In this document: piece by piece, positions 1 through 64,000 of the stretch | Numbering within the stretch: the stretch's first letter is position 1 | Layout of the letters: each line of letters starts with the position of its first letter | Source: Eledone cirrhosa | Taxonomy: Eukaryota | Direction: 5' to 3' | Assembly: GCA_964016885.1 (NCBI GenBank) | Contig: OZ024743.1 | Coordinates: forward strand, 172,298,001 to 172,362,000 | Length of the DNA: 64,000 bases | The notes under the pieces: model-generated | Seen by the model: the letters and a program-made list of their open reading frames with translations, nothing else | What the model was told of the DNA's origin: nothing | The model's database searches: none | Translations under genes and position numbers: made by a program

Positions 1-1436
1 TTATTCTTCAACCAAGATATCAACATATTATTAGAGATATGGATATATATATATATAGATATATATTAGGTATTATTTGTGTAGTATACTTTAGGTAAAT
101 GATAACAGTTACAATTTTATCAACGTATCACATTCAAAATACATATATATATATAAGAAAAACAATGAGTGCATGGATGATACAGAGTTCAAAATAATGT
201 CTATAATAATTTTTAGTTTGGATATAATTTTTATATTTGAATCATATATGTAGAAATGTGGTAGGTATATTTAAAAATATTTAAAAATATATAAAATATA
301 ATATATAACTACATATATACTGTATGGATAATTTAGAGTTCAAAATAATGTCTATAATAATTTTTTATTTGGATATTTTCTCTATATTTGAATCATATAT
401 ATATAAATGTGGTAGGTATATTTAAAAATATTTAAAATATACAAAATATAATATATAACTACATACATATTATAATTATAATTATATTATAAGTAAATAA
501 GAGATATTATATTATAAGTAAATATATATAGAAATGTGGTAGGTATATTTAAAAATATTTAAAATATACTACATATAATATATAACTACATACATATTAT
601 AATTATAATTATATTATAAATAAATAAATAAGAAATCGAAAGCGCAGCGAAAAAAAAACGAAAAAACCACATTTATATATGTTTGAATTCGTCTCAAATT
701 TTAGATTTCATAGTGTAGTAAATATATTTACAAGAAATATATTATATATTATACTATAAATAATAGATCAAAAACTCGCTAAAAATTTAGAGTTATAGAT
801 AAGTTTCATAAAAATTTATGGATTGGGTATTAAACTAAAATTTAAAAGAGATCACAAATGTATTAAAAATTCGCAGTTAAATAAATTCCATAAATATGTA
901 AGGATTAGGTATTATACTAAATTATAAGCATATATAGAAAGGTAGAAATAAGGAGATAAAGAAATGACGGTATTGATCAAAGTTAACAAATAATGTTGTG
1001 TGTATCAAAATTTAGGCTTGCTATTTGAAATATTGTCATTCATTCTAGCGTTGTGTCTTCTAAAGATAGTTATAAAATAAAGCAATATTAGAGGCCGTTA
1101 ATGTTTTTTCTGTTGATTATATATTCCTGGTAAACGAGTTGTTATTGGTTTGGTGCAATTGTTTATTTCTTTCTCATTTTATGTGAGGCTAAAAAAGTGG
1201 ACGTAGCTTTATGGAGGCAACTAGAGAACAATTCACTTTTTTGTTAATTATTAATAATCAACAGGGTCTCCATTGTACAGAGCGGGCAGTTATTTGATAT
1301 ACTAGAGTTGCGTAAATTCCACAGTTCCGAAGTTTTGTCCAAAGAATGGAGTATTCTAAATTCTTCTCTTTTAAAGCTGTGATAAAGACGTAGATGATTT
1401 CGAGAATGAACATTTATGGTTCGCGAAACGAGTTTT
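1..1436 (-). mobile_element. Penelope-like element fragment: degenerate GIY-YIG C-terminus (~1150-1436) plus AT-rich 3' UTR; runs off the window start
   Basis: The reverse complement aligns by eye with 36598-36850 (GIY-YIG: ...ARFANHKCSF...SILWTKL...NCALCTME) and with 37200-37470 (3' UTR). Confidence 0.8.
170..620. repeat. Imperfect tandem duplication (~160 bp units) inside the PLE 3' UTR
   Basis: AAATGTGGTAGGTATATTTAAAAATATTTAAAA...ATAATATATAACTACATA occurs 3 times (~254, ~405, ~532). Confidence 0.8.
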
Positions 1437-1490
1437 CTGATGAGGACGTACTGTTGTACATCCGAAATATGTATAATAAAATGAAATTGA
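1433..1490 (+). ncRNA. Type I hammerhead ribozyme (5' strand of stem I truncated) in an inverted pLTR
   Basis: CTGATGA(1437-1443)-GGA C GTAC tgtt GTAC A TCC-GAAA-TATGTA-TA-ATAAAA; core identical to the copy at 38296. Confidence 0.8.
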
Positions 1491-1520
1491 TCAAAAGAAC
1501 ATCTATTTTATTAATACTTA

Positions 1521-1587
<67 letters not shown>

Positions 1588-1592
<5 letters not shown>

Positions 1593-3980
1593 TAACAGAT
1601 TAAAGTTTAAGCAAAGAATCGCTGCTTTCAACCTTAACGGGATCTTCTGAAACTAAAAAAGTCAATCTGTGAACGCAGAAGTAAATATTTCAAAAAACCT
1701 TGCAACCGAAGGAAGACAGAAAGACGATACTTTGGTTCGTGGAAACGTTCCCTGGCAAAGAACGGAAAAAAACGAAGATAATACGTCATTATTTGGTGCA
1801 GTGAAAACAATTACACGCGAGGACAAAACCACGCTTATGGTATAAATGAAGTCGTAGACTAATATTCTATTAGGTGGTTCATGGAGACGTTCTCTTGCAA
1901 TGAACGGAAAAAACGAAGATAATACGTCATTATGTGGAGCAATGAGAACAATTACACGCAAAGACAAAACCACGTAAATGGTATAACTGAAGTCGTAGAC
2001 TAAAATTCTATTTAAGAAACCGAATGATTCTCGGCTTCAGAGTTAAGAATAAAGTAAATAAAATACAGAGGTAATTGAAATTAAATATATACAGACACAC
2101 ATCCATATACGTGCATACACAAGCTTACGGGAAGACACTCCACATGGGTATGCAAATACGAGCACGTACTAAAAAAAATTTTTTTTTAAAACACACACGC
2201 ACGTACAGAACCCACGCAACGCCTCTACCGCACACATACGAACGTATATACCAAATACACATAAAAATAAATAAATGGTCGTTGTCTAGTTCCATGTTTA
2301 GTTCTATATTTGTTATTCCTATGGGGGCGGGTAGTGCAGTTGTCGTTACGTTTGTTGTTGCTGCCTCTATCTGGTATTTTGAGCCCCTCCTTGTGGCCTG
2401 CCTTATGTAAAGCTACGTTATAGTAGTTTGCGTGTTAGAAGATAGGCGGTATACTCTGAGGGATATACTATGTGCTATCGAGTTAATTATGAAGCGAGGG
2501 TTGTTCGAGTTATAACTAATGTAGGCTAGATTCTCGTTATTTTTATAGAAGGGCTCTATTAGTCTTGTGTTTAAGTTGAGTGTTATATCTAAGAAATTTG
2601 TTTTTTAGAGTTAAGTTCGAAAGTGATACCTAGGCCTAGTCTATTGAAAAAGACTGATGTTTTTCCGTAATCTTTCCATGCTTTGAGTATTTAAGTTTTT
2701 AGCTAAAAGGAGCACGTCGTCTCTATAAATTCCTCCTTGGAGGTTACTAAATTCCTTATGTAAGTTATGCGCTATATATATTCCAACTATGTCTGTTACT
2801 TGTGCTGAGTCGCTAGATACCATTGTAATATCGAAGCTATTCTGTCTGTTTTTTCGTTCTCAGTAAACATTTTCGAATCTGATGATAGTTCTCCTAGCAG
2901 CTAGTATTATTCTAATTTCATCAGAGGTTAGGTCCGAGTTTTTCTGGGCCAAGTTGAGCGCTTTATCTAGGGTGACTGGAGAGATGGTGAAGTAGTAGTC
3001 GTTGATATCGAAATGTACGAAGTTGGATGCTTCCCTACTGTCTATTTTGCTAAATCAATCTATTGCTTCATTAGTGTTACCCCATAGCTTAATTACTAGT
3101 GTGTCCTTGATTTGTGCTATTACTCTATCTAGTATATACTTGCTAATTCTACCTATATCTACTTCGATGGGCATATTAATCTAATTGTGGGGTCTGTCAC
3201 GAAATTATTTTTATGATCTTTTAGGTTAAATGTGGAGTTACAAGGGGTTAGAGGCTCGGTTCTATCAGAATTTTCAGTTTTTATACTATGCTAAGTCCTT
3301 CCTTATTAATGTCAATGAGTGTAGATTCGATAGTTTTCCTGTAATGTTTGTGTAGTTAGCGGCGTATAAAGTTATTGTATCGCGGTGTATACGTTTAATG
3401 TTTTGTCCGCTTTTACTATAATCCCATTAGTGCTGCGTAGTTTTTTCAGCAGTGCATTGATGTCGTTTTGCATTTTTTTAATTTGGTTCCACTTATCATG
3501 TTCATGAGGCATCAATTTGGGGGTTACTCGGTGGATTTTTGCAGGATTTGAATCCGTATTTTTCCTTAGTAAATTCCTCTGTGTTATTAGCGTGTTCTTT
3601 GTTGTAATGATAGGCTTTCCACCGGATTCGACGGATGAAGTCATTACTACGCTGTATCATGCCGAGTATAAGGTCCCTGTTTGTAGGTATAGGTATGCTT
3701 TTAAGGACATGCCTATGTGGTGCTTTTCCATGTTATGCCGTGCACTAAGGTTATTGCTCAACCTAGTGGGAGCTGGGTATATGGGATAAGAAGTTATCGT
3801 TTTAGGTAATCCAGTTAGAGGTTGTGAGTACTCTGTACTATGGATAGTTTTAACATACGGCGTTGTTTGACTCAACAAGAGGTTTCCTTAGTTAGGTAGC
3901 GATTTTGCGAGAATACTCATGCAGGTTATTCTTGGAGTTAAAGTAGTGAAAGAGTGAAGAATAACATGGTCGGCTGTACT
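1588..3980 (-). mobile_element. Degenerate Penelope-like element with RT
   Basis: ORF 2641-2823 has SAQVTDIVGIYI...GGIYRDDVLL (PLE RT motifs). ORF 3372-3644 has IIVKADKTLNVY (typical PLE N-terminal KADK). Many stops and frameshifts. Degenerate HHR at its 3' end (~1610-1652). Confidence 0.8.
1761..2012. repeat. Two-copy tandem repeat, ~142 bp period
   Basis: AACGGAAAAAACGAAGATAATACGTCATTAT...GAAGTCGTAGACTAA.ATTCTATT at ~1761 and ~1903. Confidence 0.85.
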
Positions 3981-4533
3981 TGACACATCCACTTAATCAC
4001 CACTGTAACTTCAACTACCACCACCACCACTACTATTATCAGCAATCGTATTCTGTACTTATTTTTTACTTATTTATTACATCTTTATCATCTTCATTCT
4101 AACTTCGCTATTATTATCTTTTAATATCTTTTATTATTGATGTTATTGTTTTGATTCTCCAATGTATCTATAAATACCAATGTCATGTGTTAAACCCTCC
4201 AGAATTCCGATGATTTGATCAGAGACACAAACTGTATTTAAGGTCGAGTGACGCAACTCCGAGTGATTAGCGGCCTTTAGACTCACCTGATCAATGAAAC
4301 AATTGTTAATAATGTAAATAAAACTCTTTTTGTACAGCCGACCATTTTATTCTTCACTCTTTCACTACTATTACTCCAAGAATAACCTGCATGAGAATTC
4401 TCGCAAACTCGCTACCTAACTAAGGAAACCTCTTGTTGAGACAAACAACGCCGTACGTTAAAACTATCCATAGTACATAGTACTCACAACCTCTAACTGG
4501 ATTACCTAAAACGATAACTTGTTATCCCATATA
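3778..4533. repeat. ~200 bp inverted repeat (3778-3979 / 4332-4533): PLE 5' end and inverted pLTR-plus-tail
   Basis: GGGATAAGAAGTTATCGTTTTAGGTAATCCAG...GGTCGGCTGTAC versus GTACAGCCGACC...CTGGATTACCTAAAACGATAACTTGTTATCCC. Confidence 0.9.
4203..4312 (+). ncRNA. Degenerate hammerhead with long stem II
   Basis: CCGATGA (4207-4213, U4>C) - T TTGATCAG...CTGATCAA T - GAAA(4296) CAATTG TT. Same T·T closure and CAATTG loop as the HHR at 45210. Confidence 0.5.
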
Positions 4534-4544
4534 TATATATATTT

Positions 4545-5581
4545 CTAGGGCGGGTAAAATTCCCGAGATCCATGGACGAGTTCTCTCCAGCGGTCTCTGT
4601 CCTTCATTATCGCTGCCATGTCCTGCGTCTCCAACAGACCAGTGTCTGTCCTTAGGGAATCAACATACGTTAACCTTGGTCTTCCTCTTCCAGTATGTCC
4701 ATGTAGGGGCTCCCACTGGAGCACTGAGTGCAATGTCAACTCTGTATGTCGATGAGCATGTCCAGCTAACCTCAGTCTCCTTTGTGTCACTTTTGAGCTG
4801 ACTTTTGGGAGGCTCCCATACAGCTCTGAGTTTTTCATCCTCAGTGTATACTGATTAATGTTCAGAGCCATCCTCAGAATTCTCGTGTAGGACCCATCCA
4901 TTATAGGAGTGAGTTTCTTGGTCAGTGTCCAAGTCTCAGACCCGTACAGCAGCACAGACTCCACTACAGCAATGAAGAGGCGGATTTTCAGGTCTTTACG
5001 AAGGTCCGACTTCCACACCGATCTCAAGCTGTGGCACGCCGCCCAGGCTTTGCTCTTCCTCTTAACCACATCATCTTCCGTATTCCCAATCTTTGCTCCC
5101 AAATACAGGAAGTCCTCAACCAATTCTAGCGGCTTCCCGCCTACTTAGTGATCCCCTCTGGCTTCTCAACATTCTCTACCAGATATTTTGTTTTTGTCTC
5201 ATTCATTCTCAGCCCCACACTCATCGCCACAGTCTCAACCTCCTGCATCAAATCCTCTGCCTCCTTCACTGTATTTCTCACCAAAACTATGTCGTCGGTA
5301 AATTCAGCATCCGATATCTTTTCCGCCTTAACTCTACTGCTCTGAGCCGGTGCTACAGTAAAGCGAGAGTCCTGGTATTTCTCCAGTGCAAGGCGCATAC
5401 AATAGTCCACTACGATGATAAAAAGGTAGGGAGCCAATGTATCTCCCTGGAGCACTTCAGCCAGTATCTCAAAGAATTCTGTCATCCCATCAGGTTTAAT
5501 GACTTGGGCTTTGGTGTTGGTGTAGAGCAGTGATATCAGGTCCACTATCTTGGGGATTCCATAATCCTGTAAGATCTTCAT
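4545..5581 (-). mobile_element. RTE-clade LINE, RT C-terminal part (frameshifted)
   Basis: VLQGDTLAPYLFIIVVD, FTDDIVL, DFLYLG, VESVLLYGSETWTL, RRLRLAGHAHR, GRGRPRLTY. Confidence 0.9.
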
Positions 5582-5994
5582 TAGGCAGTGACGGATAGGA
5601 AGAGGAAATGAAATGGCTAGACCTACTAGGAGAGCCGCTCTCCACAGCCCAGAGCACTGGGGAGATCAGGCGGCTGTTTGAAGAACTGGATATTGAGACA
5701 GAGCCCTTCACCAGAGAGGAGCTTCAGAGAGCCAAGAAGAAGATCAAGGAGAGCAAGGCTCATGGAGAAGTTGGCGTGGCATCAGAGGTGATGAAGAGGT
5801 ATGATTTTGATATCATCCTGGGGTTCTGTAACCAGGCACTGGAGAAAGGAGTTGTCCCGAATCAGTGGAGGATCAGTAACATCGTCCCAGTGCCAAAGAA
5901 GGGAGATCTCTCTAACACCAACAACTACAGGGGGATCTCACTGACGCCACTTGTGGCAAAGACCCTCAACAGGATGATTCTTAACAGGATCCAG

Positions 5995-5997
<3 letters not shown>
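5582..5997 (+). mobile_element. Inverted 5' piece of the same RTE (early RT domains)
   Basis: PFTREEL...KAHGEVGV...PNQWRISNIVPVPKKGDLSNTNNYRGISLTPLVAKTLNRMILNRI. Confidence 0.88.
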
Positions 5998-6048
<51 letters not shown>

Positions 6049-6399
6049 GTATATATTTATATATATAGTCCTACATTCATTCATCTGTATATGTAAGCAT
6101 ACGTAAGCCAAAACAGATCCACTCATACATTGAAATCCTTGATTGCACTGCATACAGGCACACACACACACACGCACACATTTGTACAAGCAAATATAGT
6201 AAATGTCTGAATTCCAATGGACAAGCTTTGTTTCTGGGTTAGAAACCGGATCTTTATTGGTAGATATTTTTTTTTAAATGACAATACACTCACACATATA
6301 TATGCATTTACACACACATGGTAACGTGTATGTATAAGTACTAGCATACGCATGTAACATACGCGAACACACAGCAAATAGAAATTGAGAATACAATAC

Positions 6400-8990
6400 A
6401 AGGAGGATACGGAGGTGGAAGAGAAGGAGGAATTGCGGTGGTGGTGGTAAGTGGTGGTGATGGTAATGGTAGTGGTTGTTGCGGTGGTAGCGAATGAGGA
6501 AGGGAAGAAGGCAAGGACCTATATTGCGAGTCAATTTAATAAGATAATTCATTTGCTTCCACAAGACATGGGATTTATGGCTTTGTGGTTAATACTTACA
6601 CACTGATCGATAACTGTTCTTTATTGATTCCAGCGCTCTTCTCTTGGATATGTTTGCAGCACACCACTAGTGGATATAGTGGTGGTGGTAGTGGCGGTGG
6701 AAGCGCTGGTGCTGGTGGTAGAGGTGCTTGTGGTGGTGGTAGTGCAGGTGGGAGTGGCGTTGTTAGTTTTGGTTCTGTTGATGTTGATGCTCGTAGTGGT
6801 AGTGATGGTGTTCGGGTTCGTTATGGCGGTGACAGTGGAGGTGTTAGTGGTGTCAGTGTTGGTGGTATTGGTGGTAGTGCTAGTGCTGGTGGTGGTAGTG
6901 GTAGAGGTGGTGGTGCTAGTGGCGTTAAGGGTTGATTTGGGTGTAGTATCCTAGTAGTGTTAGTGATGTTGGCGTGGGTAGCAGTGGCGTTGGTAGTAGT
7001 GTTGGTGGGGGTAGTAGTGTGTTGGTGGTGGTAGTAGTGTGTTGGTGGATGCTGTAATGTTGCCCATTTGTAGTAGTATTGATGAGAGTAATAAGGTTGC
7101 TGGTGGCGATGGTAGTGGTGGTGGTAGTGGAGGGGGTGAGTGTGGTTAATGGGGGAATTGGTAGTGGCGGTGTTGGTAGTGGTAAAGTTGGCAGTGGTGA
7201 TATTAGTAGTGATGGTAGTGTGTTGGTGATTGTAGTAATGTTGCCGTTTGTAGTGGTACTGATGAGGGCGATAAGGTTGCTGGTGGTGGAGGTGGCAGTA
7301 GATGTGTTAGCTGTGTTGGTGTTTGTTGTGGTGTTGAATTTGTGGTGATGTGGTGGAGACTGTGTTGATGTGGATGATAAAGTTGCTGGTGATGGTGGTG
7401 TTAGGGTTAGTATTTGTGCTATTGTGACTGTTGATAGTGTTATAAAGATATTGGTAGAGATAGTAGTAGTATTGTTGGAGTGTTGTAAGTAGTATTGGTG
7501 GTGGTGTTGATGTTAGTATTATTGATGGCGATAGTGCTAGTAGTGGTATTGATGTTGGAAGTATTGGTGGTAAGCAATAATACTAACACAGCGTGGTTCA
7601 GAATAAATCGAACACAGAATGATAAAAGGTGAAGCTGACCAGGCTGGGATTTGAACATAGAACATAATAGGCTGCAACTGAATACTGTATCACGAACTAT
7701 TTTATCCGATGTTTTAACGACTCCAACACCTTTGTTATGGTTGGGTAGTAGTGCGTTGTTTATTTGTTACTATTGTCGTTTTTATTGTTTTTGTTTAGCT
7801 CTAGGTCTTACATGAGCAAAACTATGATAAAAAAACACTACAGTTCTTTTAAGCACTGCTATCCTTTATTTTGTGGAGCGGGAGTACATTACTTAATGTG
7901 TTCTGCCTTTATATTAGACTATAGAGCGTTTGAAGGAGATTTGGCTACTGTTTCTAGAAAGTCTAGCGGGCGGTCACTTAGAGATCGCCCGCTTTTGCTT
8001 GTTATTTCGTGGGATTAATGTTGTGGTGTGATGGTAGTAATATTTTTGTTGTTAGTAGTAGTAGTGGTAGTGGTGGTGATAGAGTTGTTGTGGTAGGGGA
8101 GATAATGGTATTATTGGTAGTAGTAAATGATGGAGATGGAGATGATGGCTGTGTTGATGATCCTAATAGAAAATGTAGTGGTAGTGGTGGTGATGGATTT
8201 GATAGTGGTTGTGTTGTTTTGAATAATCACGTTTAATAATATTAGTAAAGATAACGGTAGTGATGGTGATGTTTAAATAATAGAGATGTCGGTAGTGATG
8301 AAAATGAAGATAGAATGGAGGATTGGCGATGGCGGTGGGGTGGTGGAGAGATGATGGTAGTGGTTACAAGTAGCGAGGGGGGTTGATGAAATGGTAGGGG
8401 TGAGGGTGGTAGTGGTGGTGATGTTGATGGTGATAGCGTTGTTGTTGTGGGGATAGGTGGTGGTAGTGATAGTGGTGTTGGTTACGATGGTTAATATGCT
8501 GATGATCATATTGATATAAATAGTCATAGTGGTGATACATGTGGATATAGTGGTGTTGATGGTGGTAGTTTTGCTAATAGCGATAAGAGTGGTTCTGGTG
8601 GTGTTGGTAATAATGATTTTAATCGTGACTGTTGAGGTAGTACTAGTGGTGGTGAGGATAATGGTAATGATGATTTTTAATATCGATTGTAGGGGTGGGC
8701 GTTGTAGTAGTGGTGGTGTTGGTGATTTTAATAGGGAGCCTAATGGAAGTGTTTATATAAGGGTAGTAGTGTGTTGATTTTAATGGGAGCAGGAGGACTG
8801 TTCTACTAGTTGTTTCAATTTTGATGATGGGTTTAATGGCAAAGTAAAGGAGATGAGTTGTGATGAAGATGAGGGGGTTGGGTGGATGGTGATGATAATT
8901 TTCTTGAAGGTGGGGATACTAGTGACAATGTAATGGCTTTAATAGTGCGGATTTTTATTAGTGCTAGCTGATGCAGTTTGGTAGATAAAG
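6400..8990. repeat. Low-complexity (GGT/GAT/AGT)n-rich region
   Basis: Degenerate trinucleotide repeats that produce spurious Gly/Val/Thr-rich ORFs in every frame. Confidence 0.85.
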
Positions 8991-9235
8991 CCGCATAGCC
9001 TAATGGTTAAGATGCCGGGCTTATGATCATAATGTCGTCAGTTCGATTTCTGAACAGGGTGCTGCGTTGTGTTCTTGAGCAAACACTTCATTTCACGTTG
9101 CTCTAGTACACTCAGCCGAGAGTGAGCAGTAGCTTAAAGAGTTAATCCTGCGATGGACCGGCGTCCTATCCTATGCAGTCGCTTAACACCAAGGAAACTG
9201 GGGATAAGCACTGGCCCGATGAGCCTTCGGCTGAA
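8990..9235 (+). mobile_element. tRNA-derived SINE (core-domain type)
   Basis: A box TAGCCTAATGG, B box GTTCGATT, core TGTGTTCTTGAGCAA.CACTT, then CCTGCGATGGACCGGCGTCC and a L2/CR1-like tail. Confidence 0.75.
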
Positions 9236-9489
9236 ACAAATGTAATTTAGTGGTGGTGGTATTGGTTGAGGTGGTAGTGTGTTGATAGTGGTCGGGTGTT
9301 GGTGGTCAGGAAAGATACAGTTGTAGATGTGGTGCTAGTAATAGATGAAACTACAGACATGGCTCCTACTGGTGACGGTGGACTTAAGAAACACAAAGGT
9401 GCAATAATAGTTATTGAGAAGACCGCAGAATGTGTGTTGAAAGAGCTTTGTCTATTAAATAACTATCAGGAATGTATTAGATACTTAAC

Positions 9490-9718
9490 TAATAATTATT
9501 TTTACTTTTGTCCAAAGTCCAGAAATTTGAAGGGAAGAGAAAATCGATTAAATCGACTCAGTGAGTAACTGGTGCTTTATTTTATCGACTCCGTAAGGAT
9601 GAAAGGCAAAGCTAACCCCGGTGGGACTTGAACTCAGAACGTCGAAACAAATGTTTCGTAACAAATGCCATAAAGCATGTTGTGCGACGCTCTACAGATA
9701 CAGCCAATTCACCGCCCT
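9490..9718 (-). mobile_element. tRNA-derived SINE (abundant family in this window)
   Basis: Reverse complement of CTGAGTTCAAGTCCCACC...TTTGCCTTTCATCCTTACGGAGTCGATAAAATAAAG.ACCAG. Confidence 0.8.
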
Positions 9719-9784
9719 AAGACACTTTAATAATAAAATTGAAATGAAACTGAACTGGTGCGTGTGCTTGTATTAGCAGCATGA

Positions 9785-10430
9785 CCCTCCTATAGTGGAA
9801 CTCCATTCACTTGTAGAGTGCACTCCGCAGGCTTCCTTGAGAGGACGAGTGTCTCGGTTTTCGCAGCACTCGGCATCAAACCTATCAAGTGCAAATCGGA
9901 GATCACCTTCTGTCGAGTAACATCAGGTCATCTGCAATATCTAGCCGACTTTACACCTGCTATTCGTGTTACCCCCCCCCCCCCCCGGCTGCGCATCTCC
10001 TCTTCATGAAAATGATGAACAGGAGAGGTGACAGTACGCATCCTTGTTGGAGTAACGTTACTCGACAGAGCGCGTAGCTCGGAGATCAAAAAGTCACTCC
10101 AGATAGACGCGCTACTTCTCCGAATTGAGAGATCACAACTCAAATACTATGGGCATGTGGTTAGAATGTCTCAGGAAAGAATCGCTGGACAGATTTTACG
10201 GGAAAAACCAACCAGCAAGAGAACAGGGGTAGACCCCGAGCAAGATGATTGGATAACATCTATGAGCTTCGCTGGTCTCGCTTGGGGATCCAGCTGGATC
10301 AGTTGGAAGGAGTGTTTGAAGATCTTCCCCCATCACCCTCTGAAGAAGAAGAAGAAGAAGAAGAAGAAGAAGAAGAAGAAGAAGAAGAAGAAGAAGAAGA
10401 AGAAGAAGAAGAAGAAGAAGAAGAAGAAGA
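9785..10430 (+). mobile_element. 5'-truncated RTE with inverted 5' segment (9785-10027 on minus) and (GAA)n tail
   Basis: Plus strand: GVTLLDRARSSEI...LRIERSQLKYYGHVVRM...then (GAA)n from 10342. Minus strand: LSPLLFIIFM...KTETLVLSRKP..C.LQVNGVPL. Confidence 0.8.
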
Positions 10431-10721
10431 AAGGAATTCAATGTGACCTTTCCAAAAGAAAAGGTCACATTGGATAATTAACGTCTAAAAAAATAAAAAC
10501 GGGCTCGTCACGGCTCAAACGTCTTTGAAATTTGAACTGCTCGATTAGGGTTGACTTGGAGCTCAGCAACAACTAACTCATACATATACAATTATTTTTT
10601 CTTTATCTATCCTAAGCATTGCAATAAAGCAGCTAAATTGCAAGCGGTTTGTGAGAAAGGAAGAAGACAAGAACACATTTCAAGGAGAAATAAAATGGCG
10701 ATTGTTGTTGTTTTTTATTTT

Positions 10722-10870
10722 TTATGGATTGTCGTGGTCAGGAAAGCAAGAAGCTGGAAGAGAATTCCATAAGTAAGACGTACGAGGGAAGAAACTATCA
10801 GAATAGAATATGCAATTGCATTTAGGAACTTCGACTGTAAATGAGTGAGACCTGGCCACCAATCTGGTAC
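10722..10870 (-). mobile_element. CR1/Jockey-group LINE 3' end fragment
   Basis: C-terminal motif YSDSFFPRTSYLWNSLPASCFP. Confidence 0.65.
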
Positions 10871-11459
10871 TCCATTTAAACTCGTGACTCATGAGAACTA
10901 TTCTCATGAACTTATTTATAAAAAAAGATACAGAGAGCGTCAAAGTTTCAATGATGTGGTAATAATTGAAGCTGACATCAATAATGTTGGCGGTTTTTCT
11001 TTGGATCGATCTAGACTCATAAGGTGCATTGCTGAAGCACCAGACCAGATGTGGCAAGAATAGTAAGAAACTCTCAGGAGAGCTGGACTGTAGAAGGTCT
11101 TCAGAGAGAAACCCCCTCAGGCGAGTGTTTCGGCCCTTAACTTCTTAGTCTCAACGGAGCCGGGCCCCATCCAGGTCATGACTCCTGGGTGCCGTACTGG
11201 TGACATTTAGCGGAGATTTTCTGTGTATTTAAACCGTATGTAGGAGGTTTTGTTGACAGAATCTAGCTGTAACTCCTCTCCGTTGCCATTACTTTCAAAC
11301 TTATATTTAAACGCTTTCTAAAATTTGGAAAATAATTTTGCTGAGTCGTGGTAGCTGTGAGACGTCAACAGTATTGTCAGCGCCGCCACCAACACTACAC
11401 ACTATGACTAATTCAGAGTTTCTTCCCTTAGCGTGCGTTAAAATACAAACATGATGCTT

Positions 11460-12780
11460 CTCACGTGGTATGGAGGTTGTTTTTGTTCCTCCTTGACCAG
11501 ATCCAGCTGGAACTCCTTTCCTCTGCCTCTGCTCTTGCCTTTAGAGGTTTGGTCTTTGTCTTCCCAAGGACTGAAAGTTGTTTCATGAGATTGTTGGCAG
11601 ATTTGCCCACAAAGCCTCAGACTTCAACTTCTGTGGTGAGAACTTTGACTCGGAAGTCGGCTTCCCTCAGGCTGATGACAACATTGGCGTATTTTTCGTT
11701 CACGAATACGTGTGCTTCTTCTAATCTACTTTCAAAAGGCATGGTAAGTTTAATCAAAATCAGCTGTTTTGATGAACTGGAATGGAGTACGATATCCGGC
11801 CTCAAACCACTCTTTCTGGTGATTTCTGGTTGTTTTGCTGACCCTGGGAGGTCTGTTGTACGCCCACAGTCGTCCGACCACTCAGATGACTCGATCCCCG
11901 TGCCAAGTATGGCATAGCTGTTCCTGCCATGTATCAATTCCTCTTGCCGTATAGAAAATTGTCGGATATTCTCTTACTTCAGATTTTACTTTTGCTGTAC
12001 TTGTCACATGTACGATCTCCTTCAGCACTTGATTGGGTCTCCACATGGACTAGTGGTACTCTGCATGATTTAAGAACGTGTTCCACAGTCTGTCTACCCT
12101 GGTAGAGTGGGAACTAAGTGTTATCTGAGAGGCGCCATATGTCACAAGACATCCCAAATGAGACACTTCTGCAGTACACCTTCCCACGTTGTCCATGTTG
12201 GCTCAGCTGAACTGCCTTCTGGTGTCTTCTGGAAACCTCTTCTTTTTTACCTCCTGTAAAATCAGATCTCTCCTCATCTTTCCACTGGCCTCTGACCACC
12301 GTTTCAATTTTGTTATACCCAGTCTTTACCTATTAACCTGAATGTGTCCCTATCTGTAGAGGGTCGGACGCCATGCTTTGCGGCATAGAATTACGGCCCT
12401 TTACGATCTGAGTTCAAATCCCGCCGAGGTTAACTTCGCCTTTCATCCTTGTGGGGTCGATAAAATAAAGCACAAATAATGCACTGTGGTAATTGCTAGC
12501 CTTGTGCCAAAAGTAGAAACAATTATATCTGTGATTGATCGTAATGCCTTCTTTTACTGCATCTAACACTTCCTGAACATTCCATTTTCTGCCTGTCTTT
12601 AGCCTGGGCCGGATCGACCTCATGCCCTTGTCTTCCTAGTTTTAAAGCATGGTCAAGAGCCTTGCTTTTCCGACTTTGTACTCCTCAACGATGGATTGGA
12701 AAGGTAGCATCAGTTGGCCTGGCGATAGTAGAGTACAACATCAGTGAAACCTGGTGGGATACCAAGCCACTTCCTTGTGT
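11460..12780 (-). mobile_element. Degenerate RLE-type non-LTR retrotransposon (HERO-like), interrupted by a SINE
   Basis: RPRLKTGRKWNVQE, then LRPDIVLHS...LIKLTMPFE...EKY...EVEV*GFVG (PD-(D/E)xK restriction-like endonuclease). Confidence 0.7.
12350..12525 (+). mobile_element. tRNA-derived SINE
   Basis: GTAGAGGGTCGGACGCCATGC...CTGAGTTCAAATCCCGCCGAGG...GGGGTCGATAAAATAAAG...CCTTGTGCCAAAAGTAGAAACAATTAT. Confidence 0.9.
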
Positions 12781-13975
12781 ATTTTTACAATACAAGGATG
12801 AATGGTAGATTTATACACACACCACATTTGGGAATCTTTAGTCTGTTTTTTTTATTGCAAACATTCGGGTCAGGTCTTTGGTTTCAAGATATTTTCCGCC
12901 CTCCCACGAGTCTCGGGAAAAGGTATGGACACTGTCCTTCTCTCCCTGATCATACAGATTCATATCCTCCCTCCCCAATGCAATGCAGTGAAAAAAGATA
13001 ATATTAAGAGAGTACTGTGAAGGAAATATTCTTTTGGCCCCGTTTGATTGAGGGGCTGCCCTGAAATACACTTTTTCATCGACTGTTTGTCTGGCATTTC
13101 ATTATTGTCTATAGAATAGCGATTAAATTGTTAGTCTAAAGCAGTGAAATTACAGAAAGTGTTTTATAAAAGACCTTACAATATTTACACCCACTCCTTT
13201 TTAAATCTAACTGTGGTTAATTCTGACTTGCATCTTTCCACACCTGTCATATCAGGCCATATCAAATATACAATCGGCTACCTTCCTAAATCTGCAGTTT
13301 TTTTTCAGAAGTAATTCTATATTTTTACAGTAACTATCAATTTACATAATCACAATGAACAGCACCACTACCAACAATAATAACAACAATTAAAAAAAAG
13401 AGACAACAATGGCTACTATAACAACAACACAAAAACAAAAAAGACAAGGAGAGTTAGGGCAAACAATAGCAACAAAAATTACTAACAAAAAACAAGGACA
13501 GAAATGGCAACAACAACACAATACCAAAAATAAACAAGAATAACAAATGCAAGACAGTAACAAAAATAAATAGAAACAACAAAAAACAACAACTCAATGA
13601 CGAAAAAACAAGAACAACAACATAATACTGCATCACTTGCGAAACATTTGCGATAAGAAACTTGCATCTTTGAAATACCACATTGTCATCATTCAGTATA
13701 TCGAAACAGACCTTCTGTATCACCAGCACATGTTTCAGTGGTGAAATTGAAGAAAATTTGATGGAAATCAATAACATTTTGTAGACATAAAAATAGTATG
13801 AAAATAGTGAATAAAGCTATTCCTGCGTGCTGGAATGCTTTGTGTGTAGTTGGTGGAGTTATACGATCAATATACGACTAGATATACCAAAATATGTACA
13901 ATATTCAACGTTATGCGAATTCTTAAGAACTAAATATACCAGACGGCATGAGAGAGAGAGAGAGAGAGATACACA

Positions 13976-14175
13976 NNNNNNNNNNNNNNNNNNNNNNNNN
14001 NNNNNNNNNNNNNNNNNNNNNNNNNNNNNNNNNNNNNNNNNNNNNNNNNNNNNNNNNNNNNNNNNNNNNNNNNNNNNNNNNNNNNNNNNNNNNNNNNNNN
14101 NNNNNNNNNNNNNNNNNNNNNNNNNNNNNNNNNNNNNNNNNNNNNNNNNNNNNNNNNNNNNNNNNNNNNNNNNNN
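13976..14175. other. Assembly gap (200 N)
   Basis: Run of Ns. Confidence 1.
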
Positions 14176-14335
14176 CACATATATATATAATTAATCAATG
14201 AAAAAAGAGTTCGTTGATTTGTAATCAACTGATTCTTATATATAACAGATGTCAAGCACTCAACGGTATAAATTTATCCGGAGTATTATAATAATAATAA
14301 TAGTAATAAACGAAAGATATATACTTTATATCATC

Positions 14336-14424
14336 TCTATTTATTTCATTATATATATTTCGAAGATGCAAAGTTTATGTATAACATAAAGCAAAACATG
14401 TCCTCTTCAGACAAAATACATAGA
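14336..14424 (-). ncRNA. Type I hammerhead ribozyme (PLE pLTR)
   Basis: Reverse complement: TATTTTGT CTGAAGA GGA C ATG..TTTATGT tat ACATAAA..CAT C TTC GAAA TATATA TA ATGAAATA. Confidence 0.85.
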
Positions 14425-14915
14425 TGTATAATTTGTTCATGATATGCTGGTAGAAAGAAAAAAATGTATGCATTACAGCCAAATTTATTAATTCATATTA
14501 AATTTAATGTATTTAGATACAACCTAAATTTAAGGTCGATGAAAAATTGTAACGGAGGAAGATTATAAGAGAAAAAGAATAATCGGAGAAAATAACGGAG
14601 AAAAATATCAGAGGAAAAAATTAGTTAACTTATTTAGTTGTATAGTCTAGATTTGAAAAAAATAAAAAATCATTTAACAATTAAATATAAAGGGAGTAAT
14701 ACCTATCTTATTATTTTTTTATTTTTTTTATATATAAAGCTTAATTAAAAATTGTAAATGTATTCGAGAATAAGTGGTGAGAATTAAAACTATATATAAA
14801 GGAATATTCACTATTATGTTATCTATTTTAAAACTTAATTAAAAATCTTATGGAACGTTTTTTGAGAATCGGTGGAGACACGAGTTAAAGATCTCGGATG
14901 TTTTATTGATAATTT

Positions 14916-15035
14916 CTAGCAGAAAAACCGCCCTTTCGAGCGGTTTTCTGCTAGCATACGCAGTGTGCATATTGGTATTATACGAAATATATATGCATAT
15001 AGATATATATAAATTGAAAAGTAAATTGACAATAT
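14916..15035 (-). mobile_element. Solo Helitron 3' terminus (hairpin + CTAG)
   Basis: CTAGCAGAAAAACCGC-cctttcga-GCGGTTTTCTGCTAG; the adjacent ~80 bp is homologous to 17470-17550. Confidence 0.7.
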
Positions 15036-15670
15036 CTTCTTCTTCGCCCACTTATTTCTGAGGGGGTCGTGGGGGCCGAGTCCTTCTCAAACATTTCTTC
15101 CAGCGAGTCTGTCAGTAGCAAACATCTCTAACTGATCCAGCTGGATCCCAAAGCGTGACCAGCCAAATTATCCAACTATCTTGCTCTGGGCCTCTTGCCG
15201 GCTGGTTTTGCCTGTAAAATCTTTGCAGCGATTCTTTACTGAGACATTCTAACCACATGCTCATAATATCGGAGTTGTGGTCTCTCAATTCGGAGAAGTA
15301 GCGGCTCTACCAGGAGTGACTCTCTGGTCTCTGAGTTATGCACTTTATCGAGTAACGTTACTCCAAAGACCCTTCGGAGGAACCCCATTTCTGCCGCTTT
15401 TATTTGCAATTGTATTCTTTCAGTCATTACCCAAGATTCATGATCCTCGGTAACAGTGTCAGGAATACCAGGAAGACAGCGAGTTTGGCTTTTACACCTA
15501 CCTCCCTTCTTCTGATTACTAAATGCTAAAGCTGGTGCATTACTGCATCAGCTTTAACAATTCTTACACTTAATTCAGCCTCCTGCATTCCATCACTCAA
15601 GAACACGGCTCCAAGATACTTGAACTTCTCTAACTGCTTCAGTAGAAATCCATTCACATGTATATAAATT
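15036..15670 (-). mobile_element. RTE LINE 3' fragment with short (GAA)n tail
   Basis: KQLEKFKYLG, AAEMGFLRRVFGVTLLDKVHNSE..., LRYYEHVVRM; similar to 10028-10340. Confidence 0.85.
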
Positions 15671-15879
15671 TGAGGGACTTCTGTCCACCCGTCCGTCACA
15701 CAATGTGTATGTGTGTTTGTGTGAATGTATGTGTGTGTAAAAGGAAGGAAAGGGATACACACATATATATGTCTCTAACATAAAAACAGTGACACACGCG
15801 TGTCTCTAATTTAAGAACGCCGATAAAATCACGCGCGCTCACATACATACACTGTCCTATTACCACTTAAGAGTTTTGG

Positions 15880-16270
15880 CCCTGGCAAACATCCCCTCAA
15901 TTTTGGAACCGTTTGGGTTGTCCAAAGTTGATGGTCAAGGAGCAGATAACTTATCTGGGACGTCGCAGTTAGTGACTCTTTTTCTTCTTCGCACATTCTG
16001 GATGCAGTTGTAAGGGCGAGAGCTACAGCATTCGCAGCTGAACGGAACAAAATCCTAAAATACCGTGTTCTGTCAGCTAAATATATTATGGCGTTCGAGA
16101 CGTTTGGGGGAGTCAGGCTACTGACACGGAGGTTCTTGGCTTCACTGGCGGCTCACCAAACAGAGGTAACTGGGGATGCTCGTGAGGGCACTTGGTTGTT
16201 CCAGTACTTCAGCCTCACCATCACCCCAGGTAATGCTGCGAGCGTGCTGGCTTGCCTCAAAAGGTATTAG
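15880..16270 (+). mobile_element. CRE-clade non-LTR 3' fragment (RLE)
   Basis: W.RSR*LIWDVAV.D, AFETFGG, WLFQYFSLTI..GNAASV. Confidence 0.65.
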
Positions 16271-17134
16271 AGAGGTTTCCCAGTGCTTCTCACTATATTG
16301 CTATCTTTTGCTCTGGCAGCGGTTCGTTTTTCCAACCCTTTCGTCTGCATTTTGTTCTATGTATTACGTGCTTGTGTATTTTTTCTCTTTCCTTTTTTTC
16401 TTTCCCTTTCCTTTGTATATATCATATGCTTGTGTCTTTTTTCTCTTTCTTTTTTTCCTTCCCCTTTCCTTTGTATATATCATATTTGTTTGTGTTTTCG
16501 TTCTGTAACCATTATATTAAATTTTTATACAAATGAGTTTTTAAAAAATTAGTTAAACTGTGTTGTTAATAAATAAATAAAGAGTTGTACTTCATTTTAC
16601 TCTCGAATGCTGCTATCATGACTGTATGGTTGTGTGTGTGTGTTTGTGTAAATGTATGTGTGAATATGTGTTTGTGTAAATGTATATGTGTGAATGTATG
16701 CATGTGTTTGTGTGAAAGTATGTTTATTTGTGTGAATGTATGTCCGTGAGCGTGCATTTTTGTAAGTTTGTGTTTGCGCGATTATAGTTATATACTCATA
16801 TACTCATACATATAAATGCACATACACACACGCACACATATACGCATCAGCATGTTGAAAAACTCCTAATCTCTTCGCCTATCTCTTTCATTCTCTCTAT
16901 CTCTTTCTATATATATCTGTCACATAATCATTCTATCTATCTGTATCTCTCTCATCACACACTCTCTCTTTCTAAGTATATGGTAGTTGGAGTGGTGGTG
17001 GATATACCGGAAGTGTAGAAATTTGAAACAGTTAAAAGAAGTCAATTTTAAATAAACGATAAAATTATTCATATTTAATGAAGAGTTACGAATGTAGTAC
17101 ATAAATTATGTAATATTCATTCATTATTTATTCA

Positions 17135-17325
17135 GGGCGGTGGATTGGCAGTATCGGTAGAGGGTCGGACGCCATGCTTTCCAGCATAGTTACGTCCCTT
17201 TACGATCTGAGTTCAAATCCCGCCGAGGTTGACTTTGCTTTCATCCTTACGGAGTCGATAAAATAAAGTACCAGTAATACACTGGGCAATTGCTGGCCTT
17301 GTGCCTAAAGTAGAAACAATTATTT
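17135..17325 (+). mobile_element. tRNA-derived SINE
   Basis: GGCGGTGGATTGGCAGTATCGGTAGAG...GTTCAAATCCC...AGTAGAAACAATTATT. Confidence 0.9.
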
Positions 17326-17911
17326 ATTCAAAGTAATCCAACTTATTTTACTAACTGGATTAAAAGAGATAAATCGAATGTTCTCCTGCACTCCTCCCTT
17401 TATTATAGTATAGATTTTCTAATTCTTAAGAATACTAGCAGAAAACCGCTCGAGGGCGGTTTTCTGTTAGTATGTGTGCATATATTTAGTGTGCATATTT
17501 ATATACGCAAATATATATGCACATAGATATGATACGTAAATTGACAATATGCACATAAACTGAACAAGGACTGTGTTATACTTACTTCTGTAATCAGTAA
17601 AGTAATCCATGATACATTTAAAAAAAGGTGATAATGAAAATGGAAAAGCGATGAAACTGTTGACGGAAAATGTTCTTGAATCTTCACTTGAGAATATCGA
17701 TGGGAAGCTTCAAGTAGTGAATTTGAAAATTGATGCTGCTGGTATGAATGAATGAATTTACATTTACCAATATGAAGAGTTGACCTTCGCTATATTGTTG
17801 TTTTACTGTATTCACATATAAACTTCTTAAGTTTTTGTAGTATCCCTTTTCTAGTAATTAAAAAAAAACTGAAATGCATTTCAACTAAAAGAGAGTGATA
17901 GCTGTTTCACA

Positions 17912-20900
17912 TCACTGTAGAATTTCTTTGTAACCACAATTGTCAGCAAACAGACCCCTTTCATTTAATATTTTAATATTTTCTTTGTTTGTAACTCTTG
18001 ATAATGCAACATACATCTGACCATGTGAGAATTGTGTTGGTAGATATACACCGATCTTTTCAAATGTCTGTCCTTGTGCCTTGTTGCATGTAAGGGCAAA
18101 GGCTGGATTGACAGGAAATTGCTTGCGAGTAAAGGTGAAAGGGAACTCAAGCTCTTGAGATACATGTGGTATCCTTGGGATTAGCAACCTTGTTCCAGCA
18201 TTGGGACCCAATGCCACTTCAGCTTCAATTACATGATTATGTAAACTGATGATGATGTAGCATGTACCATTGCAATGCCCGTTTAGAGGATCCAGATTTC
18301 TCAGAAGCATGATGCAACTGTCTTTCTTCAGTTTAAGTATGTGTGTTGGGAAGCCTGATGGGTAAGTTTGTTGATGATCTCAATTGGATATTGCAATTCA
18401 TTATTTACTCGCCGATTGCGGTGGATTGGCAGTATCGGTAGCGAGTCGGACGCCATGCTTTGCAGCATAGATTTACGGCCCTTTATGATCTGAGTTCAAA
18501 TCCTGTCGAGGTTAACTTTGCCTTTCATCCTTACGGGGTAGTTAAAATAAAGTACCAGTAATGCACTGGGATAATTGCCGGCCTTGTGACAAAAGTAGAA
18601 ACAATTATTTACTCGCCGAGGTTGACTTTGCCTTTCATCCTTACGGGGTCGATAAAATAAAGTACCAGTAATGCACTGGGTAATTGCTGGCCTTGTGCCT
18701 AAAGTAGAAACAATTATTTACTGTATCAGAGCTTCTGTAGATTATTTCATGACCAGGAAATTTGTTGACCATGAACTCATTCTCCAATCTTGCTGCATCA
18801 TTTGTTGGAATGATAATGGCTCTATTTACAAGCCATAGTGGGTTTGTGTAGTTTCCTGGAAGATCTGTATACACAAAATTACACAGTCCAGACACATTAC
18901 TATATTCCAGACAAAGTTCATTTGGTAGAAGAATTGCGAATGCAACTATAGTTGGTACAGTTAGAATGTTACTATTTCCCACATCAAGAAGGTAGTTTGC
19001 AAACTGTCTTTCATCAGAATCCTCTGCATTAATTAACGGTTGATTGGTTGTCATCTCCATGGTTTCCACATAGTCCCAGAGATAAGATCTATTGGTGGTT
19101 GCCTCAACTATTCGTGGTCTAGCACCATGACGTATAACTGGAAGAATTTGCTTCCAGTCACCAGATAGTAATACTGTTAGACGACCAAATGGCTTTTTGC
19201 AATCTCGAACATATTTGAAGCTCCTGTCAAGACATTCAAAGATATGCTTATGTCCCATACCTGTCTCATCAATGATTAGCAGGTCAGGTTGCTGCATAGG
19301 TTTACCTGTGCTATCCCTCTTTGTGAAGAAGCAAGTTGATTCAGCAGTCACATTGAGAGGAATCTTGCACTTGGAATGAAGAGTTCTACCTTTGTGAAGC
19401 AAAGTGGCTGCTATTCCAGATATGGCAGTGGCAAGTGCAATTAATTTTTTAGATCGGAGATAATCCAATAGGATATTGATGACATAGGTCTTTCCTGTAC
19501 CTGTACTTGCATTCAAGCAGAAACTTCTACCTTCATTTTCATTGTCAGAGGGGATTACTTTGTGAAATATAACCAGTTGCTTGGGATTCAATGTTGGCAG
19601 AAGTTCATTTATGTTTGCTTGCAGTTGGTGTGTATTGAAATCAGTCTCTGCCATAAGAACCCTGTTGATTTCTAGTATGGCAACAATAGTTGGGTCTGGC
19701 CGAGGAAGTCCATAGTTGACATGAATGTCCAAGCCATCATGTTGAAGTCTTTGTTGGATCTTCTGTAGAACAATCTGCACAGTTTGCTTGGACATGACTT
19801 GCTCATGACGTTCATGCTTGATATCCTCTGCAAGACAATTCTTCCATTTCTTCCAGAACTGCAGAGGCTCATTTGGTATGCACTACAAAGAAATGGTGCA
19901 GAAGATCTCTCGTAGCTGAGGAACAAGCGCAATGGATGAGGCCTCTTCCAAAGCTTTTTCTTTTTCTCTATATTCATCTAACAGACCAAGTTTCCTGCAT
20001 GCTTCTTGGAATGTTGGAAATTCAACTCCTTCAATTGTTCTCAAATCTTTGTATGATGTTGAGCCAGCCTTGTGATGTAGGGTCATCCTGAGATAAGATA
20101 ATTCAGATTGATGTCTACTGAGAAATACTGTTGGAATGCGTCCAAGAGATTCACTCATAAATTGTTGATCATCATCGAGATGTCCCCTTTTCTTCTTTGC
20201 CACTTTTTGTTTGTCCAAGTGAAATATTTAGGAATATCAATATACAATATGTTTTGTGCCACTGGGTCTATAATATTCAGTTTAAATATTCGGTCAACTT
20301 AGTCATTGGCTGTCCCTTAGAAACAACACTTTCTTCCTGCCCTCGCTCATACACGACCCAGGTAAATGTTAAGGCAACTTTTCAACTGGCAGTTTCCGAT
20401 GATGTAAGGGAAATTTATAGATTCTCCAGAATGCTTCACTGGCTGAGATGTACCGTGCATAAGTCTCAATCTCATTTTGCGCATGGACACAATTTCCTTG
20501 ATCATCCTTAATAGTGAAAATGATCTTGTCTGATCCTTTTGTAATGTACTTATATAAATACTTAACAGCCTTGACACTGTGTACAACCTCACAATTGATG
20601 TGGCGCTGAGATCTCAATGAGAAGAAAGGGTTGTATGGAACAATCCAACGATTATCAACAGTAAATTCTTGACCTTTAAGTTGGATTGTATGGGTGTGTC
20701 CACCATGCTGTCAATTCCTTCTACTATACTCCGGAAAGGAATTTTCGGCAAAAAATGTGGTTTGTCTGAATGCCTTAGGATAACATTTTGAGCAATGGCG
20801 TTGTTGTCCTAGACCTTCCATACATGAACACATCATAAAAGCTTGTCCACATGGGCCATGAATGTTGCAGGATGTGATGATCTTATGCAGGATTGCATTT

Positions 20901-22186
20901 GTCTCTTTATCAGGAATTTCACAGTACACTACCTGATCAATGGCATCAGCAGTTTTGGGCTTGCTATCTTCAGCCATTATCAGCAGAATATGAGCATGAG
21001 TGAGGCCTCGTTTCTGTCACTATTGTAGCAGAATGAGCCACAACTTTTCCTATGACATTTTGTTTCAGTATGTCATCCATGATGCTGTCATACTTGATCT
21101 TGAAGACTCTTGCACAAATATTAGGACTGTCTCTAGGTTCTTAACCAGGGTGCAAATTATTTTTTTATTTCAGCCCAGTTAGGGTTAGTTGTTACTCTGA
21201 TGAAATAAGATGGCTTTCGCTTGAGTCGAACATCAGTCATCGAATTCTGAAAGCACTCACTGTAGAAGCATGGGGAACCATAGATTGAAGGTGGTAGAAC
21301 AATTCTCCGGCCTGCATTTACTGAATCTCCTTCAGCCACAGCATTATACAAACCCTCATACGTTCAGCTCGTATCAGGGTTTGGTTGTTGCGGGCCCATT
21401 TGAGGCGACAATGTTCTATTTTTGCCTGTGCATCTACAGCACATTGCTGCATCAGCCGCCTGCTCTTCATGATAATGTTACAGTCACCTTGCCTAACCTG
21501 AAACCGATAACAGTAGAAATCAGTTGGTGTGAGTGTGAGGTTATTGTCAATCCTTTTCAAACCAACCTGAAACCCAGGAAACAGTAGCACATAATGCAGA
21601 GGATCATAAGAACGGTGAAACTGATGAATCCTCTGAAGACCACCATCTCTTTTATGAATGATGACATCCAAGAGACCTAATGCTGTATCAGGTTGAATAA
21701 CAGCAATCTCAGATGTTATGGGAAAATTATGCACGTATCTTATGGAGAAAAGAATTTCCTGCTTGAGTGATATCGAAATATTTCAGTATATTTGGTGGAG
21801 GAGGAGAAAGTTGGGGGAGTTTCACTTTTCCCTGGAAGCAGCACAGAGATTTGGGTTCAATAAGCTTTGCAGTGCAGACAAACAAATGCAAAGAGACTCC
21901 CTGCATTATGTTGTGGCATTATGGAAAGAACAGTTTTCTCTTGGAAAGACTCATCTGTAGGATTCTTTGCCAGACCTTCAATTGACCTGTTCCTTCCTCT
22001 CTGAACGTTTGGTGTATTTGTTGCAAGTTTTTGTTGTGTTAACTGAATTACATTTGTAGAAATTTGTTGGGATGTTGTAGAGCGATTATTGTTTGATTGA
22101 TTTGCCCTCATCTCTCTTTGCCGTTGTGCGTCTGCTGCCATGCGTTGGAATTTAGATGAGAAATGTTTTCTGCGTCCTATGTTCAC
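17912..22186 (-). pseudogene. Helitron RepHel pseudogene (HUH Rep + Pif1-family helicase)
   Basis: HRSYDPLHYVLLFP, RRIVLPPSIYGSP, TTNPNWAEI, KRGLTHAHILL (HUH, ~20975-21010), YLYKYITKGSD, STGTGKTY, IIDE, GDWKQILPV, MLLRNL...CNGT, NKAQGQT, SHGQMYVALSRV. Many frameshifts and a SINE insertion. Confidence 0.92.
18410..18720 (+). mobile_element. SINE with partially duplicated 3' half, inserted in the Helitron helicase
   Basis: Full SINE at 18415-18608 plus a second 3' half at 18613-18718; TTATTTACT recurs at both flanks. Confidence 0.85.
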
Positions 22187-22459
22187 TTTCTGTCATGTAT
22201 GTATAAATATATGTTATCTCTGCGGTGAAATCTTAGAAATAAAACAAAAATGATATATAATCGATGTGATGTAGCGATAAAAATACCTATTACCACTTAA
22301 GAATATGTGAATGTATGTTTGCAAGTGTATCTGTTTTTGCGTGATCATATATAAATGGATGATTTCTGATATTTCATACATCAGACATAGAGAGAGTTGT
22401 ATGAGGTAGTCATAACAACAGTGGTAGCAGCACAACGCGTTTGAAAACCAAAGTTCTAG

Positions 22460-22541
<82 letters not shown>

Positions 22542-22759
22542 TAAGAAAGTGATTGAAATATATTCATACACACATACGTGTGCATTAAGATATATAAAAA
22601 CTTAGAACTAGAGACAATCTACACTGAAAGTAACATATATATATAGATATATATATATATATAAGCTAAAGGGATATTCAATTTGTTGGTAATTCAACAA
22701 ATATAAATGTTTATAACTGATTCAGAGCACTCGACAGATTTTCTGGAGTATAATATTCA

Positions 22760-23518
22760 ATGATATTAAATAAATGGAAACTATATTTATAAAACCATAT
22801 TTATTCTATTATATATATTTCAAGGGTACCAAAACTGTCATTAAGAAAATAATGTCAAATGGTAAAAATAGTAAAAGTATTAAAAATTAAAAAGGAAGAT
22901 CATTTTAAAAGATTTAAATTTAAATTTTTAAAGAAAATTCTCAGTAAATAATAGGATCATTTTAAAGGTGTATAAAATATTAGCAAGTGTAATGAATACT
23001 ATAAATTAAAAATACTTCTGAAAGTAGAATTTTGGCGATGTCTGCAACTAGAAAATAATTCTGTTTTAAGATTAATAGAGTTTTGACAGTTAATTATATA
23101 AAAAATCTTCTCGATACATAAGTTACAGAATCTTGAGAAAGCCATATTTCGGTATACAGGTGCTTTCGAAATCGTTCCCCAAGATATTAAATAGACTATA
23201 TTGTTGTCTTTTAAATTCCAAATTAAATGTGAAAGTGACGTGGAAGATTTGTTATCGGATCTATTAAATGTGTGTTTATGGTTATACCAGCGTTCTTTGA
23301 ATTTTGTAGAAGGGGCACCAATATAGTTAAATATGTTGTCTCTAGTTTTAACTGTGCATTTATAAATTACGTTTAACAAATAATATTTCTAGTTCTAGTT
23401 CTTTTGTTTAGTTTACTATTTAAGTTAAATTGATATTACTATTATTATATTAAATTTTAGGAAGATTTTATTGTTATCTAAGTATTTAATCTTATTCGAG
23501 TATCCTTCTCTATATAAA
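22760..23518 (-). mobile_element. Internally deleted, inverted copy of the adjacent PLE (GIY-YIG 22999-23379, half HHR at 22802-22835)
   Basis: VIYKCTV...YIGAPSTKFKERWYNHKHTF...FCNLCIEK...ELFSSCRH, near-identical to 24352-24726. Confidence 0.9.
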
Positions 23519-25945
23519 GATGACCGGAGGTTTATATCGCGATGGTATGTTAATTTTAATTGAAAATCATAGCAATAGTGAAATTAATAGGAAAAGGAAA
23601 TCCATAATACAATTTTTCAACAACTACAACCTTAATTTAAAAATCGAGAATAATTACAAAATGGTTAACTTCTTAGATGTAACCTTAAACCTTAGCACAG
23701 GTCTTTACTATCCATTCCATAAAATTAACGAAAATCTAAATTACGTAAGCTTCAATTCTAATCATCCTAGAATTATAAAAAACACTATTGTCAATAGTGT
23801 CCAACAACGGATTTCACGCATCTCTGCTAATAAAAAATATGTTTGGTGATAACGCAGAATATTACAATGAGGCTTTACATAGAGCAGGATACTCGAATAA
23901 AATTAAATACATAGATAACAATAACATGACAAATCATCCTAGAATTCATTATAATAACAATAAACAATTTAACTTAAAAACTAAACAAAACAACTAGAAC
24001 TAAAAATATTATTTGGTACTCTCTCCCATTCTCATTAAGCATTAAAACACCTTTAGCAAAGCTATTTTTTAAAGCACTAGATAAATGTTTTCCTAAAACC
24101 CACAGATACCACTCTATTTTTAACAGACACACTATAAAACTATCCTACTCTACTACTATGAACATAGCACAAAATATAAATAGAATTAATAATAGAAATT
24201 TCAATTTAAACCCTAACCAAACAAACCAAGATAGCAATAATAATATTTCTAACAATATTCATAATAATAGTACCGTTCCGAATAACAACTCCAGAAAATG
24301 TAACTGTAGAATTAAATCAAACTGCCCTTTACAAAATAATTGCTTAGACAAAAACGTAATTTATAAATGCACAGTTATAGTAGAGACAAAATATTTAACT
24401 TTATTGGTGCCACTTCTACAAAATTCAAAGAACGCTGGTATAACCATAAACACACATTTAATAAATCCGATAAAAAATCTTCCACTTCACTTTTACATTT
24501 AATTTGGAATTTAAAAGACAACAATATAATATATTTAATATCTTGGGGAACGATTTCGAAAGCACCTGCATACCGAAATATGGCTTTCTCAAGATTCTGT
24601 AACTTATGTATCGAGGAGATTTTTTATATAATTAACTGTCAAAACTCTATTAATCTTAAAACAGAATTATTTTCTAGTTGCAGACATCGCCAAAATTCTA
24701 CTTTCAGAACTATTTTTAATTTATGATATTCATTACACTTGACTATATCTTATACACCTTTAAAATGATCCTATTATTTACTGAGTATTTTCTTTAAAAA
24801 TTTAAATTAAAATTTTTTTAAATGATCTTCCTTCTTAATTTTCGATATTTTTAATATTTTTACCATTTAACATTATTTTCTTAATGACAACTCCTCTAAA
24901 TATATTTTTTTTAGATGTAGATTGATGATCTTTAATTGACATTCTGAAAGTTATCCTCTTTACGATAGTTCTTCGAAATGCACATTACTTTTTTCCTCTT
25001 CTTTGATCTTCAAATTTTCACACATCCTTCGACTAAAATAATATATAATTGAAATTAATCTCACGCAAAATAATATATAATTTTCTCTATATATTTTCTG
25101 AGTAAAGCATTCATCAAATTGAACGGTTAGCAAACAAGATTGAAGTTATCTTTTCCTTTTCAATCGGGCAAACATAAACATTATAATATATGTATGATAA
25201 ACTATATAACTTCGCTAAATTAACAATATTCTGAAAATATTTTCAATATTGTAACAAAATATTTGAATCTATAAATCGTTCTCCTCTTACAACTTCAACC
25301 ACGTGTTTTTTTAATGTAAAATGCAGAATCAACATCCTTCGTAACTCATATGAGAAATGTAAACAACTAATAATTTTAACTTATTTCTATTTCTATAATA
25401 CTTATATACGCACAATTATTAATCTATATAATAATGTAATAAGATAAAATCTACTTACAACCATAATTCTTCATATAATCTAATTAATTATATATACAAT
25501 ATTATAACTCATAATATAGCTAAATAATTTTTAAATTCTGGAATCATATTCCACCATTCCTGCAAATTATTAATTCCTTTTAAATTACCGTAAATACAAG
25601 CTCTTCTTTCTTTTTTTTTCTTCTTCCTACTCATACATACATATATCCTAATTATTTAAATTCTGCATAGCGTCTAAAAATAACGTTTTGTCAGCCCTAT
25701 ACCTCAACCCCATTTGCATACTCATCTTAATAATTTGAAATATCTGACTTTTATCCTCTTTTCCTTCACTATCCAGGAAAAACTTGAACCGTTAAGGTAT
25801 TTTTTCTTGGTTATGTCAATATTTATAAAACAAACTTTGTATTTTATCTGATGAGAGCGTACCAAAGTTTTGGTACCCTTGAAATATATATAATAGAATA
25901 AATATGGTTCTAAAAATATAATTTCCATTTATTTAATATCATTGT
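23519..25945 (+). mobile_element. 5'-truncated PLE: RT C-terminus, GIY-YIG, long AT-rich 3' UTR, pLTR with HHR
   Basis: GLYRDG..., VNFLDVTLNL, SNHP, CNCRIKSNCPLQNNCL, FIGATSTKFKERWYNH, CNLC. Confidence 0.92.
25838..25902 (+). ncRNA. Type I hammerhead ribozyme
   Basis: TATTTTAT CTGATGA(25848) GAG C GTACCAA agtt TTGGTAC C CTT GAAA(25881) TATATA TA ATAGAATA. Confidence 0.9.
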
Positions 25946-26144
25946 ATATATATATATATATGTCACATATTAACTCTATCTATCTGTATCTCTCTCTTCA
26001 TATACTCACACACACAATCTCTCTCTTTCTCTTTCTTTCTCGCTCTAGCAATTTTATAAAATCAAAGAACAACTACAGTTATAATGCACCTGAGCGCAGT
26101 ACACAATAATTTTCATCATTATACATACAACATATACATACAAG

Positions 26145-26540
26145 AGGGTGGTGGATTGGCAGTATCGGTAGAGGGTCAGACGACATGCTTTGACGCATAG
26201 AGTTACGGCCCTTTCCATTCTGAGTTCAAATCCCACCGAGGTTAACTTTGCCTTTCATCCTTATGGGGTCGATAAAATAAAGTACCAGTAATGTACTGGG
26301 TAATTGCGGGCCTTGTGCCTAAAGTAGAAAAAATTATTTATTCAAAGGGTGGTGGATTGGCAGTATCGGTAGAGGATTGGACGCCATGCTTTGACGCTTA
26401 GAGTTACGGCCCTTGTCATTCTGAGTTCAATTCCCGCCGAGGTTAACTTTGCCTTTCATCCTTACGGGGTCGATAAAATAAAGTACCAGTAATGCTCTGG
26501 GTGATTGCTGGCCTTGTGCCAAAAGTAGAAACAATTATTT
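26145..26540 (+). mobile_element. Two tandem tRNA-derived SINE copies
   Basis: Units start GGGTGGTGGATTGGCAGTATCGG at ~26145 and ~26347. Confidence 0.9.
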
Positions 26541-26639
26541 ATTCGAAGTAATCCAACTTATTTTACTAACGGGATTTAAAAAATATATACTGGACGCTGT
26601 CCCGCACTCCTCCCTTTATTACAGTTAAGATAAAGAATT

Positions 26640-27960
26640 TCAGTCTCCACCAGGTACAGGTGACCCCCAAAGACGATGTTCTCATCCTCGGGTCACCGAT
26701 CCACTCGCCGGCTATTCGCTCCACCATCAGGTCTAGGCTCCAACAACTCCAGACCCTCACTATCCGACTGGGTTTAATCGACGGCTACCCAGCTCTCTCC
26801 TTGCTGAGGAACTGCTTCGCCATGCCGAAGTTCCTCTACACCCTTCGCAGCGCTCCGTTCTACACACACGCATCCATCCTCGCTGACCTCGATACTTGTA
26901 TCCGAGCGGCAGCTGAGAAGATATGCAACGTCAGTTTTGACGATATTGGATGGCAACAGGCCATTTTACCTGTCAGTTATGGCGGCCTTGTCCTCCGGTT
27001 TCCTATCTCATTGGTTTTTCCGGCCTTTCTTTCGTCAGTAACCTCATGCCGCGTCCTCGTCAGCAGGGTTCTCCAAAACCCAATAGAACCCACTGTGTTA
27101 ACGGAACGTGAGGTCGTCTGTGAGACGTGGGACAGGCTGGGACTTAGCCCAGTAGACGACCCTCCTCCTTCTCCCCCTGCTGACGTCAATTCCCCCAAAG
27201 CGTATGGGATGCCATCCAGTGCAGCCTGGCCTCAGACAGGCTCACGCGCCAGCTCGACCAGCATCGCCTTGCATGTTTTCGCGCGGCCTCCAAACCACAC
27301 AGTGGTGTCTGGCTCCATGCTTTGCTCTCCTTCCCCACTGGTACGCAGCTGGATAACGATAGCCTGCGCATCGGCATTTCCTTGAGGCTTGGACTCCGGA
27401 TCTGCGAGCCACATAAATGTCGCTGTGGGTCCACTGTGGTCTCTTTCGGACTCCACCTGCTTTCCTTTCGCCACAGAGCCGGCCGCCTTCCACGCCATAC
27501 TGCCCTCAAGGACGTCATTAAGCCTGGTTTGGGCGCTGCATGTTTTCCCTCCCAGCTTGAGCTGGTGCGGCTGGACCGAAGGGATGGCAAAAGGCCAGAC
27601 GGTATGACCATCTTCCCGTTCCGCGGTGGCAAACCCCTTGTCTGAGATGCCACTTGCATCGACAACTTCTCCAGCCACAACTTGGTGCAGTCTGCGACTA
27701 ACCCAGGTACTGCTGTACGTCGGGCCGAGGAGGCCAAACTCGCCAAGTACCGGTCGCTGTGCGACAGGTTCGCGGTCGTGCCCTTGGCAGTGGAGACTTC
27801 TGGTGTCCTTGGCCCTAGGGCTACCTCCCTATTCACCTCCATAGACACTGAGCTAGCCAGCCGCAGGTTTGAGCCTCGCGAGTTGGAATGGCTCTTCCAG
27901 TGCATCTCCCTTACCATCCTCCGGGGAAACGCCTTCTCCATCCTATTCAGCTGGGCTCTG
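26640..27960 (+). mobile_element. CRE-clade non-LTR retrotransposon, 5'-truncated and frameshifted
   Basis: LGSPI, PKFLYTLRSAP, QAILPVSYGGL, LRLGL.ICEPHKCRCG...H, RH, RPDGMT, DAT, LAVETSG, LFQCISLTI.RGNA. Confidence 0.88.
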
Positions 27961-28924
27961 GGGAGGCCAACACGTGAGACCCCATTTGCTCACCATACGG
28001 ATTAATAGGCAAAGGTAAAGGGTTGGAACGGTTTTGCTAAGAAAGAGAATATTCTATATTTTTATTTTTAAGTGACCAAAATAATTCAGATAAAGCAGTA
28101 CTAAATCTCTTGTCCTCTCTTTTGAACGTGTGGCGGTGATTATACACCTTTCTTTAAATTTAGTGGCATCAATATAATTCTAAGACTTATCTTTTGTTTT
28201 AACAATGCATTTGTAAACTAAATTACAGTCAAGACAGTTATTACTTAACGGGCAAGAGTAACTATTTTTACAATTGCAATTACCTACCTTATTTAATGAT
28301 GCCGCTCTGTTTACATAGTTCAAGTTATTGGTATAATTGTTGTTAATCGAGGAGTCGTTTATTCTGTTAATGATTCTCTGATTATCATTTGAGGTTAATT
28401 CCCTATGAGTAGTTCAACTACTTACATAAGATTATTGAATTGATAATTTTTTAACGTAGATAATTATATCCCTTCTTTTAAAATAAATAAGTTATCACAT
28501 AACATTACATACTCAACTATATATTTAAAAAAAAGAAAAGAAACATATCAATTATTAAATACTTTTCTACTCAATAATTTCAGTATCTGATTATACATAA
28601 ACAAAGATAACTTACCTACAAATTCTATAATCCAAATGCTTTCCCCCTTTATTATTATATTTTCATAATACTACTTCTGTTTTCCTAGAATCTTTTTTCC
28701 TTTGATATAATATAGACTGAATAACGGTCAATTTTTTTTTGTTTTTTGACCAATCTAATTACGCTATATTTTAAATAATTTATGAAACGTTTAAAACAAC
28801 TCTAATGTTTTCTCCCAGTCATGTAACCCCCTATGTGTTGAGTTTGTTCTAGTGATATGCTTGGAGGTCACCGATCTGTCCAGCTCGTTTGTCTACCAAC
28901 TTATCATGAAAAAATTATATATCG

Positions 28925-29202
28925 TCTATATATTTTGTCTGAAGAGGACATGTTTTACTTTATGTTATACATAAAACTTTACATCTTCGAAATATATATG
29001 ATTGTTTATACTTTTGGCAGGCCAGCAATTATCCCAGTACATTACTGGTACTTTATTTTATCGACCACGTAAGGATGAAAGGCAAAGTTAACCTAGGCGG
29101 AATTTGAATGGCAAGGGCCGCAACCCTATGCGTCAAAGCATGGCGTCCGACCCTCTACCGATACTGCCAAAACACCGCCGCCTATATAATGAAATAAATA
29201 GA
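28925..29202 (+). ncRNA. Hammerhead ribozyme split by a SINE insertion in stem III
   Basis: CTGAAGA(28939)...GAAA(28989) TATATAT | SINE | TATATA ATGAAATAAATAGA (29183-); same family as 14336. Confidence 0.85.
29000..29182 (-). mobile_element. tRNA-derived SINE, ~5-bp TATAT TSD
   Basis: Reverse complement of the SINE consensus seen at 17135. Confidence 0.88.
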
Positions 29203-29213
29203 GATGATATAAA

Positions 29214-29261
<48 letters not shown>

Positions 29262-29934
29262 TTATCTGTAGTGTTGTAATATGAATATTATACACAGTAG
29301 ATGGACAGCTCACGTAGTGTTTGCTCGACGGTTCCAGTTGTAGTTTCAAAGGTAATCCGGAGAAAATAGAAGGATTTAAATGGATGCAGTTCAGTGAAAG
29401 GAATTTATTGACACGTGTTTCAATAACAGTTATAATACCTGAAAACAGCTGCTATCTACAAAGTATTAATTATGCAGACACTCAATATTTCAATGTTATT
29501 TTCAACTACCATTTCATCAGAATAATATCATTGAGAACTTGTTTGGTTTTTATAGACAATATTAAGAGGGAGGAGTGAAGTTGTTAGAAGAATAGTTAAG
29601 GGAGTGGATAGAAATTTTTGATAGCAGTGGGTAATTAGATTCCCATCTGTTAGTTGAGTTTGACATTTTTATAGAATATTCATTATTTGGCGTTAGTTGT
29701 ATTGGTTATTTTTCTAAATCTATCGAAGGATTAGAGATAGTAAAGATATGCATGGTTGGTTTTGTGTTTGCACTTAATTCACATACAGACTTAAATCTGT
29801 CTTTCAAGTGTACGTATCCGTTCGCCCACACATAAATATATGCGTATCACACATCAATCTAAAACTACTTTTCATATGTTGATTTAAAACTGCACTATTC
29901 ACAAGTGTTTTTTAACCTTCATATCATGTCTCCC

Positions 29935-30005
29935 TATTTTATCTGACGAAAACGCAAATGTCATTGCATGATGATATTTGTTTTTGAAATGCACATAATA
30001 AAATA
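29935..30005 (+). ncRNA. Type I hammerhead ribozyme in pLTR (29850-30122)
   Basis: TATTTTAT CTGACGA(29943) AAA C GCAAATGTCAT..ATGATATTTGT T TTT GAAA TGCACA TA ATAAAATA. Confidence 0.82.
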
Positions 30006-30122
30006 CATGGAACTCTTTTAACCATCTTTTGATCTTATATATTATTTATACTCCAGTCCTACAAACTGTAGTGTGCTACTTATCTGCATTGCTTTATTGT
30101 ACTACAATAAAACTCACCTCCT

Positions 30123-30198
<76 letters not shown>

Positions 30199-30239
30199 AG
30201 TAAGTATGTTTTGAAACAGTGAGCGAGGTTTGAAATTAG

Positions 30240-30443
30240 AAAATATATAGCTTTCACCGTATTTTTAACTAAAGGAATTTTAGCTTGATAACGGGGTTTA
30301 GAACCCTCAGATAAATGGAAAAAGATGAGTATTGACGTACATGTACGTCAATACTCATCTTTTTCCATTTATCTGAGGGTTCTAAACCCCGTTATCAAGC
30401 TAAAATTCCTTTAGTTAAAAATACGGTGAAAGCTATATATTTT
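30240..30443. repeat. Perfect 204-bp palindrome with no spacer
   Basis: Centre GTACAT|GTAC region at 30341/30342; the arms are exact reverse complements. Confidence 0.92.
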
Positions 30444-30615
30444 ATATATATATATAATATATATATATATATAATATATATATATATATATGTAGGAGGT
30501 GAATTTTATTGTAGCACAATAAAGCAATGCAAATATAGGATAAGCAGCACTCTACAGTTTGTAGGACTGGAGTATAAATAATATAAGATCAAAAGATGGT
30601 TAAAAGAGTTCCAAG

Positions 30616-30686
30616 TATTTTATTATGCGCATTTCAAAAACAAATATCACCATGGGATGATATCTGCGTTCTCATTAGATAAAATA
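30616..30686 (-). ncRNA. Hammerhead with G5>A core mutation (predicted inactive)
   Basis: Reverse complement: TATTTTAT CTAATGA GAACGCAGATATCATC..GGTGATATTTGTTTTT GAAA TGCGCA TA ATAAAATA. Confidence 0.8.
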
Positions 30687-30725
30687 GGGATTCATGATAT
30701 GAAGCTTAAAAAACACTTGTGAATA

Positions 30726-31430
30726 GTGAAGGTGAACAATAACATATTAAATATTAAATCACATCCTTCCAACACTGAGCGTCATAATAATAGTCGTAGT
30801 ACTCCCAACGTCATTGTTAACTCTAGGCTAGATTCTGTAAACTTAAATACGACGTCAAACATAACTTCGTTGAATGTTCTTAATACCAATCTAAATCAGG
30901 AAACTATTATTCCTATCGTAAATAACTTCTCCAATCCAATTCCTCCTATAAATAACACTAGGTCACTTGTTAATAACTCTGTTAATTTCTCTAATCGTAA
31001 TTGTAATTGCCCTGTTAGAACTAAATGTCCTCTTAATAACCATTGTCTTGATAAAAACTTGGTCTATGAATGTAAGGGTATAACTGATACCAATTCCTTT
31101 ACCTATTTCCGTTCCACCTCCACCTCCTTCAAAGCTAGATTTTATAATCACAACTTGTCTTTTAAATACCAACTTAAAAGAACTAACACGGCACTCTCGG
31201 AACTTATATGGTCCTTGAAAGACAAAAATATTAACTATAACATCTCTTGGAGAAAAGTTTGTTCTGCCTTTCCTTACTTGAATTCCTCCCTATCCAGAAC
31301 ATGTAATATCTGCCTAGCTGAGAAATTTACCATTATATTTAATTTCAATTCTATAATAAATATACGCACGGATTTATTTTCTCTCTGCCTGATTAAATTC
31401 CACAGAACATTCCATAAAGTATACAGCTAA
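30726..31430 (+). pseudogene. PLE GIY-YIG endonuclease domain (5'-truncated ORF)
   Basis: Asn-rich linker, CxC-CPL-CL knuckle, VYEC..Y..ST..FKAR..NH, CNIC..EK. Confidence 0.85.
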
Positions 31431-32002
31431 TATCTAATACCTTACTAGTTTAAAATACTTTTTTCCCAAAGGTTTATATATCTTTTACAAATATACCCAT
31501 CTTCTACCTTATTTCAATATTATTTATTATATATTATATAATACAATTTACTCATTCTATATAATTCCTCTTTATCGTCTCCTTTCTTTCTCTTTTCTTT
31601 TTAATTTCTAACCTCTAATCGGTACCTTTTCTTCCTAACTACTTCTCAATTCTTATTATTACTCACCACAACATTATCTATTCTTCCATCTTTCCTCATA
31701 TCATTGGCCATAAAAATTATTATTTGTTTAATACATTAGAAGTCCTTCGTAAACATATAATTTTTTTGACGTTAGATTTTTTCTTCCTTAAATTTCTCTT
31801 ATTTCCTCCATCCTTTCATGCTCGTTTGACTTTTACATATTACAATACATAAAAACAAACTTAAACCCTACTAATTTCTTTTAATATCTTATTATTACCA
31901 TTAGAAAATATTTCGTAAATATATATATTTTTTTATGTTAGATATTTTCTTAAACATTCTTTTCTTCTTTGCCTTCTGCGCTCATTTTTAAACAAGCTAT
32001 GT

Positions 32003-32056
32003 ACGTACACATATTACGTACACATATTACGTACACATATTACGTACACATATTAC
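32003..32056. repeat. 13-bp tandem repeat x4
   Basis: (GTACACATATTAC)4. Confidence 0.9.
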
Positions 32057-32595
32057 ATTACATAAAAACAAACTTAAACCCTAACTAATTCCTCTAAATT
32101 CATAACATTCTTCTCCTTCTTTTCACAATATTAATAACATTAATATTTTTATTTTAATAATACATATTAATAATTTCTTTTCCTCGCACATATTATTAAA
32201 CCCTTCAATATACAAACCTTAATTTAATATTATTCTTAATTCCTTTTTCTCTTCATGCATAAACCTCATTAGCTTTTAATTTCAAATTCTTTTTAAATTA
32301 TCTATTATCTTCCAACGGCTTTTTAATTTCTCTCTGTGAGACAATATATTTTTTTTTCTCAGTTGTAAAGGCTATCTCTCTCTCTCTCTCTATCACCCAT
32401 CTCTCCTCCTCTGTCATCCTTCCTTCTTATACTCCTCCCCCACCATTCTTTACTCTCATCTCTTCCTCTTCCTTACCTTTTCCAAACCCCCTCACTTTTT
32501 CCCAATCTCATACATCAATCTTAATTTATTTTTCATATGTTGATTTAAAACTTCCCTATTCACAAGTGTTTTTTAAGCTTCATATCATGTATCCC

Positions 32596-32651
32596 TATTT
32601 TATCTGATGAGAACGCAGATATCATCCCATGATGATATTTGTTTTTGAAAT
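32596..32651 (+). ncRNA. 5' part of a hammerhead interrupted by the RTE (remainder at 36044-36069)
   Basis: TATTTTAT CTGATGA(32604) GAACGCAGATATCATC ccat GATGATATTTGTTTTT GAAAT | ... | GTTTTTGAAATGCGCATAATAAAATA. Confidence 0.88.
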
Positions 32652-35600
32652 CACTCAGACTCAGAAGCTCCCGCGTCTTGCGACGTATGAGGCAATCATA
32701 GTGTTCCACCGCGTTCGGTCAACAGCCAGTTGCACAGCGTCCCGCCATTGTCTGTTTGTCGCTCGCAGGTCCCTCTCAACTGTCTGGCGCCAGTTCATTT
32801 TGGGTAGCCCTCTCCGTCTGCTTCCCTGTGGGTTCCATTTAAATACTTGGTTCGCCAGTCTCTCCGGGGAAAGTCTCAAAGCGTGCCCAAACCAGCCCAG
32901 GCGTCGCTTGCAGATGGCAGAAGAGACTAGCTGCTGGTTGGTGCGGTTCCTGACTTCCTGGTTTGTTACATGGTCACTCCATTTAATCCCAGGATCTTTC
33001 ACAGACACTTGGAATCGAATGCGTCCAACTTCTCTTGGCTGGTCTTAAGGTGGCATGTTTCACTTCCGTACAAGAGTAGGGACAGCACGTTGCTGTTGTA
33101 GAATCTCATCTTTGTTTTGAGGGTGAACTTCCTGCTCTTCCAGATCTTGACAAGCTGGTTAAATGCTGCTGAAACCTTTCCCATTCATTCTACATTGCAA
33201 TTCACTATCCATGGCGCCCCCACTGTCAATGGAGCTTCCTAGGTAGGTGAAGTTGTCCACTATCTCCACCTCCCCTTGTTCAATGAAAACACTAGTTGGT
33301 GATGGGTGTGTCCCAGATAACATGCTTTTGGTCTTCTTAGCACTGATATTGAGACCTAAGCTTCCTGCTTCGACATTGATATTGTTCATAATGATTTGCA
33401 GGTCAGCTGTGCTCTCTGCAAGTGCAACAATATCGTCCGCAAAGTCCAGGTGAGACAACTTTTGCTCTCCCACCCAAGATATACCCTGGTCTTTAGACGC
33501 TCTTCTTAGTACCCAGTCAATGGCTATGGCAAAGAGAATTGGAGAGAGCGAGCAACCCTGATGCACACCAGTAACCACCTCAAACCAGTCACTGTAACCA
33601 TTCTCTGTCCGTATGCAGCACTTGGAGTTTGCATAAATCTGTTTGATTGCCAAAATGACTTTCTGGGGCAGACCATACTCATGCATGATGCTCCAGAGTG
33701 ACGGCCGATGAATTCTATCGAATGCTTTGGAGAAATCGATGAAGCTGACGGCGAGGGGCCTCTGGAATTCGTTGTACCTCTCAATGATGCGGCGTAACGT
33801 AAAGATCTGCTCTGCACAGGAACGTTTTGGTCGGAACTCTGCCTGTTGTTCTCGCAGTTCCCGGTCTACCATTCCACGTATGCGGTTCAGGATCATCAGA
33901 CAATAGACCTTCCCTGGTATGGAGAGAAGTTGTCACAATCGGCAAGGTTGCACTTCTTGGGGATACAGACAACCGCTCTATTTCTCCAATCTTCTGGGAC
34001 TTCACCCGTGTTCCACACAAGATTACATAAGTGGCCCATCCACTTGACCATGCTTTCGCCTCCTGACTTCAGCATTTCAGCAGAAATGCCATCCATACCT
34101 GGTGACTTGTTATTCTTAACGGTTTTGATGGCCATGCGGACTTCCTTCTCGGTGAAGTCATCAGTATTTATAGGCAACAAACTAGTAGGTTCCTTAGTGT
34201 CTGCTGGCACACGTGACTCCGGTCGGTTGAGGACTTCCTTGAAATGTTCAGCCCATCTGACTAACTTTTCTTCACCCTTGGAAAGCAGCGTACCATCTTT
34301 CGCTTTCACCGGGCCTGACTTAGCTCTAGAGCTGCCGGTGATTTTCTTGGCAATTTGGTACACAGAGCGCAGCTGCTTCCGCCTCCTCTGCCTTACCCTC
34401 AAGCCACATTCGTTTGTCCTTTTGGGCGCTGCGTTTCACCTCCTTGTCCTTGTCAACATACTGCTGATATACTTTGATGGCCTCTGGGGTAGTGGCATGC
34501 CTCTGCTGGTGTAGGGCTTTCCTTTCATTAATCAGCTGCCAGGTGTTGTCGCTGACCCAAGCTTCTCTGAGGGACTACCTGTAGCCCAGAATTTCTTCCC
34601 CTGCAGCTTGCATGGTCTTCTTCATTTCCTCCCACCAATTGACCGAGCCTGGTGCAGACTCCTCAGGGACAGCAAATCAGTTCCTCAAAGCAGCCTCGAA
34701 CTGTGCTTCTGTGTCACCGTTCTTCAGCTTGGTAGTGTCAAAACGCCTTGTAGTGAGTGATCTCTTCTTCTGCTTCCTCAATCTGATTTTAAGTTAGATA
34801 GCAGACAAATAGTGGTCACTGCAGACATCTGCGCCCCGGTAGACTCGGACGTCCTGCAGGCAAGGAGCTCTCCAACTTGGGCCAATCGCAATGTGGTCTA
34901 TTTGTGTCTTGGTCCTGTGGTCGTTCGAAGCCCATGTGACCTTGTGGATGTTCTTGTGGTCAAATAGTGACGAGCCGATTTTCATATTGTTCATGGCACA
35001 GAACTGGACAAACCTGTTCCCGTTGTCCGTGCGGTTTCCATAAGCATGGGGGCCAAGGACATGTTCAAAGCCAACCCTGCTTCCCCCGATCTGTGCATTC
35101 ATGTATCCCATGATGATCAGGATGTCATGACGTGTGGTTTTGTTTACAACATCTTGCAGTTGCTGGTAGAAAGCGTCCTTGTCATCATCGTTATGTTCGT
35201 TGGTTGCAGCATAGCACTGAGCTATGGTGACCTTTGTATGTGATGTGGTGAATCTTGCTGTCAATAGGCGTTCGTTGATAGGAGTCCACTCCTCAAGGGC
35301 ACCACTGTCCATGATGATTGCAACTCCATCTCGGTGGGTCCCGTTATGACGGCCTGTGAACAGGATGGTCTTGTTTTCATGGACAAACTTCCCTGAGTCA
35401 GTCCAGCGAACCTCGCTGAGGCCCAGGATGTTAATTTTGTAGGCCCCCATTTCTCCGATAACTTGCGCAAGTTTGGATGGTTGGTACATAGTTCTTATGT
35501 TCCAATATCCAATACGTGTGGTTGTTTTTGCAGACAGAATTCTGGTCCTCAGGATGTCGGCTTCCTCATCGAGACTTTCGCCGACACCCGTCATACAATC

Positions 35601-36043
35601 TCCGGTTAGAGACAACCGTTCTCCTGACTGCTTGGAATTTAAATCTGATGCACTATGAATTGTTTTCGTAGCAGGAGAGTTTTTCCGGGAACAGGTCGCT
35701 AACCTGAAGCCCAACCACTGACATTTAGTAAAGAGACACTAAGTGGAGTAGTCTCTGGTAGAACTGCAAACCGATGGGTTGCAGGTGTTATATCAGAGTT
35801 TTCCTTCTCCTAGAATTCTGCCTTGACAAAGGCTAAGGGGTCATCTCTCCTGGTGATTTTGGATGGCCATTGACTCTTAAGAGCTCCTTTGCCCTTTGAC
35901 AGGTTTTGTTTTTAGTCCTGCAGGATGTCCAAAGTCACCCTCTTCACCAAGAAACCTTGGTGGGGTTGCCAGTTTAGTCGCCAACGACCCTACCATGATA
36001 CAGGTTGTACTGGGATACGTCAGGTCACCAGTTGGTACTACTG
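32652..36043 (-). mobile_element. Full-length RTE-clade LINE (APE + RT, decayed) with 11-bp TSD GTTTTTGAAAT
   Basis: IGYWNIRTM, LGLSEVRW, QIDHI, SDH, KSPGMDGI, FIDFSKAFD, QGCSLSP, FADDI, FTYLGS, RRLGWFGH. 3' tail CTGAGTCTGAGTG. TSD at 32641-32651 and 36044-36054. Confidence 0.95.
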
Positions 36044-36109
36044 GTTTTTGAAATGCGCATAATAAAATACTTGGAACTCTTATAACCATCTTTTGATCTT
36101 ATTACTATC

Positions 36110-38390
36110 TAAACAATTATTATCAGTAAAAACTGATAATAACTCTTTTAATTATAATTCAAACCCCCATACGCCAGATAAATCGAGGATAAGAACTAGA
36201 ACTAAACCAGTCATATGCCCCCCCCCCCCCCTGCTTCTGTCGCAGTTAAAACACAAATCGCAAAATTATTCTTTAAAGCTCTTGACACCTCTTTCCCTAC
36301 TCAACATAAATACCATTCCATTTTTAATAGACATACCATTAAATTCTCGTATTCTACAACCAGTAACATGGCCCAAAACCTCGCCAAATTAAACACTAAA
36401 ATCCTAAAACAAAACCAGCATAATGATATTAATAATAGAGTTAACATAAATGATACTAAACCCAAATGTAATTGTAGAAATAAAACTGATTGCCCTTTGC
36501 AAAATAATTGTTTAGATAGTAATTTGGCTTTATAAATGCACCGTAAAAACTGATCACAATACATACAACTACATAGGATCGACTTTTTTCCACTTTTAAA
36601 GCCAGATTTGCGAACCATAAATGCTCATTCTCGAACTCAAAGAGGAAATCATCCACGTCTTTATCACATCTCATATGGTCATTAAAAGAGAAGAATTTAA
36701 AATACTCCATTCTTTGGACAAAACTTCGGAACTGTGGAGTTTACAACAACTCTAGTATATCAAATAACTGCGCACTCTGTACAATGGAGACCCTGTTTAT
36801 TATTAATAACTACGAGACCCTAATTAACAAAAAAAGTGAATTATTCTCTACAAAACGAGAAAAAAAGAGAGAGAAACATTAAACCATTAAAAACTTGGTT
36901 GTCAGACGTATAAAATCAACAGGGAAAAACTTTAGTGGCCTTTAATATTGTACTATCTTATAACTATCTATAGAAGAAATAACGCTCGAATGAAAGAAAC
37001 TTGTTCAATAACATGCCGGAACATTGATACACATAACATTATTCTGTTAACTTTGATCCATACCATTATTTCTTTTTTTCTCTATGCTTATCTTCCTACT
37101 TAAGTTTTAAATCTGAGTTTTATATCCAACCCTTACATCTTTACTGAACTTATTTATAACTGTGAATTTTTCATGCGTTTCTGATCTCTTATTTATAATA
37201 TGTATGTAATTATATTTTCTATGTTTTTAAATATACCTACCGCATTCTTATATCCATGATTCAAATATAGAGCAAATATCCAAATTACAAATTATTATAA
37301 ACATTATTTTGAACTATGAATTATCCATGCATTTATTATTGTTTTTCTTATATATATATATATGTATTTAACTTTAACACGTAGAACTTTATTATATAAA
37401 ATTATAACCGTTATCATTTACCTAAAGTATACTGTATCACTAATACCTAATATAAGATATATCCATATATAACTCCCAGTATCTTTCTATATATAATTTT
37501 CAGTTAACTTCTAAATTTTTTGATTGTTTTTACTTTGAGCTAGGAATAATTAATACATGTACACACGGTTATATATGGGTATATATTTAGTTTTAACATG
37601 CCTCAATCTATTATTTTATTTTTATTTTATTTTCATTATCATTTACCTAAAATATACTGGCTCATTAATTAATATATATCTATATACATAACCGTTATTT
37701 AAATTTTTCTAACAATAAGTACTTCAAAAGCTTTACATACCTAATACGTTGACAATAACTAACTTCATTAAAGATTACATTTAGGAAAATATTCAACAGT
37801 GTAAACTTTCCTTAATAATGGCCAGCTAAACCCTTTAAATCTTATCATCAAAAAATTCAGAACCTTAGAAATGTTAACACACTTATAAAATTTACAAAAC
37901 TAATATATAAATAACCACCAATTTCTGTTAAAAAAAACTAAAATATTGATTTTTCACCCTAAGATAACATAAATTAAATATTTTCAAACTTAACCGTTTA
38001 ACTTTCGGAAAAAAAATCTCCTTCTGCATACATTACCCCCCTCATCTTTCCCCCTCTCTCTCACTGACTGTTATAATTCATGAAATGCTTTCCTAGATAA
38101 ATTGTAGTATCATACATATTAAAATCTCGATAACTGGTACATTAAGCAACGTTTTTCTTACTCACACATTCTCTATTGAATTTATTGTTTTCGCATTTTC
38201 TCATTATTAGGGTATAAATGTTAAATTTTCTCATAGGTTGATTAAATCTTAACCATTTAACATCTCAGGGTATGTCATGTATCATTATATTTTGTCTGAT
38301 GAGGACGTACTGTTGTACATCCGAAATATGTATAATAAAATGTAATTGATCAAAAGAACATCTATTTTATTAATATTTATATTCTTATAT
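36110..38390 (+). mobile_element. 5'-truncated PLE (linker + GIY-YIG, 3' UTR, pLTR with HHR)
   Basis: FNRHTIKFSYS, CNCRNKTDCPLQNNCL, YIGST..FKARFANH; same family as 1-1525. Confidence 0.85.
38281..38350 (+). ncRNA. Type I hammerhead ribozyme, intact
   Basis: Stem I ATTATATTTTGT/ATAAAATGTAAT (12 bp with GU), CTGATGA 38296, GGA C GTAC/GTAC A TCC, GAAA 38323, loop TATGTA; predicted cut after A38334. Confidence 0.92.
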
Positions 38391-39147
38391 ATGCAAAGTT
38401 TTATTTAAATTGTTGGGTTAACAACGAGTAAATATTTATAACTGATATAAAAGCACTCAACAAGTATTTGGAGTATATTCTTATATATATATATATATTT
38501 GTATATATGTGTGTATGTGTATATATAAATGTGTGTATGTGTCCATTTCTATACATGTGTGCATATATATGTATGTGTCTGTTTCTGTACACGCACGTAT
38601 GTATGTGTGTGTGCGCTTTTTTTAGTGCGTGCGAGTGAATACATGTTTCTATGTATTTTTGTGACTATTTATATTTATGTTTATTTTTTTTTTTTTTATT
38701 ATTTTTTGCCTTTTATATTTTCTTTCCGGCTGTCTGGTCAATGTCCCAGCCTTGGAATATATATTTTTTATTTGGGGCTTTATTTATGTATATGAACATC
38801 ATATGTATGTATATGAGGACTAACATACCTAAATAAGTGTGTCTATGTGTGTATCTATGTATTCTTGCGCACATATATATATATTTTTTTTTTTTTTTTT
38901 TACCCCTAAACTTACGTTCTACATCTGTGCGTATATATTTTTTTCCCGGTATTTTTTATTTTTTTTATTTCAGCTTCGCTTTCAATTGTAATAGCTTTTA
39001 TTTTTTATTTCATATCTTACATCCATATAAAATTTTCCTTTCTAACGAACGACTTCGGACGCCTGATGAGGTCGCCTGTCTTCGTGAAACCTTTGGTAAA
39101 TGGAATAATTGTATTGTGTTGTTTATTACATATTTATATATATATAC

Positions 39148-39225
<78 letters not shown>

Positions 39226-39282
39226 ATAAATATATATATACAATATATTAATAAATGGAAACTATATTTATAAAACCATAAT

Positions 39283-39347
39283 TATTTTATTATATATATT
39301 TCAAGGGCGACCAAGCCACTCTTGGTGTGCTTTCATCAGATAAAATA
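39283..39347 (-). ncRNA. Type I hammerhead ribozyme (solo pLTR, related to 25838)
   Basis: Reverse complement: TATTTTAT CTGATGA AAG C ..ACCAAG agtgg CTTGGT.. C CTT GAAA TATATA TA ATAAAATA. Confidence 0.87.
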
Positions 39348-39424
39348 CAAAATTTGTTTTATAAATAGTGACATAATCATGGAAAACAAGCTTGACGGTT
39401 GAAAATTCGCTGGATATAACTTCT

Positions 39425-39461
<37 letters not shown>

Positions 39462-39599
39462 AGTGTATATGTGTGTGTGTGGGGGGGGGGGTATAAGTGT
39501 GTGTTTTTACTTTGGTTTCACATATAGTATTCTTACCGCTCTTACTATATCTCCATTGTTGAGACTATCTGTTTGTTCTAATTATCGCGTTACATAACT

Positions 39600-39660
39600 T
39601 ATTTTATTATACGTATTTCAAGGGTACTAATTTTTAAGTAAGCTTTCGTCAGTTACATAA
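39600..39660 (-). ncRNA. Hammerhead with degenerate stem I
   Basis: Reverse complement: CTGACGA AAG C TTACT..AGTAC C CTT GAAA TACGTA TA ATAAAAT. Confidence 0.7.
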
Positions 39661-39840
39661 TATTTGGTGTTAAGATAATGACGTATCTTCATGGTATAAG
39701 CCCAATGAAGATATATATATATATATTACTTACTTCAATCAAAATGATAATGACTGATACCTTCAAAAGCATCGTGTTCGTCCGTTCCTTTGTCCCTTGG
39801 AACTTGGATTGCTTAATAATAAAAGTAACCTTATTATATA

Positions 39841-39927
39841 AGAAGCTGCCTGATGAGATCATAGCATTGGATTTAAACACGGAATTACGTGGCCTCTGCT
39901 GTCATTGAAATATATATAACGGTCTTT
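39841..39927 (+). ncRNA. Type I hammerhead ribozyme with long stem II
   Basis: GCTGC CTGATGA(39850) GAT C ATAGCA...TGCTGT C ATT GAAA(39907) TATATA TA ACGGT. Confidence 0.75.
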
Positions 39928-40261
39928 CAAGAAAGGAATTTTAACATCTGAACTACTTTGTATTTCATTATTCTATGGCCTTGTGCCAAAAAGTAGAAAC
40001 AATTATTCTATAGAAACACCGTCATTCATATGCGGAATAAGAACGTTGAGTTCTGGAATGGAAATTGCATGAATCTTTTATTGTATATATATATATATGA
40101 AACTCGAGTCCGGGAACCTTATAGGCACCCGTTTTACGTGTGTTGTGTTGAAGCAAATAACTTTGTGCATACTCTGGTAATGTATCTTAGATTGCCCATG
40201 GAGTGCGCTGAGATACAACAGGCACTGGCATTGCTGGGTCCGTCAACCCTTATTATTATTA

Positions 40262-40366
<105 letters not shown>

Positions 40367-40446
40367 CAGATTAAAGTTTAAGCAAAGAATCGCTGCTTTC
40401 ACCCTTAACGGGATCTTTTGATTTTAGTCTTCAAATTTATTATTAT

Positions 40447-40526
<80 letters not shown>

Positions 40527-40717
40527 TAAAATAACAGATTAATAACATATATATATATATGTATATGTATATATATTTGTGTGTATATGTATATATATGT
40601 GTGTATGTATATACAAGAACCAATTCTAATTTTCAATTTTTGCTGGACCGGCAACCGCTCTGTATAATCAATTCCCGATTATTACTGGAATTCTATAAGA
40701 ATCCAACATTCAAAATG

Positions 40718-40805
40718 TTCAACAAACATGGGGAGTGATAAGCTCTGAGGAATACCAACAGTATGAAACAGAGATCTGTCAGCTTATCTCCCTTTGTTTG
40801 TTGAA
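40718..40805 (+). ncRNA. Canonical type I hammerhead with full stem III and long stem I
   Basis: GATAAGCT CTGAGGA(40745) ATAC caaca GTAT GAAA CAG agat CTG TC| AGCTTATC. Stem I extends via GGGA/TCCC and TTCAACAAACA/TGTTTGTTGAA. GUC cleavage site at 40780. Confidence 0.93.
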
Positions 40806-40951
40806 AAAAGAAGTAAGTGACATAGTCACTACTTTAAAACAATAGAGTAAGCTCTTCAAAATGATTTTAATTAAGCATACAGTTAATTACCAAATACACT
40901 ATATGTACTGTCATATATACATCTCTATTTCAGAGCACCAATTCTAATATA

Positions 40952-41178
40952 TATATGGGATAACAGATTATCGTTTTAGGTAATCCAGTTAGAGGTTGTA
41001 AGTACTCTGTACTATGGATAGTTTTAACGTACGGCGTTTTTTTACTCAACAAGAGGTTTCCATAGTTAGGTAACGAGTTTGCGAGAATTTTCATGCAGGT
41101 TATTCTTGGAGTAATAGTAGTGAAGCAATTGTAAATAAAACTCTTTTTGTACTGCCGACCATGTTATTCTTCACTCTT

Positions 41179-41185
<7 letters not shown>
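40952..41185. mobile_element. Short fold-back derivative of the PLE pLTR seen at 3778-4533
   Basis: 40952-41124 matches 3778-3950, then switches at GTAGTGAA|GCAATTG to the opposite-strand sequence of 4300-4367. The same junction occurs at ~46040. Confidence 0.8.
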
Positions 41186-41222
<37 letters not shown>

Positions 41223-41250
41223 AACAAAGGATGGCTAAAAGAGTTCCATG

Positions 41251-41321
41251 TATTTTATTATGCGCATTTCAAAAACAAATATCATCATGCAATAATATTT
41301 GTGTTTTCATCAGATAAAATA
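41251..41321 (-). ncRNA. Type I hammerhead ribozyme
   Basis: Reverse complement: TATTTTAT CTGATGA AAA C ACAAATATTAT..GATGATATTTGT T TTT GAAA TGCGCA TA ATAAAATA. Confidence 0.88.
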
Positions 41322-41681
41322 GGAAGACATGATATGAAGGTTGAAAAACACTTGTGGATAGTGCAGTTTTAAATCAACATATGAAAAGTAGTTTTAGATT
41401 GATGTGTGATATTGAGAAAAATATTTTTTTGTGGGGGGTGGAAAGGATGAAAAAGAGGAGGAGATGAGAGTAAAAAGTGGAGAGGGAGGAGTATAATGAG
41501 GAAGGATGAGATAGGAGGATAGATGGGTGATAGAGAGAGAGAGATAGCTTTTATGACTGAGAAAAATATATTGTTTTACATAGAGAGGTTGAAAAAAAAC
41601 CGTTGGAAGATAATGTATAAATTAAAAGAATTTGAAAATTAACGAAGAGAAAAATAATGTAAAGTTAAGGTTTGTATATTG

Positions 41682-41850
41682 AAGGGTTTAATAATATGTG
41701 CGATGAAAAGAAAATGTTAATATGTATTAAGAATAATATTTAAGGGTTTAATAATATGTGCGATGGAAAGAAAATGTTAATATGTATTAAGAATAATATT
41801 TAAGGGTTTAATAATATGTGCGATGGAAAGAAAATGTTGATATGTATTAT
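41682..41850. repeat. 60-bp tandem repeat x~2.8 in the PLE 3' UTR
   Basis: AAGGGTTTAATAATATGTGCGATG.AAAGAAAATGTTAATATGTATTAAGAATAATATTT repeated. Confidence 0.9.
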
Positions 41851-42644
41851 TAAAAAGAACAGCAAGTAATGTAAGTAAGGATATATTGTGAGATGAGCAT
41901 GAGTAAGTTAGATGAAAGGGAGAAAAAAATAATGAATTGAGGATGAATAATCTAACGTCAAAAAATGTTTATGTTTACGAAGGATTTTTGCAAGGTAATA
42001 TAAAGTAAGAATGTATTGTATTGTGTAATAATTGTTTCTATGTTAGGCAACAGTGAGAAAGGGTACAGATTAGGGGTTAGACATTAAAAGAAAAGAGAAG
42101 AAAGGGAAAATGAAGAAAGGGAAGTGATAAATAGGAGTGATATAGAATGAGTAACAAGTATTATATAATGTATAATAAATAACTTTGAAATAAGGTAGAA
42201 AGATGGGTATATTTTTAAAGAAGTATATATATATATGTGCCTTTGAGAAAAAGATTCTAAATTGATAAAGTTTTGGATATTAGCTGTATACTTTGTGGAA
42301 TGTTTTGTGGAATTTATGCAAGCAGAGAGAAAACAAGTCAGTGCGTCTATTTATTATAGAATCTAAATTAGATATAATGGTAAATTTTTCATTATACAGA
42401 GATTGCAAATCTTGGATAGAGAACTGTTCAAGTATGGAGACGCAGAAGAAACCTGTTTCCAAAACCTTTTGACAAAAATATTAAATATAGCATCTTTTGG
42501 AAAAAGGTTTCTTCTGCGCCTCAAAAAAAAAAAATATATATATATTTTTCCCAATATCACACATCAATCTAAAACTACTTTTCATATGTTGATTTAAAAC
42601 TGCACTATCCACAAGTGTTTTTTAACCTTCATATCATGTCTTCC

Positions 42645-42715
42645 TATTTTATCTGATGAAAACACAAATATTATTGCATGATGATATTTGTTTTTGAAAT
42701 GCGCATAATAAAATA
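42645..42715 (+). ncRNA. Type I hammerhead ribozyme (inverted pLTR)
   Basis: CTGATGA 42653, GAAA 42696, TGCGCA loop; reverse complement of 41251-41321. Confidence 0.88.
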
Positions 42716-42838
42716 CATGGAACTCTTTTAACCATCCTTTGTTCTTATATATTATGTATACTCCAGTCCTACAAACTGTAGAGTGCTTCTTATCCGATAT
42801 CTGCATTGCTTTATTGTACTACAATGAAACTCACCTCC

Positions 42839-44260
<1,422 letters not shown>

Positions 44261-44275
44261 CATGTGTGTATATAT

Positions 44276-44311
44276 ATATGCAGGAGGAGGTAATTCAGGA
44301 TGGTCAGGTAG

Positions 44312-44379
<68 letters not shown>

Positions 44380-44415
44380 CTACCTGACCATCCTGAATTA
44401 CCTCCTCCTGCATAT
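44276..44415. repeat. Palindrome centred on (TA)n
   Basis: ATGCAGGAGGAGGTAATTCAGGATGGTCAGGTAGGGGA-(TA)n-TCCCCTACCTGACCATCCTGAATTACCTCCTCCTGCAT. Confidence 0.92.
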
Positions 44416-44923
44416 TAACTCTCTAAAAAGGGAAATCATATCAAACCCCAGACTACAATTTGCCTCCATTATGGACCAACCAAACGCTCTTGCCATAATA
44501 ACACATTTTGAACTGCTTATCCTCAAGAACTATGCCTGTAAATAATGATATTCTTTCTTTCCCATTACCTTATCATGTTCCAAATCACCCCTTTTTTTCT
44601 TTTTCTTTTTACTTCAAAAACCTTGTTTGTAAATAATATTATTCTTTCTTTCCGATTTCCTTACCATGTTCAACATCACATTATTTCCTCTCCAACATTT
44701 TATACCAATACAAATTTCCCCCCTTTGATAATGCATAAAATACTGAAACCGGTAATAGACAATTATTAAATAGATAAATAAATAAATAAATAAATAAATG
44801 TTATATATAATAAATAAATTGTTAATTAATAAATAAATTAACTAATACCATAACACTTCACACAAAGTAAATCATTTTGTTCTAACCCAGAAAAAATAGA
44901 AAAAATTAAAAGGAAAAAATATA

Positions 44924-44957
44924 TTTTTCTTCCTAATAATCGTCTTTTTCTCCCTAT

Positions 44958-45043
<86 letters not shown>

Positions 45044-45076
45044 ATAGGGAGAAAAAGACGATTATTAGGAAGAAAA

Positions 45077-45077
<1 letters not shown>
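44924..45077. repeat. Palindrome centred on (TA)n
   Basis: TTTTTCTTCCTAATAATCGTCTTTTTCTCCCTATTTTCA-(TA)n-TGAAAATAGGGAGAAAAAGACGATTATTAGGAAGAAAAA. Confidence 0.92.
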
Positions 45078-45111
<34 letters not shown>

Positions 45112-45115
<4 letters not shown>

Positions 45116-45995
45116 GTCGAACACTGGAAGGTAATATCCGTAGTGGTAGAGCACTCAGTCCAAGGGACGAGTTAGGTAGAAGTGGTTACACAACCGTTAG
45201 TTCACCATACCGAGAACAATTGTTTCACCTTCGCGGATCTTCAGCTCGGGATGTATATGGTTATAGGAACAGGAAGGACAACCGTACGAACGCGCATGCG
45301 CAGAAACACGGTCACTTCACACAGGCAATAGTAGACTGCGTGTGGGGGGGTGTAAGGGAGCTAACTGCGAAAGTCCGGAAAGTTTTTTGGTTGAAAATAA
45401 AATAAAAAATTTCAAAATAAAATTCCAAAGAATCAGTCTGGAGCCTTGTAGTTATGCAATAGATGTTTGGTGACGTGTGGACAACGTGTGAAAATTTCAC
45501 TTCTCGTGTTTAGGCAATCACTATTGCGTAATCTCTTTAGGATAGTTATTCGTTCGTCAATACATAAGCCACACGTCGGATTTCCCCTTGCGTATGGCTT
45601 GGACTTAGTGATGGCTTTCCATTGAATGGAGTACCCTATACTTGAGTCCTTGAGGGACCATACGTGGCTCCCGAGTTTCGTGGATGAACGTCTGTCTGGG
45701 TATCTGAAGGTAGACTGGTGGTTCAGGAAACGCTCCTTGAATCGGCCCTCCACCATGCCCACAGGAGGTCAAATCCTATGTGGGCATGGTGGAGGGCCGA
45801 TTCAAGGAGCGTTTCCTGAACCACCAGTCTACCTTCAGATACTCGGACAGACGTTCATCCACGAAACTCGCGAGCCATGTATGGTCCTTCAAGGACTCAA
45901 GTATAGGGTACTTCATTCAATGGAAAGCCATCACTAAGTCCAAGCCATACGCAAGGGGAAATCCGACGTGTGGCTTATGTATTGACGAACGAATA
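45112..45995 (-). mobile_element. PLE 3' fragment (GIY-YIG 45433-45762 on minus) with fold-back inverted copy (45773-45995 on plus)
   Basis: YVGMVEGRFKERFLNHQSTF...CGLCIDER..LNTRSEIFTRCPH; the two divergent ORFs are near-identical. Confidence 0.9.
45210..45249 (-). ncRNA. Minimal type I hammerhead ribozyme
   Basis: Reverse complement: CCGAG CTGAAGA T CC gcgaa GG T GAAA CAATTG TT CTCGG; lies downstream of the GIY-YIG ORF. Confidence 0.85.
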
Positions 45996-46106
45996 GTTTG
46001 CGAGAATTTTCATGCAGGTTATTCTTGGAGTAATAGTAGTGAAGCAATTGTTAATACTGTAAATAAAACTCTTTTTGTTCTGCCGACCATGTTATTCTTC
46101 ACTCTT

Positions 46107-46191
<85 letters not shown>

Positions 46192-47054
46192 ATATATATA
46201 TATTATATGTATATATATATATTATGTGTGTTTATATGTGTATTTTATATATATATATATGTACATGTATGTATATATTTTATATATATATGTATATATA
46301 TATGTATTTTATATATATATATGTATGTATGGTTTATGTGTGTATGTATATATTTTATATATATATACATATATATTTTATATATATATGTATTTTATAT
46401 GTATATATATATTTTATATATATATATACTTGTGCGTACATATATATATATATACACACCTGTATGGATTTGTGTGTGTAGATGTGTGTGTGTCTGAGGG
46501 AGGTAGATGTGAGTGTATGTACAAGTCAACCAACATAAGCCTTTTATTTCTAAATTTTCTAAACTATCTAAGTATTTGACTCTAACCATTATTTTAAATA
46601 TTACCACCCCACATTAATTCCTCAATTTGTATGTGTGGATGTGTGTGTGTATGGGGAGGTAGGTGTAAGTGTACGTGCAAGCCAACCTACATAAGTCTTT
46701 TTATTTGTAAATTTTCTACTCTAACCATAATTTTCAGTAGCACCACTCCACATAAATTCCTCAAATAAGAATGACCTGTAGTATCTATTTCATACTATTA
46801 ACCTTAATTAAATATATATCTGACCAGGAATGCTTTTTGTGAAAACCTGTCATATGGAACTATTGTCATTTTGCCAACACCATATGCCTATTTGAGGTCA
46901 AATACCAACCCTACTAGCATCTACAAACTGACCAATGAGAATTAAGACTATTCCTGCTGACAACATTAAATTATTCCTAACAAGCTCATATGTCCCAAGG
47001 CTCTGATACCATCAACACTATACACACAGAGCTGGCATATCTAAGAACTGGCTA

Positions 47055-47110
47055 ACTGCCTGATGAGGTCATAGCCATTCAATGGCTATCATCGAAATAT
47101 ATATAGCAGT
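47055..47110 (+). ncRNA. Type I hammerhead ribozyme
   Basis: ACTGC CTGATGA(47060) GGT C ATAGCCA ttcaa TGGCTAT C ATC GAAA(47094) TATATA TA GCAGT. Confidence 0.92.
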
Positions 47111-47322
47111 AAATAAACGATTATGAGTTCATGCAATTGACTTATGTTTCGTCACTATTATAACTCCGGGACTTATATCTTCGTTGAGTGCTCCCTATCC
47201 GCATACTAAAGTCTACGATTTCACAGAACTTTTGTTTACCGAATTCGCAGACCAGATTAATAACACACATATATATATATATATTTATTAAAATAACAGA
47301 TTAATAACATATATATATATAT

Positions 47323-47382
<60 letters not shown>

Positions 47383-48234
47383 ATGTATCTATATATGTGT
47401 GTATGTATATACAAGCACCAATTCTAATTTTCTGTTATATCGCTCAAATATGCAATTTTGTATTATAAATTTTATATTAAAAAAATAAAATGGTTATATA
47501 TGGAAGAAAACCCCCTCTGTCTACACTATATAGAACAGCCAAATAACAGCAATTTTACCAAAGCCACAAACTAGATACACCACCTATCCCATCACCCCTC
47601 TGTGTACATTAAATACAACAGCCAGGTAACGGCAATTTCACCACCACCACCACCAATCCCAGCATAATAATAATAATTACTATTATTGTATCTCAAGTTT
47701 TCTCAAAATGTTTAATTCAAATATTAAGATAATATGTCAACACATATATTAAACATACGCGACAAACCGCATAGATATACAGATCAAACAAACCCATACT
47801 ACTACAGCCTATTCAACAGAACTCAGTAACGACAATGCCATCACTATATTCACCGCCGCCACAACTACATTATTGCTACCACTATCCCATCACTATAGTC
47901 ACCGCCGCCACCACTCCTTCATTGCTACCACCACTATTCCCCACTATCTTCTGTTAACTTAAGAAAGTGGAAGGTGGTGGTATCACTAGACAAGGGAGAG
48001 GCTAGCAAAAGATATAAATGGACTGACTTAGTGACCCGGTCAAACGTCAACGACTATGGTACTGCTGGCTCTCCCCTTCCCCACGAACAATAGAAAAAGC
48101 GCCAGCACCAGCACTGACATAGCCAACATTAAAAACAGGCAACTTCAACAAAAAGTATATTATATTATTAATAATAATTTCATTCTTAAGCCACGCAATG
48201 CTCACATTAGGGAACCACTCATGATAATAACAAT

Positions 48235-49725
48235 TTAAAAAAACAACAAAAAAGAAAACCCGTGACCAAGAAATACCGAGATGGCGGCCGGCGGGGAATA
48301 GCCGTGTCTCTAGGGGAGGACGACCCCTCTAGTCTTGGTTGACACTCGTCCTAGAAGTGGTAACACGAAATGATTACCCCTTGGCGGTTAAGGATAAAAC
48401 GCGACAAAATAAAGTAAATGTTAAATGATAAAATCTCATACCGGATCGGCCGTCACCCGGGTCAAAAAGGGCCGCGTCCCTCAGAGAGGAACCAGACTGG
48501 GGTCGAAAAATCAGCTAGTGGTTCAAACCTTCCCATCACTTCGGAGCTGGAGACCTCCCATAACCGGAATACTCCTACTGTTGGCCCTCCATGCTCACCA
48601 CCAAGAAGTCCAAAGAAAAAGAGAGAAAAATGGTCAAGGGAAGACAATAAAGAAGTTCTTAAGGCTTTCTTCAATGTACTACCCATCAAATAGATCGAAA
48701 ACAGAACAGACATATATCAACTGGAAAAAGAAACATCCCGAAAACAGAGGCTATATTGACAGTAACAAACTAGCCAATATGCGAAGAAATATTGTAAAAA
48801 AAAGTTACTAACTGATTTAGAAATTGATCAGATCAAGCTATTAGCACAAAGTCAGCGAAGGCAATTTGAAACATGTGTCAGTGAAAACGAGGTAAATTGT
48901 AACACTTCGAATCCCAGGGTTGGGGCGGAATCACTGACAACCGAACAAATTAAAGAAAGGATCGAAAAAGTGGAGGGAGGGCATGCTCATGATAAAACTC
49001 AAAATGAAAACAATGAGATCGTAAATTATAAAGAAATGAATGAGAATGAATTTGCCAACTTGAAGGATGAAATTATGATCGAATGGATGAAAGAATCTGA
49101 CATGGGGGAACGAGACACTCTCCCTAAGATCCAGAACTCCAAACAGAACCAAAGATAATACACAAGACTAACATAATTCTCAAAAACATTATCATCACAA
49201 ACAAACTAAACATTACTGATTTAAATCATCTCTATTATGCATCAGCTAAAGTCACCATTCACTTATGTGGAGTGAAGATGAAAAAACAAAGGAATTCCCA
49301 CAAGAAACCTACTTGGCAAGAGAACATCAATCGCCAAATAAACCTTCTCCGATCTGACATAGAAATTTTAACAAACTACAAAGTAGGTGAACATGTTAAA
49401 CAAACTAAACTTAGAAAATGGAAAAGAAAACACAGTATAAAATCAACAAGTGACATAGACATGCTGATAGAAATAATCAAGCAAGAAAGTGTGGCCAAAG
49501 CTGCTCGTTTAAGACGCTTTGAAGAACGATCTAGATTCTATAAGGACAATAATATGTTCAAAAACAACCAAAGAAACTTCTACAGAAAAATTGGCAAGTC
49601 AACAATAACTGCTAAATCAATACCACCCAAGGAGGAAGTGCAAGAATTCTGGGAAAAGATCTGGGTCGAAGAAAAAGTTCATAATATACATGCCATATGG
49701 ATAGACAGACAAATGAAAGATACAC
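48235..49725 (+). mobile_element. 5' ~1.5 kb of the R4/Dong element (duplicate, 3'-truncated, frameshifted)
   Basis: Colinear with 50460-51965; ends at ...CAAATGAAAGATAC. Confidence 0.92.
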
Positions 49726-50461
49726 CATCACTACAGTAATATGATCACATCACCACCACCACTGCCTCGGTATCGACATCACCACCACCACTGTCTCAGT
49801 ATCGATACCGCCGCTACTGTCTCCCACATCTCCACGCTGGCTGCTGCCACCACATTATAGAATTACTATTATAGAATTACTATTATTATTGTCTCAAATT
49901 TTAAAAAAAAAATGTTTAATTCCAATTTTACGGGAATATGTCAACACAAAATATAATAAAAATATATATTAAACATACGAACACAAACTCATAGATACTA
50001 CATATCAGTAACCACAACGCCACCGCTGCCACCACCCCACCCCATCCATCATTGCTACCACAATCCCATCGTCGCCGCCACCACTCCTTCAATGCTACCA
50101 CCACTATTCCCCTGTTAACATGAGAGAGAAAGGGGAAGGTGGCGGTATCACTAGACAAGGGAGAGGCTAGCAAAAGATATAAATAGATTGACTTAGTGAC
50201 CTGGCCACCGGACAAACGTCAACATCAACAACTATGGGACTGCTGGCTCACCCCTTCCTCACCAACAATATAAAAAGCCCCGGCACCACCACCGACATAG
50301 CCAACAACAATAACAGCCAACTACAACAAAAAGTATATTATATTATTGTAATGCACTGGGTGATTGCTGGCCTTGTGCCTGGAGTGGAGACAATTATTAA
50401 TAATTTCATTCTTAAGCCACGCAATGCTCACATTAAGGAACCACTCATGATAATAACAATT

Positions 50462-53400
50462 TAAAAAAACAACAAAAAGAAAACCCCGTGACCAAGAAAT
50501 ACCGGGATGGCGGCCGGCGGGGAATAGCCGTGTCTCTAGGGGAGAACGACCCCTCTAGTCTTGGTTGACACTCGTTCTTGAAGTGGTAACACGAAATGAT
50601 TACCCCTTGGCGGATAAGGATAAAACGCGACAAAATAAAGTAAATGTCTAATGATAAAATCTCATACCGGATCGGCCGTCACCCGGGTCAAAAAGGGCCG
50701 CGTCCCTCAGAGAGGAACCAGACTGAGGTCGAAAAATCAGCTAATGGTTCAAACCTTCCCATCACTTCGGAGCTGGAGACCTCCCATAACCGGAATACTC
50801 CTACTGTTGGCCCTCCATGCTCACCACCAAGAAATCCAAAGAAAAAGAGAGAAAAATGGTCAAGGGAAGATAATAAAGAAGTCCTTGAGGCTTTCTACAC
50901 TGCCATGTACTACCCATCAAATACATCGAATACAGAACAGACATATATCAACTGGAAAAAGAAACATCCCGAAAACAGAGGCTATATTGACAGTAACAAA
51001 CTAGCCAATATACGAAGAAATATTGTAAGAAAAAAGTTACTAACTGATATAGAAATTGATCAGATCAAGCTATTAGCACAAAGTCAGCGAAGGGAAAATG
51101 AAACATGTGTCAGTGAAAACGAGGTAAACTGTAACACTTCGGATCCCAGGGTTGGGGCGGAATCACTGGCAACAGAACAATTTAAAGAAAGGATCGAAAA
51201 AGTGGAGGGTGTGCATGCTCAGGATGAAACTCCAAATGAAAATAATGAGATCGTAAATGATAAAGAAATGAATGAGAATGAACTTGCCAACTTGAAGGAT
51301 GAAATTATGATCGAATGGATGAAAATGAAAGAATCTGACATGGGGCAACGAGACACCCTCCCTAAGATCCAGAACTCCAAACAGAACCAAAAGATAATAC
51401 ACAAGACTAACATAATTCTCAAAAACATTATCATCACAAACAAACTAAACATTACTGATTTAAATCATCTCTATTATGCATCGGCTAAAGTCACCACTCA
51501 CTTATGTGGAGTGAAGATGAAAAAACAAAGGAATTCCCACAAGAAATCTACTTGGCAAGAGAACATCAATCGCCAGATAAACCTTCTCCGATCTGACATA
51601 GAAATTTTAACAAACTATAAAGTAGGTGAACATGTTAAACAAACTAAACTTAGAAAATTGAAAAAAAAGTACAGTATAAAATCAACATGTGACATAGACA
51701 TGCTGATAGAAATAATCAAGCAAAAAGTGTTGGCCAAAGCTGCTCGTATAAGGCGCTTTGAAAAACGATCTAGATTCTATAAGGACAATAATATGTTCAA
51801 AAACAACCAAAGAAACTTCTACAGAAAAATTGGTAAGTCAACAATAACTGCTAAATCAATACCACCCAAGGAGGAAGTGCAAGAATTCTGGGAAAAGATC
51901 TGGGCCGAAGAAAAAGTTCATAACATACATGCCCCATGGATAGACAGACAAATGAAAGATACAGCTCACCTTGAGGAACAAACATGGGAAAATATAACAG
52001 TTGAACAGTTGCGCTTGGCTCTAAGAAAAACCAGCAAATGGAAATCCCCAGGAAAAGACAAAATACAAAACTTTTGGATAAATGCCTTCACAGAGTCTCA
52101 TGAGCTGTTAGCCCAACTTTACAATGAAATAGTTAAGGAGCCAGAAAAGATACCTTCATGGCTAGTTAACGGCATTACATTCCTGCTTCCGAAGAATGAT
52201 GAGACAAACAATCCCAAAAATTACAGACCGATAACTTGCTTGACCACAATGTATAACATTTTAACATCAGTCCTGACTGAATACAGATATGACCACCTGA
52301 TAACAAATGACCTATTTCCCATTGAACAGAAAGGGTGTAAACGAGGCTCAAATGGCTGTAAGGATCAGCTTTTGGTTAACAAAATGATACTGGAAGATTG
52401 TCATAATAGACACAAAAATCTATCGATTGCTTGGATAGATTATAAAAAAGCATTTGATAGTTTGCCACACAGTTGGATTGAAAAATGTTTAGAGATTTTC
52501 AAAATATCCCCCGTTGTCAGGAGGTTTTTGTCATTCAGTATGAAGACATGGAAAACGACACTCCTTTTGAATAGTGAAACAAAATCACTGGAAGCTGGAG
52601 AAGTTAATATTAATTGTGGAATTTTTCAGGGTGACTCTTTATCACCGCTTTTATTCTGCATCGCACTTATACCATTAAGTAAAATGCTCAATGAAACAAA
52701 ACATGGATATAAAGTCTATGACAAAACCATTAATCACCTGTTCTACATGGATGACCTGAAACTATTTGCAAAAAATGATGAACAATTGCAAGGGCTATTA
52801 TCCACTGTGAAGCAGTTCAGTGATGACATTAGAAGGAGTTTGGACTAGATAAATGCGCCAAATCAACGTTCACCAGAGGAAAGCTGCTGAAGAGTTCAGA
52901 CATTAATCTTGATCGGGGGAACGTGATAAGAGAACTTGATCAAGAAAAAACTTACAAATATCTAGGTGTTTGTGAAGGAGACGGAATCAAGCACTCGACA
53001 ATGAGGGAAAGGATAAGGAAGGAATGTTACCGCAGAGTAAGATCAATCATAAGAACGGAATTGAATGCAAGGAATAGGATCGATGCCATAAACACGCTTG
53101 CCATACCAGTAGTAACCTACAGTTACAATGTCATCAACTGGTCAAGCACAGAGATCCGTAGGCTCGATACAAACATTCGAAAATTCTTAACCATGCACAG
53201 AATGCATCACCCTAAGGCAGATATAGATAGAATATATCTCTCTAGGAAAGAAGGAGGACGTGGGTTAATCCAGTTAGACATTGCGTTGAAAACTGCAACA
53301 ATTGGATTATCTACATATCTAAGGGAATCACAAGATTGGATGATCAAACTCGTTTTGAAACACGAAGCACCAAAAGATCATATTCCATTACAAAAGATGC

Positions 53401-54448
53401 ACAAAGATACAGTAATGGACTACAAATTTCAGAAGTCCCATTTACTGCTGAAATGGAAAACACAGAAAAAGCAAAGCAGGTAAAAGTAACTGCAAAGAAA
53501 GAACTGCTACAGAAACTGGCTAAGAAATTGCAAGAAAAACCTCTGTATGGAAAATACCCAGAACGAGCTAACAATCCTGATGTTGACAAAACCTTAACCT
53601 GTCAGTGGTTGGCATCCTCTGGACTGAAATCGGAGACTGAAGGACTGATTATATCAGCACAAGATCAGTGTCTGCCAACAAAAAATTACCAAGCCAACAT
53701 AATAAAAAATGGATGCAGCCCATTATGCCGTGTATGCAAAAAACAACCAGAGACCATTGACCATATAATTTCAATGTGCAGTCCTATAGCTCCAACCGAA
53801 TACCTAAACAGGCATGACAGAGCTGCACAATACATACATTGGATAATGTGTAAGCATTTTGACCTGCCCCATCAAAAGAATTGGTGGGAGCATCAACCAC
53901 CTCCCACACTTGAAAAAGATCACATCTCAATCTTGTGGAACTTTAGCATCCAAACAGACCGAAAAATAGATGCAAACAGACCTGATATAATATTGAAAGA
54001 CTTTCAAAAGAGGGTATGCCTGCTAATTGATATGTCTGTTCCAATAGACAAGAATGTATCTATAAAAACATTTGAAAAATTGAGCAAGTATAAGGACCTG
54101 AAGATAGAAATTGGAAAAATGTGGAAATTGAGAACTAAAACAATACCAGTGGTTGTAGGCGCTCTGGGAATGATACCTAAGGGGTCTAATGATTACTTAT
54201 CGCAAATCCCAGGAAACCCGCGTATAGGAGAAATACAAAAGATAGTACTAATGGGAACTGCCCATATACTAAGGAAGATTCTGTCAATATAAGTACATCA
54301 CAAGTCTAAACACTAAAGATGCATGTGTGAATATGTATGTTCTTTCTTGAACATGGCGGACCTTTTTGTCTCTTGAGGTCACTGGTTGTGACTTGGTGAT
54401 AACTCGTATGAACATAAAGCAAGATAAATGCAACTATAATAATAATAA
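50462..54448 (+). mobile_element. Near-full-length R4/Dong-clade non-LTR retrotransposon with (TAA)n 3' end
   Basis: Single ORF with RT and RLE; the 3' end runs into TAATAATAATAAT at ~54437. Confidence 0.93.
50644..54292 (+). pseudogene. R4-type RT-RLE polyprotein, two frameshifts (~52835, ~53375)
   Basis: WKSPGKD, NYRPITCL, EQKGC, WIDYKKAFDS, GIFQGDSLSP, FYMDDLKL, YKYLG, GGRGL, CRVC..ETIDHI..C, RHD, RPDI..LIDMSV, K..KY. Confidence 0.93.
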
Positions 54449-54489
54449 TGACTTCTTTATTGGCCACAAGTGCTGACATCAAGTAAAAC

Positions 54490-56432
54490 ATTTCAGACGG
54501 CACAGGACGGTACGATCTGGGTTTTGTGCGTGTAAATATTTTTATTATTTATATAAGAAAAGAAAAAAATAGACATAGAAACATATACATATGTAAACAA
54601 TAAAAATGAAAATTGAAACAATGAAAAATTCCCCCAATAGGAGGGAAACCTCCGAGGGTTACTCGTGGAGAAAACCACACAAAAGACCACGGCCACCCTG
54701 ACTACCAGGGCAAGCGCCCTCTCTCAATTTTTCCGTTTCTCAAACTACAGACGTATATTCGGAGCTGTCCCGTTCATTCGGACCATTCTCGCTACATTCA
54801 CCCACCTTTCAACAAACTTGCTAGAAGGCAACACTTGCCTCTCCACTCTGATTTTCCTCTTCAAGTGAAACTTGGAAAAGTTAATTAGGGATTCGCCGAA
54901 GAGGAAAGTGTCTGTCTTTAACCCTTTCAACCTTGTCCACCACACAATCTGCCCAAGGGACTCAGTCGATAACCTGATCAGTCCCACACGCGAGAGCAAC
55001 TGTTCGACATAGCTCCACATGTCAGCAATGCTCGGGCACTGAACGAGTACATGCACGACGGTTTCGTCGCTCTGCTTGCATCTCGGACAGGCTCCGCTGA
55101 CGGCACTTCCGTGCCTGTAGAGTTTATCTCTAACCGGCAGCGCTCCCCGGTAGCACTGCCAGATCAGGGATTTTTGGAAGTTATCCATAGGCCCTGGGCT
55201 GAAAGTCCTCCGGAAGAGAGCAAACAGCTGATCTTCTTCGACGCCCAGGATCTCTCCGAGGACGTCGTCGCTCTTCCCCTCCACTAGACCTCTATAGAAC
55301 GCCGAGGTGGATGTTCCACCGATACTGGTACCCAACTGGCAGTGAGCGCCTGGAGACATTCCAGTTTCCAAGCGCTATCCATCGGTCTTTTTCTAACCCA
55401 GGACTGCAGCTCCGTCAAGGAGACGAGCTGTGGGAAAACGTGGCTGGCGAACGGCGACCACACCTGTTCACCGTCAAGGAAGCACCAGAGATGCCGCAGC
55501 CTCAGCGCATGTTTGCGCATCATCAGCCATGACATGCCTTGTCCTCCACGCAACGGGTGTTGACAGCAGATGGATCTTCTGACCATGGGAACGCGTACCT
55601 TCCACAAAAAGCGGAATAGGAGGCGCTCCATTTTGGTGAGAGTTGGGCTGGAGCAAGGGACGACGGTGAGGCGGTAGCAGATGACGGATGCGATGCACGC
55701 ATTCGCCACCTCCGCCCGACCTTTCAGGGACAGCTTCCTCTCGGCCCATTTCTGGGTGAGGGAGACCACCTTGCTGGTCACCTCGCTCCAGTTTTTCTCC
55801 ATCTGGAGGTCCTGTCCGAACCAGACCCCGAGAAATTTAACCGGTCCGTCCAACGCCCCACGACGCTGTCGGACGTCATGGACTTGTCTCTCCAGGTGCC
55901 GAACTGCAAGCCCACCGACTCTTCCTGGTTTATCTTTGCTCCTGTCACCGCTTCCTATTCCTTCAGAGTGGTGCCGAGCATCTGGACCTGTCTGGTGCTA
56001 GAGACCACCACGGTGACGTAGTCGGCGTAAGCCGACTCGGATTTCCCACATCCTAGTTCGCGTGGGACGTCCTCATCGCCCCCAGTTTGTGCAGTAACGG
56101 CTCGAGAGCCAATACGTACAAGAGGGACGAGAGGCGACAAACCTGGCGGACTGAGCGCATGATGCTGAACGGCTGCGACAGGTGACCGTTCACCCTCACA
56201 ACTGAGCAGATGTCTCAGTATATCGCAGAGATCCAACTCCTGAAAATGGGCCCGAAAACGGCTCCCTCGAGGACCGCCGCCAGGTACCGATGGTCGACCC
56301 TATCGAATGCTTTGGATTGATCCAAGTTGATCAGGACCCCACCCGTGTTAGGTTTTTTAACCACCCTCTCTATGATATATCGCATGAGGTGGAGGTTGTT
56401 GTGTATGGATCTGTCCAGAATGGCGCATCCGT
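54490..56432 (-). mobile_element. Tx1/L1-group LINE, 5'-truncated and frameshifted
   Basis: LDQSKAFDRVDH, AYADYV, KFLGVWF, WAERKLSLKGRAEVAN, CPRC..ETVVH..C (CCHC). Confidence 0.85.
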
Positions 56433-57435
56433 CCAATATCCTTGCACACAATCTGGGCCTGGTGATTTGAAGTTGGTTAGTTTATTCGTCTGCTTTTTAA
56501 GAGTTTCAACCGTGATACTCAAATCAGGTTGTTGGTGTGCTTGTTCACTAATCTCCTTTTTAACTTTCTGCCTGACTATTATAGTCAACATCCTGCTCCC
56601 ATAGTATTCTCCAAAACGCCTTAGTCTGTTCAGGCTTCAGGTATCACGTCGTTACCACTTTCTTTCCCTTCAAGCTGTTCAAATAACATCTGGTTGTTGT
56701 CAAACATGCAGTTCTGTCTATAATGACTAACTCTGTTCTCATATCGCTTAATCTTCGAAATTTTTGCTAAAATGCGTTGCTTATGCGTTGCTTATCTATG
56801 ATAACATTTAGCTCTTTTTCCTGAGTGTTGTATTTTATTTTCAATATATCTAGTGCCTATGTTTTGTAACGTCCCGTTTAGTGAAGACTCAAGCTTTCCA
56901 GTGTATTTTCTCATTTCCTTAATTTGACCATTCAGTCGTGTCTTCCACCAAGGCTCTGTCCTTTCTTGTTTGTTGTTTCCTCTCGCTTTTGTACCAAGTA
57001 ATTTTTTCACCACATTTGCGGTTGTTTTGAGGATGTTGTTACATTGTTGAAGGTTCCTCGCCTCAAGGTATAGGATGACCTTGTTTACCTTAGCTGTCGT
57101 TTCTTTTAACTTTTTCCTGTCTACAAATCTGAGGTTCATAGGTTTTCCACTATCATTGTTCATTTCATCTACCACTAAGTTCAGGATATCAACCAAATCT
57201 TGCCCTAGCCCGTCAGCATTCATTTCCTCAATGGCCGTATCTTTGTTCTAGATGTTATTTATTTCAGCATTCAGGTAATTTCTGCTTCGGTTGCTTCCTC
57301 AGGTCTCTCAATCTCTTCACCTTCATTTACCACTGGCTCGTTTGCCTGACATACTCCACTATCCATTTCCAACTTCATGTCTCTGCTCAGTTTCTCCATT
57401 TCCAACTCGCTTATCCATAAATTAGTTCTTATTAC
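56433..57435 (-). mobile_element. Fragment of a second R4/Dong-like family
   Basis: LRFVDRKKL, EPWWKTRL, NFKSPGPDCVQGYW. Confidence 0.75.
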
Positions 57436-57436
57436 A

Positions 57437-58060
57437 CGCGCCTGGTGTCGAGCGCCAAACACTTCGAGGCGATCGGCACTACACTCAGAATACGAGACAG
57501 TGACAGGAGCAATGATTAACCAGGAAAAGTCGGTGGGTCTGTGGCTCGGTACCTGGAGAGGCAGGTCCATGCCGTCCAACAGCGTTGTGGGGCTCTGGAC
57601 GAAAGAACTGGTTAAATTGCTAGAGGTCTGGTTCAGTCCGGACCTCCAGATGGAGAAAAACTGGAGCCAGGTGACGAGCAGGAAACCTCTCTCACCCAAA
57701 AATTAGCAGAGAGAAAGCTATCCCTGAAAGGTCGAGAAGATGTGGCGAACGCGTACATCGCGTTCGTCATCTACTACCACCGGACCGTCGTGCCTTGTCC
57801 TAAACTTCGCCTGACTGCTTTGGAGCGTTTGCTCTTTCGCTTTTTGAGGGCTGGGCATGCCGTGGCTGATGATACGCAAATATGCGCTCAGGCTACGACA
57901 TCTCCACCTCTTTCTCGACGGTGATCAGATGTGATCGCCGTTTGCTAGACGCATTTTCCCCCAGCTCGTCTCCTTGGTGGAGCTGCAGTCCTGGATCAAG
58001 CGAAGACCGACCGAAAGGGAGCGCTTGGAGTTTGGAATGTCTTCGGGCTTTCCCCACGAG
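57437..58060 (+). mobile_element. Tx1-like fragment, opposite orientation to 54490-56432
   Basis: YETVTGAMINQEKSVGL.LGTW, VWFSPDLQMEKNWS. Confidence 0.8.
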
Positions 58061-58633
58061 TGACCCTCTGAGCCCAATCCCTTATACGAATATACAATTT
58101 ACCAGTCAGATATTATTCTTAGCATATTGACTGTTGCCTAGTTGTCTGGACTCCTAACTTTTAACTTTTAATGTCTGAAATTTCGATTTTTTTTTCTTGG
58201 TTTTTCGGGTTGTGGAACTTTAAATATTTTCTATGATAAGTTCTATTAACCATAGCAGTAGGTAACTTACTCGCTTTGGTGTTGATGGTCTGTATATCAT
58301 CCAATCAAGAACGGATAGCGGGTACAAATGCACTGAAATGCTACTGGTTGCCAAAGCTAGCAGTAAATAAATTTTGGTTGGTTTGAACTCACACTGACCA
58401 TATCGAGTTGTCGGCCGAGGAGGTGGGGGACTGGTAGCTAGAGGGAACAAATAAGGTTGGTAGTATTCTGAGTGTAGTTGAGTGGTCAGCCACCCATACC
58501 CCTGCAACTGCGCAGGGCTGTCGGGATGACCTGAAAATTAGAAGGAAGCGGACACCCAGAGCAAAAATATTTTTTTAGTCTGCTCCATTCCACATAGAAT
58601 TGCCTCAGAAATGTTTCCTTTTAATCAGTTTTT

Positions 58634-58686
58634 GCTGTCTGAAGAGATCACGATATTTATCGTCATTGAAATATATATAACGTCTC
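58634..58686 (+). ncRNA. Type I hammerhead ribozyme (short stem I)
   Basis: TGT CTGAAGA(58639) GAT C ACGAT attt ATCGT C ATT GAAA(58668) TATATA TA ACG. Confidence 0.8.
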
Positions 58687-58812
58687 AATTAATAAAGACT
58701 CTAACATCTTCAACTTCGCATTTTCATCTTTATTAATATACTCTGTCATCCCTGTTTTTAGGAGCTAATATGACGTTGAGTGCTGGAGATGAATTGCATC
58801 CTCGTATACCGA

Positions 58813-58870
<58 letters not shown>

Positions 58871-58923
58871 GGAAAATATGAAACGAAATTTCATTTCCCA
58901 CTCTTAGTACGGCTGTTACATAC

Positions 58924-59021
<98 letters not shown>

Positions 59022-60519
59022 GTGCGTGTGTGTTTATATATGCGTATGTGTGTGTGACTGTATATACATATATCTAATGTCTGATTATAATCTAGTAGTA
59101 TCATAAGCATAACTAATCATCGTCCTAAATATTATAAATAGTGATGTTATTGTTGTTATTGTTGTGTTTGTCATGGTGTTTGTTGTTCCTGTTGATCAAA
59201 GCAGCGGCTGGACATCACTCGTCTTAATCACTTTTCTTCATCACTTGTCTTAATCACTAGACTTAATGGTACCAGTCCGACCAAGCACAAATGAACTAAA
59301 GAAAGTGGATGAAATGATGGACTACCTGCTGAGATTTAGTAGTAAACATGTCAATAATTAGTATTAGAACTATACCCAGAGACTACAAAATCAACCAATC
59401 AGAAAACGGATACATCTACTACTAGAACCTAACAGATAAGTGATTCATATGCCTGCTGCCATCACTACAAGATACTAAAACCTGGCCAGCTGCATATCCC
59501 AATGAATGCATAACTGCACCTATGATTGCGTAAACATCTGATGAAGTCACATGAATAACCATGTAACAGAAATATATATCATGCAATAAACAATTATGGT
59601 GAATTAATCCCATCTTAACTACTCTTATTTGATAAATGATTACTCGGTCACACCTAATCACCAACATCTACCTGGGATAAACTACTGACGTGAAGTGCTT
59701 TTGGATTGCTCGCAGATTGAAGGAGTGTGTGCTGGGTGAAGGAGAAATTCTACATGAGTGAGTTTGCGCCGAAGTGGCAGTCGCAATGGTGGCATTGGCG
59801 GTGATGGAGCTTGTGGTGGCGTTGCTGGTGCGTATGTATGCTGTGTGATGCTAGTGCTACTGCTGGTGATGCGTGCGTGCGCGGGTGTACAAGCCCTCGC
59901 GTATAAATACGTGCAGGCATGTGTGGCAGGCTTGGGTGAGTCAGTAATGTTGGCTGGATGTCTGTGTACGAGTAAACTACGCGCGTGTTATGGTCAGAGA
60001 CTAGGGGATTCGTGTTCTCACAGATCTACATCTATATGTATGCAACTATATAGATCTACATCTATATATATGCATATACGTGCGCATGTAGTAGTGTTGG
60101 GGGTGAGTTAGTGATCTTAATGATGTTAGTTGTAGAATGTACGGATGTTCTGGCTATGTTAGGGGAGGCTTACTGAGTATTGTGGTTGGCCGTATGTGTA
60201 AAGGGTAAACTGTGCGTGCGTGGTGGTTAGTGTGCGTGTCTGTGAGCGCACGTGGTTGTGTGCGAGGGTTCATGTGGCGCTGCGTGTTAGTGTATTCATG
60301 GTCAGCTGAATATGGGTGGACATGATGCTGGAAGTGTTTGTGTGTTAGGGGGGGTGCGCACGCGGATGCACAAGCACACGCATGTCGTGGTAGCTGGCCA
60401 TGCATGCACTGGGTCAAATGCGCACGATCAAGGTTGTGAGTGTACGTGCGTGCGCGCACAAATACATAAACGTATATATATGCGTAGGTGTGTGTGGGGG
60501 GACGGGCCGCCCAGTCGGA

Positions 60520-62830
60520 TGCCCCAGAGGTGCTCGGCAAATCCCACCCACAAACCACGGTCGGTTTGGTTAATATAGAGGGCCTCACATAGTGTGCAGC
60601 AGATCCCGTAAACGAGACTCGTAGAGGTGCAGCGGAAGGAGTCCCTAATATGGAAAGTTCGGCCGGTGGGTTCGGGGAGAGTGGTGATGTTGGTGAGGAA
60701 AGGACAGGTGTGGCAGCGGGGTCGGGAGCAGGAGTGGGATCCTGTGGGAGTGTGGGAGGGGGAACCAAATTGCGGGTGAGAAGATTAGGGAGGTTGGGTG
60801 CACGCTTGAAGGAGGGGAGGGTGAGAAGTGGTAAACGAAGGCCGTAGTGGGGTCAACCTGGATGTTGCGGAAGAGACGGAGGATCGCCCTCTGGAGAGGC
60901 TAAGTGGAGGGGTGGTATGTAAGGGGGAAGGGAAACCAGTTGATGTGAGGTGGTGGCGTGATGTGAGGGTGTGAGGGCGAATGACATCACGGGCTCGGGT
61001 GGGGGTTGCCTAGACCAGGTTTGGGTTTACCCTCACCGAGTGAAGCGTTTAACCATATATTGGGCCTCCAAAACATGGGTTCCGCTGCACAGTTAGTTAA
61101 GATGGAGCAATTGGACGTAGGGGATCGAATGCTTGGTGTGGTTGTTGTGCGAGGATGTGAACACGAGGTAGCGGTGAGAGTCGGTGGGTTTAAAAAAGGC
61201 GGAGTTGTTGATGGAACGGTGGGAGTGTTTGATAGAAGAGAGATGTCATGGAAGTGGTGGAGATGGGGTTCTGAAGTCAAGAATGGGGTGAAAGGGGAAG
61301 AATGAGAGGAAGGAGTTGATCTATTCAATGGTGAGTGTGTTGGCGTCGATACTGTAGTCGAAATACTGACTGTATAGGTCCAGGGTGAGACCCGTGTATT
61401 GGTCAAAGATTCGGGCCTCAACGTAGCCGACGAATAATTATGCATAGTTGGAGCATATTCTTGTGCCCATGGCAACCCCGGTTACCTGTAGGTAGACCTC
61501 ACTCGAGAAGGAAAAGCAATTGAGGGTAAATACCCACACAGTAAGGCAGATGTGGGTTGAGGGGGAGGAGCGGAGGTCAAGGAAGTGTTGGGGGGTACAG
61601 AAGTCCTTCGATGTGTAGAATGACGCTGTAGAGGGATTTGATGTCGAGGTGTGAAAAAGGGGGGGGGGCAGGTAGGAAGAAAAAGGAATCGAAATGGCGG
61701 AGGGTGTGGTTGGTGTAGGAGATGTAAGAGGGGAGGGAGGCATCTAGATGTGCGTGGGTGAAGTCGAGATAGGCGAAGATGAGTTCTGTGGGGCAGTGGC
61801 AGGCGGAGACGATGGGGGTGGCCAGGGGTGTTAGGTTTATGCATTTAGTGAGGAAGTACATGTGCGTACGACGAGGCTGGTGACATTGGATGGTGGGGGT
61901 GAGGAGGTGACGAGTTGATGGATCGTAGGGGAAATTTGTTGCTGGTATTCTAGGGTGTGGGTTGGAGAGTAGGTGGGGTAGAATAGGGGGTTGTGGAGCT
62001 GGCGTAGCTGCTCCGTTTTGTAGAGGTCGGCGCACCACATAACCACGGTGCCACCCTTGTCCGCCAGTTTGATAGCATGTCATCATGGATTCGGAGGGAG
62101 CAGATGGCAGCGAGTCCCACCCAGTGGCGTATCCGGAAGTCGAACCGATTTACTACGCTGTGCCACGAATATGTCCAGGGTGCTGATCTGGCTGGGGGGG
62201 GGGGGGGGGCATCCCTTGTGATAGCTGTCGGCCTAGTTACAGAAAGCTGTAAGGGTAATTGGGTGAGGGCGGGGTGCGATGAAAGTACGTCTCTATTTTC
62301 GTGCGGTACAGGAACCTTTCGACGTCGGTGCGAGTGCAGAGGTCGTAGCTGTGGGTTGTGAGGGGTACGACGCCTGGTATAGTAACAAGTTGTAGGTTAG
62401 AGGGAGGTGTAGTACGATGGTGAGGAGAGTTGGTCATGGAATAGGTGGTGGAAGGAGAGGGTGTGGTTGTTGGGGTGGGAGTGTTATGAGTGTGGTTGGC
62501 CGTGAGAGTGGGGAGAAGAAGAGAATTAAGTTTACGTCGTTTGGCGGAGGTAAAGAAGTTGAAAAGTAGGTGGTTGAGGTGATAGATGAAGAAGAGGATG
62601 GAGTGTACGAGGAAAGGATGACAGGTGGAACAGAGATGAAGGAAAGTGTGTGGGTTGTCGTGGTCGAGGGTGCGGATCTACAAGGTGGAGCGGAGTGTGG
62701 CACGCAGGTGAAGGTGGGAAGAAAGGGTGAGGATGGGGTCTATGTAGGTGGACGAGTAAGTTGTAGGGTGGAAATGGAGGCGGAAAACATGGAGAATGAG
62801 ATGGGGTCAAGGCAGCAGCTGAGAAAGGTG
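60520..62830 (-). mobile_element. Highly degenerate GC-richer PLE (Neptune/Poseidon-like)
   Basis: KLADKGGT, PGHP..IVSAC.CPTE, YLQVTGVAMGT...YA, and a C..C.ALYI motif near 60570-60600. Confidence 0.7.
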
Positions 62831-63699
62831 ATGTGAATGGAGTAGCGGGGTTTTTTAAGAGGTGAGAGAGTTAGAGTGTGGGCTGGATGAAGAAGAGGGA
62901 GAGGGGTGAGGTACATGGTTAGGGAGGAGCAAAGGTGGTGGAGGAAAGATTTCTGGTTGGCAGGATGTCTTTTTAGGTAGAGGCACGTAGATAGTGAGTA
63001 GATAGATGCAAGAGGGAGAGTAAAGTAGGTGGTGGGTCCCGGAAGATTTGTGTTACGAATACAGTGCAGCCATTCCCGATTTTGAACTTACCTACCTGGA
63101 TTCTATCCATCTCGGTCTCCTCTAAACTCGAAAAACTCACCTCACTATTTCAATACACACCAACAACTACACATCTCTGCCAAACACACAGACTAGCATA
63201 CACACTCGCGCGCACATACACGAATGCGCCCAAGAGGACCTGGATGTGTGCCTGTATGTGCGCGCGCGGGCGCATGAGTACAAACATTTATATACACTTC
63301 CAATAACAATACACTTAACATCATCAACACACGCGAAAACGTATCGTAATATGCACCCAACCAACACACCCACACTCTGCACGTCTGCTACCCTTACCCC
63401 GACCTCCACACCTACACGCTGAACCACACTCCCACACACCACTAATACTCCTCCTCTGCCGCTCCTTTTTGTTTTTTGTTTTTCTTTCTAATTTTATTTT
63501 TAAAACAATTTTATTTCTATATTGATTTTTATTGTTATTTTCTTTGCACTTTTCCTTTTGTGTTTTTCCTGATAAAGGACAAATGCCCAATACGTTCACT
63601 ATGTAACTCATTCTACTTCCTCCAAGCGTGAAAATAATACACTTCATGTTATTGTATTCTCTTGTTTATTCGTTTCTTGTTTCTTGATATATATATATG

Positions 63700-63905
63700 G
63701 TACACCGAGCACCTCCGTGACATCCGTCTCGGCTCGTGTTCCCCCATTGCCCGACACTTCTACTCAGCCGGACATTCCGCTCACAACTTGACCGTCTGCG
63801 GCCTGATTGCATGCCCAGGAACCCCAGATACCCGACTGAGAGCCGAGCAACAGACATGCCAACTACAGACATGCACCGCCCCCGGTTTGAACTCCACACC
63901 CTTCT
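63700..63905 (+). mobile_element. PLE GIY-YIG C-terminal fragment
   Basis: EHLRDIR...PIARHF...GH...R...EQ...L.T..PGLN. Confidence 0.7.
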
Positions 63906-64000
63906 GGCTTTAGCCCCCGAATGACACCACTATCCACCATCGACCATCACCCACCCCTACCTTCCACTAATTCCAATAACCTACTACCATCAGCCCACTC

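Follow-up and report, generated by a model that had tools for sequence, protein, structure and literature searches.

The window (the whole stretch of 64,000 nucleotides analysed here) very probably holds a lone, diverged monomer of a multi-copy, head-to-tail family of 318-bp non-LTR retrozymes, which the enzymes of a Penelope-like element (PLE) likely inserted into a (TA)n tract. The copy is circularly permuted with respect to the ribozyme cleavage site, with 162 nt before the site and 168 nt after it. At the DNA level it shares with known retrozymes a hammerhead with loop 1–loop 2 elements, size, GC content, lack of coding sequence, head-to-tail copies, a strong fold and co-existence with PLEs. 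The original prediction had offered a retrozyme or circular-RNA-producing element, or else the solo pseudo-LTR (pLTR) of another PLE clade; the first of these is now supported at the DNA level and the second is disfavoured.

The 318-bp unit and its hammerhead ribozyme

The unit is non-coding, with a longest stop-to-stop frame of 48 codons and a longest frame from an ATG of 28 amino acids, and, as had been predicted, no open reading frame (ORF) lies next to it: no reverse transcriptase (RT) or GIY-YIG piece adjoins it, the nearest being at 42283–42461 (minus strand) and 36413–36849 (plus strand). Its length of 318 bp and GC content of 33% fall within the retrozyme criterion of 150–450 bp and <50% GC. 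No tRNA was found in the unit, its sense strand has no match to a Pol III A or B box and no octamer, and self-BLAST of the window gave no long terminal repeat at the unit. The direct repeat said to bracket the unit is present, as ACCAATTCTAAT at 40619 and 40937 (a spacing of 318); the same 12-mer is found at 47417 and nowhere else in the window.

Within the unit we find the anatomy claimed for a textbook type I hammerhead, including the GUC site at 40780 and 4-bp stems II and III (Table 1). Proximal stem I comprises 6 bp (TAAGCT/AGCTTA) and leads into internal loop 1 (GUGA : UCUC); the interruption of stem I previously described as a GT bulge is real, and its position identifies it more precisely as internal loop 1 of a Schistosoma-type fold. 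A pattern scan of both strands for stem I ≥5, stem II ≥4 and stem III ≥4 matched only this site in the window, and 300 dinucleotide shuffles of the window gave no match on either strand at the same settings. The hammerhead is also, as reported, unlike the others in the window, being the only one with a 4-bp stem III; in the other nine of the ten hammerhead-like motifs listed (stem I ≥5) a 6-nt segment replaces stem III, and seven of the nine segments are perfect palindromes, a form reported for metazoan PLEs (PMC4209133). Searches with Rfam gave no hammerhead family at E≤1 for the whole window or at E≤10 for 40690–40830 (141 bp), and sub-threshold miRNA-type matches only, on hairpins and TA repeats; the call is made from the core sequence, the stems and covariation, with no Rfam score behind it. 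Exact-pattern scans, which are insensitive, had no matches in viral contigs and none in metagenome contigs, and there is thus no sign there of an exogenous viroid-like origin.

Table 1. Features of the retrozyme copy, its hammerhead and its surroundings (window positions; X1 is a public contig set described below).
Positions	Strand	Feature	Basis
40459–40618		Left flank: (TA)n/(TG)n microsatellite containing a small non-repetitive island	
40619–40948	+	Retrozyme copy: one 318-bp monomer plus 12 bp of terminal redundancy (15 bp with one mismatch)	
40619–40630	+	Left ACCAATTCTAAT: end of the preceding, 5'-truncated unit	38 X1 contigs run leftwards into the unit 3' end
40718–40805	+	Type I hammerhead of canonical form, with stem I extended and stems II and III of 4 bp	Sequence and stems
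40718–40744/40781–40805	+	Stem I	Sequence
40735–40790	+	Predicted tertiary contact of internal loop 1 (GUGA 40735–40738 : UCUC 40787–40790) with loop 2 CAACA (40756–40760)	Comparison with Schistosoma
40745–40751	+	Catalytic core CTGAGGA (CUGAGGA, positions 3–9)	Sequence
40752–40755/40761–40764	+	Stem II ATAC/GTAT, 4 bp, loop CAACA (40756–40760)	Sequence
40765–40767	+	Conserved GAA	Sequence
40768–40771/40776–40779	+	Stem III ACAG/CTGT, 4 bp including A15.1–U16.1, loop AGAT	Sequence
40780	+	C17 of GUC triplet; predicted cleavage between 40780 and 40781	Sequence
40841–40847/40923–40929	+	Predicted long-range helix; 40846:40924 is A-U here, C-G in most copies	
40937–40948	+	Right ACCAATTCTAAT: recurrent 3' terminus of family insertions	Loose-end table
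40947–40956		(AT)5 tract abutting the unit 3' end; inferred target	
40952–41220		Neighbouring unrelated repeat, outside the unit; matches 200-bp inverted arms 3778–3979/4332–4533	
47269–47432	+	Left-flank duplicate and first ~19 bp of the unit junction, then unrelated sequence	

The unit is predicted to fold more stably than its shuffles, both as a linear molecule (z = -5.65) and as a circle (z = -4.6, with none of 100 shuffles as stable). The active hammerhead lies about 1 kcal/mol above the minimum free energy (MFE) structure, in the isolated domain as in the 318-nt circle, the domain MFE being a misfold 1 kcal/mol below the active form. In the predicted fold, the long-range helix 40841–40847/40923–40929 and a second helix, 40657–40662/40931–40936, bring the ends of the unit together. 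The former, which contains the pair 40846:40924, is part of the linear MFE structure and absent from the circular one, and is 2.4 kcal/mol worse when enforced together with the active ribozyme.

Head-to-tail copies and variation in public sequencing runs

A search of public runs listed 13, of which eight contain part of the stretch (share 0.07–0.40, five organism labels); there was no RNA run among those listed as containing it, which speaks neither for nor against expression. Four of the 13 were aligned to 40596–41000 at 80% likeness: X1 (contigs, organism A), X4 (organism B), X5 (organism C) and X11 (genomic RAD reads, organism A); the small-share runs X6, X7 and X8 were excluded. We aligned 4080 contigs from X1, 36 from X4 and 6 from X5, and 5133 reads from X11, counts that also take in sequences from the end of the neighbouring repeat. 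Summed depth in X1 shows a highly repeated family: it reaches about 3e5 across the unit, compared with about 1e5 for the neighbouring repeat and 5.9 for the left flank, and is not a copy number.

Two joints with a period of 318 bp connect the unit to itself head to tail. One runs from 40936 back to 40619 and is present in two X1 contigs and in one X4 contig, with 65 letters on its short side; the other runs from 40949 to 40635 with three letters between and is present in nine X1 contigs, one X4 contig and eight X11 reads (6+2, with three starts). Joints are thereby found in three of the four runs, one of which (X11) is recorded as genomic DNA, and among the six aligned contigs of X5 there is none. 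Where X1 contigs depart from the unit before 40619 or before 40635 (38 contigs each), the consensus of the departing sequence is the 3' end of the unit itself. An absence of multimers had been named as what would speak against a retrozyme, and the 318-bp junctions in X1, X4 and X11 show the reverse; together with a non-coding, strongly folded unit of low GC content and the co-occurrence of PLE fragments, they support the retrozyme reading at the level of DNA. Two consecutive complete hammerheads are spanned by none of the pieces listed (22 of 4209), and the locus itself has one. Molecule ends in X11 at 40635, 40689–40692 and 40869–40872 coincide with AATT sites and were rejected as cuts by the library enzyme, and 437 low-agreement X11 loose ends before 40635 were dropped likewise. 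AATT sites inside the junction probably depress the X11 joint count.

The depth over the hammerhead region falls in X1 and is comparable to that of the rest of the unit in X11. Loose ends over this region retain ribozyme strands, and we infer that the drop in X1 reflects divergent subfamilies rather than loss. A sister repeat in X4 and X5 shares only the junction region (40623–40661) and then continues into the same different sequence in both organisms (B and C), with loose ends of 255 and 169 letters; the X5 contig is 340 nt long at a depth of 48.5, and the depth in X4 is about 450. It may represent a second family of retrozymes or point to a longer parent element.

Variation among the copies was assessed from 40 of 152 variants listed, with 35 of the positions lying inside the unit. 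Among these, none of the 35 positions falls in the conserved core, and three predicted pairs survive through changes in both partners: 40752:40764 (A-U to G-C, the 10.1–11.1 pair), 40722:40801 and 40846:40924 (permutation P = 0.005 for random placement, again for the 40 of 152 listed). The changes at 40846:40924 must co-occur, since both sites are near-fixed in X1 (99% and 97%), and those at the other two pairs are unphased. On the opposing side, ten of the one-sided variants listed disrupt pairing in the fold of the window copy, three preserve it and 16 fall at unpaired positions. As far as sequence comparison goes, the variant-free core among the variants listed and the paired changes that keep the stems point to selection on the RNA.

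Position 40738, predicted to be extrahelical, is A in the window copy and C in most family copies (3176 of 3388 depth in X1, 246 of 359 reads in X11 and one contig in X4; C is absent from X5). The window copy thus has A10.1–U11.1 and an A at 40738, as against the preferred G-C and pyrimidine, and it has both partners of the predicted loop pairing, U40787 and A40760. An X4 contig with a loose end behind 40736 carries a U3...A8 core, stem II GTAC/GTAC and a loop 2 of CAATCA, which is close to the Schistosoma loop; covariation at U3–A8 has been reported (PMC4209133). Overall, the window copy differs from at least 90% of the X1 depth at 17 of the 35 listed positions; it may be an old or rare variant, or organism A may be merely a relative of the species of the window.

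The 3' terminus, Penelope-like elements and alternative explanations

Copies of the family end recurrently at about 40948, a point that lies 168 nt beyond the cleavage site and abuts (TA)n, since loose ends behind 40956 run into further AT repeats (79 contigs in X1, 292 reads in X11 and one in X4, among the 24 of 424 loose-end rows listed). At the window locus, the (TA) tract could instead be part of the neighbouring repeat. Targeting of (TA)n is reported for PLEs with a cysteine linker, as are 5'-truncated, partially tandem and inverted copies (PMC8557442), and the hammerheads of metazoan PLEs are described as minimal or as having a small palindromic helix III (PMC4209133).

GIY-YIG fragments occur at seven places in the window and minimal hammerheads at nine. 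An ORF at 30723–31427 resembles GIY-YIG clusters (atlas score 0.97), and tblastn places related fragments near 23.0–23.4, 24.3–24.7, 28.0–28.3, 36.4–36.8, 42.3–42.5 and 45.4–46.0 kb; ORF-wise Pfam scans did not recognise the GIY-YIG fragments. A comparison of the unit with the PLE ends in the window (blastn, word size 7) gave no detectable homology. We considered Naiads as the identity of the window PLEs and rejected it, as Naiads are described as having an N-terminal endonuclease and no hammerheads (PMC8557442). Inverted repeats at 22836–24889, 29870–30751, 41205–42760 and 45547–45995 overlap GIY-YIG fragments, minimal hammerheads or both, and look like inverted, 5'-truncated PLE insertions. 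Two perfect palindromes (100%) centred on (TA)n, at 44276–44415 and 44924–45077, are young hairpin elements or assembly artefacts. Elsewhere in the window there are a fragmented Helitron-like element (17912–21782, minus strand, with PIF1 helicase and Helitron_like_N matches), LINE-type RT fragments (RVT_1; 47675–54292, 33159–35738 and 4545–5665), a LINE-type element at 50.6 kb with a tandemly duplicated 5' part (2.1 kb, 88%), and an assembly gap of 200 N (13976–14175).

An alternative explanation, which we consider improbable, is that the unit is the pLTR or 3' end belonging to an autonomous PLE family whose hammerhead is unusually canonical, the locus being 5'-truncated and the junctions partial tandems. 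The junctions lead back into the unit, and eight X1 pieces listed tile 40650–40953 unbroken, although unexplained loose ends at 40661 (X4 and X5, 169–255 letters) and 40705 (X1) enter other sequence. The fixed 3' end at (TA)n would suit a pLTR, as would the run from core to TA of 202 nt, which resembles that of six of the 13 other hammerhead-like cores examined (166–209 nt), and a recent preprint reports pLTR homology for 21 PLEs among Xenopus retrozyme matches (Li et al. 2026). At the window locus, however, neither an RT nor a GIY-YIG piece lies next to the unit, and the 4-bp stem III is non-palindromic, whereas metazoan PLE hammerheads are described as minimal or palindromic (PMC4209133).

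Less probable still is a satellite amplified at the DNA level by unequal exchange or extrachromosomal circles, with the copy as a recombination remnant and the ribozyme as an inherited passenger. Recombination would not yield a recurrent 3' end at (TA)n, and a core that is invariant among the listed variants, with paired changes that keep the stems, argues for selection on the RNA; the high summed depth, the tandem junctions and the departure of the window copy from the bulk of the X1 depth are nevertheless what a satellite would also give, and local tandem amplification by unequal crossover is discussed in the preprint of Li et al. 2026.

The left flank bears on the nature of the 12-bp bracket. 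Positions 40459–40634 and 47269–47432 match at 81% identity, and the earlier statement that the left flank recurs near 47 kb without the hammerhead unit holds for the recurrence, but the second segment carries about 19 bp of the unit junction. It has AGCACC, as does the 3' end of the unit, where the left end of the copy at 40619 has AGAACC. We conclude that the locus is a 1.04-mer and that the bracket is terminal redundancy rather than a target-site duplication (TSD), because the 12-mer is sequence of the repeat itself and makes up the tandem junction. Under a criterion of a TSD >4 bp, the 12-bp bracket is itself unit sequence, and the TA-repeat flanks make any TSD unreadable. The most fitting reading of the segment at 47269–47432 is a 5' junction that was duplicated and subsequently cut off, rather than an empty site. 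A 306-bp element with a 12-bp TSD and a paralogous empty site at 47414–47432, as the original prediction may have meant, is largely refuted and very improbable: the 12-mer does stand on either side of the unit, and its single further occurrence, at 47417, follows the same left flank, but depth over its region is as high as elsewhere in the unit, the region lies in the tandem junction in X1, X4 and X11, and the 47-kb segment continues like the left end (TTTC) and not like the right flank.

A TA-flanked repeat with inverted arms of about 200 bp (3778–4533; also 40952–41220 and 45995–46148) is highly repeated in X1 and X11 and may be MITE-like or PLE-type. The end of this repeat and the island of the flank share ATAACAGATTA, the island sites being 1592, 40363, 40531 and 47293. 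A 9-mer common to 47436–47444 and the 3' region of the family was taken to be a chance match.

Proposed mobilisation and relation to known systems

Returning to the retrozyme as the preferred reading, we propose that dimeric or multimeric read-through transcripts would be cut at 40780/40781 by successive hammerheads to give 318-nt monomers and that, on the model of other retrozymes (PMC7229834), a host ligase would close these into circles. The RT/GIY-YIG endonuclease of a PLE would nick (TA)n, with priming always at the position 168 nt downstream of the site of cleavage, and reverse transcription would pass the cleavage/ligation site and stop once 12–15 nt of the next round had been copied. 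Given a copy that runs across the cleavage site, starts and ends far from it and exceeds one unit, the template would have been a circle or an uncleaved multimer and not a cleaved linear monomer, and a circular or multimeric RNA template has been modelled for retrozymes (PMC7229834; PMC7761336). With one ribozyme, the locus could cut a passing transcript once and would not release a circle. We tentatively put forward as a real possibility that the family bears its mobiliser's integration footprint, consisting of a fixed start of reverse transcription, (TA)n targets and copies slightly longer than one unit.

Animal retrozymes are a known class, and the 318-bp family is an added metazoan non-LTR retrozyme, expected rather than surprising; supplements to the retrozyme papers could already list it. 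The mobilising retroelement and the template of animal retrozymes have so far only been proposed (PMC7229834; PMC7761336; 2026 preprint), and no report of retrozymes with a fixed 3' end at (TA)n was found in a search of main texts, mostly of open-access papers. With its recurrent 3' end at (TA)n and its copies longer than one unit, in a genome full of (TA)n-flanked PLE fragments, the 318-bp family makes the questions of mobiliser and template accessible to flank analysis alone. If true, the footprint would be direct genomic evidence for in-trans retrotransposition of hammerhead circular RNAs by a (TA)n-targeting PLE in the absence of pLTR homology, and it would mark out the RNA site recognised by the PLE enzyme. 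The natural variants at positions of tertiary contact (40738, 40752:40764 and the U3–A8 core) offer ready comparisons for ribozyme activity.

The hammerhead is closest in its details to that of Schistosoma mansoni Sm-alpha, in which loop 1 is UCCA:GUAC and loop 2 CAAAUA, the 5' U of loop 1 pairs with the last A of loop 2, and the last position is an extrahelical C (PMC2632901). Both have a 6-bp proximal stem I, a 3'-strand loop starting with UC and a loop 2 of the form CAA...A; the window copy has UCUC:GUGA (GUGC in most copies) and CAACA in place of the Schistosoma loops. It differs in having a pentaloop rather than a hexaloop 2 and, in the window copy, A-U rather than G-C at 10.1–11.1, and the unit has neither a tRNA nor a sense-strand Pol III A/B-box match. 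The hammerheads of metazoan PLE pLTRs are similarly of type I, and they likewise have a 3' end about 200 nt from the core, (TA)n targets and partial tandems (PMC4209133; PMC8557442), but they follow an RT–GIY-YIG ORF, whereas the unit has no ORF and a 4-bp non-palindromic stem III.

The closest relatives as whole elements are the metazoan non-LTR retrozymes described by Cervera & de la Pena 2020 (PMC7229834) from coral (220–245 bp), mussel (350–390 bp) and axolotl (330/350 bp). Like them, the 318-bp family has a canonical hammerhead of type I within a self-paired, non-coding unit of low GC content and 150–450 bp, occurs in tandem copies, and coexists with PLEs that bear minimal hammerheads. 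It differs in that the window locus is a monomer and known here from DNA alone, and in its fixed 3' end at (TA)n, of which no mention was found in PMC7229834. The 'active' class of Li, Clavereau & Pollet 2026 (bioRxiv 10.64898/2026.07.22.740005) calls for two consecutive complete hammerheads, which the window locus lacks, and in vitro cleavage was reported for one of nine predicted Xenopus dimers, the other eight failing, so that prediction does not equal activity. Their evidence for mobilisation consists of co-occurrence and pLTR homology in Xenopus, whereas here it is an insertion-site signature, with no pLTR homology in the window. They also report that dispersed solo monomers of tandem families are common and propose a PLE origin, and both points fit the locus described here.
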